Shown one piece after another: positions 1 through 64,000 of a stretch of DNA of 64,000 bases; position 1 is the first letter of the stretch, and the number at the start of each line of letters is the position of its first letter. The notes under the pieces were generated by a model. It saw only the letters and a list, made by a program, of their open reading frames with translations. It was not told where the DNA came from and did not search any database. The position numbers and the translations under genes were made by a program. The stretch is from a virus. The DNA lies in IMG/VR virus record IMGVR_UViG_3300008952_003220, positions 70,714 to 134,713 of that record; one strand, written 5' to 3'.

Positions 1-27
1 ATAGGCCTAGGGTTTATAATTAATTCT

Positions 28-786
28 ATGGAACACTCTAAAAGCGACATTCAGAAGCAGCTAAGTTATCTTCTTCCTAAAGACAGCCTTGATCCGCTTG
101 TCTGGTCAGAAGATGACAGTCTTCTTCCAGATGTTCGAGAATCTCTATTAAAAATAGCAGATGAGTTTATGGAATTTTTAGAGATCGATGTTCCATCTGA
201 AGGGTTTATTCTTATTGGAAGCTTAGCAAATTATAACTACACTTCATTTAGTGATATAGACTTGCATGTGCTAATAGACTTCGAGGCTGTTGATGAAAAT
301 CAAGATCTTGTCAGAGAATACATGATGGCCAAGAAGTCTCTCTGGAATAATAGACACGATATAATGGTCAAGGGTCATGAAGTTGAACTATATCCTCAGA
401 GTATTAGCTTAGAATATCATTCTACAGGTGCCTATGATATTCTCAAAGATGAGTGGATTAGTAAGCCGACTAAGATAGAAGCTGATGTAGATGTTCTTGC
501 TGTAAAGAAAAAAGTAAAATCTTTAATGAATAAGATTGAGAAAGCTCTTGAATCTGATGATAGACTCGAAGATCTGGCAGTGCTTAAGTCAAAGATAAAT
601 AAGATGAGACAGTCTGGCCTTGAGAGATCTGGAGAGTTCTCTGTAGAAAATCTTGCATTTAAGATCTTAAGAAGAAACGGCTATATTGATAAGATATATA
701 AAACTAGTCGAAGAGATTATGATAAATCTCTAAGTCTTCAGCAAGAGTCATTAATTAGAAATTATATTAAATTTCTTATTTTTTAA
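28..786 (+). CDS. Nucleotidyltransferase (Pol-beta superfamily), large-phage type
   Basis: GSLANYNY...SDIDLH motif (GS...DxD). Confidence 0.75.
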   Translation: MEHSKSDIQKQLSYLLPKDSLDPLVWSEDDSLLPDVRESLLKIADEFMEFLEIDVPSEGFILIGSLANYNYTSFSDIDLHVLIDFEAVDENQDLVREYMMAKKSLWNNRHDIMVKGHEVELYPQSISLEYHSTGAYDILKDEWISKPTKIEADVDVLAVKKKVKSLMNKIEKALESDDRLEDLAVLKSKINKMRQSGLERSGEFSVENLAFKILRRNGYIDKIYKTSRRDYDKSLSLQQESLIRNYIKFLIF

Positions 787-853
787 TATAGATTTTATAA
801 AAAATCATATTTTTTTATATAATCTTTTGAATCCAAAATATAGCTTAATTTAA

Positions 854-1348
854 ATGAGCGAGGAAAGAATGTCAAAAAATCTATTAACACAAGAAGGCTA
901 CAATAGCCTATTCGAGAAGCTTAGAGTTCTTAAGTCCGTAGATAGAAAGAACGTTTCTAAGGAGATTGAGGTCGCCAGGGAGCATGGTGATATAAGCGAA
1001 AATGCCGAATACTCCTATGCAAAAGAAAAGCAAGCCCTTATTGAATCTAAGATCGCTAAAATAGAATCACACCTAGCAAACTCTGAAATTATAACAAAAA
1101 ATATGATAAATACAGACGGTAGCATTGTTTTTGGCTGCTGGGCTCATTTGCTAAATCAAGACACTGATGAAAAGAGAGTTTATAGAATAGTTGGTGAAAC
1201 TGAATCTGATATCAAAGGCGGAAAGATAAGCTATAAGACACCTTTTGCTAGAGAGATAATTGGCAGAAAAGCAGGTGATGAAGTTGAGTTTGTCACACCA
1301 AAGGGTGAGGAGCAATATTGGGAAGTTGTCAATGTCACTTATGAATAA
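854..1348 (+). CDS. greA: Transcription elongation factor GreA
   Basis: AREHGDISENAEYSYAKE, IVGETESD..GKISYKTPFAR motifs. Confidence 0.93.
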   Translation: MSEERMSKNLLTQEGYNSLFEKLRVLKSVDRKNVSKEIEVAREHGDISENAEYSYAKEKQALIESKIAKIESHLANSEIITKNMINTDGSIVFGCWAHLLNQDTDEKRVYRIVGETESDIKGGKISYKTPFAREIIGRKAGDEVEFVTPKGEEQYWEVVNVTYE

Positions 1349-1360
1349 AGGAATAATAAG

Positions 1361-1546
1361 ATGAAAAAAGAAGAAATCAACCAGGTAATTAACTTAAGAG
1401 AATATGTCATTAAAAGCTATAACAGCCTTGATGGCGGAACCGCACCAGGAACTTCTATCATAAAGCAGGCTAAGGTTGCTATCACATATGAGACTTTAAT
1501 TAAAATGATTGATGACATTTTGAAAGAGCACGTTAGCTTTTCATAA
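1361..1546 (+). CDS. Hypothetical protein
   Basis: 61-aa ORF with AAGGA RBS. Confidence 0.6.
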   Translation: MKKEEINQVINLREYVIKSYNSLDGGTAPGTSIIKQAKVAITYETLIKMIDDILKEHVSFS

Positions 1547-1650
1547 ATTGAAATAAAAAAATCTTAAAAATTTCAACTCAAACCCTCCAAAGGTGCATAT
1601 GTATTTTTGTGGGGGTTTACGATTAAGGGCCCCCAGGGGGCTTTTAAATT

Positions 1651-2646
1651 GTGATAAGATTACTTCTTCTCTTTCTGCTTTGCTCATGTGTTAATACCGA
1701 TTATATGGTGGTCGGAGGTGGAACTGGAGAAACAGAGGTTATCACTATCTATGAAGAGGTTGAGGTTCCCATATACATTTATGAGGAAGTCCCAACAGAT
1801 CCAGGCGAAATCTGGATAGATTCTTTTATACAGCCCATGTCTGTTGACGGCGTTGATATCCTTTGGGTCATTGATACCTCTGGGTCAATGAATAGATACG
1901 ATGCAGAGCTGATGTCTGGAATTGAAGCTATGATGCTTGCTCTTCCCGATTCAGGCTGGCGACTTGCGATGATGTCAAATGACCCAGGAGCAGCCTCAAT
2001 TGAATCACAGTTCCCTCTTGTTCCGGGAGATGATGTTGCAGATGCAGAGGCGATGTATCAAAACATGGGTCGAGGACATAGAGAAGAGGGATTTGATGCT
2101 TCTTACGAGTATATTGTAAATAATACCTATGCTCAAACCTGGCTGAGATATGACTCTGCCTTGCTGGTCGTGTTTGTATCAGATGAAGAAGAGCAAAGCG
2201 ATGATCACTTTCCGGTAGTTGGTGACTATATAGACTGGTATTCTCAACAGAGAAATGGATCTTCCTTTTTATCAAGTATCATCAATGTAGACCCATCAGT
2301 CTCTCTTTGCAATACAAATGCATACAACAATGGTGACAGATACGAGGAGGCTACAAGCTATTTCGGAGGTCAGATTGTTGATATATGCTCTGAAGACTGG
2401 AGCGCTGGTGTTATAGATGCAGCCTCTAGGCTGGAGCCGTATGAATATCTTGAACTAACGTATGAGCCCATTGAAGAATCGATTAGGGTTTTCATAGATG
2501 GTTCTCTAGATTACGACTGGTACTATTCCTCGACAGATAACACAGTCTACTTTACTATTATGCCTGGTGGGAATGAGCTAGTTGAAATTGGATACAGATA
2601 TTTTCCACCTTCAGAAAGCGGAGACACCGGTGATACGGGCATCTGA
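1651..2646 (+). CDS. vWA-domain putative lipoprotein
   Basis: Hydrophobic N-terminus with Cys; MIDAS DILWVIDTSGSM; VFVSDEEEQS. Confidence 0.75.
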   Translation: MIRLLLLFLLCSCVNTDYMVVGGGTGETEVITIYEEVEVPIYIYEEVPTDPGEIWIDSFIQPMSVDGVDILWVIDTSGSMNRYDAELMSGIEAMMLALPDSGWRLAMMSNDPGAASIESQFPLVPGDDVADAEAMYQNMGRGHREEGFDASYEYIVNNTYAQTWLRYDSALLVVFVSDEEEQSDDHFPVVGDYIDWYSQQRNGSSFLSSIINVDPSVSLCNTNAYNNGDRYEEATSYFGGQIVDICSEDWSAGVIDAASRLEPYEYLELTYEPIEESIRVFIDGSLDYDWYYSSTDNTVYFTIMPGGNELVEIGYRYFPPSESGDTGDTGI

Positions 2647-2795
2647 AATATTTTGGTCAGTAATTTTTACAACAAATCTTGTTGTTATGATTAATTGCAT
2701 TATTCAAGATAAAGAGATGGGAATATTCCTCTCCGGGTTTGGGTTACTGATGTCGCTTTATATGACGACTAGAGAAAAGCAAGAATAGCATAATA

Positions 2796-2824
2796 GTGTA
2801 AAGCCTATCACGCATCTATATAAT
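2796..2824 (+). promoter_or_regulatory. GTGTAA-N17-TATAAT promoter upstream of tRNA fragment
   Basis: Matches the recurrent promoter consensus in this window. Confidence 0.6.
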
Positions 2825-2834
2825 TAAAACACTT

Positions 2835-2868
2835 GGCCCATTGGTGTAGCTGGTAGACGCATGGGATT
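2835..2868 (+). pseudogene. Truncated 5' half of a tRNA (Leu-like)
   Basis: GGCCCATTGGTGTAGCTGGTAGACGCATGGGATT: acceptor 5' strand, Leu-type D arm, start of anticodon stem; no 3' half nearby. Confidence 0.6.
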
Positions 2869-2921
2869 ACTATAATAATGTGTTATACAAGTTTAGCTTT
2901 ACTAGTATAATTATTTTAAAT

Positions 2922-3008
2922 GCGGGCATGGTGTAATTGGTAGCCACAACGGGCTTAAAACCCGTTGATCGTATGATCGTCTCGGTTCGAATCCGGGTGC
3001 CCGTACCA
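2922..3008 (+). tRNA. tRNA-Leu(TAA)
   Basis: ACGGG-CTTAAAA-CCCGT anticodon arm, long variable arm, GGTTCGAATCC, encoded CCA. Confidence 0.95.
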
Positions 3009-3025
3009 TTTAATAAGGTTCAATT

Positions 3026-3496
3026 ATGGCTTACAGTAAATCAAAATGTAGTGACGAAGAGATCATTGAAGCCTGCCGTGCTGAACTCACGATGGCAAAA
3101 GCTGCAGTTAAATGTGATCTTCATTTTTCGACTTTTAAAAGAAGGGCTATTGGGCTTGGTGTCTATAGACCAAATCAGGGTGGTCAAAACACAAAAAAAG
3201 GGCCCTATAGCACACGAATTCCAACTGAAGAAATATTAAAAGGAAAACACCCATCATATCAAACTTATAAATTAAGATGTCGAATGATAGAAGAAAATAT
3301 ATTAGAGTATCTGTGTAACGAATGTGGCATTGATGAATATAACAGAAAGCCAATTTCACTTGAGCTAGATCACATTAATGGTATAAGACATGATCATAGA
3401 TTAGAAAATTTACGATTATTATGTCCTAATTGTCATTCACAGACACCAACATATCGTTTTAAGATAGGTACTGCAAGGAATATAGATGATAATTAA
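3026..3496 (+). CDS. HNH homing-type endonuclease
   Basis: CNECG...LELDHING..HDHRLENLRLLCPNCHSQT; N-terminal HTH-like segment. Confidence 0.9.
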   Translation: MAYSKSKCSDEEIIEACRAELTMAKAAVKCDLHFSTFKRRAIGLGVYRPNQGGQNTKKGPYSTRIPTEEILKGKHPSYQTYKLRCRMIEENILEYLCNECGIDEYNRKPISLELDHINGIRHDHRLENLRLLCPNCHSQTPTYRFKIGTARNIDDN

Positions 3497-3570
3497 TAAT
3501 AATTTTTATGTCATAGCGAGAAAAAGAAAACATCTCTCAAACTTGTCGATTATTCTAAATATTTATTCAC

Positions 3571-4071
3571 ATGCACCATCTTAGCTCTCTAGTCTCAGAT
3601 TCTCATGAAATCTGGCACACGGGCTCGGGAAATCAGATACGGTTTGAACAGATAATGACTCACATAACATCTCATGCGCTGCTTGGTGGAAGAGTATTTA
3701 TTGGAACAGATAGCATGTTAAGATCTGATTCTTGTGTGTTTGCTACAGCTATCTGTCTTCACGGAAGCACGGGACAGTCTGGCGGAAGATATTTTTTTAA
3801 AAGAGAGACACAAAAAGATAGAGACTATACTAATCTCAATTCTAGAATGCTAAAAGAAGTTCAAGAATCTATTGAGATGGCAGGAAAAATCGTCGATTGC
3901 TCACCAAGCGCAGACATTGAGATACACATTGATGTTGGAATTAGTGAAAGGTCTAAGACAAGAAATCTTGTTGAGTCTCTAAGGGGCTGGGCTGCAGCAG
4001 CAGGTTTTTCATGTAGAGTAAAGCCTTATGCCTGGGCATCTGCATCTGTTGCAGATAGACATACTAAGTGA
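3571..4071 (+). CDS. RNase H-like YkuK-family protein
   Basis: VFIGTDS...RMLKEVQESI...IEIHIDVG...VKPYAWASASVADRH. Confidence 0.8.
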   Translation: MHHLSSLVSDSHEIWHTGSGNQIRFEQIMTHITSHALLGGRVFIGTDSMLRSDSCVFATAICLHGSTGQSGGRYFFKRETQKDRDYTNLNSRMLKEVQESIEMAGKIVDCSPSADIEIHIDVGISERSKTRNLVESLRGWAAAAGFSCRVKPYAWASASVADRHTK

Positions 4072-4110
4072 GATATATATAAAGTAGCTGCTTCGTTAAA
4101 AGGAGAAAGA

Positions 4111-4530
4111 ATGAGAAGGTCAGAGATAAAAAAGTTTATTAGAGAAATGTGCGGAGAGTCTGATCATTATACAGGAGAAGATTTGCATACACATATTAGA
4201 GATTCTCTTTCTAGCGGCGCTGCTCCTTTCGTTGATGTAAGTTGCTCAGATAGAAACGGATATGCTGTCGTCTGCGATGTTTTAGATGACCTTAGCAGGA
4301 GAGATTCTCGGTATAGTGTTGATATGGGATTTGAAGGATTTTTTGAAAATGAACTAGGAGAAGATGTTTTTTTTCTTTTTTCAATAGACGAAGTAGATCC
4401 ATCATCTCTTGAGATTCATGACGTAGATGATGAAAGATACGAAGAGCAAATAGATGACTGCAGCTTAAATGAAAAGTTAAGTTTGAGAAGCATAACAAGA
4501 GACTTCCTTTTAGAAAAAATTGTTGACTAG
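4111..4530 (+). CDS. Hypothetical protein with leader-like helices at both ends
   Basis: MRRSEIKKFIREM; C-terminal LRSITRDFLLE. Confidence 0.6.
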   Translation: MRRSEIKKFIREMCGESDHYTGEDLHTHIRDSLSSGAAPFVDVSCSDRNGYAVVCDVLDDLSRRDSRYSVDMGFEGFFENELGEDVFFLFSIDEVDPSSLEIHDVDDERYEEQIDDCSLNEKLSLRSITRDFLLEKIVD

Positions 4531-4593
4531 TGTGAAATCACTCAATGTTATTGAGTAAATATTAAATTGATATAGATTCGTAGAGAGGTTTTT

Positions 4594-4923
4594 ATGATTA
4601 GCACAGATGACTTTCTTAAGACAGTTATAGACAGAGCAGTCAAGAAGGTAATTTGCATGTCACTAGAGATTCCTGAAGATGATTTCAATCCAGGAAAAGC
4701 AGAATACTATGCTGTTTGGAAAAGAAAGATAGTAGGTGACAAATCGCTTTCTAGATTAAAGATACGGCGGGACAGGTACCAAGATTTTTATGATGTGCCT
4801 ATGAATCTAATTGAAGACGAGGGTCTTCTTTGGGACGACGTCATAGAATATCTTATTGAACATAGATCTAAAAAGATCTCACCTAAAGATTTTATGCTAG
4901 AGAATAGATTGATCTATTCATAA
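4594..4923 (+). CDS. Hypothetical protein
   Basis: 109-aa ORF, GAGG RBS. Confidence 0.6.
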   Translation: MISTDDFLKTVIDRAVKKVICMSLEIPEDDFNPGKAEYYAVWKRKIVGDKSLSRLKIRRDRYQDFYDVPMNLIEDEGLLWDDVIEYLIEHRSKKISPKDFMLENRLIYS

Positions 4924-4944
4924 TTTTAAATATATTATTGACTT

Positions 4945-5058
4945 TCCTGATAGAGCAGCTTGAGAATCCCGCTATAGTCTCGCTGCATAGTCTAAGAGCG
5001 CGGGACTCTTTGTACTGTATCAGGACCCGCAGGGAGGCACGGGGTCACAGGTGTCTCA
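4945..5058 (+). ncRNA. Putative structured RNA: long hairpin plus pseudoknot motif (copy 1)
   Basis: TCCTGATA/TATCAGGA and TCCCGC/GCGGGA stems, then GACCCGCAGGGAGGCACGGGGTCACAGGTGTCTCA; GC-rich intergenic island. Confidence 0.55.
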
Positions 5059-5074
5059 CACTTAAGGGTATGTT

Positions 5075-5407
5075 TTGAGTAAAAAAAGAAATATAAAGGA
5101 AGGGCAGATCTATCTTGTTAGAACAGCAGCAAGCGTCAATGTTCTAAAGAAGATTATTAAAATAGATGATTTGGAAAAAGGATGGTACACAGGGTGTCTT
5201 GTTTCTGAAGAAGATAAGCAGGCCCTTATCAAGCAGCAAGTCGCTTATTTAAAACATGAGAAGCCGAGTGAATGTATATCCTGGATATCCGAATCAGATA
5301 TAATAAAACGCGTGTATAATAAAAAAAATAGTGGTACAATAAAGGGTACAAAGCGAAAAACAAGAAGGCGTGTATATGATCCGAATTCTAGGAAAGATTC
5401 CAAATAG
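5075..5407 (+). CDS. Hypothetical basic protein
   Basis: 110-aa ORF. Confidence 0.55.
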   Translation: MSKKRNIKEGQIYLVRTAASVNVLKKIIKIDDLEKGWYTGCLVSEEDKQALIKQQVAYLKHEKPSECISWISESDIIKRVYNKKNSGTIKGTKRKTRRRVYDPNSRKDSK

Positions 5408-5996
5408 GATTACAGTCGCATGCAGCGGCGGTCCTGATTCAATGGCTATTGTTGATTTTTTGATTAAAGGTAGAAAGAATGTAACTGTCGCATACTTTAA
5501 TCACGGAACAGATCACGGCTCTGAGGCTGCTGGGTTTGTTTTTGATTTCTGCAAAAAAAGAGATATCCCAATCATTTCAGGAAGTATGACAGCCCCAAAG
5601 ACAAGTGATAAATCCTGGGAAGAGCACTGGCGAGATGAAAGATATAGATGGCTAAGCTGTATTGCAGGAGACGTCATAACAGGTCATCATCTCGATGATT
5701 CTGCTGAATGGTATCTGTTTACTTCTTTGCATGGAAACGCGAGATTGATTCCGTATAGAAGAGACAATGTAGTCAGGCCATTTTTGACAACTCCGAAGTT
5801 AGAGTTTATAAGCTGGTGCGATAGAAATAGTATTGAATATCTTAGGGATCCTTCTAATGAGAATGAGAAATTCATGAGATCTATTATTAGAAATAAAATA
5901 ATGCCCCAATGCCTAAGAGTGAATCCTGGATTGAGAAAGGTCATTAAGAAAAAAATTACTACTGAATATAAAGAAAAATGGGAGAATAAAAATTGA
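5370..5996 (+). CDS. tilS: tRNA(Ile)-lysidine synthase, catalytic domain only
   Basis: PP-loop VACSGGPDS, FNHG, RDERY, TGHHLDDSAE, VRPFL, DPSN..MRSIIR. Confidence 0.85.
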   Translation: MYMIRILGKIPNRITVACSGGPDSMAIVDFLIKGRKNVTVAYFNHGTDHGSEAAGFVFDFCKKRDIPIISGSMTAPKTSDKSWEEHWRDERYRWLSCIAGDVITGHHLDDSAEWYLFTSLHGNARLIPYRRDNVVRPFLTTPKLEFISWCDRNSIEYLRDPSNENEKFMRSIIRNKIMPQCLRVNPGLRKVIKKKITTEYKEKWENKN

Positions 5997-7024
5997 AAAT
6001 CAATAAGCTTATAGAGGGATTGTGCTTTGATGATGTTTTGCTGCTACCGCAGTATAGTGAGATCTTTTCTAGAAAAGAAACTGACACGTCAGTTCAAGTT
6101 AAGAATTTAGGTGATCTTGGGATCCCTGTTGTTTCGAGTCCAATGGATACAGTCACTGAGTCTTCAATGGCAACTGCAATGAGTCAGCTAGGCGGTCTAG
6201 GAATTATACACAGGTACAATACTATTAAGGACCAGTCGCTGATTGTTAAAAAGTCAATTGACAAAGGGGCAGATTTGGTTGGTGTGGCAGTTGGCGTTTC
6301 TGGTGACTATGTTGATCGGGCGCTGTCTGCTTGCAAGGCAGGAGCAAAGGTTATATGTGTTGACATTGCACATGGCCATCACGCTCTCATGCGATATGCT
6401 TTGAAAACCCTTCGGAACACGTTTGGCGATGATATTCATATCATGGCTGGAAATGTTGCTACTGCTGCTGCATTTAATGATCTTTCTGACTGGGGTGCTG
6501 ATAGCATTCGTGTTGGTGTTGGTGGTGGGTCTATCTGCTCTACCAGAATTCAGACAGGTCACGGTGTTCCTACGTTGCAGTCTATTATTGATTGCTCCTA
6601 TTCTGATAGGGACTCGCTGCTCATCGCTGATGGTGGTATTAAGAATTCTGGAGATATTGTTAAGTCGCTTGCTGCAGGCGCAGATCTTGTCATGCTCGGC
6701 TCTATGCTTGCTGGAACAACTGAAGCCCCTGGAGAGATTATCTATTTAGATGGGGGTAGGTGCAAGGCATATAGGGGAATGGCTAGTAAAGATGCTCAAA
6801 TTGACTGGAGAGGGCATACAGCTTCAATTGAGGGAGTTTCCTCAACTGTCCCACTAAAAGGGCCAGTTAAAGATATCATTGGTGAGATTATAACTGGTGT
6901 TAGAAGCGGAATGTCCTATAGCGGGGCTAAGACACTTAGAGAGCTGACATTTAAATCTAGGTTCATCAGACAGACTTCAGCGGGGTCTGTTGAGAGCTCC
7001 ACACATATTTTAAAAAATGGATGA
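5993..7024 (+). CDS. IMP dehydrogenase / GMP reductase family, no CBS domains
   Basis: [53 protein letters not shown]. Confidence 0.9.
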
Positions 7025-7232
7025 TGAAAAAGATGTTTCCCCTGGAGATCTTGTTGAGATAACTTGGTCAAACTTTGGAAAGGGGCTTGCTCTTGTCTTA
7101 GATGTTTTCTCTGCTAAGAATGTTAGCTCCGGTGAGATAAATTTTATAGGAAGGGCAATTTGCAGCGGGTCTATCATTAATTTTATGCCTGGCTGTCACG
7201 TCCATTTATTAGCAACATCTAGTGTAAACTAA
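7017..7232 (+). CDS. Small KOW/SH3-like protein
   Basis: SPGDLVEI...GLALVLDV pattern. Confidence 0.5.
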   Translation: MDDEKDVSPGDLVEITWSNFGKGLALVLDVFSAKNVSSGEINFIGRAICSGSIINFMPGCHVHLLATSSVN

Positions 7233-7250
7233 GCTAATAAGAGATATACT
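7222..7250 (+). promoter_or_regulatory. GTGTAA-N17-TATACT promoter for tRNA
   Basis: Consensus match ending 9 nt before the tRNA. Confidence 0.6.
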
Positions 7251-7259
7251 AATGATCAT

Positions 7260-7336
7260 GGGGAGTTAGCTCAATCGGTCAGAGCAACGGTCTCATAAAC
7301 CGTAGGTTCTGGGTTCAAGCCCCAGGCTCCCTACCA
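7260..7336 (+). tRNA. tRNA with CAT anticodon (Ile2 or elongator Met)
   Basis: ACGGT-CTCATAA-ACCGT arm, GGTTCAAGCCC T arm, CCA; lacks the initiator GGG/CCC stem. Confidence 0.92.
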
Positions 7337-7350
7337 ATTATGTCATTAAG

Positions 7351-8148
7351 ATGAAAAAAAAAGAAAAGATAGACCCTAGCTGGAAAGAAGTGCATTATCC
7401 AATCTGCGATGTGCCCTTGGCAGCTGATGAGCAGAAGCTAGTCTTAGAAGAGATGAGATATCTTTATAGTCTTGTAGAGCACTTTAATAATGAAATAGCC
7501 TCTCAAAGATACCGAAGTATGTCGATGACTGAAATCATAGAAGATCTCAATCTAGATCACAATAGCATCGTTATTGATCTTGGGACTTTTGTTGGCCAGC
7601 AGATAGAAGACCTTGCAGAGGCTAATGTTGAAGTTCACGCATTTGAGCCCCATCCAATATTTTCAAAATCTCTTGAAGAGAGGTTCTCTTCATATAAAAA
7701 TGTCATCATAAATCCAATTGCAGCCGGTGCAGTTGATGGTGAGTTTGATCTCTTTTATCAGAGAGCTAGTGACGATTTTAATGGGGGAGCCTCACTTGTA
7801 ATTCACAAGATGGATACACACATAGACTTTTTTAAAAAGGTTGAGAGGGGTCCCGAAGTCAGTCACAAGGTCAGGTGTGTTGATATTTCAGACTATATTT
7901 CTTCTCTTGATAGGCAGATTGACATTTTAAAGATAGATGTTGAAGGTTTTGAATACATTATACTTTCTCGACTAATCGAGACGGGAATGATTGATAAGGT
8001 AGACCGTATCTTTTTTGCCGATCACCGCGATGATTTTTTCGCAATAGAGTGGTTTAGAATTGCAATTAAGACTATTAGAGAGGCATCAAATACACCTAAA
8101 AATATTGAGAAAATATTTTCTAGGCATACAGCTCATATTGAAAAATAG
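7351..8148 (+). CDS. FkbM-family methyltransferase
   Basis: VIDLGTFVG, VHAFEPHP, IDILKIDVEGFE. Confidence 0.85.
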   Translation: MKKKEKIDPSWKEVHYPICDVPLAADEQKLVLEEMRYLYSLVEHFNNEIASQRYRSMSMTEIIEDLNLDHNSIVIDLGTFVGQQIEDLAEANVEVHAFEPHPIFSKSLEERFSSYKNVIINPIAAGAVDGEFDLFYQRASDDFNGGASLVIHKMDTHIDFFKKVERGPEVSHKVRCVDISDYISSLDRQIDILKIDVEGFEYIILSRLIETGMIDKVDRIFFADHRDDFFAIEWFRIAIKTIREASNTPKNIEKIFSRHTAHIEK

Positions 8149-8208
8149 CATTTTCTTTTTTATCATTTGGCTGTATAATATAATAATCGTTATGGAGAAA
8201 TTTAATTA

Positions 8209-8892
8209 ATGATCAACTTACATGGAAAAGATGGGGTTATGAACTTTCTCATCCGTCGTTACGGATATGAGTCATATCTAGAAATTGGTGGGCAACCTGC
8301 TTCTGAGAGAGCAACATACCATAAGGTTAAATGCAGAACAAAGGACTCTATTGATCCAGACCCAAATGCTGCAGCAACTGATCTTCCCAGTGGGATGACA
8401 CACCATTTTATGATGTCTGATGAGTTCTTTGAAAAAAATGCTGGTAAGAAAAAGTTTGATCTTGTTTTTATTGATGGGTACCATGAGCATCAACAAGTTC
8501 TTAGAGATATCACTAATTCTTTAGAATGCTTGACAGAGAATGGAACAATTGTTCTCCACGACATGCTTCCTCCGACGAGAGATCTCGAGGCAATAAATAG
8601 AACTGGGACAGGCTGGCGCGCATTTGCAGACCTAAGAGCATCTCGAGAAGATCTCACCATGTTCACATGTCCGCCGCCGTGGGGAACAGAGGACGGACTA
8701 GGTGTTATTAGAAGAGGAAAGCAGGATATTTTTACCAAGGATGTTGAATATGACTATGATTTTTTTCTAGAGAATAGAAATCAATTAATGAATATTATTA
8801 CGCCTACAGAATTTTTAGCGAATGTAGGTGTTATCGTTATTCAGTGTCCAGAGTGCAGCTCAAATATCATCCTTCAGTCAAATGAACAATAA
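8209..8892 (+). CDS. Class I SAM-dependent methyltransferase
   Basis: SYLEIG, FDLVFIDGYH, GTIVLHD. Confidence 0.8.
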   Translation: MINLHGKDGVMNFLIRRYGYESYLEIGGQPASERATYHKVKCRTKDSIDPDPNAAATDLPSGMTHHFMMSDEFFEKNAGKKKFDLVFIDGYHEHQQVLRDITNSLECLTENGTIVLHDMLPPTRDLEAINRTGTGWRAFADLRASREDLTMFTCPPPWGTEDGLGVIRRGKQDIFTKDVEYDYDFFLENRNQLMNIITPTEFLANVGVIVIQCPECSSNIILQSNEQ

Positions 8893-8983
8893 GAATCGTA
8901 ATATTTTAGATTAAGATTAAACAAATTTTAAAATAATGATAATTTACCAAGATGCTCTATAAAGAGCTAAGGAGAGAAAAAAC

Positions 8984-9358
8984 ATGCTACAAAAAGCTAA
9001 AGATCTTTGGGCAAGCTGGAAGGTTCAGCTTAGTTTTGTTGGAGGCGCACTTGTTGTTTCCGCTGTTTGGGGAACGTGCACATACGAGCCCCCAGAAGCT
9101 GATCTAGAGGTTTCTGCAACGACCACTGATAATCAGGACGGTACTGCCAATACAACATCAACAGAAGCTGATGGTGAGACCACTACGACCACTACGACAT
9201 CTGACGGGACTGGGACCACAACCGGTAACAATACAACGACAGATGCCAATACCACCACAACTACTGGAGATAATACATCTGCTAATACCGGTGATACCAC
9301 TACCACTACCACTACTACTACAACTGGTAATGGGACAACTGAGAGCACAGATAATTAG
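8984..9358 (+). CDS. Membrane-anchored protein with Thr-rich low-complexity tail
   Basis: N-terminal hydrophobic segment; poly-Thr/Gly/Asp tail. Confidence 0.65.
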   Translation: MLQKAKDLWASWKVQLSFVGGALVVSAVWGTCTYEPPEADLEVSATTTDNQDGTANTTSTEADGETTTTTTTSDGTGTTTGNNTTTDANTTTTTGDNTSANTGDTTTTTTTTTTGNGTTESTDN

Positions 9359-9367
9359 ATAAAAAAT

Positions 9368-9399
9368 GATCTCACCTCTTTTTAAAAAGAGGTGAGATT
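9368..9399. terminator. Palindromic hairpin
   Basis: ATCTCACCTCTTTTT/AAAAAGAGGTGAGAT. Confidence 0.55.
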
Positions 9400-9410
9400 A
9401 AAAATCCCCC

Positions 9411-9445
9411 AAACCGCAGGGAGGCACGGGTTAACAGGTGCCTCA
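9411..9445 (+). ncRNA. Pseudoknot motif (copy 2)
   Basis: AAACCGCAGGGAGGCACGGGTTAACAGGTGCCTCA followed by a T run. Confidence 0.55.
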
Positions 9446-9486
9446 TTTTTTATTTATCTTTTTCTTCTTTCTGTAAATAATTATGA

Positions 9487-11181
9487 ATGGAAACAGCTAG
9501 TGAGAAAAAAGTGAGCAATATATCAGACCTTAGCCTCTTAATTAGAATGATGTTGCAAGAGCAGACAGAGAGAATACCCACTTCTAGAAGACAGGAGCGC
9601 ACTGGGATCCCTGCTAAGCCCATTAGAACATACATACAATTTGTCAACCAGATAGTTAGAGGTAGTACTAAAAGACCGGTCGTGGTTTACGCATATAATG
9701 ATAGAACTATGGCAGCCTTTTCAGATGACATTCAAAGAATTGCACAGTGGTCTGAAAGATTTGAACAACGAGGTATTGAGTTCTTTAAGATTAACACAGA
9801 TTCAAGAAATCCAAGTGTAAGAAGGGCGTATGAAGACTATATCAATGAAACAGAGGTCAGGTATCAGCTACCAAAGATTCAAGTCTGGAGAGCCGGTCAG
9901 CCAGTTTTTATTGACTCTGGAAACATTTCAACATCTGCTACCCTAGAAGCCCTGCGCAGTCTAGTATACAATCAAGGAGATCCTCATCCTGATATCGACA
10001 ATGTTGTATTTTCAAGATACGGTGATGACGGTGAACAGAGATGGAAGGCTGCTGAGGGATATATGTTTGATCCCAATGCCGACGACCTTAGTGTTATTCA
10101 GAAACCAGACCCTCAGAGACAAGTGAATGTTGAGGCTGATTTAGACTCTGATCTATCTACGAGCCCTGCCTCTGATCTATCTACGAGCCCTGGGACCCCT
10201 GAGGCCCCAGCCGTTACAAATATCTCATTCTCATATGATGATGGTAAAGCTGTTGTCAGTGTGATCACGAATGCTGCGGTCACTGAAGACAAGATCAGTT
10301 TTTACAGGCTAGAAAGACAATTAATTATTGATCTGGAAGGCACCACCCTCCCCGCAGACATAGCTCAGCTGGCAGGTGACGGTGAGCTGATCGATCGGAT
10401 TGAGGCCGTGGATTTTGCAGATGGTGGGATATTTACTCGCGTGAGAATTTATTCTGGACGTGCAGAACCTATTCTACCTCCCCCAGAGGTCGCGGACGGG
10501 ATAATCAGAGTCTCTGTTGATCCCATACTTTCTGATCGATGCATGACCGATCCACCTGAAGAGCAGTATTTTCAAACCGAGTATGAGGGTACCGAGGTAG
10601 TGCTTAGCTGGTCTCCCTCTGCTGGGTCTGCAAGCGGATGTGAAACAGCTGTGCGCTCCGATGGGTCAATAGCACACGCTAGGTATTTTTATTTTACAGA
10701 AACCAATCGTTTTGGCTACCGCGCACCAGGAGACACGGATATGATTATGCTTAGCTCGCGTGCTAGCCTGGAGTCCATAATGGACAATACAGTTCCCCGG
10801 GGCTATGCAGTACCCTGGGCAGATGACAGGGAAGAGATCTTGGGCTCAGCAAGGGCTTCTGCTAGCAGCGGTAGCGAGTCAGATCACTCACCAGATGTCA
10901 TACGAATTGTAGCTGGCTATGATTATGAAACACTTAGCTCACCATCCCTTAGCTACGGAAGAGATAGCGGAGGCAAGTATATCAGACTTCCTAATGTTTC
11001 TGCTGGGAGTGACAGACAGGATGCACGGATGAGTACCGCCCTAGATGCGAACGGAGTGACCGACGCTCTCCACGATGCTGGTCACACAGACTACGCAGGA
11101 GAGCCTCATCCCCGGCTGGAACAAGGAGCCGCCGCGTATCCGAGAGCAAACCACATAAGAGTCTACAAGATAGAAGAATAA
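9487..11181 (+). CDS. Multidomain protein: leader-like helix, Cys-less thioredoxin-like fold, AMIN-like domain
   Basis: KRPVVVYAY...IEFFKINTD...LPKIQVWRAGQPV; RQLIIDLEGTTL...IDRIEA...TRVRI. Confidence 0.55.
   Translation: METASEKKVSNISDLSLLIRMMLQEQTERIPTSRRQERTGIPAKPIRTYIQFVNQIVRGSTKRPVVVYAYNDRTMAAFSDDIQRIAQWSERFEQRGIEFFKINTDSRNPSVRRAYEDYINETEVRYQLPKIQVWRAGQPVFIDSGNISTSATLEALRSLVYNQGDPHPDIDNVVFSRYGDDGEQRWKAAEGYMFDPNADDLSVIQKPDPQRQVNVEADLDSDLSTSPASDLSTSPGTPEAPAVTNISFSYDDGKAVVSVITNAAVTEDKISFYRLERQLIIDLEGTTLPADIAQLAGDGELIDRIEAVDFADGGIFTRVRIYSGRAEPILPPPEVADGIIRVSVDPILSDRCMTDPPEEQYFQTEYEGTEVVLSWSPSAGSASGCETAVRSDGSIAHARYFYFTETNRFGYRAPGDTDMIMLSSRASLESIMDNTVPRGYAVPWADDREEILGSARASASSGSESDHSPDVIRIVAGYDYETLSSPSLSYGRDSGGKYIRLPNVSAGSDRQDARMSTALDANGVTDALHDAGHTDYAGEPHPRLEQGAAAYPRANHIRVYKIEE
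10146..10193 (+). repeat. 24-nt tandem duplication (SDLSTSP x2)
   Basis: CTCTGATCTATCTACGAGCCCTG twice. Confidence 0.85.
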
Positions 11182-11184
11182 ATC

Positions 11185-11214
11185 GTGTAAACCTAAGACT
11201 GGCTGTGGTATAAT
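11185..11214 (+). promoter_or_regulatory. GTGTAA-N18-TATAAT promoter with TG extension
   Basis: CGTGTAA...TGTGGTATAAT. Confidence 0.7.
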
Positions 11215-11232
11215 AACCAGGTAATTAAGAGG

Positions 11233-11577
11233 ATGCACATGTCAAACAGCACAACTGTTAGATTCGGTGATCAAACTGCTTCTTTGCAAGATGTCACCTT
11301 TTACGTCTTTGATGAGAGCTCTAATCGAGCGCTAGAGTATTTTAGAACTCTTGAGTATCCTGAGGAGCTTGACGTTGCAGTTGACTGCGGTCATGCCTCT
11401 CGTGTCGCAGCTGAGGATGCCATTGAGGCATACACAGTCTTGCGTCGATCGCTGTTTATGATCGACTCAATGCTTCAGGCAGGTTACATCGAAGATGTTA
11501 GACTTCTAATCTCTGACACCTTGTCAGATGTTAAGATGAGAGAGCAGGAAAAAAGAGATACGCTAATCATTGATTAG
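11233..11577 (+). CDS. Hypothetical protein
   Basis: 114-aa ORF after promoter and GAGG RBS. Confidence 0.65.
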   Translation: MHMSNSTTVRFGDQTASLQDVTFYVFDESSNRALEYFRTLEYPEELDVAVDCGHASRVAAEDAIEAYTVLRRSLFMIDSMLQAGYIEDVRLLISDTLSDVKMREQEKRDTLIID

Positions 11578-11588
11578 GATATAGTTAT

Positions 11589-11665
11589 GCGCCCTTAGCT
11601 CAGCTGGATAGAGCATCGGTCTTCTAAACCGAGGGTCGCAGGTTCGAGTCCTGCAGGGCGTACCA
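11589..11665 (+). tRNA. tRNA-Arg(TCT)
   Basis: TCGGT-CTTCTAA-ACCGA arm, full cloverleaf, CCA. Confidence 0.96.
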
Positions 11666-11670
11666 TATAT

Positions 11671-11747
11671 TCCCCCTTAGCTCAGCTGGTTAGAGCACCG
11701 GACTGTTAATCCGGGTGTCGTTGGTTCAAGTCCAACAGGGGGAGCCA
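11671..11747 (+). tRNA. tRNA-Asn(GTT)
   Basis: CCGGA-CTGTTAA-TCCGG arm, G discriminator, CCA. Confidence 0.96.
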
Positions 11748-11765
11748 AAAATTAAGGAAACAATT

Positions 11766-11990
11766 ATGAGACTTTTTACTATGCTTGTCACAACACTTTT
11801 TTGTCTAGGTGTTGTTGACCTCATTGAAAATGGAATGGCAAGTGTGGAATTCAGAACAGATGGGGATGAGACCTATCACGCTGATATTCCTGTTGAACTT
11901 TTTCCATGTGAGATCAAAGAGGGAACTCCTTTCTATGCAGAGATCATCAATGGAGTGACTGAGATTCGTTGCGGAGAACCGCCGGAGTAG
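11766..11990 (+). CDS. Hypothetical protein (start moved to MRLFTM)
   Basis: AAGGA RBS; the longer tracked ORF overlaps tRNA-Asn. Confidence 0.6.
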   Translation: MRLFTMLVTTLFCLGVVDLIENGMASVEFRTDGDETYHADIPVELFPCEIKEGTPFYAEIINGVTEIRCGEPPE

Positions 11991-12002
11991 TATGATTAAT
12001 GT

Positions 12003-12078
12003 GCCACCGTAGCTCAGTTGGTAGAGCAGCTGATTTGTAATCAGCCGGTCGGAGGTTCGAGTCCTCTCGGTGGCTCCA
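12003..12078 (+). tRNA. tRNA-Thr(TGT)
   Basis: GCTGA-TTTGTAA-TCAGC arm, CCA. Confidence 0.96.
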
Positions 12079-12089
12079 TTGAGACTTAA

Positions 12090-12824
12090 ATGCTAATTTG
12101 CCCACAAAGAAAGTTTATCTTTTTTAAGCCCCTAAAGTGTGCAGGGACATCAGTCGAGCATGCCCTGTATGCTGCCACAGGTCCAGATGCATTGTGCACA
12201 GGTAGCTCCTCTGGTAGCGGTGAGATTGAGTATGGCTCAAGAAATAATGAGCTCTTAGTTAACGGTCAACAGGCTATGCGATTTGTACAGCACACACCGC
12301 CGGGCCTTTTTTATTCTAGAGTCGCCGACCCTGACTGGTATTATGACTATGCTAACATTACAATTGTAAGAAATCCATGGGATGCCCTGGTTTCTTTTTA
12401 CTGGTGGTGTGTGAGAAGAGCGGGCACAGCAGAGGAGTGGATAATAAAACCAGATGATTCGCCAGGTGATATGGTAAAAAAGTTTGAGACTGTAATGACA
12501 ATGCCTGCGATATATTCGAATGATCTAATTGCTCATGAAATCGGGCTGGGTGCTTCTGTCTCTTCAGCTTTTATCTTTTTTCATACACTGAATAATCTAT
12601 TTATTGATGACAGGATTGACTGTTACTTACATTTTGAAAGCTTAGAAAGAGACTTTAGTGATCTGTGCGCAGAGCTTCAAATTAATGATGCGAAATTGCA
12701 CAAGCACAAGACCAGTCAGAGAAAGATGAAGTCTGATTATAGAAAGTATTACAATTCCTGGATGAGAAATATAGTTGCAGAAAAATTTTCCAGCTATATC
12801 AAAAAGTTCAACTATAGCTTTTAA
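12090..12824 (+). CDS. Sulfotransferase family 2 protein
   Basis: FIFFKPLKCAGTSVE, IVRNPWDALVSFY, FESLERDF, YRKYY. Confidence 0.82.
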   Translation: MLICPQRKFIFFKPLKCAGTSVEHALYAATGPDALCTGSSSGSGEIEYGSRNNELLVNGQQAMRFVQHTPPGLFYSRVADPDWYYDYANITIVRNPWDALVSFYWWCVRRAGTAEEWIIKPDDSPGDMVKKFETVMTMPAIYSNDLIAHEIGLGASVSSAFIFFHTLNNLFIDDRIDCYLHFESLERDFSDLCAELQINDAKLHKHKTSQRKMKSDYRKYYNSWMRNIVAEKFSSYIKKFNYSF

Positions 12825-12868
12825 ATGTTCAAATGTCTTGAGATTCTATACTTATCATTGTACGAGGT

Positions 12869-13291
12869 TTGATGATGGCAGCAAAGACTGGAATAAGAGG
12901 AGAGCAGATAAAGGATGACTCTGTCACAGGTAGTGATATTGACGAAAGCACTCTTCGATATCCCGTAACATCCCTGTGGTCAGGAAATGATCCAGGAACA
13001 ACATATACTGTAGCAGATGGAGATTATGTTATTTTGGTTAGCACGCGCCCCACAGCACAGGGTGGGATAGATAGCGCCATTACAATAACGATGCCAAGTG
13101 CGTCAACTGCAGGAAGAGTTGTTATAATAAAAGATGCAGGTGGGTATTCACAAACAAACGCGATTACAATTCAAAGAGACGGCTCTGATAACTTTGAAGG
13201 GAATCCGTCAACAACTTCAATACAGCACTCTAGTGATGCTGAATCAATAACATTGATATCAAATGGTAATAGTAGCTGGTATAAGATTTAA
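12869..13291 (+). CDS. Putative virion fibre/baseplate-associated beta-rich protein
   Basis: ITITMPSASTAGRVVIIKDAGG...ITIQRDGSD...LISNGNSSW; ATACTTAT upstream. Confidence 0.5.
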   Translation: MMMAAKTGIRGEQIKDDSVTGSDIDESTLRYPVTSLWSGNDPGTTYTVADGDYVILVSTRPTAQGGIDSAITITMPSASTAGRVVIIKDAGGYSQTNAITIQRDGSDNFEGNPSTTSIQHSSDAESITLISNGNSSWYKI

Positions 13292-13324
13292 GAATTACCG
13301 CACTGGTGTACATTTTCAATTAGT

Positions 13325-13720
13325 GTGATATCATTGTTTAATGCTGGAGGGGCCCTATGCCAGGTGTACTATAAAGCCGAAATACTTGCACTTCAAAACG
13401 GTCGCGACTATCATGTTGCTGCAATTCTGCGTCGTGGAAAGAGAGTTGTCAAGATCGGTGAGAACACTGACAAGACACATCCTCGGTTTAAGCGACAGTA
13501 CTCTGATGGGTCATGGGCATCTCACATGCATGCAGAAATGAATGTTCTTAGATTTGCACTACCTGGAGATGAGATCGAAGTTCTTCGATTTAGAAAGTGT
13601 GATCATGTTAGAACAATGGCAAGACCTTGCAGTCTTTGTATTGACCAAATGAGAAAAGCAGGAATTAAACGTGTCAGGTTTACTAACTGGAAAGGTGAGT
13701 GGGAAATAATTGACCTCTAG
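13325..13720 (+). CDS. Zn-dependent cytidine/dCMP deaminase-like protein
   Basis: HMHAEMN...MARPCSLC; true start may be GTG at 13364. Confidence 0.8.
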   Translation: MISLFNAGGALCQVYYKAEILALQNGRDYHVAAILRRGKRVVKIGENTDKTHPRFKRQYSDGSWASHMHAEMNVLRFALPGDEIEVLRFRKCDHVRTMARPCSLCIDQMRKAGIKRVRFTNWKGEWEIIDL

Positions 13721-14009
13721 TGATAAAGATGATTTTAAATTTAAAGCAGGAGATCTTGTCTGGATTACAGAGCCAGATGACAATCTAGAGGCAGGTGTTG
13801 TTATCAATGGCTACGTGATCTCTGAATATCCCTTTGACGGATACGGTAGAAGTCATGATATGATAAAGTACAGGGTCATGTCTGCAAAGGGTGTTCTTTC
13901 TGTTTACGAGGATAGCTTATGTAGCCTATCAGATATAAGAGATGGTAAAAGAAAAGGAAATAGTTGTAGAAATGGACGAAGCTCGTATCTCTATTTTGAA
14001 ATCACTTAG
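13710..14009 (+). CDS. Small KOW/SH3-like protein
   Basis: FKAGDLVWI...AGVVI. Confidence 0.5.
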   Translation: MTSSDKDDFKFKAGDLVWITEPDDNLEAGVVINGYVISEYPFDGYGRSHDMIKYRVMSAKGVLSVYEDSLCSLSDIRDGKRKGNSCRNGRSSYLYFEIT

Positions 14010-14235
14010 CGCATCTGTTGAGATTATCAAGAGAGAGTGCGATGAGATTTTATCTAAAATAGAGAAAGAGGGAATCAGTGCAAATTACTCTGTAAACTCT
14101 TCGCTTAAGTCAAATTGTGCAAAGGCAACTAGGCATTGTATGGAGCTGTATTATTTAAAAAGGTGGAGAAACAAAATTGAAAAAAACAAGAAAAAGCAAA
14201 AAAGGAAAGAGAAAAAAGATGCAGTGGGAAGTTAG
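13942..14235 (+). CDS. Hypothetical protein
   Basis: 97-aa ORF. Confidence 0.5.
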   Translation: MVKEKEIVVEMDEARISILKSLSASVEIIKRECDEILSKIEKEGISANYSVNSSLKSNCAKATRHCMELYYLKRWRNKIEKNKKKQKRKEKKDAVGS

Positions 14236-14398
14236 AGAATTTAAGGGGGAAAGGATGCCGTGGCGAGTCTGTCTTGTTGGGACAAAGGAAGATGTGATCT
14301 ACGGAGCTTCTTTTAACAAGAATATTGCACAAATTACAGCTAAAAGATTAAATAATTCTGAGAATGCTGTAGATTTAGATGAAGATAGTGGAGATTAG

Positions 14399-14596
14399 AT
14401 GTTTAAGGTTGGTGATCGTGTTGCACCTTTTGACAACATGACAATGAAAGGGACAGTCGTAGACATGAAAAAGCAAGGAAGTGATCAGTGGATGGTCGGA
14501 GGTGCGATGCAGCACATATTTATAATCAAGGTAGTCCTAGATGATGATCAAGGAGAGGTTGAGTTTAGGGCTGATAGATTAAGGCGGCTTGAATAA
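14399..14596 (+). CDS. Small KOW/SH3-like protein
   Basis: MFKVGDRVAP...GTVVDM. Confidence 0.6.
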   Translation: MFKVGDRVAPFDNMTMKGTVVDMKKQGSDQWMVGGAMQHIFIIKVVLDDDQGEVEFRADRLRRLE

Positions 14597-14599
14597 GAG

Positions 14600-14863
14600 A
14601 TGGCGAAGCAGATTGGAACTACAATACCTGATATAAAAAATGAGACAATTAAATCTTTTGACAGGCAAGAAGACGGAACATATAGAATGACAACTAAGCT
14701 AGTCACAAGGAACAGGGGAACTGGAAAGATTCAAACTGTATCTGAAGAAACTCTGGATGACGTCTATAAAATTACAAGGGAATCAGATTTTGACGAGGAG
14801 CTTGAATTTTTAGATCCTGATGGGAAAGCTTCTAGCATTAGATTTAAAAAAATTCTTTCATAA
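14600..14863 (+). CDS. Hypothetical protein
   Basis: 87-aa ORF. Confidence 0.55.
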   Translation: MAKQIGTTIPDIKNETIKSFDRQEDGTYRMTTKLVTRNRGTGKIQTVSEETLDDVYKITRESDFDEELEFLDPDGKASSIRFKKILS

Positions 14864-14888
14864 AAATAATAAATCATAGTTCAGATTG

Positions 14889-14919
14889 AAAAAAGAGACC
14901 TTAGGTCTCTTTTTTTTTT
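14889..14919. terminator. Intrinsic terminator
   Basis: AAAAAAGAGACC-TTA-GGTCTC followed by a T run. Confidence 0.7.
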
Positions 14920-15105
14920 ATGTTTTCATAATTATATCCGACATGGATATCATAAAAAAGATCTTTCCAGTCGTTTGGCTGGTTTTTATTTTTATTAATA
15001 TTGGGTTGTGCTGTTTCTGGTTTCTATGGGGAGATACAGGAATGATTCTATGGCATTTGCTTATGGGATTTCTATGTCACATTGGATATATTAGATCAAA
15101 TTCAA

Positions 15106-15759
15106 ATGAAAATTAGTAAATCTATTCTTATACTGTTTATCTTTCTATTTCATCTTCCAGCAGGGGTGACATCAAAAGAAGCCCTGTCTGATACTTCTGT
15201 GTCTGAGCTTAGTGGTGAAGAAGACCTAGAGTCAGTCTCAAGAAGGGGACAGGTCATCGGCTATTGGTCACGACCGCCAAGTGTAAGAATCTGCGATGGT
15301 GCTCCTGTTACTATGACACGAGTTAATCAGGCAGTTGAATTTTGGCGACGGCTAGGGTATGAATTTGGTTCAATCGTAAGAGATAGCTCTGCTGACTGTT
15401 CTTTTACAAGAATTGAAGGAAGCATAATGATAGGCCTTCCAGATCAAAACTTTGTTGAACCTAACCTTGCTATGACAAGGACTCTAACATCTGATGTAAC
15501 TAAAGAGATTGTAATGGCTAAAATATCAATAAAGTCTGAATCTGCCACGACTGAGAGAGTTCTCGAGCATGAATTCGGTCATGCTCTAGGCTGGCGACAT
15601 TTTAATAGAAGATATCATATAATGAACGGAGAGCTTCAGCGAGGAGGCTGGACAGTAACAGGCTTAAGAAGGTCGGAGCTTATTGAAAAGCTACAGGAAT
15701 CGTTTCCAGATGAAACGTCTGGTTTGATAAATTTAACAGTTGAAGTTTGTGAAGAATGA
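15106..15759 (+). CDS. Secreted matrixin-like zinc metalloprotease
   Basis: Signal peptide; HEFGHALGWRH and HIMN Met-turn. Confidence 0.8.
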   Translation: MKISKSILILFIFLFHLPAGVTSKEALSDTSVSELSGEEDLESVSRRGQVIGYWSRPPSVRICDGAPVTMTRVNQAVEFWRRLGYEFGSIVRDSSADCSFTRIEGSIMIGLPDQNFVEPNLAMTRTLTSDVTKEIVMAKISIKSESATTERVLEHEFGHALGWRHFNRRYHIMNGELQRGGWTVTGLRRSELIEKLQESFPDETSGLINLTVEVCEE

Positions 15760-15781
15760 CTGCAGGGATGATAGTTAATAG

Positions 15782-16036
15782 ATGCAGGTGGGAAAAATGA
15801 CAATAACAAAAACTCAAGCATTAAAAAAAATTATCAAAGAAGAGCTTAAAGACATTCTGTCAAATGACTCAGCGGCTGATGTTAAGGCAGTTGAAGATGC
15901 ATTTGCTGGGGGAGACAATCTATCAAGTCCAGTTGATCATCTCAAGGCTCAAGGGATCAAAGAGACTAGAGTTAAAAGTGCTCGTGCCTTGAGAAAAATA
16001 ATAGCCCAAGAGCTTAATAGACTAAATCGAATTTAG
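15782..16036 (+). CDS. Leader-family protein
   Basis: ITKTQALKKIIKEEL and C-terminal ALRKIIAQEL; ATAGTTAA upstream. Confidence 0.65.
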   Translation: MQVGKMTITKTQALKKIIKEELKDILSNDSAADVKAVEDAFAGGDNLSSPVDHLKAQGIKETRVKSARALRKIIAQELNRLNRI

Positions 16037-16368
16037 ATTTGATCTAAGTTTTGAGCGAATATTTGCCTAACTTTTCCTCTAAAGAATATTTCATAAACAT
16101 CGTAGGCAAACCATTCTGGATCTCTGATTATCTTGTTTGGCCTCCCAACATATCTTAGAATAAGAACTATATCGTCATGCATTATGATTGAACTTTTTCC
16201 TGTAAAGTCATCTAAAGACGGATAGGAATCTAGGTTAATTTTAGAAAATACTGAAAATCCGTCTGCATCGCTGGGATAGATCAGTGCAAATCCGTCTTTT
16301 GTACAGGTGAGATTTTCAACTTTAACAATGGCTAGATCAGATGATTTAAAGAATTTTTTCTTTTTCAT
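16033..16368 (-). CDS. Hypothetical protein
   Basis: 111-aa ORF filling a gap on the minus strand. Confidence 0.6.
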   Translation of the reverse strand: MKKKKFFKSSDLAIVKVENLTCTKDGFALIYPSDADGFSVFSKINLDSYPSLDDFTGKSSIIMHDDIVLILRYVGRPNKIIRDPEWFAYDVYEIFFRGKVRQIFAQNLDQI

Positions 16369-16423
16369 ATCGATATGTCTATAAGATTGCCAAACTGACT
16401 TTAGCGATAATAATTAGTATTGT

Positions 16424-16705
16424 GTGAGAAAATCAATGCTTATTTCTGAAATACAACTTAGACATCTGATCCGAGAATCTTTAACAAAAACAGATAAGGA
16501 TGAGATAGCGAGAATTGCTAGAAGAGAAATGAGAGATCTTTTCAAGGATGAGTATATGAAAAAGATGGAGAAAGAGATTGAGTCTGTCTTGAAGTCAAAG
16601 AACTATGAAAAGGACATCGTTGATCTTGTTAAAAAGGTAATGATCAAGGTTTACAAGGAGCTATCTTTTAACCAGCCGCACATAATTAGACAAGTCCGGG
16701 TCTAA
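16424..16705 (+). CDS. Leader-family protein
   Basis: MLISEIQLRHLIRESL. Confidence 0.65.
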   Translation: MRKSMLISEIQLRHLIRESLTKTDKDEIARIARREMRDLFKDEYMKKMEKEIESVLKSKNYEKDIVDLVKKVMIKVYKELSFNQPHIIRQVRV

Positions 16706-16710
16706 GAAAT

Positions 16711-17007
16711 GTGAGTCCAGTTGATAAATACGGAATAAGCGTAGGTGACCTGGTAAGGTTTTGCATTGACTCAAAGACCCTACCACCCAAGATCATACCA
16801 AAAGAAAACCCTATAGGCATTGTTCTTGACATCTTTCGTATAAAAATTGGATCTGATCCAAAGACTCAAAGCTTCTTGGATCTAGCAAGGGTAAGATGGA
16901 ACTGCCCAAAATGGAATTCTAAAAAAGGATCATCTGAGGAGCACCCCGGAGACCTAGTTCTAGTTCAGTCCTTAGAGAGTATATCTAAAGACTGTGATAC
17001 ATATTAA
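16711..17007 (+). CDS. KOW/SH3-like protein
   Basis: ISVGDLVRF...IGIVLDI...RVRW. Confidence 0.55.
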   Translation: MSPVDKYGISVGDLVRFCIDSKTLPPKIIPKENPIGIVLDIFRIKIGSDPKTQSFLDLARVRWNCPKWNSKKGSSEEHPGDLVLVQSLESISKDCDTY

Positions 17008-17238
17008 CATGGGGGTTCGATATGCGTGATTCAAAGAGAAGAAGAAGGGTATATCATGAAAAGAAAAAAATCCGAGACGCTATAAAGATTTCGAATGATG
17101 TTTCACGTAAAGCTAGAGAAATTTCAATCTATAGTCTGATTCTTGGATTTATAAATATTTGTTTCATCATGTACTTGATGGTCAACAGCTTGTAAACTGG
17201 ATTTCTTTTGAGTTATAAATTAAAGGGGTAAAGATAAA

Positions 17239-17568
17239 ATGAGTAAAAGAAGTGAAGATGAAAAATCTAAGAGCAATAGTGCACCAGCTAAAAGAGTTAC
17301 ACTAAAACAGCTTCAGTCTAAGTTAGTCGAATTACAAATTCAGTCAGAGACTCAGAGCAGGACACTTAAGCATAAAGTAGATGTTCTCATTGATAAGATT
17401 AATCTTATCAATATTAGCCTTTCTGCAATTAGACCAAAAAAGAAAGTCTCTTTGGTTGATAGATTCTCTATATTTTCTTCAAGATATAATCTTAGACTTC
17501 TGGTATCTGCATCATTGTGTCTTAGCATGGCTGCTTTCGGTATTTTTTGGCTGTTTAACAGCATGTAA
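17239..17568 (+). CDS. Coiled-coil protein with C-terminal TM helix
   Basis: Heptad segment; LLVSASLCLSMAAFGIFWLF. Confidence 0.55.
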   Translation: MSKRSEDEKSKSNSAPAKRVTLKQLQSKLVELQIQSETQSRTLKHKVDVLIDKINLINISLSAIRPKKKVSLVDRFSIFSSRYNLRLLVSASLCLSMAAFGIFWLFNSM

Positions 17569-17616
17569 GCGTGTAACTTTGATGCCCTTGTTATACAATT
17601 AAAGGGTGGAGAAGAA

Positions 17617-17868
17617 ATGAAAATTCCCAAGAGGTATAAGAAACAAGCAAAGCAGCAGATTAAAAGCTCTGCTCGATCATCTGAGATTAAAAAACCTAAA
17701 ATGGTCTGGTCTGTGAAGAAGGGTGATCTTGTTTCTGTTAATGATTCTAGTTACGGCATTGTTGTCGAGATTAATAGGAATCACTTCTTGGTTCTTTCTT
17801 CATCTGGGACAAGCTGGCACCACGGTAAAAGGGTTCTAAAGGTCCAAACTTTTTCCACTTTCCCATAA
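17617..17868 (+). CDS. KOW/SH3-like protein
   Basis: VKKGDLVSV...YGIVVEI; promoter at 17571-17599. Confidence 0.55.
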   Translation: MKIPKRYKKQAKQQIKSSARSSEIKKPKMVWSVKKGDLVSVNDSSYGIVVEINRNHFLVLSSSGTSWHHGKRVLKVQTFSTFP

Positions 17869-17871
17869 TAC

Positions 17872-17900
17872 GTGCAAGTATGATACTGTTTTGGTATAAT
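17872..17900 (+). promoter_or_regulatory. GTGCAA-N17-TATAAT promoter
   Basis: Consensus match followed by AAGGAG RBS. Confidence 0.7.
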
Positions 17901-17926
17901 GATAATGTTCCACATTAAAGGAGAAT

Positions 17927-19003
17927 ATGATGGACATCAAAACCTTTGTTAGCGTTGTTTCTAAGCTACCGCCAGACGTCGCTGTTCTAGTTCGAGGACC
18001 AACTGGTGTTGGAAAGTCACAGATCTTTAGGCAGGTCGCTGATCAAGTTCTTCTTGCTGACGGTAGCGAAGGTCTTGAGGTCATTGATAGGCGCTTGGCC
18101 CAGATGACTGAGGGAGATATTATCGGTCTTCCAGAGCTTGTTGACGGTGTTACACGTTTCGCTCCAGTTGATTGGCTTCTCAGAGCGTGTCGTGAGCCCG
18201 TTGTCCTTTTCCTTGATGAGCTTAATCGGGCAACGATGGAGGTTCAGCAATGTGCATTCCAGCTTGTTCTTGACAGAGAGCTCAACGGTCATCATCTTCA
18301 TCCAGAGACGAGGATTTATGCTGCTGTTAATGCTGGATCTGAGTATCAGGTTAATGAGATGGGTCCTGCACTTCAGCGTAGATTTTGGACAGTTGATCTA
18401 GAGCCTACAAAAGAAGACTGGATCCAGTGGGCTACAGGAGATAGAAATATGGACTCTGTAGTTGTTGATTTTATTAGAAATCATGGTGCTCATCTTCGTC
18501 ATACTGGTCAGATTGATCCAGGAAAGGTTTATCCGAATCCAGCTAGCTGGGATCGACTTGAGAGAAGCATGGTTCATGCTGGAATGTCACCCACGTCTAT
18601 CGCAGGAAAGACAACTCCGAGCGGATTCTATGCTCTCTGTCTTGGGTTTGTTGGAGTCGAAGCAGCAATTTCATTCCAGTCGTTCGTACGAGATTACGAG
18701 ATGCAGGTCAGTGCTGAGGATATCTTGAATACCTATGATGATTTTGCAGACGATATCAAGAAGCTTACTACAGATAAGCACAACTCTCTAATTGAGAAGC
18801 TTATTGATCATTGCAAGGATAATGACTGGAATCCGATTCAAGCTAAGAATGCATCTGACTTCGTTAAGACGTTGCCTGGTGAGATGGTGGTGTCTTTCTT
18901 TAATTCAGTAATGGAGACCAATCACGTACCCAACATCAAGTCAGTCCATAAGTTCATTGGGAAGCTCGTAGTTGACATTGTCACTCTGTCACAAAAGGTC
19001 TAG
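17927..19003 (+). CDS. MoxR-type AAA+ ATPase
   Basis: Walker A GPTGVGKS, Walker B LFLDELNRA, AAVN, PALQRRF. Confidence 0.88.
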   Translation: MMDIKTFVSVVSKLPPDVAVLVRGPTGVGKSQIFRQVADQVLLADGSEGLEVIDRRLAQMTEGDIIGLPELVDGVTRFAPVDWLLRACREPVVLFLDELNRATMEVQQCAFQLVLDRELNGHHLHPETRIYAAVNAGSEYQVNEMGPALQRRFWTVDLEPTKEDWIQWATGDRNMDSVVVDFIRNHGAHLRHTGQIDPGKVYPNPASWDRLERSMVHAGMSPTSIAGKTTPSGFYALCLGFVGVEAAISFQSFVRDYEMQVSAEDILNTYDDFADDIKKLTTDKHNSLIEKLIDHCKDNDWNPIQAKNASDFVKTLPGEMVVSFFNSVMETNHVPNIKSVHKFIGKLVVDIVTLSQKV

Positions 19004-19013
19004 ATGGGCATCA

Positions 19014-19056
19014 AAAACCCGCTATGCGTGTAGCATAGCGGGTTTTGTATTATAAT
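19014..19056 (+). promoter_or_regulatory. 14-bp inverted repeat overlapping a GTGTAG-N17-TATAAT promoter
   Basis: AAAACCCGCTATGC-GTGTA-GCATAGCGGGTTTT; TATAAT at 19051. Confidence 0.65.
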
Positions 19057-19073
19057 ATAACCAGGAGGTATCA

Positions 19074-20348
19074 ATGAAAGATTCAACTTCAAGTGACATT
19101 CCGGCATTCCACGCCTCTGATGAGGAAGCAGAGAAATTTAATCTAGATCCTCATCTAGTTAATCTTCTACTTCACGAACCCTTCTTTAGCCATCTTCTTC
19201 GACGAATGTCCAAGGAGAAGACTGATGCTATTAGTACAGCAGGGGTCATTGTAAAGGATGAGTCTCTTTTCATGCTTTGGAATCCAAAGTTTCTGGCTTC
19301 TCTTGAATCTATTGAAGTCAGGGGCTTGCTTAAGCATGAGTGCTATCATCTAGTATTCAATCATTGCACGGGTAGAAGGCAAGAGCCTCCCCTGCTTTGG
19401 AACTGGGCTACAGATCTTGCAATCAATTCTTTAATTCCCTCTAGAGAGCTTCCAAAGATGGGACTTGTTCCAGGTCGTCCAATCGATCTGACACATATTA
19501 CAGATCCAGACCAGATTGAAAAGTGGAAGAAGCTATCTTCTTTTATTGAAGGTCTGCCTCTCAAGAAAGCATCTGAGTGGTATATGGAAATGATCAAGAG
19601 CAACAAAGAAGTCTCTAAGATGATTGAAGAGTCTGCTGCTGGTGGGATGATTCCCTTTGACGATCATGAAGGGTGGGGACAGCTTAGTGACGAAGAGAGG
19701 CAGATCCTCGAGGGAAAGATTAAGAGTGCTCTCTCTGAAGCAGTTAAGAAATGTGATAGGACTGGTCAGTGGGGATCTGTCTCTGCTTCAACCCAGTCTG
19801 AGCTAAGACAAATGGTTTCAGACTCTATCGACTGGAAGCGCGTTCTTCATAGCTTCTGTGGCAGATCTCAGCGTATGAATAAGGCAAGGACACACAAGAA
19901 GATTAATAGAAAGTATCCTTATATTCACCCTGGAACCAAAAAGGGCCACAGTGCAAACCTCGCAGTCTTCATTGATCAGTCAGGTTCTGTTAGCAATAGC
20001 GACCTTGAACTTTTCTTTGGTGCTCTAAACTCATTTGGTAGAATCACATCTTTCACCATCTTTCCCTTTGATACATCAGTAGATGAAAAAGGGTCAGTGA
20101 GGTGGAAGAGGGGAAAGAAGTTTCCGCCGAAGCGGACAAGATACGGAGGTACAAGCTTTCACGCTGTTGAAAGCTACATTAAGAAGAAAGGTGCTGAGTT
20201 TGATGGTCACATCATTCTAACAGACGGAGAGGCGTCAGATCCAGGTATCTCTGTTCAAAGAAGGTGCTGGGTTTTGCTTCCTGGGCAAAAGCTTCTCTTC
20301 AATCCACATCCCAGTGATTCGATTGTAGAAATGAAACAGGATACTTAG
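19074..20348 (+). CDS. HExxH metallopeptidase-like plus vWA-like protein (AAA partner)
   Basis: LKHECYHLVFNH, WNWATDLAIN, FIDQSGSV, GGTSF, ILTDG. Confidence 0.85.
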   Translation: MKDSTSSDIPAFHASDEEAEKFNLDPHLVNLLLHEPFFSHLLRRMSKEKTDAISTAGVIVKDESLFMLWNPKFLASLESIEVRGLLKHECYHLVFNHCTGRRQEPPLLWNWATDLAINSLIPSRELPKMGLVPGRPIDLTHITDPDQIEKWKKLSSFIEGLPLKKASEWYMEMIKSNKEVSKMIEESAAGGMIPFDDHEGWGQLSDEERQILEGKIKSALSEAVKKCDRTGQWGSVSASTQSELRQMVSDSIDWKRVLHSFCGRSQRMNKARTHKKINRKYPYIHPGTKKGHSANLAVFIDQSGSVSNSDLELFFGALNSFGRITSFTIFPFDTSVDEKGSVRWKRGKKFPPKRTRYGGTSFHAVESYIKKKGAEFDGHIILTDGEASDPGISVQRRCWVLLPGQKLLFNPHPSDSIVEMKQDT

Positions 20349-20354
20349 CATCCC

Positions 20355-20383
20355 GTGTAAACTAAATAATATTGTTTTATAAT
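20355..20383 (+). promoter_or_regulatory. GTGTAA-N17-TATAAT promoter
   Basis: Consensus match. Confidence 0.7.
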
Positions 20384-20433
20384 GATAATGTCAATCACGA
20401 CAATTAATCCAATTAAATTGGGGGAAATATAAC

Positions 20434-21183
20434 ATGCGTCTTAATACCCGTGTTGATGAAATCGCTGTTGGAACTAATATCCTTGATGTTGAGGTGCCTC
20501 AAAAGCTCCGGCGCAGGGTTCGTTCTGGCCTTACATACTTTGATGATGCACTTGGAGGTCTTGGATTTACTCCCTCTGCTGTTACTCTTTTTACTGGGAC
20601 TCCTGGAGCCGGTAAGACAACTATGATGCTTGAGCTAGCAAATTCGTTGACGGGACACGGTAGCACAGTTCTGTTTAACACGGCTGAAGAGTCTCTCTAC
20701 CAGCTTAAGATGACTGTTGAGCGTCTCAAGCTCCGGCACGGCTTCATTGCTGGTCAAGAGGCAATGGTTCCCAAGCTTCTTGAGAATTGTGACAAGCTTC
20801 GAGCTCAAAATCCAGACAGCCCATTCTTCTTGATCATTGATAGCCTGCAATGCCTCAATGATGGCAAGTACGGAGAGCACAACACGAACTCTCGAACCAC
20901 GCAGCGGGCGTTGTGCATGATTACTGACTACTGCAAGGAGAACTTTTGCAATGCCATCGTCATTGGGCAGGTCACAAAAAGTGGACAGATGGCAGGTGCC
21001 AATGTCCTTAAGCACATGGTTGACTCTATGATGTCTCTAGACGTCGAGAGGAAGGATGAAGACCTGATGGGGTGTCGCGTTCTTACTACTGAGAAAAATC
21101 GGTTTGGAGGAGCTGGGCACATCTTCTTCCTTGCTCTACGAGAAAAGGGCTTCACTGAGATGAGTCGAGTTTCTATCGGATAG
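20434..21183 (+). CDS. RadA/Sms-like RecA-fold ATPase core
   Basis: GTPGAGKTT, AEES, IIDSLQ, GQVTKSGQMAG, KNRFG; no Zn finger or Lon-like domain. Confidence 0.82.
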   Translation: MRLNTRVDEIAVGTNILDVEVPQKLRRRVRSGLTYFDDALGGLGFTPSAVTLFTGTPGAGKTTMMLELANSLTGHGSTVLFNTAEESLYQLKMTVERLKLRHGFIAGQEAMVPKLLENCDKLRAQNPDSPFFLIIDSLQCLNDGKYGEHNTNSRTTQRALCMITDYCKENFCNAIVIGQVTKSGQMAGANVLKHMVDSMMSLDVERKDEDLMGCRVLTTEKNRFGGAGHIFFLALREKGFTEMSRVSIG

Positions 21184-21192
21184 AAATATGCT

Positions 21193-21221
21193 AAACAGCC
21201 CGGACTTCCCGGGCTGTTTTT
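21193..21221. terminator. Intrinsic terminator
   Basis: AAACAGCCCGG-ACTTC-CCGGGCTGTTTTT. Confidence 0.75.
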
Positions 21222-21267
21222 GTATTTGTCATATGAAAATCTCGACAATCTTTGGTATAATCATATA

Positions 21268-21480
21268 ATGAAGGATGAAATAGAACCATGCCAGGGTGAT
21301 CTAGTCTTGAGAAATGGAGAAACAGGGATTGTAATTAGACTCGGGGTTAGGAAAGTCTTCGATGTTGAGCTGGGTGAGTATTCAATTAATGAAGCTCAAG
21401 TTACAAGCTCGGTAGGGACAGCCTGGTGGCCAATAGAAGAATGCAAAGTTATCACTTACAATAAAGATGGAGAGAAATAA
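21268..21480 (+). CDS. KOW/SH3-like protein
   Basis: PCQGDLVLRNGETGIVI. Confidence 0.45.
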   Translation: MKDEIEPCQGDLVLRNGETGIVIRLGVRKVFDVELGEYSINEAQVTSSVGTAWWPIEECKVITYNKDGEK

Positions 21481-22252
21481 AATGACTTATCTAGATAAAG
21501 AAATGACCAGAAAAGCTCTGAAGAACATGATGGGATTTCATCAAAATCTATGTGCTCAATTTTCTGACTGGGGAATGGACTTTAGATCTAATCTTGGAAG
21601 AAGGAATGTTGTCATGTCACAAGCACAAGAGCATTTCTTTGCGAGGGAGCTATCTAAGTCGTTTAGGGATGTTGAATCAGATGGTAGAACAGGAAAGGCA
21701 GATATAGTCATCGGTGAGATATCGAAAGAGCTGGAGTGCAAGATGACATCCGGATCAGGGCAGTACAGGGCTTTCGCCCTTCAGACAGACTACGCCACAC
21801 TAGAAAATAAAGAGTCGCTAGACTATCTATACGTTCTTGCTGATGAGAAGTTTAAGCAGTTTGCTGTTCTTCATTTTGAGAACCTTACACCTGACGATTT
21901 TCATCTTCCCGCAAGTGGGTCACGCGGGAAAGCAAGAATGAAAAAAGAAAAAGCGATGAAGAGATGTAGGGTGCTTTGGGGATCTGCACTATGTCGAAAT
22001 CATTCAATGATAGACTCTATTGAGAAAAAAATAAGGAAATCTGTATCTGACTTAGACATCAGGGTCTTAGAGATTAGTGGAAGAATATCCGCATGCTCGG
22101 ACAGGGCTGTGAAGAAAAAACAAAATCTTATAAGAATGCTAGACAGAGAGACATCTAGGTATGAGAAAAAGATTAAAAAACTTTCTAAAAAAAGAGATTA
22201 TTGGAAGACAATCACCCCTCAGTTTACATTTAATCTGGAGCCTCTGTCTTGA
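21467..22252 (+). CDS. Putative PD-(D/E)xK nuclease-fold protein
   Basis: ADIVIGEISKELECKMT (D...ExK). Confidence 0.45.
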   Translation: MERNKMTYLDKEMTRKALKNMMGFHQNLCAQFSDWGMDFRSNLGRRNVVMSQAQEHFFARELSKSFRDVESDGRTGKADIVIGEISKELECKMTSGSGQYRAFALQTDYATLENKESLDYLYVLADEKFKQFAVLHFENLTPDDFHLPASGSRGKARMKKEKAMKRCRVLWGSALCRNHSMIDSIEKKIRKSVSDLDIRVLEISGRISACSDRAVKKKQNLIRMLDRETSRYEKKIKKLSKKRDYWKTITPQFTFNLEPLS

Positions 22253-22541
22253 AAGATGAACATCCGAGAAGGCAAATCAACCTAGACATTATAGCGTCTA
22301 GCTTGTCGCTTTCTTTTGTCGCCACTAGCATGATCGGTGTTCATTTAATAAAAGAAAATATAAAATTAGCTAGGAAAAAAACAAGTGACAGAAGAAAAGA
22401 AATCAAACATAAATTTCGAAAAGCCTATCGAGCAAAGGGAGGAGTTGTTACATTTCTTCGAAGAGGAGCAGCAGCAATTAGATGTTCCTGATTTTGATGA
22501 GGAGATTGTCTGTGAGAATCCGTTTGTCTGATTTATCATAA

Positions 22542-22562
22542 AAAAGGCCCTAAGGGCCTTTT
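22542..22562. terminator. Bidirectional terminator-like hairpin
   Basis: AAAAGGCCC-TAA-GGGCCTTTT. Confidence 0.65.
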
Positions 22563-22604
22563 CATTATCTATTTTATGTCTATTTATTATATAGGAGATG
22601 CTAA

Positions 22605-22883
22605 ATGGTAACACAGGAAGGTTCTCAGCTAAGTGATCAGGTTCTCGAAGAGATCGTCAGCGAGATGTTGATGGAGGAAGCCGAGCCCGGTTACATTCTT
22701 AGCGGTAGCGGCTGTGGGTGGTTTCTTGATCCTATGGCAAAGGAGATGGTCAGGCTGGAACGAGGAATTGAGCTGGTGCCTGTTACAGCAGATCCTGATG
22801 AGAGAGATCGAATACTTGTTAGAACACACACACGGTTTCTTCTAATTCCAGCTTCTGAGCTACAAGAGATTGGGTGGAATTAA
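22605..22883 (+). CDS. Hypothetical protein
   Basis: 92-aa ORF, AGGAG RBS. Confidence 0.65.
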   Translation: MVTQEGSQLSDQVLEEIVSEMLMEEAEPGYILSGSGCGWFLDPMAKEMVRLERGIELVPVTADPDERDRILVRTHTRFLLIPASELQEIGWN

Positions 22884-22953
22884 AAAGGTAATGTTCTTAG
22901 ACGCAGAGTGATATTGCCTTCGTCGCTAGATATTTATTTCAGATGGCGTTTGG

Positions 22954-25536
22954 ATGAAGATTTCTAATAAAACATTACGTGAAATGATACTGGCTGAGAT
23001 AAGTAGCCAGATCCTTTTAGAGCAAGGTATGACAGGCATTCATAGCATGCCGAATTACGCAATTCCTCAAGGGCTCTCCGCCCAGCTTCAAGGGGGTACA
23101 TCTGGTGCTCTATCCAGGCTTGCTAGCTCTAATCCGCTCAGAGCAGCAGGAAAAGCGCTTGGCGCTCAGATAGTCTACGCTGTTGGTGAGACACTCATTG
23201 AGCTTAGTGTTCAGAACTGGCTCGCCGAATATCGATTTCGTGTGATGATGGAGTCGTATCAAGCAGCTCTTAAGAGAATAATTACAAGAGCCTATGCTGC
23301 AACCGGGGAGACAGAACGCTACTGCGCATTGAGGTTTCCACGTACTCAGGGTGTCTATACAAACGAAGTGCTGGTAGATGCTCATGGGAGAGAGCATGAA
23401 ATTGAGGGTGCTGCCCAGACAAGAGAATTTACTGATGTGATTGTGGCGGCTCCTGAGCAATATTCTGATCCTAGCTTGATTGATTCATTTAAAGTTATTG
23501 ATACAAGCACAGCCGAGACTCTTCCTCTCGAAAGTGCCCTTGGTCGCACAATTGCAACTAACATGTATGCTAGCTCTGGTGAACCTGTTGTTATTATTAC
23601 ACAAGATCTTGCAGGGCAGATTCGTTACGATCCAGATACTGGAAGGCCAGTGGAGTCGACTACAGCAGTTAGCTGCCCAGATTCAGATCTATTTGATAGG
23701 GTGGATGATTCTGGGAGGCTAGTTGCTGCTGACCTGTGCTGGCCTGGTTTTAAGGCGATTATAGGTGATATATCTGCACAGGGAAGCGATGTCTATAACG
23801 GTGCGCTTAGAGATATATGGAATGAGGAGACAGATGTTGGACCCATTGCAAGCTCATATGCACCCTTTGAAAGAGAGACATTTACATCTGTTTTTAACTT
23901 GCCCTGGGGCGGTCCGGATGTATATCAGATCTGGAATCAGGAAATGATTGATCAGTGGGATTACTTCTTTGAGAGGGTTAAGCAGCAGATGAGCCAGGAT
24001 GTGGGCTATGGGGCTGACTTAGAGCATGAGCTTTTCTTAGGCTTTGACCTTGGAGAGCCTCCAGGCGGATGGGCACCGGGCTGCAGAGAAGTGCCTGGGT
24101 ATCAAGAAGGTATCCAGGTTCCATATAAGGTAGACATCCAGGACATTGAAAACTATCCAGGGGATCCAGCTGAAGGCGGTGTTAGCCCAGCTGAGGCAGC
24201 TGCCCAAGGTCTTGAAACAAGCTGTCCCACACTAATTCGATGGGATGGAAACAGGATTTACTATAATTTTGAAGAGTGGAGAAGCGCACCCGATTGCTCT
24301 TGGGCCCTGAGGGACACAGTTGTGCTTAGCCCGCATGACGGAAGAACGGGCATCAGTCAAATTGAATCAGCGCTAAATAGTGCCCTCGGTGATGGAGTAT
24401 TCCAAGGTGTCCAGGTTGTCAAGTCACCAGAAGACAGACTGCAGGCTTCGGAAGCTGAGCTCCTAAGAAATGAGCAGGCAAGTTCATTCTTGCGTTCTTA
24501 TAGTAATTTTGCGCTAGTCACATTTAGAAATGATTTAGCAGGTGATTTTTCAGTCCGGGGCTTAGGGACTGGGTCACAGGCATCAGCTAGTGAGAAGATG
24601 CTGGCAAGAATCCAGATGGGAATTAATCGGTGGCTCATATCAATCTTTATAAACCCGCAGCTTCCAGTTCAGTCTGCATCTGAAGAGACAGAACTCTCCA
24701 CTAGAGCGTGGGTCGCCCAGATGGAAGAGATTTCGCTTGGGCCAAATGAGGTGGGGCAGTGGGGATCCCACACAGACTCGGTCGGCTCTGCAATCACCAT
24801 GGCAATCAGAGGCGCAAACAGTCTTCTTGCTGACGGTGACTATGAAGATCAAGGTCTTTTACCTGTATTTAGGGACGAGATCCTGCAGAGAAATACTGTT
24901 ATAGCTGGGATGGAAGCACAAGAAGATGAGCCTGGATCAGCTGAGTCCTTTATCTTGCCTCCTGACATAGAGTATAGACTGCTGGGTGTAAACAGAGACC
25001 CACAACATTCCGAAGCGGGATACTTTGCCTATGTTGCCCTAAAGGCTAGAAGAGAGTGGGGTGACTTTGATGGTGATGGTAGAATCACAGCAATTGATAG
25101 GTTTTATGACCCAGACTCTGGTGAGACTATAGGTACAGAACAGCAAGAGATAGAGCGGGTCGGTGATGATGACACAATTGATGAGTGGAACAAGTTACAA
25201 GAACATAAGCTAAACAGGCTAATTGAGCAGAATGAATCTACTACAGCAAGACTTGCATTTGAAGAGATGAAGGAGGCTGTTCTCTCTAGTCTTGAGGCAA
25301 TTCCGAATCTGGATCTAGATTATGAATTTGTTCCGATGACAATCGAGGGGACAGTGCTAGAGCCATCTGGACAGATGACAAGTGCCTGGACTACAGAGAA
25401 CTGGGACATTCAAAATATTCTCAGAGGACATGCACCGGTTCTTAGGATCTGGATGCGGCTGCACGAGGGCAGCATAGAGTCCTTCGAAGCAGAAGCTGAG
25501 GAAGAGATTGAAGCAGCCATGGGGACATACGGATGA
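22954..25536 (+). CDS. Large acidic leader-family protein (putative virion cargo)
   Basis: MKISNKTLREMILAEISSQILLE; DFDGDGRITAID Ca-loop; ATATTTAT upstream. Confidence 0.7.
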   Translation: MKISNKTLREMILAEISSQILLEQGMTGIHSMPNYAIPQGLSAQLQGGTSGALSRLASSNPLRAAGKALGAQIVYAVGETLIELSVQNWLAEYRFRVMMESYQAALKRIITRAYAATGETERYCALRFPRTQGVYTNEVLVDAHGREHEIEGAAQTREFTDVIVAAPEQYSDPSLIDSFKVIDTSTAETLPLESALGRTIATNMYASSGEPVVIITQDLAGQIRYDPDTGRPVESTTAVSCPDSDLFDRVDDSGRLVAADLCWPGFKAIIGDISAQGSDVYNGALRDIWNEETDVGPIASSYAPFERETFTSVFNLPWGGPDVYQIWNQEMIDQWDYFFERVKQQMSQDVGYGADLEHELFLGFDLGEPPGGWAPGCREVPGYQEGIQVPYKVDIQDIENYPGDPAEGGVSPAEAAAQGLETSCPTLIRWDGNRIYYNFEEWRSAPDCSWALRDTVVLSPHDGRTGISQIESALNSALGDGVFQGVQVVKSPEDRLQASEAELLRNEQASSFLRSYSNFALVTFRNDLAGDFSVRGLGTGSQASASEKMLARIQMGINRWLISIFINPQLPVQSASEETELSTRAWVAQMEEISLGPNEVGQWGSHTDSVGSAITMAIRGANSLLADGDYEDQGLLPVFRDEILQRNTVIAGMEAQEDEPGSAESFILPPDIEYRLLGVNRDPQHSEAGYFAYVALKARREWGDFDGDGRITAIDRFYDPDSGETIGTEQQEIERVGDDDTIDEWNKLQEHKLNRLIEQNESTTARLAFEEMKEAVLSSLEAIPNLDLDYEFVPMTIEGTVLEPSGQMTSAWTTENWDIQNILRGHAPVLRIWMRLHEGSIESFEAEAEEEIEAAMGTYG

Positions 25537-25895
25537 GAGGCAGCCAGAGAAACGTGGTTATTGCTGAAACCAGACTAAGGATGTTAATAAGGGCTAGTCT
25601 ACAGAAGCTGCTAGAAGCTGAACAGAGCAGCTCCAGCAAGCCCCCAGAGGAGGGTGGCTCAGAATATTCACAAAGCTCAGGGCAGAGCTCCGACGACACG
25701 CAGTACATAGGGACAGGCGAAATGCCCTCGACAGAGGACCCGTGCCACACAGCAGGGGCCACGGTCAGCTCATTGCATAGTCAGATTGAGAATCTTCCAA
25801 AGCCAGGGGCTGATGACTATAACTCAGTAACTGCAGCTGATCTGCAAAGACAGCTTCAAGACGCCCAGAAGAATCAGGCTGAAAAGTGCAGCTGA
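25533..25895 (+). CDS. Leader-family protein
   Basis: IAETRLRMLIRASLQKLLE. Confidence 0.6.
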   Translation: MRGSQRNVVIAETRLRMLIRASLQKLLEAEQSSSSKPPEEGGSEYSQSSGQSSDDTQYIGTGEMPSTEDPCHTAGATVSSLHSQIENLPKPGADDYNSVTAADLQRQLQDAQKNQAEKCS

Positions 25896-25926
25896 TAGAT
25901 ATAATTAAAGATTGGCAGGGATTAAA

Positions 25927-26580
25927 ATGAAAATCACGCGTAGACAGTTAAGAAGACTGATAAAAGAAGAGATAGAAGCATCTCTCCTAGAGCAGGACAC
26001 CAGGCCTCCGCATCGAAGGCAAGGTGGTGCTAAAGGTGACTCCAGACAGCGCGGCAGTCATCCAGGTGGTGTCGAAGGAGGAGGGCGACCGGAGAGAAGA
26101 CAGCCGGGTTCCGGAGGGGATCCAGGTGCTGGAGGTCAGGCTGGCGGACACCTGGCAGGCCCAGCTGCCGGAGCAAGCATTAAGATCACATCTAGCGGCT
26201 GGGATGGTGAATGGACAGTGACTCCCTGCCTGCCACTGTCTGCATATGCGATTGATCCGAGCCTGCTCCCATTCCGGACCTCCGTAGACAATTATCATGC
26301 GGGAACTGGGATTTCAGATCACATAGAACGGGACTTTCCGACCACAGTTACAGATATGACCAAATACTCGATCGTACCAGTGGGAAGCTGGGGGATGATG
26401 TCTGAGTCATTTCGCAGGGAGGAACTCTCTGCCCGCATTCTGGAAGAGTCTTCCGTCCCCAAGTCTATTAACATCATAGACCTAGAAACGGGCAAGCAGG
26501 CGAAAGGAAGGATGTACAGAGATCTGTCTCTGTCATTTACTGAATGCCCATTTACAGCTGTAGTTCCAGAGGAGGATTAA
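25927..26580 (+). CDS. Leader-family protein
   Basis: MKITRRQLRRLIKEEIEASLLE. Confidence 0.75.
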   Translation: MKITRRQLRRLIKEEIEASLLEQDTRPPHRRQGGAKGDSRQRGSHPGGVEGGGRPERRQPGSGGDPGAGGQAGGHLAGPAAGASIKITSSGWDGEWTVTPCLPLSAYAIDPSLLPFRTSVDNYHAGTGISDHIERDFPTTVTDMTKYSIVPVGSWGMMSESFRREELSARILEESSVPKSINIIDLETGKQAKGRMYRDLSLSFTECPFTAVVPEED

Positions 26581-26581
26581 A

Positions 26582-27190
26582 ATGAAAATCACACGTAGAC
26601 AATTAAGAAGACTGATAAAAGAAGAGATGAGTCTCATGATGATGGATCCAATGGACCGTCATGACCATCACCGCAGCGGCGGCTGCGGTGATGAAAGAAA
26701 GACAGGTAAGAAGTGCTCTAGCTGCGCGGCGAAGAAGCCCTGCGGCTGCGGTGGTGACATGTCAGACATCAGAGGTCTAGACAGTGAAATGCCTGATGAT
26801 CTTTACGGAATGGAAGACGAGGGTAGCGCTTGGGCCAGTGGTGATGTTGTTCACGAACCGATGTCTGGAGATGAGGCCTTTGGTGCTGGGTTTGCCATGG
26901 GACAGGAAGAGCGGGATGCTTTCAGCTATACAGGTGATGTGTCTGATCTAGGAGAAGATGAGGCTATAGGTATCGGATACCATGCTGGCCTGATGGGGTT
27001 AGACGATGCACCTCACGGACATGACATGGCAGTTCCGCATCCGCAAAGCTATGACGCTGTGATGGAGTTTCTTAGATCAAACCCAGAGCTTGTTGAGATG
27101 GCTGTCGAGGAGCTCATGGGAATGACAGGGTCCACCTGTCAGGTTTCAACCAGGATGGCAATTGCAGACTATCTAGTTGAGAGTCTCTGA
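26582..27190 (+). CDS. Leader-family protein with His/Cys-rich segment
   Basis: Leader; HDHHR...CSSC..KPCGCG. Confidence 0.75.
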   Translation: MKITRRQLRRLIKEEMSLMMMDPMDRHDHHRSGGCGDERKTGKKCSSCAAKKPCGCGGDMSDIRGLDSEMPDDLYGMEDEGSAWASGDVVHEPMSGDEAFGAGFAMGQEERDAFSYTGDVSDLGEDEAIGIGYHAGLMGLDDAPHGHDMAVPHPQSYDAVMEFLRSNPELVEMAVEELMGMTGSTCQVSTRMAIADYLVESL

Positions 27191-27316
27191 TGTTGAGCAA
27201 ATTTCTTAAGTGGCTAGACTGGCGCGGTGTTCCACTGCGAGACTTCGTTATGGTATCCATTGCCTTTGGGGCTTTAACAGGCTTAGTCGTTTGTGGTTTA
27301 ATTGCACTAGCAGGCG

Positions 27317-27553
27317 GTGGATGAATGTAGCATGTCTGAAGGTAAGTGGCTAAAATCTCTAAATGATGTTAATCTTGAAGGCCTCTACCTTAGGACAGCG
27401 CAAGCGACAGCATCTCTTCCCGAAGGGATAGTCGTCTATTGTATTGTAGATGAGGGACATCAGTTTAGGGTCAGAACAGACAAGGTCTATTGCGGAGTGC
27501 AGGAGTTTATCTTTGACACTGACATGAAACACTACTTTGAGATTTACGTTTAG
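27317..27553 (+). CDS. Hypothetical protein
   Basis: 78-aa ORF. Confidence 0.5.
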   Translation: MDECSMSEGKWLKSLNDVNLEGLYLRTAQATASLPEGIVVYCIVDEGHQFRVRTDKVYCGVQEFIFDTDMKHYFEIYV

Positions 27554-27599
27554 ATTTTAGGCAGAGTGAGAATACCTATAATTATCGGGGGACAGGTAG

Positions 27600-28007
27600 A
27601 TGAAAATCACTAGAAGGCAACTAAGAAGGCTTATTAGAGAACAGCTAGAGATGCTATCTCAGCCTTTGTCGAAATCAGATGAGTTTGTTACCGGATCTGA
27701 CGTCTTGGCTGGATATATAGTTGTGAGTGCCGCTCATGATGGCATGCCCGTCGGGTACGCTCCGATTGTTCGAACCGATGGTCCAGACCGCCCGTTTCTC
27801 GTTCGGACAACAGATACAAGCTGGATCTTACCTCACAGCATGGTAAAAGCATTATACCCACAAGTGGAGGACGCATTTAACTGGGTTGACTCGAAAGGAG
27901 ACTGGCGAGATCTCGGCCCTGGATCTCGTGGAACAGTTGGAAACTTTTCATGGGAGTGGGTAGAGGATGAGCCCACTATAAGTCCCAACGATCATAATCT
28001 AATATAG
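27600..28007 (+). CDS. Leader-family protein
   Basis: MKITRRQLRRLIREQLE. Confidence 0.75.
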   Translation: MKITRRQLRRLIREQLEMLSQPLSKSDEFVTGSDVLAGYIVVSAAHDGMPVGYAPIVRTDGPDRPFLVRTTDTSWILPHSMVKALYPQVEDAFNWVDSKGDWRDLGPGSRGTVGNFSWEWVEDEPTISPNDHNLI

Positions 28008-28082
28008 ATCTCATTAGACAGTAAATATCAAAATTTTCTAAATACATATATAAGAAGCCTCACACAAGAGAAGGAAAGGGCG

Positions 28083-28466
28083 ATGAAAATAACAAGAAAC
28101 CAACTTAGAAGACTGATCAAGGAGGAGCTTGGTCACCTCCTTGAGCAGGTAGCACCTGTAGAGCCCGGGGCTATGACCTACAATGATTGGTATCAAAGCA
28201 TGCTGGGGCATGATGACTGGCATAAAATGGTAGGGGTCGGCATTGGTCATAATCCAGGTCAAGCTAAAGATCAAGCAGTGCAGCATGCGACCCGGAGAAT
28301 CGAGGGAGCCGGCTTGGTCGCTGGCATGAATCCAGCCGAAGTGATCGGTGAGCGCGATCCAGCACTCTTCAATGATGATGAAGATGACAGAGTGGCAGTC
28401 GCTGTCACCCTGGGCTATGTCGACGAAGAGATGATCATCTCCACCAGGCGTCCCTGGTGGAGATGA
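28083..28466 (+). CDS. Leader-family protein
   Basis: MKITRNQLRRLIKEELGHLLE. Confidence 0.75.
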   Translation: MKITRNQLRRLIKEELGHLLEQVAPVEPGAMTYNDWYQSMLGHDDWHKMVGVGIGHNPGQAKDQAVQHATRRIEGAGLVAGMNPAEVIGERDPALFNDDEDDRVAVAVTLGYVDEEMIISTRRPWWR

Positions 28467-28490
28467 TCATCCAGTACGACGGATGAACCA

Positions 28491-28910
28491 GTGAAAATTA
28501 CCCGTAGACAGCTAAGAAGACTTATCAAGGAAGAGCTGGTAAGACTAGTAGAGCAGCAGGTTCCTCAAGTTGAACCTGTTCCAGTTACAATGGGTATGTA
28601 TTGTGTAAAAGAAGGGGACACACTGTCTGCAATCACAGCCCAGTATTCACCACAGGATGTAGACTGGCAGATGAATCACGATCTTAATCCAGAAATTTCT
28701 GATCCAGATATGATACATCCAGGGCAGCAAGTTGAAATATACTTGAACCCAGACATACCTGCTGATGAGTGGCTTAGTATTTCGGTGTGTGATCCGGATT
28801 CTGATTTCACTGGCTGGCACTACCGCCCGGATGGAATGGTCGCATTTACACCAGCTCATGATGAAGTTATACCTTCACCCAATCTTAATCTTCCTGCGAT
28901 GCGAAGATAG
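28491..28910 (+). CDS. Leader-family LysM protein
   Basis: Leader plus YCVKEGDTLSAI...NPEISDPDMIHPGQQVEI. Confidence 0.82.
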   Translation: MKITRRQLRRLIKEELVRLVEQQVPQVEPVPVTMGMYCVKEGDTLSAITAQYSPQDVDWQMNHDLNPEISDPDMIHPGQQVEIYLNPDIPADEWLSISVCDPDSDFTGWHYRPDGMVAFTPAHDEVIPSPNLNLPAMRR

Positions 28911-28920
28911 AATAGGCACA

Positions 28921-29118
28921 ATGAAGATCACACGTAGACACCTAAGAAGACTTATCAAGGAAGAGCTGAGTCATCTTCTTGAGGTAGATTCTGAAAAGAT
29001 AGCAGCTCTAACTACTGCCCTTGCTGATCTTGATAAGGAAAAGATTACTGTTAGTCAGGCAGAAGAGCTTGAAGCAGACATAGATGCGATGCAACAAGAT
29101 GTTGAGGCGTCAGGGTAG
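28921..29118 (+). CDS. Leader-family small protein
   Basis: MKITRRHLRRLIKEELSHLLE. Confidence 0.7.
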   Translation: MKITRRHLRRLIKEELSHLLEVDSEKIAALTTALADLDKEKITVSQAEELEADIDAMQQDVEASG

Positions 29119-29427
29119 CACCCACACATCTGCTGCTGGGACCAGTGATGGGTCGTCAGCTGCAACGCACTTGCATCTCTGATTTGTTACCGACTCCATC
29201 TTAGTTCCTTGTGTGCTACATGCCTGTTCGCACTTCGTGATTGTCTCACTGTCAAGCTGGCACTTAGATAGCAGAATCCCCATGGCTATTGTGCAACATA
29301 TATAGAGGACAGCTTTTGCCACGCCGCTCGCTATGGCACCAATTGCTGCTGTTTCCTCTCTGAGAGACGGGATCTCTTTTCTCTGCCGCTGGTTGTCAAT
29401 ATCATCTAGGTCTGTTCTTTTGTACAT
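29110..29427 (-). CDS. Membrane protein with Cys-rich tail
   Basis: TM helix; CEQAC...CKC. Confidence 0.55.
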   Translation of the reverse strand: MYKRTDLDDIDNQRQRKEIPSLREETAAIGAIASGVAKAVLYICCTIAMGILLSKCQLDSETITKCEQACSTQGTKMESVTNQRCKCVAADDPSLVPAADVWVLP

Positions 29428-29680
29428 TAGCTTCTCTCATCTTAACGTACCTTCCTGTTCGCTCATCGTAAACGAGCCTCCAAGATGAGATATAAGCTAT
29501 GTCAGCCTCTCTTACTTTCTGGCGATCGACGGGTTTTCTGTCTTTGCCAAATATATCTTCATTTTCGTTTAGTAGCTTTTCTAGATTCTTTCTCATCCTC
29601 GCGTCTTTTATCTCCTGAAGAGTGAAATAGATTCCAAAGGCGCATGATAATATGATCATCAAAAGAATTATTGTTTTCAT
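29402..29680 (-). CDS. Membrane-anchored hypothetical protein
   Basis: N-terminal TM helix; GGGGA RBS on the minus strand. Confidence 0.55.
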   Translation of the reverse strand: MKTIILLMIILSCAFGIYFTLQEIKDARMRKNLEKLLNENEDIFGKDRKPVDRQKVREADIAYISSWRLVYDERTGRYVKMREANVQKNRPR

Positions 29681-29719
29681 TTATCCCCCATACGTTAAAT
29701 ACATATGTTCATCTCTGGC

Positions 29720-29748
29720 GTGCAAGAAACTAATTTGTGTTATATAAT
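29720..29748 (+). promoter_or_regulatory. GTGCAA-N17-TATAAT promoter
   Basis: Consensus match. Confidence 0.65.
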
Positions 29749-29934
29749 GTATTCGGAGGTTACAAACCATGGCACAATTTGCGATATTCTTTGCTTTGGG
29801 TGTTTTGCACACCGTCTGCTTTTTGATTATCACAAACAGAGGAAACCGGTTGCGGATGACTCAAGACAAGACTGTGAAGACCCGCCAGAAAGATAAGAAA
29901 GAATCACACATCACTAAGCCCGCAACGGGAGAGG

Positions 29935-30777
29935 TTGACCTTTATGTTTGAGAATGATCTTACTAAGAAGCTTCAAGAAGAGGTTAAGTCCAAGTCTCAG
30001 AGAATCCGGACCCTAAAGAGCGAAAATGTCGCTAGGGCAGCAGAGCAGTTCACATCCCTAGATGGCTGCTCTCGCTGCAGGGGTCGAGGCTGGATCGTTA
30101 CTTGGGACACACTAGACTGTATCCACGGTAGCTATGCCCAGTACAGCTCATGCCCTGAGGAGGCATGTACTCGAGAGACGCGGAGTAGGTCAGGATTGTC
30201 TCCTGTTAGAACTAAGTACGATAGATATAATTCCGGATCAACTTGGGTGCCTAAGTACACTGAGGTGGAAGAGAAAGAGCTGAAGCAGCTTCAAGATAGA
30301 GTTCGAATCGCGCAGGGGGAAATTATCGCTGAGACAGCTCGGTGGACACCAAGTCGTGACAAGATTGTTAAGGTTGTTAGGGGCACCGGTCCCAAAAAGT
30401 ATCGTGCTCCCATGGGACTTGAAGGGCTTGTTGTCAAGTCCTTTGTAAACGACTATGGAACTCAGAAGTTTATCATCCTTGACAGTGATGGTAATCAGCA
30501 CTGGGTCAAGGCAAAGGAGATTGATGTTGTTGACCCAGATCCTGATGTTGAAAGCTGGGGCGCCGTTAGTAGGGCACACCGTGAAAGCAATGGTGTTCCA
30601 GTAATTGTTACAGTAAAGAGGAAGTCTGCAAAGGCTGCCTTGATTCGAACAGTACAGGGTGTAGAGTTTTGGTGTCCGATAAGCACAACACCTGACTTGA
30701 GTGATTCACAAGCGGGTCAGACTTTAAGCATCATCCTACCAATCTGGCTGGCAAAAAAGAATAAAATTATCTCTTAG
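29935..30777 (+). CDS. Hypothetical protein with DnaJ-like CxxCxGxG and SH3-like domains
   Basis: CSRCRGRG; KIVKVVRG. Confidence 0.6.
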   Translation: MTFMFENDLTKKLQEEVKSKSQRIRTLKSENVARAAEQFTSLDGCSRCRGRGWIVTWDTLDCIHGSYAQYSSCPEEACTRETRSRSGLSPVRTKYDRYNSGSTWVPKYTEVEEKELKQLQDRVRIAQGEIIAETARWTPSRDKIVKVVRGTGPKKYRAPMGLEGLVVKSFVNDYGTQKFIILDSDGNQHWVKAKEIDVVDPDPDVESWGAVSRAHRESNGVPVIVTVKRKSAKAALIRTVQGVEFWCPISTTPDLSDSQAGQTLSIILPIWLAKKNKIIS

Positions 30778-30870
30778 ATTCTTGTACACTATGCCTGGTT
30801 TGGTTAAAATATAGGGTCTGAAATGAATAGTTTCAGCTGTGTTAATCAACTACTAAGGAGATAAGTTAAC

Positions 30871-31107
30871 ATGAATTACAACAAGACCAAGTCAACGCGC
30901 CGATTTACTTTCGGAATCAACCGTAACACCACTGCTAAGAAGGCAGGATCCAACACTGTCACCATCGCAACAAACCCAGAGTCGGGTCGATATAGCTACG
31001 GTGGAACTTCTGTCACAATGACAGTTAGAGAGGCGAAGGCTTTCAAGAGCTTCCTCGACGCTGAGCTCAGCAGCATTGACTCAGATGATTCTACTGTAAT
31101 CGTCTGA
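30871..31107 (+). CDS. Hypothetical protein
   Basis: AAGGAG RBS, upstream promoter at 30782, downstream terminator. Confidence 0.7.
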   Translation: MNYNKTKSTRRFTFGINRNTTAKKAGSNTVTIATNPESGRYSYGGTSVTMTVREAKAFKSFLDAELSSIDSDDSTVIV

Positions 31108-31127
31108 TTTTCTAGGTTATCTTGTCT

Positions 31128-31158
31128 TGATGCACCCTTTGGGTGCATCATTTTTTTT
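31128..31158 (+). terminator. Intrinsic terminator
   Basis: TGATGCACCC-TTT-GGGTGCATCA followed by a T run. Confidence 0.8.
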
Positions 31159-31229
31159 ATTCATTAGATGCAGATTTTATTGTTTCTGATTCCCGAGAAT
31201 AGATAGTAATAAGGGTCTGGAGAAAACTC

Positions 31230-31628
31230 ATGAAAATTACACGTGGAAGACTTAAGAGATTAATAGCTGAAGCAGTTCAAGATATAAGAGAGCAGGAAGA
31301 AGAAGAAGGCGGCGAAGAAGAAGGCGGCGACGAAGGCGGTGACGTCTTGGTCGATCTTTCTGCTGACGAGCCTCTTGATGTTGATGTTGTTGATGTCGAA
31401 GCTGCCGAGGAGGAAGCTCCCGGTATGACATCACTTGACATAGATGCTATGACTGGAAGAGAGGTCTATAACGCTCTTCTTACAATGATGCAAGACGCCG
31501 GTGGGTCCTCAATGGGTATTGAAGATCTTGAGGGAGCAGTGATGTCTGAGACTGATCGGCTACGAAGAAAGGGTCGTAGCACCAAAGCCAGGACATCCAG
31601 AAGAATACCCGGGATGTGGTGGGGATAG
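31230..31628 (+). CDS. Leader-family acidic protein
   Basis: MKITRGRLKRLIAEAV..IRE. Confidence 0.7.
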   Translation: MKITRGRLKRLIAEAVQDIREQEEEEGGEEEGGDEGGDVLVDLSADEPLDVDVVDVEAAEEEAPGMTSLDIDAMTGREVYNALLTMMQDAGGSSMGIEDLEGAVMSETDRLRRKGRSTKARTSRRIPGMWWG

Positions 31629-31667
31629 ACTTTTTAAGTTTAAGCAACCTCTTTCTGGAGAAGTGTA

Positions 31668-31901
31668 GTGAGATGGCTTAAGAATCTAGTAGTCCAGCCC
31701 TGGATAAATCACCCACACGCAACTGGTGAGACATACTGGCAGCATCTTCTTTATGCCCTTTGGGCATCACTGAAGGTGACCTTGGCTGGACTGATGCTCC
31801 TAGTTCACGCTTTTTTTCCTTTTCTGTTTGTGACGACAGGAAGTAAGATTCTTTGTAAGGTAGTTGACAAGATCCGGATTAGAAACGGTGGTAGAGAATG
31901 A
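31668..31901 (+). CDS. Small membrane protein (DUF6356-like)
   Basis: HPHATGETYWQHL..A...LLVHAFFPFLF.TTGS. Confidence 0.7.
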   Translation: MRWLKNLVVQPWINHPHATGETYWQHLLYALWASLKVTLAGLMLLVHAFFPFLFVTTGSKILCKVVDKIRIRNGGRE

Positions 31902-32266
31902 AGCTGCAAAGAAGAGAGCTGAGAAGACTGATACTTGAGGAGTGCGGGTGCACGTCTGACGGTTCACTTCCGCCCTATCTAGAGTCGGCTGATTCACCCA
32001 TTGAGGGAGTCGGCATATTTTCTGTCACAGAGATTCCTGCTCACACAGATATGGGTCCAGCTCACATCTACATGGATGACGGTAGAATTGACATCACTCA
32101 GTTAGGGAGGCATCACAATCACTCTGACTCACCTAGCTGCTATAGTGAGTGGGTTAATGATGAGAGACATATTTTCCCACACCGTGATCTATCTCCGGGT
32201 GAGGAGATCACTGTCGATTATACAATGCAGCCTGATCTTGAGCAGCCCAAGGCGGGATGGAGATAG
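31898..32266 (+). CDS. Leader-family SET-domain protein
   Basis: SPIEGVGIFS...NHSDSPSC...DLSPGEEITVDY. Confidence 0.82.
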   Translation: MKLQRRELRRLILEECGCTSDGSLPPYLESADSPIEGVGIFSVTEIPAHTDMGPAHIYMDDGRIDITQLGRHHNHSDSPSCYSEWVNDERHIFPHRDLSPGEEITVDYTMQPDLEQPKAGWR

Positions 32267-32269
32267 AAG

Positions 32270-32938
32270 ATGATAATTACTAGAAGAGACCTAATACGAC
32301 TTATAAGATCTGAGATAAACGGCTCACTCAAAGAAAACTTAGCAGGAGGTATGATTGGCAATATCTGGGCAATGGCGAGGGTCACTAGTCCAGATGACGA
32401 AACTGCTGATCTCTATTCTCAGTCTGTCTCATGCATTAATGGAAGCACAGTATGTAATCTCCAGGATCCAGACGGTGACGGCGTATATTCGTGGCATAAG
32501 AAGACAAATGATGTCGACACAGGAGATGAACCTGATGATCCAGAAGGTGAAGAAGCGACTCCTGACACAGATGAACCTGATGATCCAGACACTGCTGAAC
32601 CTGAGGCTCAGGGCCAGAGTGAGTGGGTAGAATGCACCGAAGCAGAGCAGGCGGAATTAAATAGACTCCATCCTCGACACGTGAAATCAGTAGCGATCGC
32701 GACTGCAATTAGAATGTTAAACGCAGCAAAGAAAGAACACATAGAAGACAATTCCGAAGCGATTCCTGATAATGTTCTCGATGATATTGCTGATATCATC
32801 AGGCCCCACGGGGAAAATGCAATAGTCACTGCGATAGAAGGGGAAAAGGAGAAGACTGCAGATTCTCAGATGGACGTGCTATTCAGCAGGCGCGGGACAG
32901 TGTATGACCTGCAAAGAATTAGAGATAGTCTAGGCTAA
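32270..32938 (+). CDS. Leader-family protein
   Basis: MIITRRDLIRLIRSEI..LKE; DPDGDG; DEPDDP repeats. Confidence 0.7.
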   Translation: MIITRRDLIRLIRSEINGSLKENLAGGMIGNIWAMARVTSPDDETADLYSQSVSCINGSTVCNLQDPDGDGVYSWHKKTNDVDTGDEPDDPEGEEATPDTDEPDDPDTAEPEAQGQSEWVECTEAEQAELNRLHPRHVKSVAIATAIRMLNAAKKEHIEDNSEAIPDNVLDDIADIIRPHGENAIVTAIEGEKEKTADSQMDVLFSRRGTVYDLQRIRDSLG

Positions 32939-32974
32939 GGAAAATGATTAATTTAGAAATAGGAATGTATTGGT

Positions 32975-34123
32975 ATGAAGATAAGAAAATCTAGACTACA
33001 GCAAATCATCAGAGAGGAGCTGTCAAGGAAACTTAGTAAAGGCTCAGATGTAAGAGAAAGTGCAGGTGTTCTTGTTATGAAAAACAGGCAACTTGATGAA
33101 GCTGCTGTTCTCGTCTTAGGGGGTGCTATAATCACAGCTGAGATGATTGCTGCAGCACTTGGTATTTCCCTAGCTGTTGTTGGAACAGCGTGGCTTATTG
33201 ATATGGCTAGTGAGCTTGGCTGGGATTACTATCCTAGTGAGGCTGAAGCCAGAGAGGCTATAAGTCAAGGGATGCCACGGGTCAATCCAGATCTCAGGCT
33301 GCCCGCTTCTTCAGGTTACAGACCCACTGAGGCTGAGCTGCAAGCTCAGCTAGCCCTAAGTGCAACAGCCCAAAGACTCTCGGCAGAAGCAGAACAGGGA
33401 TCTGATATTTCTCCGTTAGGGCCGCCCAGACAAAGTGAAGAGCCCGGACCACAACGACGTCTCCCACCTTTGGAATCCATTGAATGGGACGACACCGAGG
33501 ATGAAAGGCTTAGAGGGTTCAATGAGTATTGGTCCTTTGCTGTTAGATCGTCTGGCTTTGTGACACACTATTACCTAAACATGTCTGATTTTTCTACAGG
33601 CCCATATGAGCTATATGATGTTCTAGACACAGCTAGCCCGGAGTCAGATGAGTCATATTTTACTGATCTTGACCTTGGGGTGGGAGTGCTACCTGGCCAG
33701 GGAGAGTCAGAGCTAGAGGTCTCTCATTCAGCTATCGAGCGGCTTATGGATAAGGCTATTGCCTATGCTGAAACTGCTTGGCAATCTCGAGTAACTCCGT
33801 TTACAGCTGATTCTGAGATATGCTATGCTCAATTAAACGTGACTGGGATGTATGAACGTGAGCTAAGATCAATACATCGGATTCCAGACGACTACACGAC
33901 TCTAGGCCCAGTAATGGGCCTTTCAGATCCTACAATGAGAGATAGCTGCGAGTGGGCTTTGCTCATGACAGCTCATGATGATGAAGGGGTGTGGGGAACT
34001 CAGATCCCCATTGTGTCGGAAGATGGTGCTTATATGGGAGAGTATCTTATTGTTATGGATGAGGTGAGAGTAGCTCTATCAGAAGGAAGATGTGACAACT
34101 GCATCTCTGATATTGCCGGATAG
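32975..34123 (+). CDS. Leader-family protein with a hydrophobic segment
   Basis: MKIRKSRLQQIIREEL; LDE then AAVLVLGGAII...AWLI. Confidence 0.7.
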   Translation: MKIRKSRLQQIIREELSRKLSKGSDVRESAGVLVMKNRQLDEAAVLVLGGAIITAEMIAAALGISLAVVGTAWLIDMASELGWDYYPSEAEAREAISQGMPRVNPDLRLPASSGYRPTEAELQAQLALSATAQRLSAEAEQGSDISPLGPPRQSEEPGPQRRLPPLESIEWDDTEDERLRGFNEYWSFAVRSSGFVTHYYLNMSDFSTGPYELYDVLDTASPESDESYFTDLDLGVGVLPGQGESELEVSHSAIERLMDKAIAYAETAWQSRVTPFTADSEICYAQLNVTGMYERELRSIHRIPDDYTTLGPVMGLSDPTMRDSCEWALLMTAHDDEGVWGTQIPIVSEDGAYMGEYLIVMDEVRVALSEGRCDNCISDIAG

Positions 34124-34157
34124 CTTTGTAGAATCTTTATTCTTACTGGGCATCCAT

Positions 34158-34186
34158 GTGTAAATAGCTTGTGATTGTGGTATAAT
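34158..34186 (+). promoter_or_regulatory. GTGTAA-N17-TATAAT promoter
   Basis: Consensus match with TGTGG. Confidence 0.72.
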
Positions 34187-34203
34187 AAGGCATAGAGAGA
34201 TAA

Positions 34204-34551
34204 ATGTCTGCAAAGTTATGTCTTACCTTCTTGCTGTTTACACTTCTGCACATCGGCGTGTGGTTTAGTACAAATACACAATTGATATCTGACGAGTGGA
34301 AACAGCGCAGCTTTTGGATCATGCTATCCCTGGCAATTCCAACTTCGCTGCTAGCATACTATGGAACAAAAGTCGGATACTCTGCTCTAGGCGACAGTGC
34401 TTGGTCTGTGAGGTTTATCGGATTCGGAACCTCTTATCTTATCTTTCCTCTATTAACCTGGCAGTTGCTAGGTGAGTCGATGTTTACTTTGAAGACTATG
34501 CTATGCATCTTTCTATCTATGGTCATAGTCTTCATTCAGGTTAAGATGTAA
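34204..34551 (+). CDS. Four-TM small membrane protein (DMT/SMR-like)
   Basis: Four hydrophobic helices; LLGES motif. Confidence 0.55.
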   Translation: MSAKLCLTFLLFTLLHIGVWFSTNTQLISDEWKQRSFWIMLSLAIPTSLLAYYGTKVGYSALGDSAWSVRFIGFGTSYLIFPLLTWQLLGESMFTLKTMLCIFLSMVIVFIQVKM

Positions 34552-34578
34552 CCCCAGAGAAACAGGAGAATGTAGCAC

Positions 34579-35136
34579 ATGGAACATGTTTGGCTTTTTG
34601 AGAAGTGGCAAGGATTGCCGCTTAGGGATGTGAGACAGCAGCTTTTGAATCATGCTGAGACCCTGAAGACGTTTGGTGATATGAGTGTGAGAGAGCTCTG
34701 CTGTCTGGCCAAGGGAGACTGGATACCAATTGGACTCTATGTCTTTATTAGCGGGGATAGGATTGTATATGCCGGTAAGACGCACGGCCGGTCTTTCCAG
34801 GAGAGGATGCTTAGTCATCTAGATCATCGAATGCCGATTCCTGGGTCACCTCATTTAGCACAGCTTGTACAGTCAATCTCAAAGAGAGACAGTATTTCAG
34901 CTGAAGAGGCTGTTCAAAAAGTTATGAACATGAAGGTGGTCTGGATGCCTGTTCCGGACCTTGGACGAGGCAAGCAATATCACAAGAAGCTTATCGCAAG
35001 CGTGGAAAGGCAACTGCTTTGGCACCGATGCCTAGATCCTATGTATAACTCTCCTCGTGTCAAGAGAAATGATCATTACTCACTCAAGGGTGAGAGGTAT
35101 CAGCTTGAAGAAGGATTTGAGCTAGGAAGCTTTTAA
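34579..35136 (+). CDS. GIY-YIG-like nuclease
   Basis: GLYVF...IVYAGKT..SFQERM..H...VER...PMYN. Confidence 0.6.
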   Translation: MEHVWLFEKWQGLPLRDVRQQLLNHAETLKTFGDMSVRELCCLAKGDWIPIGLYVFISGDRIVYAGKTHGRSFQERMLSHLDHRMPIPGSPHLAQLVQSISKRDSISAEEAVQKVMNMKVVWMPVPDLGRGKQYHKKLIASVERQLLWHRCLDPMYNSPRVKRNDHYSLKGERYQLEEGFELGSF

Positions 35137-35137
35137 G

Positions 35138-35377
35138 TTGAAACAAGACTGTGATCCGATTATAGACCACTTTGTTGATGAGGAGATTCTTGTCAAGCTC
35201 GGAGATCTTGTTAGGATAAATGAAAGCTATCACGCTGATCATCACAATATGATCGGGACTGTTATAGATGTCCACTGTGGTGTTAAGGAGACTGTGCCAC
35301 CAGGGATAACAGTCATGTGGTGTGATTCAACAATTGAATGTCTTTGGTTTGACGTGGTGGAAATTATAAGAAACTAG
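35138..35377 (+). CDS. KOW/SH3-like protein
   Basis: VKLGDLVRI...IGTVIDV...VMW. Confidence 0.55.
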   Translation: MKQDCDPIIDHFVDEEILVKLGDLVRINESYHADHHNMIGTVIDVHCGVKETVPPGITVMWCDSTIECLWFDVVEIIRN

Positions 35378-35419
35378 ATTCTCTGGCAGCTAGATATGTA
35401 TTAGAGCTGGAGAAAGGTC

Positions 35420-35782
35420 ATGAGAAAGATAACTCGTCAGGAGCTTAGAGCCATCATAAGAGGGCACCTTGGCTCTATCAAAGAGGCAGCAAAAGATTCT
35501 GTGCCCTTTGGCAGTGGCATGGAGCAGCTCGAGCTTGAGCCAGATCAAAAGGAAATTGTTGGACACACGTGACTAACACACGTTCGGAGGAAGGGTTCCT
35601 CCTTAAATGAAGTTGGTGAAGTTGTCTGGCATAGCCTAACAGAATCTGGAAGGATAGATGTTTATGATGTGTGGTGGCCAGATAGCGGGTATCATGAGAT
35701 GAACATCTCCGGAGAAGTTCTTGAAGCTGTAACGTCAAAGCAGCACGAGCATGTGACGAGAGATGCTGACGAAGATAGATAG
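35420..35782 (+). CDS. Leader-family protein with in-frame TGA (codon 51): candidate selenoprotein, 120 aa
   Basis: MRKITRQELRAIIR...IVGHT-TGA-LTHV...WHSLTESGRIDVYDVWW...QHEH; frame stays open 69 codons to TAG. Confidence 0.7.
35581..35609 (+). promoter_or_regulatory. Candidate bacterial SECIS hairpin
   Basis: GGAGGAA-GGG-TTCCTCC, loop G 21 nt after the UGA; possible lower stem CGTT/AATG. Confidence 0.6.
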
Positions 35783-35841
35783 ATTATTTTTCTATGTACA
35801 TTTTAAGATGATGTCATAAGATTTAATCACATGGAGGAATC

Positions 35842-36147
35842 TTGAAAAGAAGACGAGATCCTGAGCGAATGGCTCGAAAAAATGAAGTAGCAGAAGTCAA
35901 TCGTGCTTCTAGAGAATCAAGGACGCCTGAACAGCAATTAGCTATTCTTGATACTAGGCTGGGCACTGAAATGGGTGCTAGGAGAGAGAGAAGTCGACTG
36001 ATAGATGAAATTGAGAATCGGCTTAATGCAAAAAAGAAGCTTAAGAGCGATCCCAGCGTCACACAGAATTCTCCGAAAAAGAGATCTGATAGAAGAAAAG
36101 AAAAGGCTCGGCGACATTCTGAGAGGCAGAAGAGAAACAGTCAATGA
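35842..36147 (+). CDS. Basic hypothetical protein
   Basis: RTPEQQLAILDTRLG...GARRERSRL. Confidence 0.6.
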   Translation: MKRRRDPERMARKNEVAEVNRASRESRTPEQQLAILDTRLGTEMGARRERSRLIDEIENRLNAKKKLKSDPSVTQNSPKKRSDRRKEKARRHSERQKRNSQ

Positions 36148-36273
36148 CATCGGGACTAGTCTGCTCTTACATTATCGTTTTTGTGGTGGGTCTTTTTCTT
36201 GGAATACACTTAGAGGGAAGAGCTAGGATGTATTTTATCAAAAAGAAGAAATAGTAAAATCGAGATATCATTC

Positions 36274-36302
36274 GTGCAAGCTAAAAACCGGTATGGTATA
36301 AT
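36274..36302 (+). promoter_or_regulatory. GTGCAA-N17-TATAAT promoter
   Basis: Consensus match, AAGGAGG RBS follows. Confidence 0.72.
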
Positions 36303-36319
36303 GGAGACATCAAGGAGGT

Positions 36320-37034
36320 TTGATGCAACAGATTTATCTAGATAGGGACCAATGTAGCCAATTTCAAGTTGAGTATTTCGAGAAAGATTCAGTTTCCCTA
36401 AGAGCAGATGTCATTCTATCATCTAAGTTTAGTGGGTATGACGATGTTCATACTTCTTTTCTTCAAGAATTTCGAAGTCGAACGATACTACTGACACGTG
36501 CTAGAGATGACTCTCCGGGGTGGTACACAGTTATTAACACACTAGGGAGAGATCAATGATGTGGACAGTAATCTATCATAATGATGACCTCAGCATTTCG
36601 GCTGTAGAGTTTAATGGTCCGATGGACGCTCAGGCTGCTATGCTTGCAGTGTCTAAGACAATTAACGGCGCAGTTATAGCAATGGTAAAGGGGCTTCACA
36701 AGGTTTGGGAACCTGAACAGGGCTGGGTGAATGACAACACACCACCTTGTAGGACAGATGTACAGCAGCATGACCTCTACGAAATCTAGAGAGTCTAATA
36801 GTGAAGATGCATAAAGAAAAATATGAAGATCTTCTTCTTCGATTTGCAAAAGAGCTTCATGATGTTGGTGTGACAGAAGATATGAAGAAGATCGTAGAAG
36901 CGCAGTATACTAGAACACAAAATCTTGCCAGCTCCCACATTGAAGAAGTGACTGACAGATTTTGCTATCGTCATGATGGATATATGATTGAGGCTGTTCG
37001 AACAGTCAGTCTTACTGTGAAGAAGATGAAATAA
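36320..37034 (+). other. Three small hypothetical genes (36320-36559, 36556-36789, 36801-37034)
   Basis: Closely packed ORFs after the promoter. Confidence 0.55.
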
Positions 37035-37751
37035 ATGAAGTCATTGAAAGCTGGAGATCGAGTTGTAGTTAGGTCATCACTAGGCGACCAGACGGCAACT
37101 GTAATAAATATATTCTGGAGAGCTGTAGCAGGTACCTGTGTTTCGTATATCCACAGTATAGAAGTAATATACGAAAATGGGATGAAGGCAAGCGTCGTTC
37201 CTGAAAGAGTTGAAATATTGAAGTAGGCGGTTTAGTGTCTTTGATGTCCTAATTAATGAATGAGTGGCATCACTAGGACATGGAAAATAAAGAAATAAAG
37301 CTAGCTATCGTAGGAGACCTTGTTGTAAAGAGCAAGGGAATAAGTGTGGGTACAAGGGGAATAGTTACTAATGTGATCGTTAATTTCACAGGAACAACAA
37401 TCTATGAAGTTAATACGCCCATGGGATTACTTAGCTGGTATTCACGTCATGTCAGGATTATAAGATGAAATGCGGTGAGCTAGTAGCGTTTGTTGAAGAA
37501 TTGAATCCCAGAAAAAACTCATCTGATTGCGGAATCTTTAGGTGGAAAAGCGGAATCTTAGTGAAGAAAGATGAAGAGTTGAAAAAAGCCACTATTCTAT
37601 GTGAAGGATCGCTGGTTATAGTTCCACTAGAGTCGATATACATTAGGTCTTTTGATTCACTTTCTAAAGACACATTCACATTTTGAAATTATAAAATTAA
37701 GAAGATGTGTATTAAGATTAGCTAAATCTTAAATACTGGGAGACAGGATAA

Positions 37752-38024
37752 ATGGCTAATCTCTTTTTTGCTGGAGAAAAGGCAACAAAAGAAGAAGCGA
37801 AGAAGTCGCTGATGGAGCACATTGAAAAGAACTGGACTGGGACATTCTATGCTGACTTCCACACCGATGGCGGTGGCGTCTTAATTCGGGCGATCATTGA
37901 GGTAGAGCATCCAGGTGAAGAACTAGACCAAGAATTTAGAGGGAAATTTCCTGCTAAGTGGCTTGGCTGGCGCCTGGTTCTTCTCAAAGTGACACCCGGG
38001 TATATCGACGCTTTTATCAAATGA
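37752..38024 (+). CDS. Hypothetical protein
   Basis: 90-aa ORF, AGGA RBS. Confidence 0.6.
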   Translation: MANLFFAGEKATKEEAKKSLMEHIEKNWTGTFYADFHTDGGGVLIRAIIEVEHPGEELDQEFRGKFPAKWLGWRLVLLKVTPGYIDAFIK

Positions 38025-38407
38025 ATGTGGGTGACTTAGTAAGCTTTGATCTTCCCTATATTACAGGTATGGTCCCTGATAGAGGAGTAATCCTGTCTAT
38101 TAATAGGGATCTTAGCTACACTGATGAGGAGATCAAGGTCATGACTAACAGCGGCCTGATGGTCTACATCTCAGATCTAGACTTCAAATTCTACTGTGTT
38201 GAGGTGATCAGTGCGTGCGGGTGACATGGTTCGATTCAGGTATAGCGGAATGCTTGTTCACGACTTTCCTAATGATGTTCCATGGCATCTGGGTCTCTTG
38301 ATAGAGTACCACACATGGGAAAAGGTTGCGACTGTCATGCACAATGGAAAACTTCTCAGAATCAGAGCAGCTGATGTCACGAAAGCTGGAAAGAGAGATT
38401 TTGTAAA

Positions 38408-38668
38408 GTGAGTGATCAGGCTTGGTTTCTTTACGTTGTTGAGTGTGCTGATGCATCACTTTACACAGGGATCACAACAGATCTGAATAGAAGAATCGAT
38501 GAGCACAATAGGCTATCAAGGGGTGCTAAATATACAAGAAGCCGAAGACCTGTTAGGCTTATCTACTCAAAGAGGTTTAGTGATCGATCTGCTGCCTCAA
38601 GTGCTGAGGCGAAATTTAAGAGACTGGCTAGAAGAAAAAAGCTAGAGGTGATTAGTGAAGATAGGTGA
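38408..38668 (+). CDS. Small GIY-YIG nuclease (YhbQ-like)
   Basis: WFLYVVECADASLYTGITTDLNRRIDEHN..GAKYTRSRRPV. Confidence 0.88.
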   Translation: MSDQAWFLYVVECADASLYTGITTDLNRRIDEHNRLSRGAKYTRSRRPVRLIYSKRFSDRSAASSAEAKFKRLARRKKLEVISEDR

Positions 38669-38882
38669 TATCGTAAAAATGAAAGGTCCTGACGGAGAAG
38701 TTGGTCTTGTCGTTGAACTGGACAATCAGACAGGATTTACCAGAGTCGTTTGGCAAGACGGGGTAAGCCTGTGTGCTACGTCACACCTGATTCTAATTGA
38801 ATACATCACACACAAACCTAAGACAGAATCTTCTATATTTTCTTAATATGTAATTCTAAGACATATATGTGAAGATGATCCA

Positions 38883-39374
38883 ATGAATATCTTTGAAGAC
38901 ATCGAAGACCTTAAAGGCTTTCTAGATCTTGAAAGCGAGAAAATCCCTATCTATGTTACAAGTGGTGGCTTTGATCCGATGCATGTCGGGCACCTCAGGT
39001 GTATTCTCGAGACAGGAAAGATGGCTGATCAAGATGGTGGATTTGTTGTCATCATTCTAAACGGTGATGGATTTTTGCAGAGAAAGAAAGGCGCCGTCTT
39101 TATGCCAGAGAGAGAAAGAGCAGAGATCATATCTGGCATCCGGGGTGTCGATGCCGTCCTAATTTGGGATGACGGGTCACAGACAGTTGTTGGTGCGCTC
39201 GAGCAGATCGAACCTGACTATTTTACCAAGGGAGGAGACCGCGCAGCCCCTGAGGACATTCCAGAGTGGGGGATCTGCCAGGAGGTCGGCTGCAAGGTCA
39301 TATTCAATGTCGGTGGCGGTAAGGTCCAAAGTTCATCTTGGCTTATAAGCGCTGCTAAAAAAGACTCAAGCTAG
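38883..39374 (+). CDS. Cytidylyl/adenylyltransferase-like protein
   Basis: SGGFDPMHVGH, ERAEII, FTKGGDR, KVQSSS. Confidence 0.85.
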   Translation: MNIFEDIEDLKGFLDLESEKIPIYVTSGGFDPMHVGHLRCILETGKMADQDGGFVVIILNGDGFLQRKKGAVFMPERERAEIISGIRGVDAVLIWDDGSQTVVGALEQIEPDYFTKGGDRAAPEDIPEWGICQEVGCKVIFNVGGGKVQSSSWLISAAKKDSS

Positions 39375-39400
39375 TGCATATTTATAGGTGAGGGCTAAGC

Positions 39401-40021
39401 ATGAAGATCACTAGTGAGCAGCTAAGAAGAGTTATAAAAGAAGAGCTCAAGATTCTCAGTGAAGATGAGGGCACAACTTTTGACAGAGCTGGAATTACAT
39501 TTCCCATTGATCGGCCCGGGACAGTAGAGTCAGAGAGATATGCCGACATATCGCGGATCTCAGACTGGATTCACGTAGCTCTGCGCACAGCTGATAGAAT
39601 GGAAACTACTGTTCAAGACATTAAAGAGGTATTACTACCACTATATCAATCCAGGGAGGAGTATGAGGAGTTGCGGTTGCAAATATTTGACAGCGTCGGC
39701 GCTCAGCGTGCTGTTGTAGCTCAGCAGCTTAGCCCAAGAATATCCCAGGTCAAAATAGGGCTAGAGGCCGCAACTGTAGCCCTTGAAAGCATGCAAAGTG
39801 AAGTCGCAGTCTTAGAAGAGATTATTCTTCAAGCAGCCCCCGCGGAGATACAGTCGCTCGAGGAAAGAGTTGCAGGGATTCTTGACCCACTCAGAGGGGA
39901 TGTAATCGAGACAGAAGAGGAATCATTGGTTCCAGTAGAGCAGGTTGAACCAGGAGATGCTAGGCGGGCTGAGCGTCAGCGACGTCGTCAACGACGTCGT
40001 CAACGGAGACGAGAGCAGTGA
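39401..40021 (+). CDS. Leader-family coiled-coil protein
   Basis: MKITSEQLRRVIKEELKILSE; ATATTTAT upstream. Confidence 0.72.
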   Translation: MKITSEQLRRVIKEELKILSEDEGTTFDRAGITFPIDRPGTVESERYADISRISDWIHVALRTADRMETTVQDIKEVLLPLYQSREEYEELRLQIFDSVGAQRAVVAQQLSPRISQVKIGLEAATVALESMQSEVAVLEEIILQAAPAEIQSLEERVAGILDPLRGDVIETEEESLVPVEQVEPGDARRAERQRRRQRRRQRRREQ

Positions 40022-40386
40022 AGACAACCAGGAGACAGCTAAGACGTCTTATCAGTGAGGAGATTCGTCTCTACTTAAGCGAGGCTTTTTCTCAAGATAA
40101 AGAAGATGAAGCAAGAGAAAAGATTGTTCAAGCTGTTGAGCTAGCCCTGGGGGGATTTAAGAGAAGGACCTTTCTAAATCCCAAGGAAGTGATGGCTTTA
40201 GAGAACGGCCTAATGTCTGTTGGATTAAATCCAGATGATTTCAACATAGACCCAGGTCACCAATTACCTCGTGGGCGAGCTAACAGACAAGGCCAGCCGT
40301 GCACAGTTGCTATATATCTAGATAGACACGCATATCACTTTGAGTTTGATAGAAAGCTTGGAATAAGGGAAGTTGACAGAACATGA
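40018..40386 (+). CDS. Leader-family protein
   Basis: MKTTRRQLRRLISEEIRLYLSE. Confidence 0.7.
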   Translation: MKTTRRQLRRLISEEIRLYLSEAFSQDKEDEAREKIVQAVELALGGFKRRTFLNPKEVMALENGLMSVGLNPDDFNIDPGHQLPRGRANRQGQPCTVAIYLDRHAYHFEFDRKLGIREVDRT

Positions 40387-41444
40387 AAATAACAAGAAAA
40401 CAGCCAAGAAGACTGATAAAAGAATCCACCTACGAAGAGATCGCAAGAATTCGTGACAGCGGAGACTACGAATGGATGGATATGGAATACGAAGTAGTAG
40501 ACTTAATGGAGTCTATGCAGACATTCCCAGCGAAAGATGTTATTGATATAATGTATTCCGCACTTGATGCTGAAAATAGAAGTGACGTGGGCTTCTGGCA
40601 CATGATGTTGAGTGATGGAGGTCATCTTTACGAAGCATTAGATGCATTGAAGGATGAAGAACGGAGACTGGCAGGAGATGGAGAGCTGAGTGATGCTGAA
40701 GCAGTTCAGCTCCATGCCCTTGCTGATGAAGCAATTGAAGATGCTCTGACAGAACAGACGACAAAGATCACACGCAGACAATTAAGAAGTCTAATCAAAG
40801 AAGAGATGGGCCGACTTATCAACGAGCAGGATTATGACGAATCAAACCTCTATACACACGCTGATGGGCAAGAGCTTGTTAACAGGCTTAGAGTCGTTAA
40901 TCCCAGACTGGCAAGAAAATATGAAGAGAGTCTCGATACACTTTTCGACAACGGAGACAAGACTGGTCTTTCTATGCGTGTTCGGCAAATGCTCTATGAT
41001 CTCGAGGCAGATACAATCATAGATGATGTAGATGAATTTCAACCAGGGTTTTCTGAGTACGGATCTGGACATGGGGCTGAGCTCGGCGGTGGGATGACTT
41101 CACAAGACTACTATTCTACTTTAAGGCAGCAGTGGAAAGAAGAAACAGGAGACGGAGAGCTTTCACCCGACGAGGCAGCGCGCCTTCGGGCCCTGACAGC
41201 CGACGCAATCGCTGATGCAGAGTCAGATAAACCAGCCCCTCTAGTGATGCCAGACCCAGCTACCGGAATATCTCTCGGTCTTGATCAACAGGCATTCGGA
41301 TCCTCAGGAGATCCTGAAATGGAAGCTGAGGTGGGACTTGCTCTTGCTCTGGACACTGGCGAGCCAGGAGAGATCGAGGCAGCTGTCAAGAAACTAGAGG
41401 ATCTAGGCTATTCCCCGCAAGAGATCTCCGACATGGGCGGATAG
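40383..41444 (+). CDS. Protein with two leaders and two GDGELS modules
   Basis: N-terminal leader and internal KITRRQLRSLIKEEM; GDGELSDAEA, GDGELSPDEA. Confidence 0.75.
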   Translation: MKITRKQPRRLIKESTYEEIARIRDSGDYEWMDMEYEVVDLMESMQTFPAKDVIDIMYSALDAENRSDVGFWHMMLSDGGHLYEALDALKDEERRLAGDGELSDAEAVQLHALADEAIEDALTEQTTKITRRQLRSLIKEEMGRLINEQDYDESNLYTHADGQELVNRLRVVNPRLARKYEESLDTLFDNGDKTGLSMRVRQMLYDLEADTIIDDVDEFQPGFSEYGSGHGAELGGGMTSQDYYSTLRQQWKEETGDGELSPDEAARLRALTADAIADAESDKPAPLVMPDPATGISLGLDQQAFGSSGDPEMEAEVGLALALDTGEPGEIEAAVKKLEDLGYSPQEISDMGG

Positions 41445-41459
41445 TAAACAGTCTATTAC

Positions 41460-41488
41460 GTGTAAACTAGACACTCCTGTGGTACAAT
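41460..41488 (+). promoter_or_regulatory. GTGTAA-N17-TACAAT promoter
   Basis: Consensus match, AAGGAGG RBS follows. Confidence 0.72.
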
Positions 41489-41612
41489 AAATGTATTAAG
41501 GAGGAATGATGCTAGCGTTTGTTATGGACGTCCTAACTGTTGCAGTTGGCGTCCATGTTTATTTTATGGCTAAAGACTGGCGTGATCGCCGACGATATCG
41601 ATAGGAGAAGAG

Positions 41613-42234
41613 ATGCTTACAGATAAGCAGATTCAAGAACAGCTTACAACACTTCGTTTAAATTTCGACCCTGAGTCCCCGTTCAAGGGAATGATTGATC
41701 TCTATAGTGATGGAGGTCTAATGACATTGGGTACTGATGAGCAGTGGCAGGTTCACGATGCAATGAGTGACGATCTGAAAGGGATGGTCTTTGGAGAGAG
41801 TGATGAGATTTCCTCTCACTGAAACTCAAGCCGTCATCCTCGTTAAGCTCATCAACAAAGAGAAGATTCTCAGGCGTGATATGATGATCCTAGACATGGT
41901 CATCCTCACTCAAGTTGGCGCCATTAGAATGCGCAAAGAAGGGCTCACGATCACGAAGGCCGGCAAGCTCCGGTTCGTCAAGTGGGCTCGCAAACAAGGA
42001 ATGGTGAAATAAATGGTTGATCTATCTAAGACATCTCCTGGTGATCTCGTATGGTTCAAGGTCTGGTGGCAGGCCCGACCTCTCTACGGTGAGGTTCTAA
42101 AGCTCATTCCAGACGAGGAAGCAATTGAGGTTCTAACCCCGCTTGACGGATACCGCACTGTCTGGATCAAGAACGCATTCTTCGAGGAGAAGAAGGCCAG
42201 GAAATCAGAGTATCAAAAGTACGGTAGCGTGTAA
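41613..42234 (+). other. Three small hypothetical genes (41613, 41791, 42013); the last is KOW-like
   Basis: Adjacent ORFs; SPGDLVWF. Confidence 0.5.
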
Positions 42235-42257
42235 TAAGCGCTAAGCTGTGGTATAAT
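42229..42257 (+). promoter_or_regulatory. GTGTAA-N17-TATAAT promoter
   Basis: The -35 hexamer includes the upstream stop codon. Confidence 0.72.
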
Positions 42258-42277
42258 ATAAGTGTCAAGGAGGAAAT

Positions 42278-42598
42278 ATGACTTTTACCCGTAAGCAATA
42301 CCTGGCAGGCGAATGCACTCACGACCAGTACTACGATCAGCTTGTCACGGAGGAATTGAAGAATACAGTTCTTCGTTCCATTCCTGAGAAGCAGATCATG
42401 TGGAGCAGGGATGAGAGCTTCAATGACATTCCTCTTCGATCCTGGGACTGGCTGGCAAAGTTTAACCCAGTTGAACCAAAGAAGTTCAAAGAACTAGGAG
42501 ATTTCAGCACACTGGCTGGTCAGGTCTGTGCACTGAAGGCTGCAGCTCGTCAGATTCGTGAGGAGTCTGAGGGTCGCCCAGTCGCAACCTATCTGTAG
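42278..42598 (+). CDS. Hypothetical phage protein
   Basis: TRKQYLAGECTHDQYYDQLV...FNDIPLRSWD. Confidence 0.65.
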   Translation: MTFTRKQYLAGECTHDQYYDQLVTEELKNTVLRSIPEKQIMWSRDESFNDIPLRSWDWLAKFNPVEPKKFKELGDFSTLAGQVCALKAAARQIREESEGRPVATYL

Positions 42599-42607
42599 AG
42601 ACAATCA

Positions 42608-42856
42608 ATGTTTGAAGACAACCCATATTCCCTGTATGACAAGCCTGGACAGAAAGAGGCTACAGCGGATATCAATGCGTTTATGGACAGTGTTCAGAGA
42701 GAAGTAGCTGCACATCAGGAGAACCTCAGCGCGCTTTGGAAAGAGCTTCGGGAGCTGGCTGATAAGTATAGCTCTCTGGGTGCGGCTGACACAGAGTCAC
42801 GCTACGCCATTGAGTTTGAGTTTCGAAAGCGGACAGAAATCAATGAAAGTCGGTGA
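42608..42856 (+). CDS. Hypothetical protein
   Basis: LGAADTESR; ends in junction repeat (NESR). Confidence 0.6.
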   Translation: MFEDNPYSLYDKPGQKEATADINAFMDSVQREVAAHQENLSALWKELRELADKYSSLGAADTESRYAIEFEFRKRTEINESR

Positions 42857-43593
42857 TGTAGTTAAGGAACGCTGTAGCGGCCAAGTCGGGCTTGTTATTG
42901 AGAGACACAGTCGAGCGGAACTGGAGGGTAGCCCTAACAGTGACTTCACAGTTAGCTATCAATATAAAGTGCTGTTTGGCACAGAGACAGTGTTCGTTCG
43001 AAATACTAGGTCAGTTGAGGTGATAAGTGAAGCTCGGTGACGTTATATACGATTCTCACTACGGACAGAACGGTATGGTCGTTGAGGTGTCTGAGTGCGG
43101 TGTATTCTGCACTGTTCTCTACTCTGACGGTATTTCTGAAAGGGGCATTCGGGCTAATGAGCCTGGAATTGAGGTGATTAGTGACTGACAAAGAGATTAT
43201 TCGTGAGGCATTCTTCGCACTGTCGGGCTTTCGAAGCCCGTCACTAACAAAGAAGCAGCAAGAGCAGGAACTGGAAAGATGTTGGAAGGTGCTAGCAGAA
43301 GCTGTATACGGGAGTGGAGAAGAAAATGAAACTCGGTGACTGCATAGTTATTTTTTCTTTTGTGTTTGTTGGGATTCCGCTCATTGGACTGCTGACAGCT
43401 TTTGTCGAGATTCTTATGGGTGTACTGTGAAAGTCGGTGACTTGGTAAGATGGAAGGGTCACAGCAAGATACCTGGTATTGTCTTGGCAACAAAGCAGAC
43501 GAAGGGGGCATTTAGACGAACTGCTGTGCTTGCGTATATTCCCGAATGCCCAGAACCAGAATGGTTTTTGAAAAGCGAGCTGGAGTTGGTAAA

Positions 43594-43926
43594 ATGAAAG
43601 CCTATGACGGTTTTGCAATTCTTATTCTGTCTGGTTGCTTAGTTCAAGAGAAAGATACGGGACATGAGAACGATTTCCCAATTGAGTCTGTGAGCTGCAC
43701 TCACCCTGATTCGGATTACGAAGCTGTTGTTGAAGTCGCTGTCGAAGATAGCTATGAATGGGAAGATATCCATTTCCAGATTCATCAATACGAAGAGACA
43801 TGGGACACACTTCTGTGGAAGCCTGGTGATGAAGACACAGCTTGGTATACAAGAATGCAGATTATGGAGCTCGACTGTCGGGCTGGATATGATTATGACT
43901 TTCTATATGTAGAGGGTGATTTGTGA
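43594..43926 (+). CDS. Putative acidic lipoprotein inside the array
   Basis: FAILILSGC lipobox-like. Confidence 0.5.
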   Translation: MKAYDGFAILILSGCLVQEKDTGHENDFPIESVSCTHPDSDYEAVVEVAVEDSYEWEDIHFQIHQYEETWDTLLWKPGDEDTAWYTRMQIMELDCRAGYDYDFLYVEGDL

Positions 43927-45811
43927 AACCTGGTGAACGCATGAATCCAGGTGACCTAGTTAGGGTAATCCATGAGGATGATCAACAGTTCACTTGTGAG
44001 ACGGCGTCGTACGTCTGGCATGAGTTCATGGGGAAGTTCGGAATGATCGTCTCAATGGCAAAGCGGCTTCATATCCCAGCTGCCAAGGTTCTTATCAAGG
44101 GAGCTGTGGCTGAGTTTGATCTTGATGAGCTGGAGACATTATGACTATTTGTGAAACCTATGCAAGTCGGTGACTTGGTGAGATGCACCTGGCAGCCTCG
44201 GTCATCCGGGCATGTCAAGGGAATTGGGTGCCTTGGGCCACCACCACTCATCAAGGGAGAGTACGGAATTATTGTTAACCAGCGGCTTGATATTAACCAT
44301 CATACAATATTGTTTCCAAGGTTTGGATATGAGCATACACTTTCTCCAAACGCGTTTGAGGTGATCAGTGAAAGCCGGTGATTTGGTAAGATTTAAGAAT
44401 ATTGGTGGACCAGCTAAGGCATGGGGGTCATATGGGCTCATCACAAGAATCCACCATCATCGTCATGTAATAGGGCGGATCTACCTTCTCACAAGATTTG
44501 GGCTGGCTACAGTTCCATTTTCTAAGAGAAGTAGATATCTTGAGGTCGTAAAGTGAAAAGCTTTAGAAGTGAGGAAATGTGAGCTGTCTTAGTTCTCTTT
44601 TTTGGATGGATCCAGTGATCATCTTAGTGTCATCTATTTCTGTTTTTTTCGCTCTAAGTTGGTTTTTGGAAAAGATTGCTGATAAGCTTGGAATAAAGGA
44701 TGAAGAAGATTGAAGGTTGGTGACTTGGTTCGATATAGGGCTGGTAAGGGCTTCGGTCCGATTGCGATTGTTGTCGATGAAAGTCCATCAATCTCTGACT
44801 TTCATCGACGAATCAGAGTGATGTGGCTCGGAAACAAGAAACCCGTTGCTTCTCATGCATTTTCAGTCAATGGAAAGAGGGTTAGTACTTGGGTTCATCC
44901 AAAAAAGTTTGAGGTGATCAGTGAAAGTCGGTGACTTGGTGAGGCACAAACGTTCAGAATGTGGAATGACAGGAATCATTGTGGAAGTTCATGTTAACAA
45001 AACTCCCATCGTCCTGTGGGGCGATGGTCGACGTGGTCAATGCATCCCAGCATATCTTGAGGTGATCAGTGAAGCTTGGTGACTTGGTGACTATGCCTGG
45101 TACGTGGATTAGAAACATGGACGATGGCAACGGATTGGGAATGGTGGTAGAATTGCCTTTTGTCGGTCCTAACGGAGAAACGCAACAAACTCCGCGAGTC
45201 GGCATATTGTGGTCGGATGGAGAAGGAATTGACTGGGAGCCTGAAACATGGCTGGAGGTAATCAGTGAAAGTCGGTGATCTAATTAGACACACGAAGACA
45301 GGTTGGACAGCGATGATTCTTAAATTGCCTCGATCTACTTCGGATGCGGGAATGATGACGGTACTCACTTTCGAAGGTGAGGGTCAGTGGAGAATGTCTT
45401 CATGCGAGGTGATCAGTGAAAGTCATTAGACCGGGATCTCACGCGAGAGTCGGAGACTACATTCGAGAAGGTTGGGATACTGAGACAAGAAGTATTCAGC
45501 CTCCATACAACTATGGCATTGTCATTAAGACAGAGACGCGCACTTTGGGACCTTACACGCAAGAGCAGATCGATGAATCGCCAATTAGGAAGATTTATTT
45601 TCTAACTAATGGTGGAAAGATAATGGCGAGGTATGCGGTGCACATAGAGGTAATCAGTGAAAGTCGGTGATCTGGTACGGGTAATGAGTCGAGAGGGTAA
45701 TATCGGACTAATCGTAAAGATTGAAGAGTATTATCTTATGGCTCAAAAAGCTAAGCATGCACTTCTTCACACTGGAGAGAGTTTTCGTCTTCACGAGCTG
45801 GAGGTGGTTTA

Positions 45812-46198
45812 ATGAAAGCTGGTGACCTAGTCTTCTGGGGTTTATTCGGTATGATGATAGAGGTATGCTTTACTGCGCTAAGAAGCTTGATTATAGATAA
45901 GAAGCTTAATTTAGTTGGACACACTTCTGTGTGGATGTTTCCCATATATGCCTTAGGACTTTCTTATGGTTTCGATTTTGTGTTGTGGTTAATTAAAAAT
46001 GACGTGATTCGGTATCTCACGTACCCCTTGTGGATTTGGGGAGTCGAGCTTGCAGTAGGGATTCCAGCTTCAAGAATGGGAATTTTACTGTGGAACTATG
46101 ATTATCTTCCTAAGCAGCTGCATTGGAAAGGAATAATCAGCTTTGCTCACTACCCGCTGTGGGCAGGTTTTGGTATATTGGTGGAGATGATTAAATGA
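45812..46198 (+). CDS. Multi-TM membrane protein carrying the MKAGDLV start
   Basis: EVCFT...GHTSVWMFPIY...WGVELAVG...WNY...GII. Confidence 0.65.
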   Translation: MKAGDLVFWGLFGMMIEVCFTALRSLIIDKKLNLVGHTSVWMFPIYALGLSYGFDFVLWLIKNDVIRYLTYPLWIWGVELAVGIPASRMGILLWNYDYLPKQLHWKGIISFAHYPLWAGFGILVEMIK

Positions 46199-46760
46199 AA
46201 GTAGGTGATGTTGTTCGCATACCAGCAGGAGCTAGGGATGCCTTTAGAATGAGATCTGATGTCGGAATGATTGTTGGAAAGATTCCCAGAAAGGATAAGT
46301 ACCCAGACGATCTCGAGGTTTTGGTCGATGGTATTATCCATGCCCTAGGGTTTCAGATAAAGGTTGATCCGCTTTTTAAGGTGATTAGTGAAGCTGGGTG
46401 ATCTGGTCCAGATACAAAGCTGGTGTCGAAGCAAGGGTAGAATGGCACATGTTGTGGAAACATTCTGGTGGGATACTTCTCGAGTAAGGATTCAATTTCT
46501 TGATAAAGCAGGACTATCTCAAAAGCCCTCTGATGCAGCAGTATCTAATTTAATAGTGCTTCAGGCAGTAGAGTGAAAGCCGGAGATCTAGTTTATGATG
46601 ACAGCATTGGACTTATTGGTATTATCATCGGTGTTTCGACTGTGGGATATCGAGGATCGGAAATGTACGATGTCTTATTTCAACCTGTCTTCTCAGGTGA
46701 GATATTCATTGCTGAAGTGTTCTCTAAAGATCTGACGATTATCGGTGAGACATAAGTTTC

Positions 46761-46789
46761 GTGCAGCCTTGAATTAGCTGTGGTATAAT
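46761..46789 (+). promoter_or_regulatory. GTGCAG-N17-TATAAT promoter
   Basis: Consensus match, AAGGAG RBS follows. Confidence 0.72.
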
Positions 46790-46817
46790 AAGAACATACA
46801 AAACAAGGAGAAAAACA

Positions 46818-47123
46818 ATGCCACTTTCAGCAAATGAACTAATGCTAGATGCTAAGATGCTCAATCTCGAAGAGATGCTTGAGCTCAACAGCTTCCTCGT
46901 CAGTCAAATCAAGAAAGAACAGAAACGTCAAGCACGTCAGAACAAAGCTAGCCTCTCTGTCGGAGACGCAGTTAGGTTCTCAGACAATGACGGTCTCGTC
47001 ACCCACGGCAAGGTTACGAAGATCATGCGTACAAAGGCCCTGGTTGACGTTGGCCCTTGTGTCTGGCGTGTCCCAATGCATCACCTGACCAAGGTTAAGA
47101 TGCCTACCGGGTTTGCTGTATAA
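46818..47123 (+). CDS. Helical N-terminus plus SH3-like domain protein
   Basis: LSVGDAVRF...GKVTKI...WRVP. Confidence 0.65.
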   Translation: MPLSANELMLDAKMLNLEEMLELNSFLVSQIKKEQKRQARQNKASLSVGDAVRFSDNDGLVTHGKVTKIMRTKALVDVGPCVWRVPMHHLTKVKMPTGFAV

Positions 47124-47446
47124 TGGCGACGCTTCTAGAAAGACTTCGAAACCACGACTGGTTCTACGCATACTCTGACGATCACCGTGTGTGGAAGCGC
47201 GGTGAGCAGCGTACCAAGGAGCTCTACAGCGAGCTCGTCAAGAGGGAGTGTCCATACAATATGGGTGACATTCGTATGACAGTTCAAAAGATGATTCTTG
47301 AAGACTTCACAGAGGTTGAGACTAATCGATGGTATCGAGACCCTGAGAAGACTCGATATGTGGCACCTGCACAGAGATCTGAGCTTATTGAGAGATCACG
47401 TGCTGAAGAGGTTCTGAGGTGGATTGATTCAAATGAAAATCGGTGA
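47123..47446 (+). CDS. Hypothetical phage protein
   Basis: LRNHDWFYAYSDDHRVWKRG. Confidence 0.65.
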   Translation: MATLLERLRNHDWFYAYSDDHRVWKRGEQRTKELYSELVKRECPYNMGDIRMTVQKMILEDFTEVETNRWYRDPEKTRYVAPAQRSELIERSRAEEVLRWIDSNENR

Positions 47447-49116
47447 TCTTGTAAGATATAAGTACCCCGATGTCATGGACCCGTGTGTTGGTCTTCTTAT
47501 TAAGATTGACAAGAAGGCTAAGCGAGGATATCATCAGTACGGAGTGATGTGGGACTTTCTTCATGGCAGGATCGGTTGGCAAAAAAAGAGTGAGATCGAG
47601 GTGATAGATGAAAGTCGGTGACCTGGTGATGATTGAAGCCAGGAACAAGAAGCAAACGCTAAGGCCTCCATACTATGGAAAGACTGGAATCATTGTCGGT
47701 CATAATCCTGGTCCGCTTGGCAGCCCTGAGTGGGTTGTTGTTGTCGATAGGAAGGTTAGACAGATTAGTTATCTCTATCTGAAGGTTGTAAATGAAAGTC
47801 GGTGATTTGATAAAGTGCCCAAACAGGCGTCCAGTTCGACAGGGACTCATTATCGAGACTGGTGTGTATGTTGGCAGAAAAGATATTAAGGTTTTGTGGA
47901 GCAATGGTTCGATTTGGACTGAGCGGAGCAAAGATATGGAGACTATCAATGAAAGTCGGTGATCTTGTCAGGGTCTTTGAAAAAAGAGCTTGTGGCGGGG
48001 TTTCAAATGGAGCCATCGGCTTGGTCTTAGAAGAAGACAATAGCCAAATAACAACTCCACGATGGAAGATCATGTGGCTATCAGGAAACGAGATGACGGG
48101 TAGGCTTAAGACTAGTCGAATGAAAGAAAGTGTAACTTATGGACATGGACTAGAGGTGATCAGTGAAAGCCGGTGATCTTGTGAAGCTCAAAGTGGGTGA
48201 AGAGCCTCGAAATAAAAGAGAAATAGGCACAGTCATACAGATTGATGCGTACATTACATCTGTAGGAATGGAACCGATGGCAGAGGTCCTGTGGAATACG
48301 GGAGAGACTGGGTGGATATTATCTAATAGAGTTGAGGTGCTAAGTGAAAGCAGGTGATTTGGTAAGGCTCAGGAAGTCTCATCCAGCTGTACAGCGCTGG
48401 CGGAAAAGCTATCGGAGGCTCGGGCACCCCTTCATTGGGAAGTGGGCAGACGCGGCTGTTCCCCTGCTTGTTCTCGAAGAGTGTGACCACTCTATTGACC
48501 GGTGGAGGGTAATCGGTCCAGGCGGCGCGCTTGCATCTTTTGACGGATTTTTGCTCATTCGATACGGAGCGCGAAATGAAAGTCGGTGATGTGGTCCAGT
48601 TTCTACAAGAAAGGTTTAAAAGATCTCATATTGATCAGTGCGGAATATGGGATTGTAAAATCGGAATTCTAGTTAAATACGAAGGCTCTGATTCAATGAC
48701 ATCAGTCTTTTGCGATGGTAAGCTTTTTCAGATTCATGAAAGTAGAATTGAATATCTGGACCAGGAGTTTCAGTTAGATGAAGGCTGGTGATCTTGTTTA
48801 CGCAATTTACGACCTTGAGCGAGGGCTCAGTACAGTTGGTATAGTCCTGGAAGTGGAAAAAGATAATGTAAAAGTGCTGTGGTCATCGCCATCGAATCCA
48901 ATGGGATGGTGGCGAAAGAATCAGCTGGAGATTATGCATGAAGGTAGGTAATCGAGTCCTAAAAGATCAAGTCCTAAATCATAAAGACGCTGAAGGAATA
49001 GTTACTAAGATCACGAAGGAACATACAATTATTCAGTGGGATAATATAAACGGCGAATGGCACTACAGAAGTGATCAGCTAAAAGATATAAAGGTCTTAG
49101 ATGGAGGACACAAAAA

Positions 49117-49959
49117 ATGAAAGTAGTCTTGTTTGATGCGATGAATCTGATACACAGATCAAGAAACTCATTTAGTAAAGGTGAGCATCCTCTGACATAT
49201 AGCTTCTTTAGATGTTTTAAGCCGCTAGTAGAAAAGTTTAACGCTGATCTAGCATATTTTGTTCTAGAGGGAAATCCATTACACAGGTCTGGGGAATATT
49301 CAGAATACAAGTCAAATCGTCCAGCACAGCCAAGTTCATTTTGGAGACAGTGTGGGGAGATCCTTGAGACAATGAAGAGCTTACCGATAGTTCAGATTAG
49401 GCATCCAGACTATGAGTGTGATGATGTCATAGCCAATCTCGCTAAATATCATTGCGACTCTGGAAATGAAGTCATTATTGTTTCTTTCGATTCAGACTTT
49501 ATTCAGGTGTTTGACAATATGAATCCAGATCTAGTGAAAATATATCACCCAATCAAGAAGGTCTTTATTGAGAATCCAGACTACATCTATCTCGACTGGA
49601 AGGCACTGAGGGGTGATGTGAGTGACAATATTCCAGGTATAAAGGGCGTAGGAGATAAGACAGCGACAAAGATTATCAATGACCAAGCACTTATGGAAAA
49701 GACTCTAGCTGATCCACAGAAGAAAATGATATTTGATAGAAACAGGTCGCTGATCCAGTTTCACTGGTTTGACGATCTGTCAAATGATCTTCAAGATTCG
49801 GGATCAGAGGTCGTCTATCCTAATATATCTTTTGATGAAGTAAGGTCTAGCTTTGCTGGAATGAACTTTGATAGCATGTTGTCAGATAGGTATTGGACCA
49901 AGTTTGTGGCTGCCTTTGAGTCTCTTGTAGCAGGTACTGTTAATGATAAATGTCGGTGA
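49117..49959 (+). CDS. 5'-3' exonuclease / flap endonuclease (T4 RNase H, PolI N-terminal family)
   Basis: FDAMNL, YKSNR, YECDDVI, SFDSDFIQ, ALRGDVSDNIPGIKGVGDKTA. Confidence 0.92.
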   Translation: MKVVLFDAMNLIHRSRNSFSKGEHPLTYSFFRCFKPLVEKFNADLAYFVLEGNPLHRSGEYSEYKSNRPAQPSSFWRQCGEILETMKSLPIVQIRHPDYECDDVIANLAKYHCDSGNEVIIVSFDSDFIQVFDNMNPDLVKIYHPIKKVFIENPDYIYLDWKALRGDVSDNIPGIKGVGDKTATKIINDQALMEKTLADPQKKMIFDRNRSLIQFHWFDDLSNDLQDSGSEVVYPNISFDEVRSSFAGMNFDSMLSDRYWTKFVAAFESLVAGTVNDKCR

Positions 49960-50151
49960 TCTAGTCATTGTTAAGAATGATCTGTCTGTCTGGTATGACA
50001 AGGCTGTTGGTGTGATTGTTGAGATCATTGGAGACCGAGATCAAAGAACTGCAGTAGCCCGGGTTCTTCTTGAAGACGGAGCTTTGGGTGTAGCCTATCT
50101 AAGAAATTGTGAAAAGATAGAAGACGCTGATAAAATCTAGAACACAGTTTT

Positions 50152-52063
50152 GTGTAGCTTTGGCAGTGCAGTGGTATAATGGTAATGTCACCAACTAAGG
50201 AAGACAATATGCTTACTTACCGACTCATTCACGCACTCCTCGACGACGAGGATGGCATTTCAGGGGAGGCGTACGATGCGCTTCTCAATTGGTTGTGTTG
50301 CCACAAGGACGGCAGCCCAGAGCTTGCTGAGCGGATCACCGATGCTGCCAAGGCAGCAAACGGTCGCTGGTACATCCCTGAAGGGGCTGATCTCAGGCTC
50401 TCTGACCCCGGTCGGATGGGGGTGAAGTGATGCGAGAAAAGATTCCCACAACGTATCTCAACGCGCTAGCGCTTAAGACACGAACTGCTAACGGTCTCAA
50501 CTATGTCTTCGAGGCCTATGATCTCCAGGTCGTCGCACTTCAAGATATTCCGGGTAAGCCGCATCTTGAGCGTATCATCGTTGGTGACTGGAGCGGAGAT
50601 CGACGAGGCACCCTCGTCTATGACCATCGGGCTGGATGCCCGGTTACGTGTAGCTAAGCCTAAGCCATGGTATAATAGAGACATAAGGAGGGACAATGAG
50701 AAGTGCAGTTGCTGATTATCTATTGAACCTGAAGCCGTACGAGCTTGTCGACATCGCGGTTGACTACCTTGGGTGGGACAGTGACGATGTGACTGTGGAG
50801 GTCGCATGGCAGTGGGTGGCTGGCCTTTCTGATGTAGAGGTCGCAATTATTTATAATGAAATGGAAGGTGCATAATGCCAGACGTAGAGAAATATCTAAA
50901 CACACCCAACCTTGGCCGAGATGACGAAAACAAGCACAGCTGGAAGCTGGGTGATATTGTCCATACTGCCGGGTCTTATGTCACGGCCAACGGTTACAAC
51001 TACTGTGGCTATGAACAGTTCGACATCCCAGTCGGATCTCGTGCACGGATCATCGGCATCAAGCAGACTGATCTAAACGCGGCACACAACAATGGCATCG
51101 GCGATGTCTACATCGACTTTGAGCTTCTGGATCACTCTAATCCTGATGGGACACCTGTCACCTGTGGCAACCGTCACTCCTTCTCGATGGCTGAGGCTTG
51201 TCGTGAGTTCTCACTCTGCCCTGACGGCAGTGGAGACCCCGGATACGTTCGAGGCTCCGGCCAGCGGAATGAAGGCCTTTGGGTGAGCATAGAAGCTAAG
51301 CGCATCGAAGATCATCCGGAGCGCGGATACGCTCGGTTCCAGCATCGAAAAGTGGTTGACCCTTCTCAATACGTGTAACAGCGTTTCTGATGTGGTATAA
51401 TGGTAACACCTACTAAGGAGGCAACATGGTTTACGGAACTTCTTACTTCCCGACACGAGGAGACGCTTACAAGTACTACAGGGCACAAGGTGTCTTCTCC
51501 TTTCAGGTTGATAATAAGATCACGGACGGAGAGATCAATATTGGAAAGCCTCCTGGATATCTGGGGCACAATGCCCGAGCCATCCTGCAGAATGATCAGG
51601 GCGGGTCGAAGCGGTGGTTCATCGCAGAAGATATCCGTGCTGGATAGTGAAAATAAGGGAGACATATAATATGAGAAAACCACGGAAGGATACGATTCGA
51701 AATCTCTACCGAGATGGGATCATCCAGTACTTTGGATGCGGAGACAAGGACCTCGACCGCGATCTAATCAAGTCTACAAAGAAGGACGTCCACATCGCCG
51801 GGAAGGCTCCAGGGCAGTGGGTCAGTGATGAGGGGATCCTCGAGATCTACTGTGAGAGTGGAATCCCTAATGCATCTGACATCCACGAGATACCTCCGAT
51901 GCCAGAACTTGGGATTATGAAAGGAAGCTGTCATTACAATAGTGATAGCTGGTGTAAGCTTGATAAGTGGGTCAATCTCGGACTCAAGGCACGTGGATAT
52001 AGTGAGCGTGTCCATCACGAGCCCTACAACGGTGGTGTGATTGGAGTCTTCTGGGACTATTAA
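50152..52063 (+). other. Promoter-delimited cassettes of small hypothetical genes (50209, 50427, 50696, 50875, 51426, 51671)
   Basis: Promoters at 50152, 50648 and 51373, each followed by an AAGGA(G) RBS. Confidence 0.6.
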
Positions 52064-52120
52064 AGAATAGAAAACTGAACCCCGTGCTAGATAGTTATTC
52101 TCATAGGAGTGCTACCTAGT

Positions 52121-53584
52121 ATGCGGTTCACTAGTGTTCAACTTAGAAAGGTCATTAGACGTATTCTCACTGAGTCAATAGATGACGAAGACGGAGAGCT
52201 CGACACAAAAGAAGCAGAACAGCTTAGATATTTAACGAGAAAGGTAATTGATGATGCCACAGATTCTCCGCGCGGACACAAGCAAAAAGATAAGCGTGTT
52301 CTCTATCACATCAATCGTTTACGACCAGCTAGACCCCAACCGAAGATGACTTACTGGCAAGAGTGGGATCCTGATAAGATCGACCGCGAAGGAGATAAGG
52401 GCGATTACGTGAACGTTCCGGGATCTGATGGCTGGAAAAGACACTGGCTAGACAGCCCTGTCAAATCTGGTGTTTTTCTCACACCAAACCCTCTAGACAT
52501 TGCAATGAAGCATGGACGATCAGGTCACGTTTATGCGTACAGAGTTCCGCAGTGGGTTATAGCAAAATCTGGTGGGCTGCATCGTTATGACACTGGGTCG
52601 GAGGTTCTTATTCCTGAAGATGTGTGGAACGAAGCAGGGGAAGAGATCGAGTTCATGGGTAAGAGCATGGACAAGGAAGAGTTGTGGGACAAGATGGACA
52701 GTGCTCAGTTCGGCAGGGGCCACCACAGGAAAGCAAAGAAGCCGGCTTGGATGACTGACGAAGAATTGAAGCAGTGGCAAGTCAGTCAAGACAAATTTAA
52801 TCTTGGAGGATTAAGAGCAACCAGCTACCCTGAAAGCGCGATTCAGCTTATGAAACCCGAAGATAGAGAGAGAGCTGTCGCAGCCATTATGGCAAAGAAA
52901 GAATTCGAGGAGCCGCAGCGAATAGAAAAGGGGCCTAGAGATAAAAAGGGAATTGTGATTCCTTCCTTCGGCTGGGGCCTGGACAAGAAAGATGAGGAGC
53001 TTTTAGCTTTGCTGAAGAAGCGTATGAATGAAGAAGCCTTGCGAGTGTGCATAAGAGAGATGGTGGAAGATGGTTACGGAGAGTTCAACTCTACAGATGC
53101 GCAAGAGCTAGCAGCGCTTGTTGACAAAGCAATATCTGATGCTCAAGACATGATTCAAAGTGCAGGTGTGATAATAGTAGATAGAGATCAAGACACATCA
53201 GATCCCTATATCCTATGCCTCAGAGCATACAACAACTGGGGCTTTCCAAAGGGTAGAGCTGAGCCCGGCGAGGACAAAGAGCAGACAGCTTCTAGAGAGA
53301 CGCTAGAAGAAACTGGGCTAGAGGCTGACATAGACTGGTCCCTTACAGGTGAGCAAGCACCCTCAGTAACCTATGGCAGCGGAAAAAAGAAAAAGACAGC
53401 TTCCTATTTCATGGCAGATAGACTCAGTGAGAAACAGCCTTCTTTGCCTGTCAATCCAGAGCTTGGGCACGCTGAGCATGACGAGTGGCGGTGGGTCCCA
53501 GCATCACAGTTATATGATATCATGCCTAAAAGACTGGGGCCCGTGATTAAATACATTCAACAATCTCTCGGGTCCCAGCTGTGA
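52121..53584 (+). CDS. Leader-family fusion: ADP-ribosyltransferase-like domain plus Nudix hydrolase
   Basis: Nudix box GRAEPGEDKEQTASRETLEETGL (strong); LYH...GVFLT...HVYAY...EVLIP (weaker). Confidence 0.7.
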   Translation: MRFTSVQLRKVIRRILTESIDDEDGELDTKEAEQLRYLTRKVIDDATDSPRGHKQKDKRVLYHINRLRPARPQPKMTYWQEWDPDKIDREGDKGDYVNVPGSDGWKRHWLDSPVKSGVFLTPNPLDIAMKHGRSGHVYAYRVPQWVIAKSGGLHRYDTGSEVLIPEDVWNEAGEEIEFMGKSMDKEELWDKMDSAQFGRGHHRKAKKPAWMTDEELKQWQVSQDKFNLGGLRATSYPESAIQLMKPEDRERAVAAIMAKKEFEEPQRIEKGPRDKKGIVIPSFGWGLDKKDEELLALLKKRMNEEALRVCIREMVEDGYGEFNSTDAQELAALVDKAISDAQDMIQSAGVIIVDRDQDTSDPYILCLRAYNNWGFPKGRAEPGEDKEQTASRETLEETGLEADIDWSLTGEQAPSVTYGSGKKKKTASYFMADRLSEKQPSLPVNPELGHAEHDEWRWVPASQLYDIMPKRLGPVIKYIQQSLGSQL

Positions 53585-54633
53585 TTATCACAGAGATGAT
53601 GTTGCGAAGTCTTGTTAGAGAGTCTCTGATTCTTGAGGGCCCAAGAGATCAGGTAATATTCAAGGCCATCTTCATGGCAGGCTGTCCTGGTGCCGGTAAG
53701 GGGACAGTGATTGAGGCTATCTTTGGAAGAGGCACCGGAACAACACATCAAGGTCTAAGGATCGTGAATCCAGATCAGCTTTATGAATATCTACTTTCAG
53801 CGGCGGACATGCCTCTTTCCGCTCCGGACCTTCCCAAGGATGATCCTTCACTTTCTGCATATAGATCAGCAGCAGGAAAGTTGCAACATCGTGCAGGAAT
53901 GAAGATGACCGGAGGTTCTAAGGGCGTAGCTCCTGGTCATGTCGGGCTAGATGTTACTTCTTATGGGTACAAACCCGGGAAGACTTCTCGAGGACCATCA
54001 CAGATTGAGACATATATTCAAGGTAGAAAAGGCTTAATCATCGACGGAACTGCTCGCAATTACGAAAAGATAGAAAGAGAAAAACAGATACTTGAAGAGC
54101 TGGGATATGACGTAATGATGGTAGCAGTTGTAACTCCAGAGCCTGTTGCTCAGGAGAGAAATGCCAAAAGAGCGCTTGATCCTAAGAAGCGATCTATTTA
54201 TCCAGGTGCTGTTAGGGGAGCCTGCAACGCACTTAACTTGAATTTAGGAAAAGAATGGGAGAGAGATCCAGCCCAGCCCGATGGTCTAAAAAGAGACAGC
54301 CAGGGAAACTTTATCGTAGTGCAGGGTACCAACAGATACAGGGATCTGTTTGGTGATAACTACATAGAGATTGATAATACTAAGCCCGAAGAGGAGGCAG
54401 TTACCGATGATGATGTGAGCGTGATAGAGGGCTTCATCTCATCTCCCCTATCAGCAACTGCGCAGCAGTGGGTCTCTAACGCCCTAGGCTCGTCTCCCGT
54501 TTCAGGGGAAGAACCAGAAGAGCTTACATCTGATGATGCAGATCAGCTCTCAGCCCTGGTCGACAAGGCAGTTGGTGATGCACTAGGTGATGAAGAAGAT
54601 GATGACACTTTAGGTGACGAGGAATATGTATAG
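53581..54633 (+). CDS. Leader-family zeta-toxin-like P-loop kinase
   Basis: KAIFMAGCPGAGKGT, VNPD, GLIIDGT, LGYDVMMVAV...ERNAKR. Confidence 0.75.
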   Translation: MIITEMMLRSLVRESLILEGPRDQVIFKAIFMAGCPGAGKGTVIEAIFGRGTGTTHQGLRIVNPDQLYEYLLSAADMPLSAPDLPKDDPSLSAYRSAAGKLQHRAGMKMTGGSKGVAPGHVGLDVTSYGYKPGKTSRGPSQIETYIQGRKGLIIDGTARNYEKIEREKQILEELGYDVMMVAVVTPEPVAQERNAKRALDPKKRSIYPGAVRGACNALNLNLGKEWERDPAQPDGLKRDSQGNFIVVQGTNRYRDLFGDNYIEIDNTKPEEEAVTDDDVSVIEGFISSPLSATAQQWVSNALGSSPVSGEEPEELTSDDADQLSALVDKAVGDALGDEEDDDTLGDEEYV

Positions 54634-54662
54634 ATGACAATTATGATTTACTGGGATTTAAG

Positions 54663-55436
54663 ATGAAGATAACTAAAAGACAGCTAAGAAGACTAATCAA
54701 AGAAGAGCTAAGCAGAGCTCTCTTAGAGCAGGCAGAAGAAGAAGCTGGGACTGACTGGAGCGGCTGGCAGGACCCAGTCGAACCAGGTCCAGCGCCTTGG
54801 CGTGCCGGAGATCCTGAAGAAGCGAGAGAGATGATTGATGCATTTTCTGAGTCTGAGTTTCAGGCAGCTGAGTCAGCCGGACAGCAAGACCCAGATGTGG
54901 TCTACAACATTGTTCAGGGTAACACAGACCTAGAGAGAGCTGTTCAAGGATTCTCTACGGGGAATCCGGTTCTCCAGGATAGTACGTCTTTACCTGGTAG
55001 ATATGCCAGAGCTTTTCTCGTCATGACTCCTGATGAGGTGATTGGCCTTGCTCGAATTATAAAGCGTCGTGCTAGAAGAAAAGATGCCGTCGTTTCACCT
55101 GTCCCGTGGGAGGACGAAGCAGCGCCCGAAGCGGACGAAGCAGCGCCCGAAGCGAAGGTCGACGGACAGACTGAGCTAGCTCAGGACTTCGATGGGTTTA
55201 ATCTTTCACATTCAACACCTCACTTTCCAATTGACATAATCGACTTTGGTGATCTTTACTACTATCGACCCCCTGATAGGGCTCAGTTTGCTGATGAACT
55301 AATCAGCCTTATGAGAAGAGTTAAAGGTTTCATCAGCAGCAGAGCTCGAGCTGACAGACAGGAAGAAAGAAGAATGTCCAGGTTTGGTCGACAATATGAT
55401 CGCAGATTGGATCGGGCTTCGGAGCCTGACAGCTAG
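54663..55436 (+). CDS. Leader-family protein
   Basis: MKITKRQLRRLIKEELSRALLE. Confidence 0.75.
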   Translation: MKITKRQLRRLIKEELSRALLEQAEEEAGTDWSGWQDPVEPGPAPWRAGDPEEAREMIDAFSESEFQAAESAGQQDPDVVYNIVQGNTDLERAVQGFSTGNPVLQDSTSLPGRYARAFLVMTPDEVIGLARIIKRRARRKDAVVSPVPWEDEAAPEADEAAPEAKVDGQTELAQDFDGFNLSHSTPHFPIDIIDFGDLYYYRPPDRAQFADELISLMRRVKGFISSRARADRQEERRMSRFGRQYDRRLDRASEPDS

Positions 55437-55454
55437 ACAGCTAGGGAGAGGATC

Positions 55455-56156
55455 ATGCAGATCACACGTAGGCATCTAAGAAGACTGATTAGAGAAGTTG
55501 TTCTTGCTGAGAAGGGAAGCTCTGCTCCCGACGATGTTGAACCTGGCGGCGTTACTACCACCACCCAGAAATCTTCAGATACTGTTCAAGCTCGGACCTC
55601 AGCCCTGGGATCACCCATATCTACACTTGATGTGGAGGAGTCAAGGGTTTCTCTGGAAGGACTTCTCACGCCTTCCGAGTACATCGACCAGGTTAATTCC
55701 CAGGAAAGAGCTGGAAATAGAAGAGGCTGGCCTGAATGCTGTACTTCAACTTTAAAGCTGTATGTCGCAGGAAGTGATCGAGGTCTCATAACAAGTGAAA
55801 TAGGTCTAGGCCTTCTAAACATAATCGCGAGCAGTCTTCGCTCTGAGCTGTATACGTTTCAAGGGATTGAACATCTTGAAATTGATCCCACTGGGGAAGA
55901 AGCAGTCAGTGTTGTATATCAAGATCCTGAAACTGTTAGCTTCATACTTAGTGACCCAGCAAACTTTAATCGTCAAAAGTCTAAGATTAGATCACTTCTT
56001 CCGGATCTTGAAGAGCAGATCATCGACTTCTTAGAGCATTCAGCAGGTGCATATCGAAGAGTTAGCTCTCCTGGGCGACTAAGACGTCATCGATTGGATC
56101 TCAAGCTTGTTGTTACGATTGACCACCAAGCAGACGCTTACGGAGATGACTTTTGA
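55455..56156 (+). CDS. Leader-family protein
   Basis: MQITRRHLRRLIREVVLAE. Confidence 0.72.
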   Translation: MQITRRHLRRLIREVVLAEKGSSAPDDVEPGGVTTTTQKSSDTVQARTSALGSPISTLDVEESRVSLEGLLTPSEYIDQVNSQERAGNRRGWPECCTSTLKLYVAGSDRGLITSEIGLGLLNIIASSLRSELYTFQGIEHLEIDPTGEEAVSVVYQDPETVSFILSDPANFNRQKSKIRSLLPDLEEQIIDFLEHSAGAYRRVSSPGRLRRHRLDLKLVVTIDHQADAYGDDF

Positions 56157-56157
56157 A

Positions 56158-56919
56158 ATGAAAATCACACGTAGAAAGCTAGGACAGATAATTAGGAAGA
56201 CACTCCTTGAGGCACCTAGATCATCGATGCCTACTGCTCCCGGTGCAAGAGACAGAGAGGTCATGCTCGGCTATCCAGGAGAGATATTTGACTGGAATAG
56301 TTGCATAAATAAGATATACTTCGAGCCCTGGTTTGATGAGCCAGAATGGTCAGAGGAGTCTCATCTTAGTGGTGTAAAGCCTTCAGATCTTGTGGTGCAT
56401 GCAGGAGACGGTAGCTCTGCTAGCTTGGATGGAGATGGATTAGCTGATCAGAGTGTCTTCGTCGCCGGGTCTGGGTATGCTCCGGAGCCTCGCTGCTGGA
56501 TTAAAAGAAGCGGTGACAAGATTACAATGGGATGGTCATATATTCCAGAGTACAGCTACAGAGAGTTCAAGAGTGACTTTCTGCCATCAGGGGAATCCAC
56601 CGTCGATAGTGAGTTTGACAAGTATCCTGTGCTGAATAGATGGTCTGTCGTTCTCACTGTTGCCTCTGATGCCGATGGAGAGTACATTCTTGATTATATC
56701 CAGTACGTAGGTGATCAGGGTTCTAGTCACTGGGAAGGATCACTATGGCAGGACGATGACTGTGAAGATGACTGTTGCTTGAGCACAATTTGTGATGACG
56801 TGCGCTGGGGCAGCGGATACACAAAATACAGCGGTTGCGAAGCTTGTGCTGAAGAAGCAGATGACTGCCCAGGTGAGCTGCCGGACGGTATGATAGACCG
56901 AGAAATTCTGAGAAGATAG
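56158..56919 (+). CDS. Leader-family protein with Cys-rich C-terminus
   Basis: MKITRRKLGQIIRKTLLE; CEDDCC..C...CEAC...C. Confidence 0.72.
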   Translation: MKITRRKLGQIIRKTLLEAPRSSMPTAPGARDREVMLGYPGEIFDWNSCINKIYFEPWFDEPEWSEESHLSGVKPSDLVVHAGDGSSASLDGDGLADQSVFVAGSGYAPEPRCWIKRSGDKITMGWSYIPEYSYREFKSDFLPSGESTVDSEFDKYPVLNRWSVVLTVASDADGEYILDYIQYVGDQGSSHWEGSLWQDDDCEDDCCLSTICDDVRWGSGYTKYSGCEACAEEADDCPGELPDGMIDREILRR

Positions 56920-56929
56920 GCGGCAATAA

Positions 56930-57565
56930 ATGAAGATATCAAAGATCCAGCTAAGGCAGATCATCAAGGAAGAGCTCGTTCGTAAGCTCGATGAATCATC
57001 ATCAGCAGCCGATATTCTAGCTCAGATTGACGCCGATCGAGCTGCTGCCAAGGAGGCCTCTGGAGGACTGGAGCTTTACGGAAACTGTGGAATGATGGCA
57101 ATAGCTGTTGTCAGGGAAGCAGAGAGAAGAGGCGCTCAGGATGCACGCATTGTCATGGTTCATGATGCGCATGACGTCGGCGAGGACGTCCTAATCGGAG
57201 AGTATGATATCGGACATGTTGTTGCTCTCATTAACGGTCGATACTTCGATGACAGGGGCGAGATATCTGAGGATCAGATTACAGTTATTGATGGAGAAGA
57301 TCTTCTTGATCCACGCATGTCTGAGGTCTTTACAGTTGAAACATTCACTCTAGAGCCAGCCATCGAGGGAGAGCAGACACCCCTCGAAAGTGCCATTGAG
57401 CGTAATACAGCATTTGATAGATGCCCATCAGACTTTAGAGAGAGAGCTAGCTCGATAGTGGATCAAGCGATGGGTGCAGCTGAGCTCACACCCGGGGAAG
57501 CAGAAGAGCTTGAGTCATTAGTGGCTGATGCTGTTGCCGATGCACTTGACATAGACATTGGCTAG
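56930..57565 (+). CDS. Leader-family protein, possible papain/transglutaminase-like fold
   Basis: GNCGMMAIAV...GHVVALINGRYFDDRG (C/H/D order). Confidence 0.6.
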   Translation: MKISKIQLRQIIKEELVRKLDESSSAADILAQIDADRAAAKEASGGLELYGNCGMMAIAVVREAERRGAQDARIVMVHDAHDVGEDVLIGEYDIGHVVALINGRYFDDRGEISEDQITVIDGEDLLDPRMSEVFTVETFTLEPAIEGEQTPLESAIERNTAFDRCPSDFRERASSIVDQAMGAAELTPGEAEELESLVADAVADALDIDIG

Positions 57566-57612
57566 TCTATCAAATAGTTATATAAGAGCTTTATATAAGA
57601 GCTGAGGAAGAA

Positions 57613-58308
57613 ATGAAGATCACACGCAGAAAACTAAGAAGGCTTATTCAAGAAGTCCTCACTGAATCGACGTCAGAAGAAGACATGGTGTCATTTGTCG
57701 TGAAGCGTTTCATTGGCCCCGGTGAACATAGCATGCCCATGGTCAATTTTGATAACGCATTTGAGGACTTTGAGGTTCGATTCGGGCTTCAGTATCCAGA
57801 CAGCTTGTTTAAGATTCACGACATTTTGCTGGAAGAGGAAGCTGATGGTATGGCTGACAAGCTGGTCCAGGAATATCCGCTTGACTTTAAAGCAAGAGAT
57901 GAGCTCGAGTCTGGAGACGGTGAGCTCAGTGAGCCAGAAGCTCGAGAGCTTAAAGCGCTCGTAGGTGACGCAATCGCGGATGCAATTGATGATTCAGCAT
58001 CAGATCTTCGTGACATAGTCCATGCAAGGCTTGGCCAGATCTATGAGGAGGATGTCTCCAGGGATGAACTCAATGGCTGGCTAGAAAGACAGAATAACAT
58101 AAAAGACGAAGAGGATCCTGAGTGGACACTTGTTGAGCCCGGAAAGTCATATTCTGGCTGGTGGGGAACTGATACTCTCGACGACTCGAGCTGGTATGTG
58201 GATGGTCCAGAAGATGCGGTCGTGGTAGCAGAAGGCGTGAGTGAGGGAACAGCTACTTCTGAGATGCCTCAAGCGTGGCGGCAGATACTTGGTAACATAC
58301 TGGATTAA
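57613..58308 (+). CDS. Leader-family protein with GDGELS module
   Basis: MKITRRKLRRLIQEVLTE; GDGELSEPEARELKALVGDA. Confidence 0.75.
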   Translation: MKITRRKLRRLIQEVLTESTSEEDMVSFVVKRFIGPGEHSMPMVNFDNAFEDFEVRFGLQYPDSLFKIHDILLEEEADGMADKLVQEYPLDFKARDELESGDGELSEPEARELKALVGDAIADAIDDSASDLRDIVHARLGQIYEEDVSRDELNGWLERQNNIKDEEDPEWTLVEPGKSYSGWWGTDTLDDSSWYVDGPEDAVVVAEGVSEGTATSEMPQAWRQILGNILD

Positions 58309-58373
58309 GATATAAAAACACAGAGATAAAGAATAGTTATATAGTAAGATTCTTATACAGGAGAACAGTGACT

Positions 58374-58733
58374 ATGCGAATAACAAGAAGGGATCTAAGA
58401 AGAATCATACTTGAGGAGAAGCAGAGGCTGATTCTTGAGTCTGACGAGAAAAGACAGTCAGAGATGCGCCAGTTCGCAGAGAGCAGAGGCGGAGCCAGGG
58501 TCAGAAGCGAGGGCAAAAAGATCAAGGAATCATCCGAGGCGATTCAGCGGCTTGCAGCAGAGCAGACAGGAGACATGAGAGAGACTCTCTATAGGATGTC
58601 TGAGTTTGTTAGGAAGGTCGGTGAGTCCTACGGAAGCATCGGTCTGCTAGACGAGGGTGATTCAGTAGGAGACACCCTGCCATCACTCAAAGAGCTGAAA
58701 GCCTTAGCAAAGTCAATGAAGAGACTTGAATAG
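58374..58733 (+). CDS. Leader-family protein
   Basis: MRITRRDLRRIILEEKQRLILE. Confidence 0.72.
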   Translation: MRITRRDLRRIILEEKQRLILESDEKRQSEMRQFAESRGGARVRSEGKKIKESSEAIQRLAAEQTGDMRETLYRMSEFVRKVGESYGSIGLLDEGDSVGDTLPSLKELKALAKSMKRLE

Positions 58734-58741
58734 AAGATAAC

Positions 58742-59863
58742 ATGAAGATCACACCCAGGCACCTAAGAAGACTTATCAAGGAAGAGCTTTCAAGAGCTCT
58801 AACTGAAGGCCGAATTCCAGACTTGGGCCCGTTTGACTCAGAGGAAGAGGCTGAGGATTCTTTGGAGAGGCGGATCAGGACGCCCATGAGTGCGCTAAGC
58901 GGACAGGGCTTGAGCAAAGATGATTTCAGGTACGAAAAAAGAGAAGACGGCTTCTATGTAGTTCATGACGACGAAGGCAGTGTTGGAGACGGCAAGCTAA
59001 GTGACTCCGAAGCCAGAGACTTAGAAGGCCTTGTCGGTGACGCAACAGCAGATGCACTTAGTGATGGTGGAGATGAGTCAAGCTCTTCAGGCCTAGAAAA
59101 GAAAGCTGACTTCTTTGCTAAGAATATTGGAAAGCAAGTAAGAGGCTCCGGCTCTCCTGGTGGCACTATTGAAGGTCCTCCGCTAATGGGTTCAGACGGT
59201 CGATACAGTGTTCCAATTAGTAGCCTCTATGGGGAGCCAGATTACGTCTCAATTGAAAATCTAGAAATTATAAATCCCCAGCATTCTGGAGAAACCATGA
59301 GAGAACATGTAATGAAGATCACACGTAGACAATTAAGAAGACTCATAAAGGAAGAGCTATCAGCTGTACTGGAAGTTACAGATGCATACGATCGGCCTGC
59401 AGGCGGGGAGTCTTCTAAAGAAGAATTGCAAACAGGTTGCTTGAAAAGAGGTGGGACCTGGAAAAATCCTGGCACTCCTGGCTATGATGTGTACAGAGGT
59501 AAGAAAGGCTATTGCATTGAAGGTGAGGTTGGAGACGGTGAGCTAAGTAAGCCAGAATCCGAAAAGCTTCTTGCTCTTGTCGGTGACGCAACAGCAGATG
59601 CTCTTAGTGACAGCGGAGATGAGTCCAAGTTGATAGATCACTGGGACCCAGAGGGACAGGAGATTCTAGATGAGCTGGAGATTAGTGTCTCTCAAAAGTC
59701 GATGGATCAAGTCAGCGCACGCCTGAAAGAGCTCTGGCCAAAGCTAAGCAGCGACTTTCAGGCTGAAATCATTCGCATGTACGCAAGTGAATATCCTGTG
59801 CTAACAGATCTATTTAAACAATCACGCTCAGAATTCTTACAAGGTCATGGAATCTGGGGTTAG
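58742..59863 (+). CDS. Protein with two leaders and two GDGELS modules
   Basis: Second MKITRRQLRRLIKEEL in frame at 59312. Confidence 0.75.
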   Translation: MKITPRHLRRLIKEELSRALTEGRIPDLGPFDSEEEAEDSLERRIRTPMSALSGQGLSKDDFRYEKREDGFYVVHDDEGSVGDGKLSDSEARDLEGLVGDATADALSDGGDESSSSGLEKKADFFAKNIGKQVRGSGSPGGTIEGPPLMGSDGRYSVPISSLYGEPDYVSIENLEIINPQHSGETMREHVMKITRRQLRRLIKEELSAVLEVTDAYDRPAGGESSKEELQTGCLKRGGTWKNPGTPGYDVYRGKKGYCIEGEVGDGELSKPESEKLLALVGDATADALSDSGDESKLIDHWDPEGQEILDELEISVSQKSMDQVSARLKELWPKLSSDFQAEIIRMYASEYPVLTDLFKQSRSEFLQGHGIWG

Positions 59864-59888
59864 CCTATAAAGACACAGAGAGAAAAAG

Positions 59889-60314
59889 ATGAAGATAACA
59901 CGTAGACAACTAAGAAAAATTATTAAGGAAGAGCTTCAAGTCCTGCTAGAGGTTCACCCTGGTCACGGAGACGCGGATGGCGACGACATCAAAGACTTTG
60001 CTGACGCTGATCCATACGGAGGCGGGACTGTAGACCTTGACGATCCAGGCATGGGTGTCCATGAATTTGAAGAGGAGATGTCAGCAGATCCATTTGATGA
60101 TCCTGACATAGACCCAGGAATGATAGGAAGACCTAGAGAATCTGATCCCATGCCCAGACGTCACGGTGATATTTCTCACGGCTACGAGTCGAGATGGGAA
60201 CCAAAGAAGCATGCTGAGTGGGAAGCTGAGAGAGCATCGATTAGCCCACCGGGTTCAACGTACCGGATACCTGGTCACCTAAGAAAGCCAGGCAAGAAGC
60301 TTAGACGTAGATAG
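59889..60314 (+). CDS. Leader-family protein
   Basis: MKITRRQLRKIIKEELQVLLE. Confidence 0.72.
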   Translation: MKITRRQLRKIIKEELQVLLEVHPGHGDADGDDIKDFADADPYGGGTVDLDDPGMGVHEFEEEMSADPFDDPDIDPGMIGRPRESDPMPRRHGDISHGYESRWEPKKHAEWEAERASISPPGSTYRIPGHLRKPGKKLRRR

Positions 60315-60338
60315 CCTATAAAAGAACAAAGACAACAA

Positions 60339-60794
60339 ATGAAAATCACACGTAAACAGCTAAGAAGAATCATAAAGGAAGAGCTTGCCAGAGCTTTAAC
60401 TGAAGACAGCGCTGGAGACGGTGAGCTTAGTGATTCAGAAGCCAGAGATCTCGAAGCCCTTGTCGGTGACGCAATAACTGATGCTCGTAGTGATGGTGGT
60501 GAGGTGTCAGAATTCACAATTACAGACATCAGTGTGAGCGATGACCCATGGAGAAGTGAGGCTTCAAGGCTCCGTGGTGGACCCGAGATAAATGATTGGA
60601 ATATTGAGATCAATGATGAATCGGTATATGTGGCTGGCGTTCGTGGGAATTTGAGCCTGGAAGCTACAGCAAATCAGGTTGCCAGGGGTATTGCTGATGA
60701 GCTCGGCTATGACGAGGATGTGGAAGATCGATTATCAGAATATCTGCGACAGGACAAGGACTTTAGTGATACCTGGGAATCCTGGAGAGACTGA
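60339..60794 (+). CDS. Leader-family protein with GDGELS module
   Basis: Leader...ALTE-DSAGDGELSDSEA. Confidence 0.75.
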   Translation: MKITRKQLRRIIKEELARALTEDSAGDGELSDSEARDLEALVGDAITDARSDGGEVSEFTITDISVSDDPWRSEASRLRGGPEINDWNIEINDESVYVAGVRGNLSLEATANQVARGIADELGYDEDVEDRLSEYLRQDKDFSDTWESWRD

Positions 60795-60858
60795 TCTCGA
60801 GCGCGGTTAAACTATAAAAGCCCAGAGTGATATACTTGTAAGTGAACAGAGGCAAGGA

Positions 60859-61044
60859 ATGAAACTACACTCTTCAGCGATAAAAGAACTAATCAGAATA
60901 TTCGAAACACACGGTGGTCACAAGCACAACGCTATTGTATTCGAGAGAATATCTGATCTTGATCTATCACTTTATAATCAGAGATCTACGGGTAGAGACA
61001 TCATCGTTCTCACTAAAGAGCTAGAGAATAGAAGTAGAGAATAG
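60859..61044 (+). CDS. Hypothetical protein
   Basis: 61-aa ORF. Confidence 0.4.
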   Translation: MKLHSSAIKELIRIFETHGGHKHNAIVFERISDLDLSLYNQRSTGRDIIVLTKELENRSRE

Positions 61045-61150
61045 CTCTCCGTATCTCACCTAATCGCCTATCTCAGATAGTCTCAGTTAGATAGTAAAAC
61101 TGTATAGCTGCTAAATATGTATATAGGAACCGCAAGGTAGAGATAGAACT

Positions 61151-61585
61151 ATGCGCATAACTAGAAGACAGCTAAGAAGAATCATAAAGGAAGAGCTCAG
61201 CAGGGTTCTGATGAGAGAAGCTACACTAAGAACAGAGCCATACAAGCCAGGCGACGATTATGATCACATGGGCTGGGGACCTATTGGTGATTACGCTGGA
61301 AGTGTTCTTGTCTTACCACCGGATGATGACAGCCCTGTGGTAGCTGGCTCTCGGATGTCCCAGATGACTGGTGTTGGGGTGTTCTATTATGGAACACCCC
61401 AATGGGTTCTTAGCTTTTGTGAGACACAAGAATACAACAGCTGTTGGAAAATCGTGATAAATGAGTCCATGGCACAGGAGTTTGTTGATGATCCAACAGC
61501 TGCTATGAGAAAGTACTGGGACAAGGGTATTAATCATGCTACAGGTCACAAGCTTGGTGAGCATAAATCACCCGCTCCCGACTGA
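61151..61585 (+). CDS. Leader-family protein
   Basis: MRITRRQLRRIIKEELSRVLMRE. Confidence 0.72.
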   Translation: MRITRRQLRRIIKEELSRVLMREATLRTEPYKPGDDYDHMGWGPIGDYAGSVLVLPPDDDSPVVAGSRMSQMTGVGVFYYGTPQWVLSFCETQEYNSCWKIVINESMAQEFVDDPTAAMRKYWDKGINHATGHKLGEHKSPAPD

Positions 61586-61619
61586 GCGCGGTCAATCTAT
61601 AAAAACACAGAGGGAACAG

Positions 61620-62237
61620 ATGAAGATCACAAAGCGACAGCTAAGAAGAATCATAAAAGAAGAGCTAAGTAGAGCTTTGCTTAAAGAAGAAGATGAAGCA
61701 GTCGAGGAAGAAGAGATCACTTGGGAGGTTGTTCATGTCTTTGAGAGCCCGTGTGAGGATGACACAGATGTTCTGCAAGCAGCATGTGACGAGGGCGATA
61801 CAGATGCATGCACAATGCTTAGCCGCCTGCCTGACTGGCTTCTGGTTAGCCCGGGCGAGATAAGATGTAAGGGCCTCATCGCTGTAGAGATGGTGTATGA
61901 AACCTCCGACGACTCATGGGAGACACTCTTTGCTGTAGGTGATGAGGAGACATCCGAAGATGTTCTTGAAACAATGTCTTCTCTAGAGCCTGGAGAAATG
62001 GTCAGCGACCTCGAGGTTACGAGTTGGGATAGCGGTGGTGCGACACTATCAAGCGACGATTCAGCCAGTTCGGCATCTGAAGGGGAAGAGTACGAAAATC
62101 CATGGGAGGATCCTGATGTCCATCACATCATGGGCGACAATCAGTTATGCACAACGACATATCACTACTACTCCGATACACGTAAGCCTCCGAAGGTTGT
62201 TAAGGATGAGGACTGTATGAGAAGAAAAGATTCATAA
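61620..62237 (+). CDS. Leader-family acidic protein
   Basis: MKITKRQLRRIIKEELSRALLKE. Confidence 0.72.
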   Translation: MKITKRQLRRIIKEELSRALLKEEDEAVEEEEITWEVVHVFESPCEDDTDVLQAACDEGDTDACTMLSRLPDWLLVSPGEIRCKGLIAVEMVYETSDDSWETLFAVGDEETSEDVLETMSSLEPGEMVSDLEVTSWDSGGATLSSDDSASSASEGEEYENPWEDPDVHHIMGDNQLCTTTYHYYSDTRKPPKVVKDEDCMRRKDS

Positions 62238-62261
62238 CCCATAAAAGAACAGAGACAACAA

Positions 62262-62783
62262 ATGAAGATATCACGTCGACAGTTAAGAAGAATCATAAAG
62301 GAAGAGCTGAGTAGAGCTTTGCTTAAAGAACAGGAGCAGGACGGTACGGGTTTCCCGAATCCCGAGCGCGACCCTCCGGAGGGCGAAATCCATCTGGGAC
62401 GATACGGAGTGCAGCCCGAGTCCGAGGTGTTCTCGCTACCCAGGACTGCGGCGCCTCTCATGCCTAGCGGCGGTCCTGTTTTTCGGATGGGTGAATTTGA
62501 AGTGAGGACAGATAGCTCATTTACCGATGAGGATCTGGATCAGATCAGGCGATTCCTTGTAGAGATGAAGAAGATGATTGCGTCCGCAGGTCGCTACGAG
62601 GGCGGGGGTCAATTCTGGATGGATGGAAAAGACCTGTCCATGGTGAGTCGTCCTCATGAGGGTGGACTGGTATTCGAGCATCCTGGGGACAGGATGCAAA
62701 AGGCTGCAAAGCGGCTCTGGAAAGATCTGGAGCTACCGCGCAATGGGAAGCTTGTAATTATCTACAGCCCGGGTCCTCGGTGA
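62262..62783 (+). CDS. Leader-family protein
   Basis: MKISRRQLRRIIKEELSRALLKE. Confidence 0.72.
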   Translation: MKISRRQLRRIIKEELSRALLKEQEQDGTGFPNPERDPPEGEIHLGRYGVQPESEVFSLPRTAAPLMPSGGPVFRMGEFEVRTDSSFTDEDLDQIRRFLVEMKKMIASAGRYEGGGQFWMDGKDLSMVSRPHEGGLVFEHPGDRMQKAAKRLWKDLELPRNGKLVIIYSPGPR

Positions 62784-62960
62784 TCTAGCATCGAGCGCGG
62801 TCAAACAATAAAAGCACAGAGGGAACTAAGAGCACAGGGGATAACACCTACAGGGGGAACAAGACACACGTACACTCCTCCTTCAGATCCTCATCAGCCA
62901 CTGATAAGTTTCCATAGATGAGAAATACCTATATAAGAACCTCCATGGAGAGAACAGGAC

Positions 62961-63455
62961 ATGAAGATAACACGCAGACAACTAAGAAGAATCATTCAGG
63001 AAGAGCTAAGTAGAGCTTTGCTTAAAGAAGAGGATGAGATTCGACTTTCAAAAGACTTCAAGGATGCTGTGATCGAAGACGCTGCTGTTGGCTCAGTCCT
63101 TGTTTTTCGAAGTGCACCCCAGTTTAAAAAAGAATCAGATGGGTGGCATGGCCTGGCTGCTTACTCTGAAGAAGATCTTCTCGGAATGATGCAGAAACCA
63201 GATGAAGTTACTGCTAAGCTAAACGCCTGGGAAAATCATGGGACATGGGAATCCGCCCCTAATGACCCAGTAAGGATTCCAAAGCGGATGATAAAGCCTG
63301 AGAATGTGGCTGGAAAAGACTCTATTGATTTTAAGCGTGCTCCCGAAGAGGGTATGTGGATCGAGGTAGGTGCAACTGGGGATCGTGATATAATCGCATG
63401 GCTCCGTCAAATCGCTGATGGTGGTGGTGCAATGCACCTCTTCTACATCGAGTGA
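62961..63455 (+). CDS. Leader-family protein
   Basis: MKITRRQLRRIIQEELSRALLKE; ATACCTAT upstream. Confidence 0.72.
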   Translation: MKITRRQLRRIIQEELSRALLKEEDEIRLSKDFKDAVIEDAAVGSVLVFRSAPQFKKESDGWHGLAAYSEEDLLGMMQKPDEVTAKLNAWENHGTWESAPNDPVRIPKRMIKPENVAGKDSIDFKRAPEEGMWIEVGATGDRDIIAWLRQIADGGGAMHLFYIE

Positions 63456-63660
63456 TCTAGCATCGAGCACCCGAGTCTACAGATCCATCTAGCGCCCAGC
63501 CACATGGATGTGATCGAGCACCCAGCTCTCATCTAGCGCCCGTGACACGTGGCTACGTCGACAAGCATCGAGTGCCCGGCAACCTATCGAGCGCTGGGCT
63601 GATCTAGCACCCGAATTCCTGGTATCGAGTGCCCGGGTTTATTTTCATCTAGCGCTAGGG
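63447..63660. repeat. Eleven irregularly spaced ATC(G/T)AG(C/T)(A/G) direct repeats
   Basis: Copies at 63447, 63455, 63462, 63487, 63513, 63531, 63567, 63586, 63602, 63624, 63647. Confidence 0.8.
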
Positions 63661-63690
63661 TAGTTGGTACTTAGCCCCCTTGCCCGCCCC

Positions 63691-63731
63691 TTTTGTGTCA
63701 TTTTGTGTCATAAAGTGTCACGCAGTGGTCA
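63691..63731. repeat. GTGTCA boxes with 10-nt period
   Basis: TTTTGTGTCA TTTTGTGTCA TAAAGTGTCA CGCAGTGGTCA. Confidence 0.7.
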
Positions 63732-63745
63732 CAACAGGTCTAAAC

Positions 63746-63774
63746 GTGTAAAAAAAGCATCCCCATGGTATAAT
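63746..63774 (+). promoter_or_regulatory. GTGTAA-N17-TATAAT promoter
   Basis: Consensus match, AAGGAGG RBS follows. Confidence 0.75.
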
Positions 63775-63794
63775 AAAGTGGTAAGGAGGTGTCA

Positions 63795-64000
63795 ATGGCA
63801 CACGCACTCAAACAGGGAGACATCATGTACTCCTCGTGGGGTTACAACCAGACCAACATCACATTCTATCGGGTCACACGAGCCACGGCGACCACCGTGA
63901 TGCTCGAGCGGCTTCGCAACAGGCTCGTCGAACGCATGAATGTGATGGATCTGGTCGCTCCCAGCGATGAGTCGAACGGCGAGGTTGGCCGTCGCAAGGT
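63795..64000 (+). CDS. Partial phage/plasmid hypothetical protein, runs off the window
   Basis: MAHALKQGDIMYSSWGYNQTNITFYRV. Confidence 0.7.
   Translation, partial: MAHALKQGDIMYSSWGYNQTNITFYRVTRATATTVMLERLRNRLVERMNVMDLVAPSDESNGEVGRRK

Follow-up and report, generated by a model that had tools for sequence, protein, structure and literature searches.

The window, that is, the whole stretch of 64,000 nucleotides of an uncultured marine phage analysed here, contains between positions 42013 and 50140 a chain of 36 genes, all in one orientation. After curation the chain comprises 25 clear members of one protein family, 2 probable members, 5 unrelated soluble proteins, 3 small membrane proteins and one 5′-3′ exonuclease. 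The family count of 27 (clear plus probable members) is our own assignment; the proteins are 51–101 aa long and follow the pattern MK[VAL]GDLV ... LEVI, and the original prediction of about 25 genes, mostly of 50–85 aa, was correct. Neighbouring genes overlap by 1–17 nt at 30 of the 35 junctions (14 nt at 19, 4 nt at 7, 1 nt at 2, and 8 nt and 17 nt at one each), and the remaining five are gaps of 6–62 nt. Open reading frames beginning MK[VALI]G[DN] number 25 on the plus strand of the window and none on the minus strand, and an HMM from alignment A2 matches 22 times across the genome (E ≤ 0.01), every match falling between window positions 35195 and 48954. The features are as follows, with the basis of each call in brackets (motif, N-terminal motif; chain, curated chain; A1, alignment A1).

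37044..37226, +: outlying family-like gene, 60–63 aa, MKAGDRV (motif, A1)
38655..38846, +: outlying family member, 63 aa, with GAGGTGATTA just before it (motif, A1, A2 HMM)
42013..42234, +: probable family member, 73 aa, SPGDLV motif behind a 9-aa extension (aligns in A1; our call, without an HMM match)
42608..42856, +: unrelated 82-aa gene, ends ...INESR* in a 14-nt overlap (no Pfam match)
42843..43040, +: family gene, 65 aa, C-terminus EVISEAR* (metagenome orthologues 60–84% identical)
43027..43188, +: family gene, 53 aa (motif, chain, A1)
43181..43339, +: unrelated 52-aa gene, ends ...ENETR* in a 14-nt overlap (no Pfam match; 63% identical homologue in locus L001)
43326..43430, +: membrane mini-protein, 34 aa, bearing the family N-terminus MKLGD (chain)
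43427..43597, +: family gene, 56 aa, upstream overlap 4 nt (motif, chain, A1)
43923..44144, +: family gene, 73 aa, N-terminally extended, MKPGERMNPGDLV (chain, A1)
44151..44381, +: family gene, 76 aa, C-terminus EVISESR* (chain, A1)
44368..44556, +: family gene, 62 aa, final gene of a run, ends LEVVK* (motif, chain, A1)
44710..44934, +: family gene, 74 aa, start codon TTG (motif, chain, A1)
44911..44934, +: exact 24-nt junction copy (24-mer search of the window)
44921..45082, +: family gene, 53 aa (motif, chain, A1)
45069..45278, +: family gene, 69 aa (motif, chain, A1)
45265..45429, +: family gene, 54 aa, C-terminus EVISESH*; its stop, at the same −14 position, is TAG (motif, chain)
45416..45670, +: family gene, 84 aa, junction codons GTG AAA GTC at the start and the GD motif 10 residues on (chain, A1)
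45657..45812, +: family gene, 51 aa, ends LEVV* (motif, chain, A1)
45812..46198, +: membrane protein, 128 aa, from a conserved family unrelated to that of the array; begins with the array-family N-terminus, MKAGDLV (homologue list)
46195..46401, +: family gene, 68 aa (motif, chain, A1)
46388..46576, +: family gene, 62 aa (motif, chain, A1)
46573..46755, +: family gene, 60 aa, Gly4 GGA instead of GGT; no upstream gene stops there (motif, chain)
46818..47123, +: probable family member, 101 aa, a helical N-part followed by SVGDAVRF... (our call; a 53% identical homologue adjoins the exonuclease in L001)
47123..47446, +: unrelated 107-aa gene, ends ...SNENR* in a 14-nt overlap (chain; no Pfam match)
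47433..47621, +: family gene, 62 aa (motif, chain, A1)
47608..47805, +: family gene, 65 aa (motif, chain, A1)
47792..47962, +: family gene, 56 aa (motif, chain, A1)
47949..48176, +: family gene, 75 aa (motif, chain, A1)
48163..48357, +: family gene, 64 aa (motif, chain, A1)
48344..48589, +: family gene, 81 aa (motif, chain, A1)
48576..48791, +: family gene, 71 aa (motif, chain, A1)
48778..48951, +: family gene, 57 aa, the modelled member (AlphaFold2 and fold searches)
48938..49120, +: family gene, 60 aa, MKVGNRV (motif, chain, A1)
49117..49959, +: 5′-3′ exonuclease, FEN/RNase H type, synteny anchor (Pfam PF02739, 4e-21; PF01367, 1e-12)
49943..50140, +: family gene, 65 aa, MINVGDLV, overlaps the exonuclease by 17 nt (chain, A1)

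The interiors of the family genes are barely alignable, as had been claimed from the sequence: identity to the first sequence of alignment A1 is 20–42%, mean column identity is 20%, Gly4 is the sole invariant residue, and Asp5 is found in at least 90% of rows. For the single member that was modelled, AlphaFold2 predicts five strands (residues 6–9, 20–27, 30–35, 42–46 and 50–52) with a pLDDT of 91.4 and a pTM of 0.75. Foldseek relates the model to Spt5/NusG KOW domains, NdhO/NdhS, Ssl0352 and YorP at TM 0.7–0.77, and VIA gives Z of 6.2–7.9 over 48–56 aligned residues, tied among several superfamilies. The predicted fold is the SH3/KOW-like small five-strand β-barrel that the original prediction had named, with the G-D and a hydrophobic pair as elements of its core. 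Like the barrels of NusG/Spt5, NdhS/Ssl0352, NdhO, the SPβ prophage protein YorP and Tudor, the array proteins have five strands in about 55 residues, and like the KOW motif they have VGDxV at strand 1 followed by G..G.V. Unlike KOW and SH3 domains in general, they stand alone rather than forming parts of larger factors, and neither a Pfam KOW or SH3 model nor any other Pfam or PHROG family passes its cut-off. The best Pfam match is KOWx_SPT5 (E 0.0078, 16.3 bits against a cut-off of 20), the threshold of the KOW family is not reached, and Pfam matches at E ≤ 0.1 occur in 4 of 120 members; the family profile matches the Spt5 KOW repeats in the PDB at E 0.002, a value that arises only from the sum of weak repeats. 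A profile search of metagenomes returned 6,224 representative clusters at E ≤ 0.001, and 130 of the 137 short proteins within the best 150 matches begin M[KQRNET]xG[DN], with 76 ending SESR or NESR. The array proteins belong to a single family of phage SH3/KOW-like mini-proteins, very large and so far uncatalogued, and a full-text literature search found no description of this gene array in print.

The genes are chained by a 24-mer, GAGGTGATCAGTGAAAGTCGGTGA, of which the window holds eight copies at three mismatches or fewer, all on the plus strand; none is expected by chance, and none was found in 100 shuffles. The six sites originally named are real, those at 44358, 44911, 45059, 45255, 45647 and 48153 having 1, 0, 3, 1, 1 and 1 mismatches, respectively, and two further copies start at 43017 and 47598; all inexact copies differ at one to three positions. 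In the upstream frame the junction reads GAG GTG ATC AGT GAA AGT CGG TGA (EVISESR*), and in the downstream frame, one base further on, GTG AAA GTC GGT GAY (MKVGD). The 14-nt overlap with both of these frames had been described correctly, and is found at 19 of the 35 junctions. The window and the IMG/VR loci together give 662 distinct family genes, of which 461 have this −14 configuration and 101 the −4 configuration, the other 100 being arranged differently.

The original prediction had taken EVISESR as a C-terminus of the upstream protein; the last four residues are instead dictated by the codons of the next gene. Non-family genes upstream of a junction likewise end NESR, NETR or NENR, and run-final family genes end LEVVK, LELVK or LEVV with no tail. 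The unrelated gene at 42608 ends INESR*, which shows that the gene that follows imposes the tail. The xESR tail is a side effect of the codons that open the next gene, not a feature of the protein as such.

One short sequence both ends a gene and begins the next, and the union of upstream stop, Shine-Dalgarno, start and next N-terminus, as first proposed, is borne out by the curated chain and the base counts. The two edge strands of the barrel, both conserved, are encoded such that the genes on either side make use of them as well. Within the last-strand codons (L-E-V-I, YTN GAG GTN ATC) lies the Shine-Dalgarno core GAGGT, 5–6 nt ahead of the next start; the core lies at −10 to −6 relative to that start, inside the upstream reading frame. 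The first five codons of the next gene (RTG AAA GTC GGT GAY) carry a TGA in each of the two remaining frames (RTGA and GGTGA), so that an upstream gene in either of these frames ends 4 or 14 nt inside its neighbour, and in the −14 phase, the usual one, the tail [S/N]-E-S-R is added to the upstream protein. A ribosome finishing one gene would be held at the next start (termination-reinitiation), and the whole chain would be translated from a single message. From the sequence we infer translational coupling along the array. There is no excess of promoter-like sites in the array (31, against 25.9 ± 5.5 in shuffles) or of terminator-like sites (14, against 9.5 ± 3.3).

A review on coupled overlapping genes gives −4, −1 and −8 as the enriched spacings, and cites one study in which coupling dropped as the overlap was lengthened from −4 to −25 nt (PMC12548453). 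Judged by that study, −14 is not obviously an efficient design. Like the coupled pairs described there, the array genes have a stop in or next to the downstream start and a Shine-Dalgarno within the upstream reading frame, with RTGA (−4) at 7 of the 35 junctions. Unlike them, −14 dominates both in the window and in the clade set, and the overlap is stereotyped in sequence across dozens of consecutive genes.

Another use of the overlap would be programmed +1 frameshifting or read-through, yielding fused chains of barrels. In-frame fusions of two to five domains do occur in metagenomes (e.g., P0087, P0095, P0136 and P0091), the stop is preceded by a Shine-Dalgarno-like element, and the CGG before the stop is the least used Arg codon in interiors (0.09). 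We nevertheless regard this explanation as scarcely probable, because no slippery motif is seen at the junction, the downstream gene has its own start codon at all 35 junctions, and 130 of the 137 short metagenomic proteins noted above begin at that start.

The reading that we favour, with a probability of roughly 0.7, is that of a tandem, co-transcribed array in which the junction doubles as coupling element and as the homology for cassette exchange. Another account, which we consider unlikely, is that the genes are ordinary tandem paralogues: their junctions would be alike through constraint on both termini, the Shine-Dalgarno and the stop, relatives would differ by duplication, deletion and divergence, and the junction would merely be similar DNA. 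In our reading, all positions of the 14-nt overlap but one are non-synonymous in some frame. An AAA second codon favours initiation, the G-D and hydrophobic pair belong to the fold core, and the upstream half of the junction shows ordinary wobble variation. In non-ascertained −14 junctions, the GAGGT core bases are the commonest base in 69–90% of cases, whereas the wobble positions −5 and −2 are loose (38% and 51%). The loci were found via the junction itself; although matched junctions were removed from the codon counts, the counts that follow still come from a selected set of phages, with related sequences that are not independent. The Val3 codon in non-ascertained −14 genes is GTC in 248 cases, GTA in 42, GTG in 14 and GTT in 1, for comparison with interior usage of 0.22 for GTC and 0.18 for GTA (and, for Arg, 0.09 for CGG and 0.17 for AGG). 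At the sole doubly synonymous site, C is preferred over A (GTC vs GTA) by 174:33 against 39% expected (p 4e-40), with each of the 447 clusters at 50% identity represented by a single gene. Gly4 is GGT in 113 of 172 genes where no upstream gene uses the GGTGA stop, compared to 29% in interiors, and the GTC bias likewise persists there. The junction is more conserved than two-frame coding requires; the synonymous-site comparison put forward with the original prediction was positive, and these biases count against the paralogue account. The preference for C could have a translational cause, such as avoidance of AGGTGA right after the start, rather than one in recombination.

The paralogue account also has to accommodate differences between closely related contigs. 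The degenerate 24-mer occurs exactly in 75 stretches of 72 IMG/VR contigs by our count, and each locus has 1–27 family genes, almost all on one strand. Two loci that are 99.3% identical (L041 and L044) differ by one cassette, exactly between two junction copies. In L060 and L069, within flanks 98.0% and 99.6% identical, the interior of one 55-aa cassette is swapped for an unalignable paralogue of equal length, which point mutation cannot do; L014 and L026 differ by a two-gene replacement. Single cassettes are common to L020 and L041 and to L011 and L051 (78–97% nt identity) in differing order. Cassette pairs retain the same downstream neighbour in 43 of 52 cases at ≥95% aa identity, in 4 of 41 at 85–95%, 1 of 57 at 70–85% and 0 of 178 at 50–70%, whereas for genes of at least 100 aa in the same loci the corresponding figures are 8/8, 2/2, 7/12 and 44/79, the homology threshold being 50% in the cassette test and 30% in the control. 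Cassettes part from their neighbours far faster than ordinary genes do, linkage being gone by 85–95% identity. The window, in addition, has no recent duplicates (20–42% identity to the first alignment member).

Unrelated genes bearing junction halves likewise argue against simple paralogy. The MKAGDLV start of the membrane protein at 45812 is shared, among 120 homologues listed, by only one, which is 99% identical, and a DUF2061 membrane gene in L014 has both MKVGD and ...ESR. In the reading that we prefer, the same 25–35 nt, common to all cassettes and found throughout a clade of large marine phages whose capsids are of T4 type, serve as homology, at which general recombination inserts, deletes, replaces and reorders whole cassettes in frame, and unrelated genes entering an array end up with junction halves.

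Of 34 right sides, 30 lose similarity at the junction, as do 22 of 23 left sides; since all cassettes share the junction, similarity must stop near it under any mechanism, and break points cannot be placed within it. In the best relative of the window's phage, the exonuclease is 68% identical and the array lies on the opposite side of it. The predicted recombination at junctions is thus observed, as insertion, deletion, replacement and reordering of whole cassettes, in related IMG/VR contigs; it holds for the clade rather than for near relatives of this phage, for which we infer it.

Among orthologous cassettes the median dN/dS of interiors is 0.14 (65 pairs, one above 1). They are under purifying selection, and the mini-genes are real genes; the description of them as rapidly diversifying is not supported, since at this ratio the diversity is old paralogy being reassorted. 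The conserved ends and very divergent interiors could also suggest targeted hypermutation by a diversity-generating retroelement that spares the ends. We give this almost no credence, given the dN/dS, the paralogue lengths of 51–101 aa, replaced interiors that are unalignable with indels and changes beyond adenines, and the lack of a PF00078 reverse transcriptase in the record (a 45% complete fragment).

With only fold-core positions conserved and each orthologue under purifying selection, the array gives the impression of a set of small binding modules, each distinct, that can be reassorted. It is the predicted fold and the absence of conserved surface residues that would point to a binder, anti-defence or host-takeover role; a PADLOC screen for defence systems gave 0 of 28. 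We tentatively propose small binding modules, probably non-essential proteins of host interaction.

The row of promoterless, co-oriented cassettes resembles an integron, with one repeated boundary at which discrete cassettes of unrelated content, foreign genes among them, are gained, lost and reordered. It is possible to imagine a dedicated recombinase that recognises the junction and moves cassettes as circles, but such a system is very unlikely. No PF00589 tyrosine recombinase is found in the 134.7-kb record (45% complete by CheckV), whereas the control matched 14 of 14 genomes; the junction, unlike attC, is coding in two frames, and neither an inverted repeat, an attC-like hairpin nor a stable fold is seen there (mean z +0.27 against shuffles, 19 junctions). 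The exchanges look instead like general homologous recombination. A bolder form of our reading is that the junction is itself a selected, integrase-free cassette system inside coding sequence, its 25–35 nt held constant beyond the need of either frame as a recombination currency of the clade, and the arrays a common, horizontally exchanged pool of SH3-like binders, distinct from one another and numbering in the thousands, with host proteins as their targets. This is a possibility that we hold more doubtfully. If it were true, any cassette, foreign membrane-protein genes included, would fit any array, and would immediately obtain a stop, a ribosome-binding site and an in-phase start.

The large contigs offer a further comparison: four of the five tested share a DnaE-like polymerase with this phage (39–59% identity), and the same four encode a Gp23-type capsid protein. 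As described for PeSL (promoter-early stem-loop) cassettes in the hyperplastic regions of T4-type phages, repeats there flank small, mostly unknown, non-essential genes, their recombination produces the insertions, deletions and replacements that separate closely related phages, and each PeSL is an intergenic regulatory unit of a sigma-70 promoter and a terminator stem-loop (Arbiol et al. 2010, PMC2839356; Comeau et al. 2014, PMC4122927). Like PeSLs so described, the junctions bound indels and replacements in relatives of this phage (L041/L044, L060/L069 and L014/L026), and these relatives carry T4-type capsid genes. Unlike them, the array repeat is coding in two frames and holds a Shine-Dalgarno, start and stop rather than a promoter and terminator; the array shows no promoter or terminator excess and its junctions no stable fold, and the genes between repeats are mostly of one protein family. 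The T-even internal-protein locus carries variable genes behind a conserved N-terminal capsid-targeting sequence. There, as in the array, a conserved N-terminal coding stretch precedes differing bodies that are exchanged between related phages; the N-terminus of the array proteins, however, is strand 1 of the predicted fold rather than a cleaved targeting peptide.

The best-supported reading of this region is a co-transcribed chain of genes for SH3-like mini-proteins, in which whole cassettes (single mini-genes bounded by copies of a 24-nt junction) are exchanged at the junction that they share. DGR, integron and frameshift readings were considered and then dropped. The curated chain comprises 36 genes in one orientation on the + strand (window 42013-50140), as follows.

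Genes of the array (window 42013-50140, + strand)
Family members: 25 clear and 2 probable of 36 genes, 51-101 aa
Unrelated soluble proteins: 5 of 36 genes
Small membrane proteins: 3 of 36 genes
5′-3′ exonuclease, identified with Pfam: 1 of 36 genes

The junction is present in eight copies in the window (at up to three mismatches), all on the + strand, where chance would give none. ORFs starting with MK[VALI]G[DN] number 25 on the + strand of the window and 0 on the − strand; with a looser start pattern, the whole 134.7-kb record has 33 on the + strand and three on the − strand, and all 33 fall within the part covered by the window. A family profile has 22 matches in the record, each of them inside window 35195-48954. 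Members are 20-42% identical to the sequence that heads the alignment; G4 is the sole invariant position. Of the 35 junctions between neighbouring genes, 19 are overlaps of 14 nt, seven of 4 nt, two of 1 nt, one of 8 nt and one of 17 nt, with gaps at the other five. The array and overlapping junction described in the original prediction stand as written.

Two adjacent genes depart from the common pattern. The gene at 45265-45429 ends in EVISESH, and its stop, at the usual −14 position, is TAG instead of TGA. Its neighbour at 45416-45670 retains the junction as GTG AAA GTC alone, followed by a 10-residue extension and then its own RVGDYI motif, and may be a recombinant within the junction. Far from the array, further small ORFs contain a (P/A/V)GDLV-type motif in their interior and have no junction (7017-7232, 13710-14009, 14399-14596, 16711-17007, 37035-37226 and 37280-37468); they may be distant SH3-like relatives.

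The junction is read in two frames. The upstream frame is GAG GTG ATC AGT GAA AGT CGG TGA (EVISESR and stop), and the downstream frame, one base on, is GTG AAA GTC GGT GAY (MKVGD). The C-terminal tail of the upstream protein is a by-product of the next gene's start, because unrelated genes that precede family genes carry it (three end in INESR at 42856, ENETR at 43339 and SNENR at 47446) and family genes that end a run lack it, stopping at LEVVK, LELVK or LEVV. The tail is S-E-S-R or N-E-S-R according to whether the next gene begins with GTG or ATG, and this rule agrees with the 45 SESR and 31 NESR tails found in 137 short proteins of the top 150 metagenomic representatives. In RTG AAA GTC GGT GAY, each of the two remaining frames contains a TGA (within RTGA and GGTGA), so that an upstream gene in a shifted frame stops 4 or 14 nt into the next. 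An upstream gene in frame with the next would instead be fused to it, as is expected of a cassette whose period is divisible by three. Metagenome proteins that join two to five family-like barrels in frame do occur: P0087, P0095, P0136, P0091, P0133 and P0138.

GAGGT lies within the last-strand codons (L-E-V-I), 5-6 nt upstream of the start, and the consensus, GAGGTGATC, is complementary to the conserved tail at the 3′ end of 16S rRNA. Among 381 non-ascertained junctions, i.e., those left after removal of junctions matched by the search pattern, the GAGGT core alone is retained (69-90%), with wobble positions −5 and −2 being loose. The conserved edge strands thus also supply the neighbouring genes with their Shine-Dalgarno sequence, start and stop, and this arrangement suggests translational coupling along the array. 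RNA structure at 19 junctions was not above that of shuffles (mean z +0.27), and promoter- and terminator-like sites were not in excess in the array, which fits one long message. The dominance of −14 is unusual, because a review names −4, −1 and −8 as the usual overlaps and cites one study in which coupling becomes weaker as the overlap lengthens (PMC12548453).

The original prediction had suggested asking whether synonymous sites in the junction are more conserved than coding in two frames plus the RBS requires. For this comparison, we assembled 662 distinct family genes, taken both from the window and from loci retrieved via the junction, and set pattern-matched junctions aside; 461 genes have the −14 arrangement, 101 the −4 and 100 another. 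One site in the overlap is synonymous in both frames (Val3 GTC/GTA, upstream Arg CGG/AGG). Codon usage in gene interiors predicts C at this site in 39% of cases (GTC 0.22 × CGG 0.09 against GTA 0.18 × AGG 0.17), whereas C is observed 248 times and A 42 times. When each 50%-identity cluster is represented by a single gene, C leads A by 174 to 33 (p 4e-40), and the answer to the question is thus positive. In genes for which the GGTGA stop is not used by an upstream gene, Gly4 is GGT in 113 of 172, against 29% in interiors, and GTC outnumbers GTA by 73 to 24. The codon bias declines from codon 5 onward. This excess conservation is compatible alike with selection on RNA or translation and with homogenisation by recombination.

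Exchange of cassettes is observed among relatives. Because the nearest relative of the window's phage is 68% identical in the exonuclease, related loci (numbered with the prefix L) were compared with each other. L041 and L044 are 99.3% identical and differ by one cassette, exactly between two junction copies. Between L060 and L069, with flanks of 98.0% and 99.6% identity, the interior of a 55-aa cassette is swapped for an unalignable paralogue of the same length, and identity returns at the next junction. Between L014 and L026, two genes are replaced, and a membrane-protein gene comes in with the replacement. In two further pairs, L020/L041 and L011/L051, single cassettes are held in common (78-97% nucleotide identity) and their order differs. 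Gene pairs across contigs were also scored for homologous downstream neighbours, by amino-acid identity of the pair.

Cross-contig gene pairs with homologous downstream neighbours, for cassettes and for control genes of at least 100 aa from the same loci (neighbour homology threshold 50% for cassettes and 30% for controls; loci selected via the junction)
Amino-acid identity at least 95%: cassettes 43/52; controls 8/8
85-95%: cassettes 4/41; controls 2/2
70-85%: cassettes 1/57; controls 7/12
50-70%: cassettes 0/178; controls 44/79

Where the neighbours differ, the junction marks the end of similarity on 30 of 34 right sides and 22 of 23 left sides; break points cannot be located more finely than the junction itself, which all cassettes share. 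In the window's own phage, cassettes would be exchanged likewise. General recombination would use the 25-35 nt that the cassettes share to exchange them whole.

Among known systems, the PeSL-mediated modular shuffling of T4-type phages comes closest; PeSLs are intergenic and carry a promoter and a terminator, unlike the junction here (PMC2839356). If our reading is correct, phages would need neither promoters and terminators nor a dedicated recombinase to maintain many small accessory genes in exchangeable form, and one short two-frame sequence would provide termination, ribosome binding, initiation and the homology for exchange. The arrays would also be a natural test bed for termination-reinitiation at the unusual −14 spacing.

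Junction halves on foreign genes are the trace expected from insertion via recombination at the junction. A DUF2061 membrane gene in L014 has an MKVGD start and an ESR end, and a 34-aa membrane gene of the window (43326) starts with MKLGD. The membrane protein encoded at 45812 (128 aa) is a member of a well-conserved family with 212 matches at E≤0.001. Among 120 listed homologues, one, 99% identical to it, starts with MKAGDLV; the others start with MQINQLLFWG, MEINHLLFWG and similar sequences. In this case a graft is indistinguishable from convergence, because a few substitutions from MIVGDLLFWG-like forms might equally yield that start.

The 57-aa member at 48778 was modelled with AlphaFold2 from 120 family sequences, giving five strands at a pLDDT of 91.4. 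Foldseek aligned the model to Spt5 and NusG KOW domains, NdhO, NdhS/Ssl0352 and SPbeta YorP (TM 0.7-0.77, E 0.01-0.2), and a second, independent aligner gave Z of at most 7.9, tied among KOW, Tudor, PWWP, NdhS, PsaE and CAP-Gly barrels. The family profile reaches Spt5 KOW repeats at E 0.002, and no Pfam or PHROG model matches family members at threshold. The predicted fold is thus an SH3-like small barrel with a KOW-like first strand, and we call it an SH3-like barrel without assigning KOW family membership. The top structural matches of the model (48778-48948) include the cyanobacterial photosynthetic-complex subunits NdhO, NdhS/Ssl0352, PetP and PsaE; a meaning of the NdhO/NdhS/PetP look-alikes for host or function was dropped, since many other SH3-like folds score equally well. 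Any function ascribed to the family proteins would be conjectural.

Ten members hit no PHROGs family, PADLOC gave 0 of 28, and the non-family array genes had no Pfam match. Matches in the ESM Atlas were 'hypothetical protein' virus clusters alone. A word-index search returned unnamed metagenome proteins, apart from one labelled 3-methyladenine DNA glycosylase Mpg by its source, a label that we take as spurious. A profile search at E≤0.001 found 6,224 representative clusters (50% identity) among 1.84 billion representatives: a very large family, named in no catalogue and abundant in marine viromes. For orthologous cassettes across contigs, the median interior dN/dS is 0.14 (65 equal-length pairs, one above 1); therefore each cassette is a real gene under purifying selection. 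The 'rapidly diversifying' factors of the original prediction are not borne out, and the variety is old paralogy rather than fast point-mutational diversification.

Stretches containing the degenerate 24-mer number 75 and lie, by our count, on 72 IMG/VR contigs (6-236 kb), with 1-27 family genes per locus, nearly all on one strand. Four of five large contigs tested share the DnaE-like polymerase of the window's phage (39-59% identity), and all four of these also have a gene for a Gp23-type capsid protein. Relatives of 185-236 kb pair the DnaE-like polymerase with the T4 Gp23-type capsid; the window's record uses the DnaE-like polymerase. Gp23 had no match in this record, which is rated 45% complete, and the control for this search also matched nowhere. 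In the GenBank phages of INPHARED, the array DNA, an 860-aa neighbour gene and a 64-aa member (tblastn, E≤0.01) had no match, a 51-nt junction piece gave chance matches alone, and the closest DnaE-like polymerases are ~30% identical, so that this clade has no cultured representative in that collection, which may lack the records nearest to the window. A search of viral contigs for related loci with gene 42843 gave 57 pattern matches, none confirmed. The exonuclease found one relative alone, present twice, at 68% identity; this locus, L001, has a shorter array with the same junction (11753-13069 and 19116-19476 in L001 coordinates), lying downstream of the exonuclease and not upstream. A literature search of article full texts found no description of the family or the junction.

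The junction was also found in six MAG contigs, labelled Halobacteriovorax (two), Flavobacteriales, Legionellales, Verrucomicrobiae and an uncultured bacterium, with family genes at five of the six. The Verrucomicrobiae match looks like chance (54% GC, 0 family genes). The phage-like array contigs in the Halobacteriovorax, Flavobacteriales and Legionellales MAGs (L082-L085, L087) are probably mis-binned, and no host assignment was drawn from the bins. One of these contigs and one IMG/VR viral contig are both 101,404 bases long.

At least nine DNA sequencing runs contain the phage, with no RNA run among those listed. Four marine runs (X2-X5), followed over window 41500-51500, gave short-read contigs alone; none of those listed spans the array, and the pieces stop at junctions. 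The sides of the listed joints are 20-30 nt of the junction repeat itself, and so are uninformative on cassette polymorphism in this phage. Many contigs of other organisms share just this 20-30-nt junction, the junction-bin depth in X5 reaching 145, and the joints probably come from those organisms. Because short-read assemblies break at junctions, such arrays are probably fragmented and under-assembled in short-read viromes.

Elsewhere in the window, an AAA_5 ATPase lies beside a DUF2201 metallopeptidase/VWA protein (17927-20348), and a Nudix fusion lies beside a zeta-toxin-like P-loop kinase (52109-54633).
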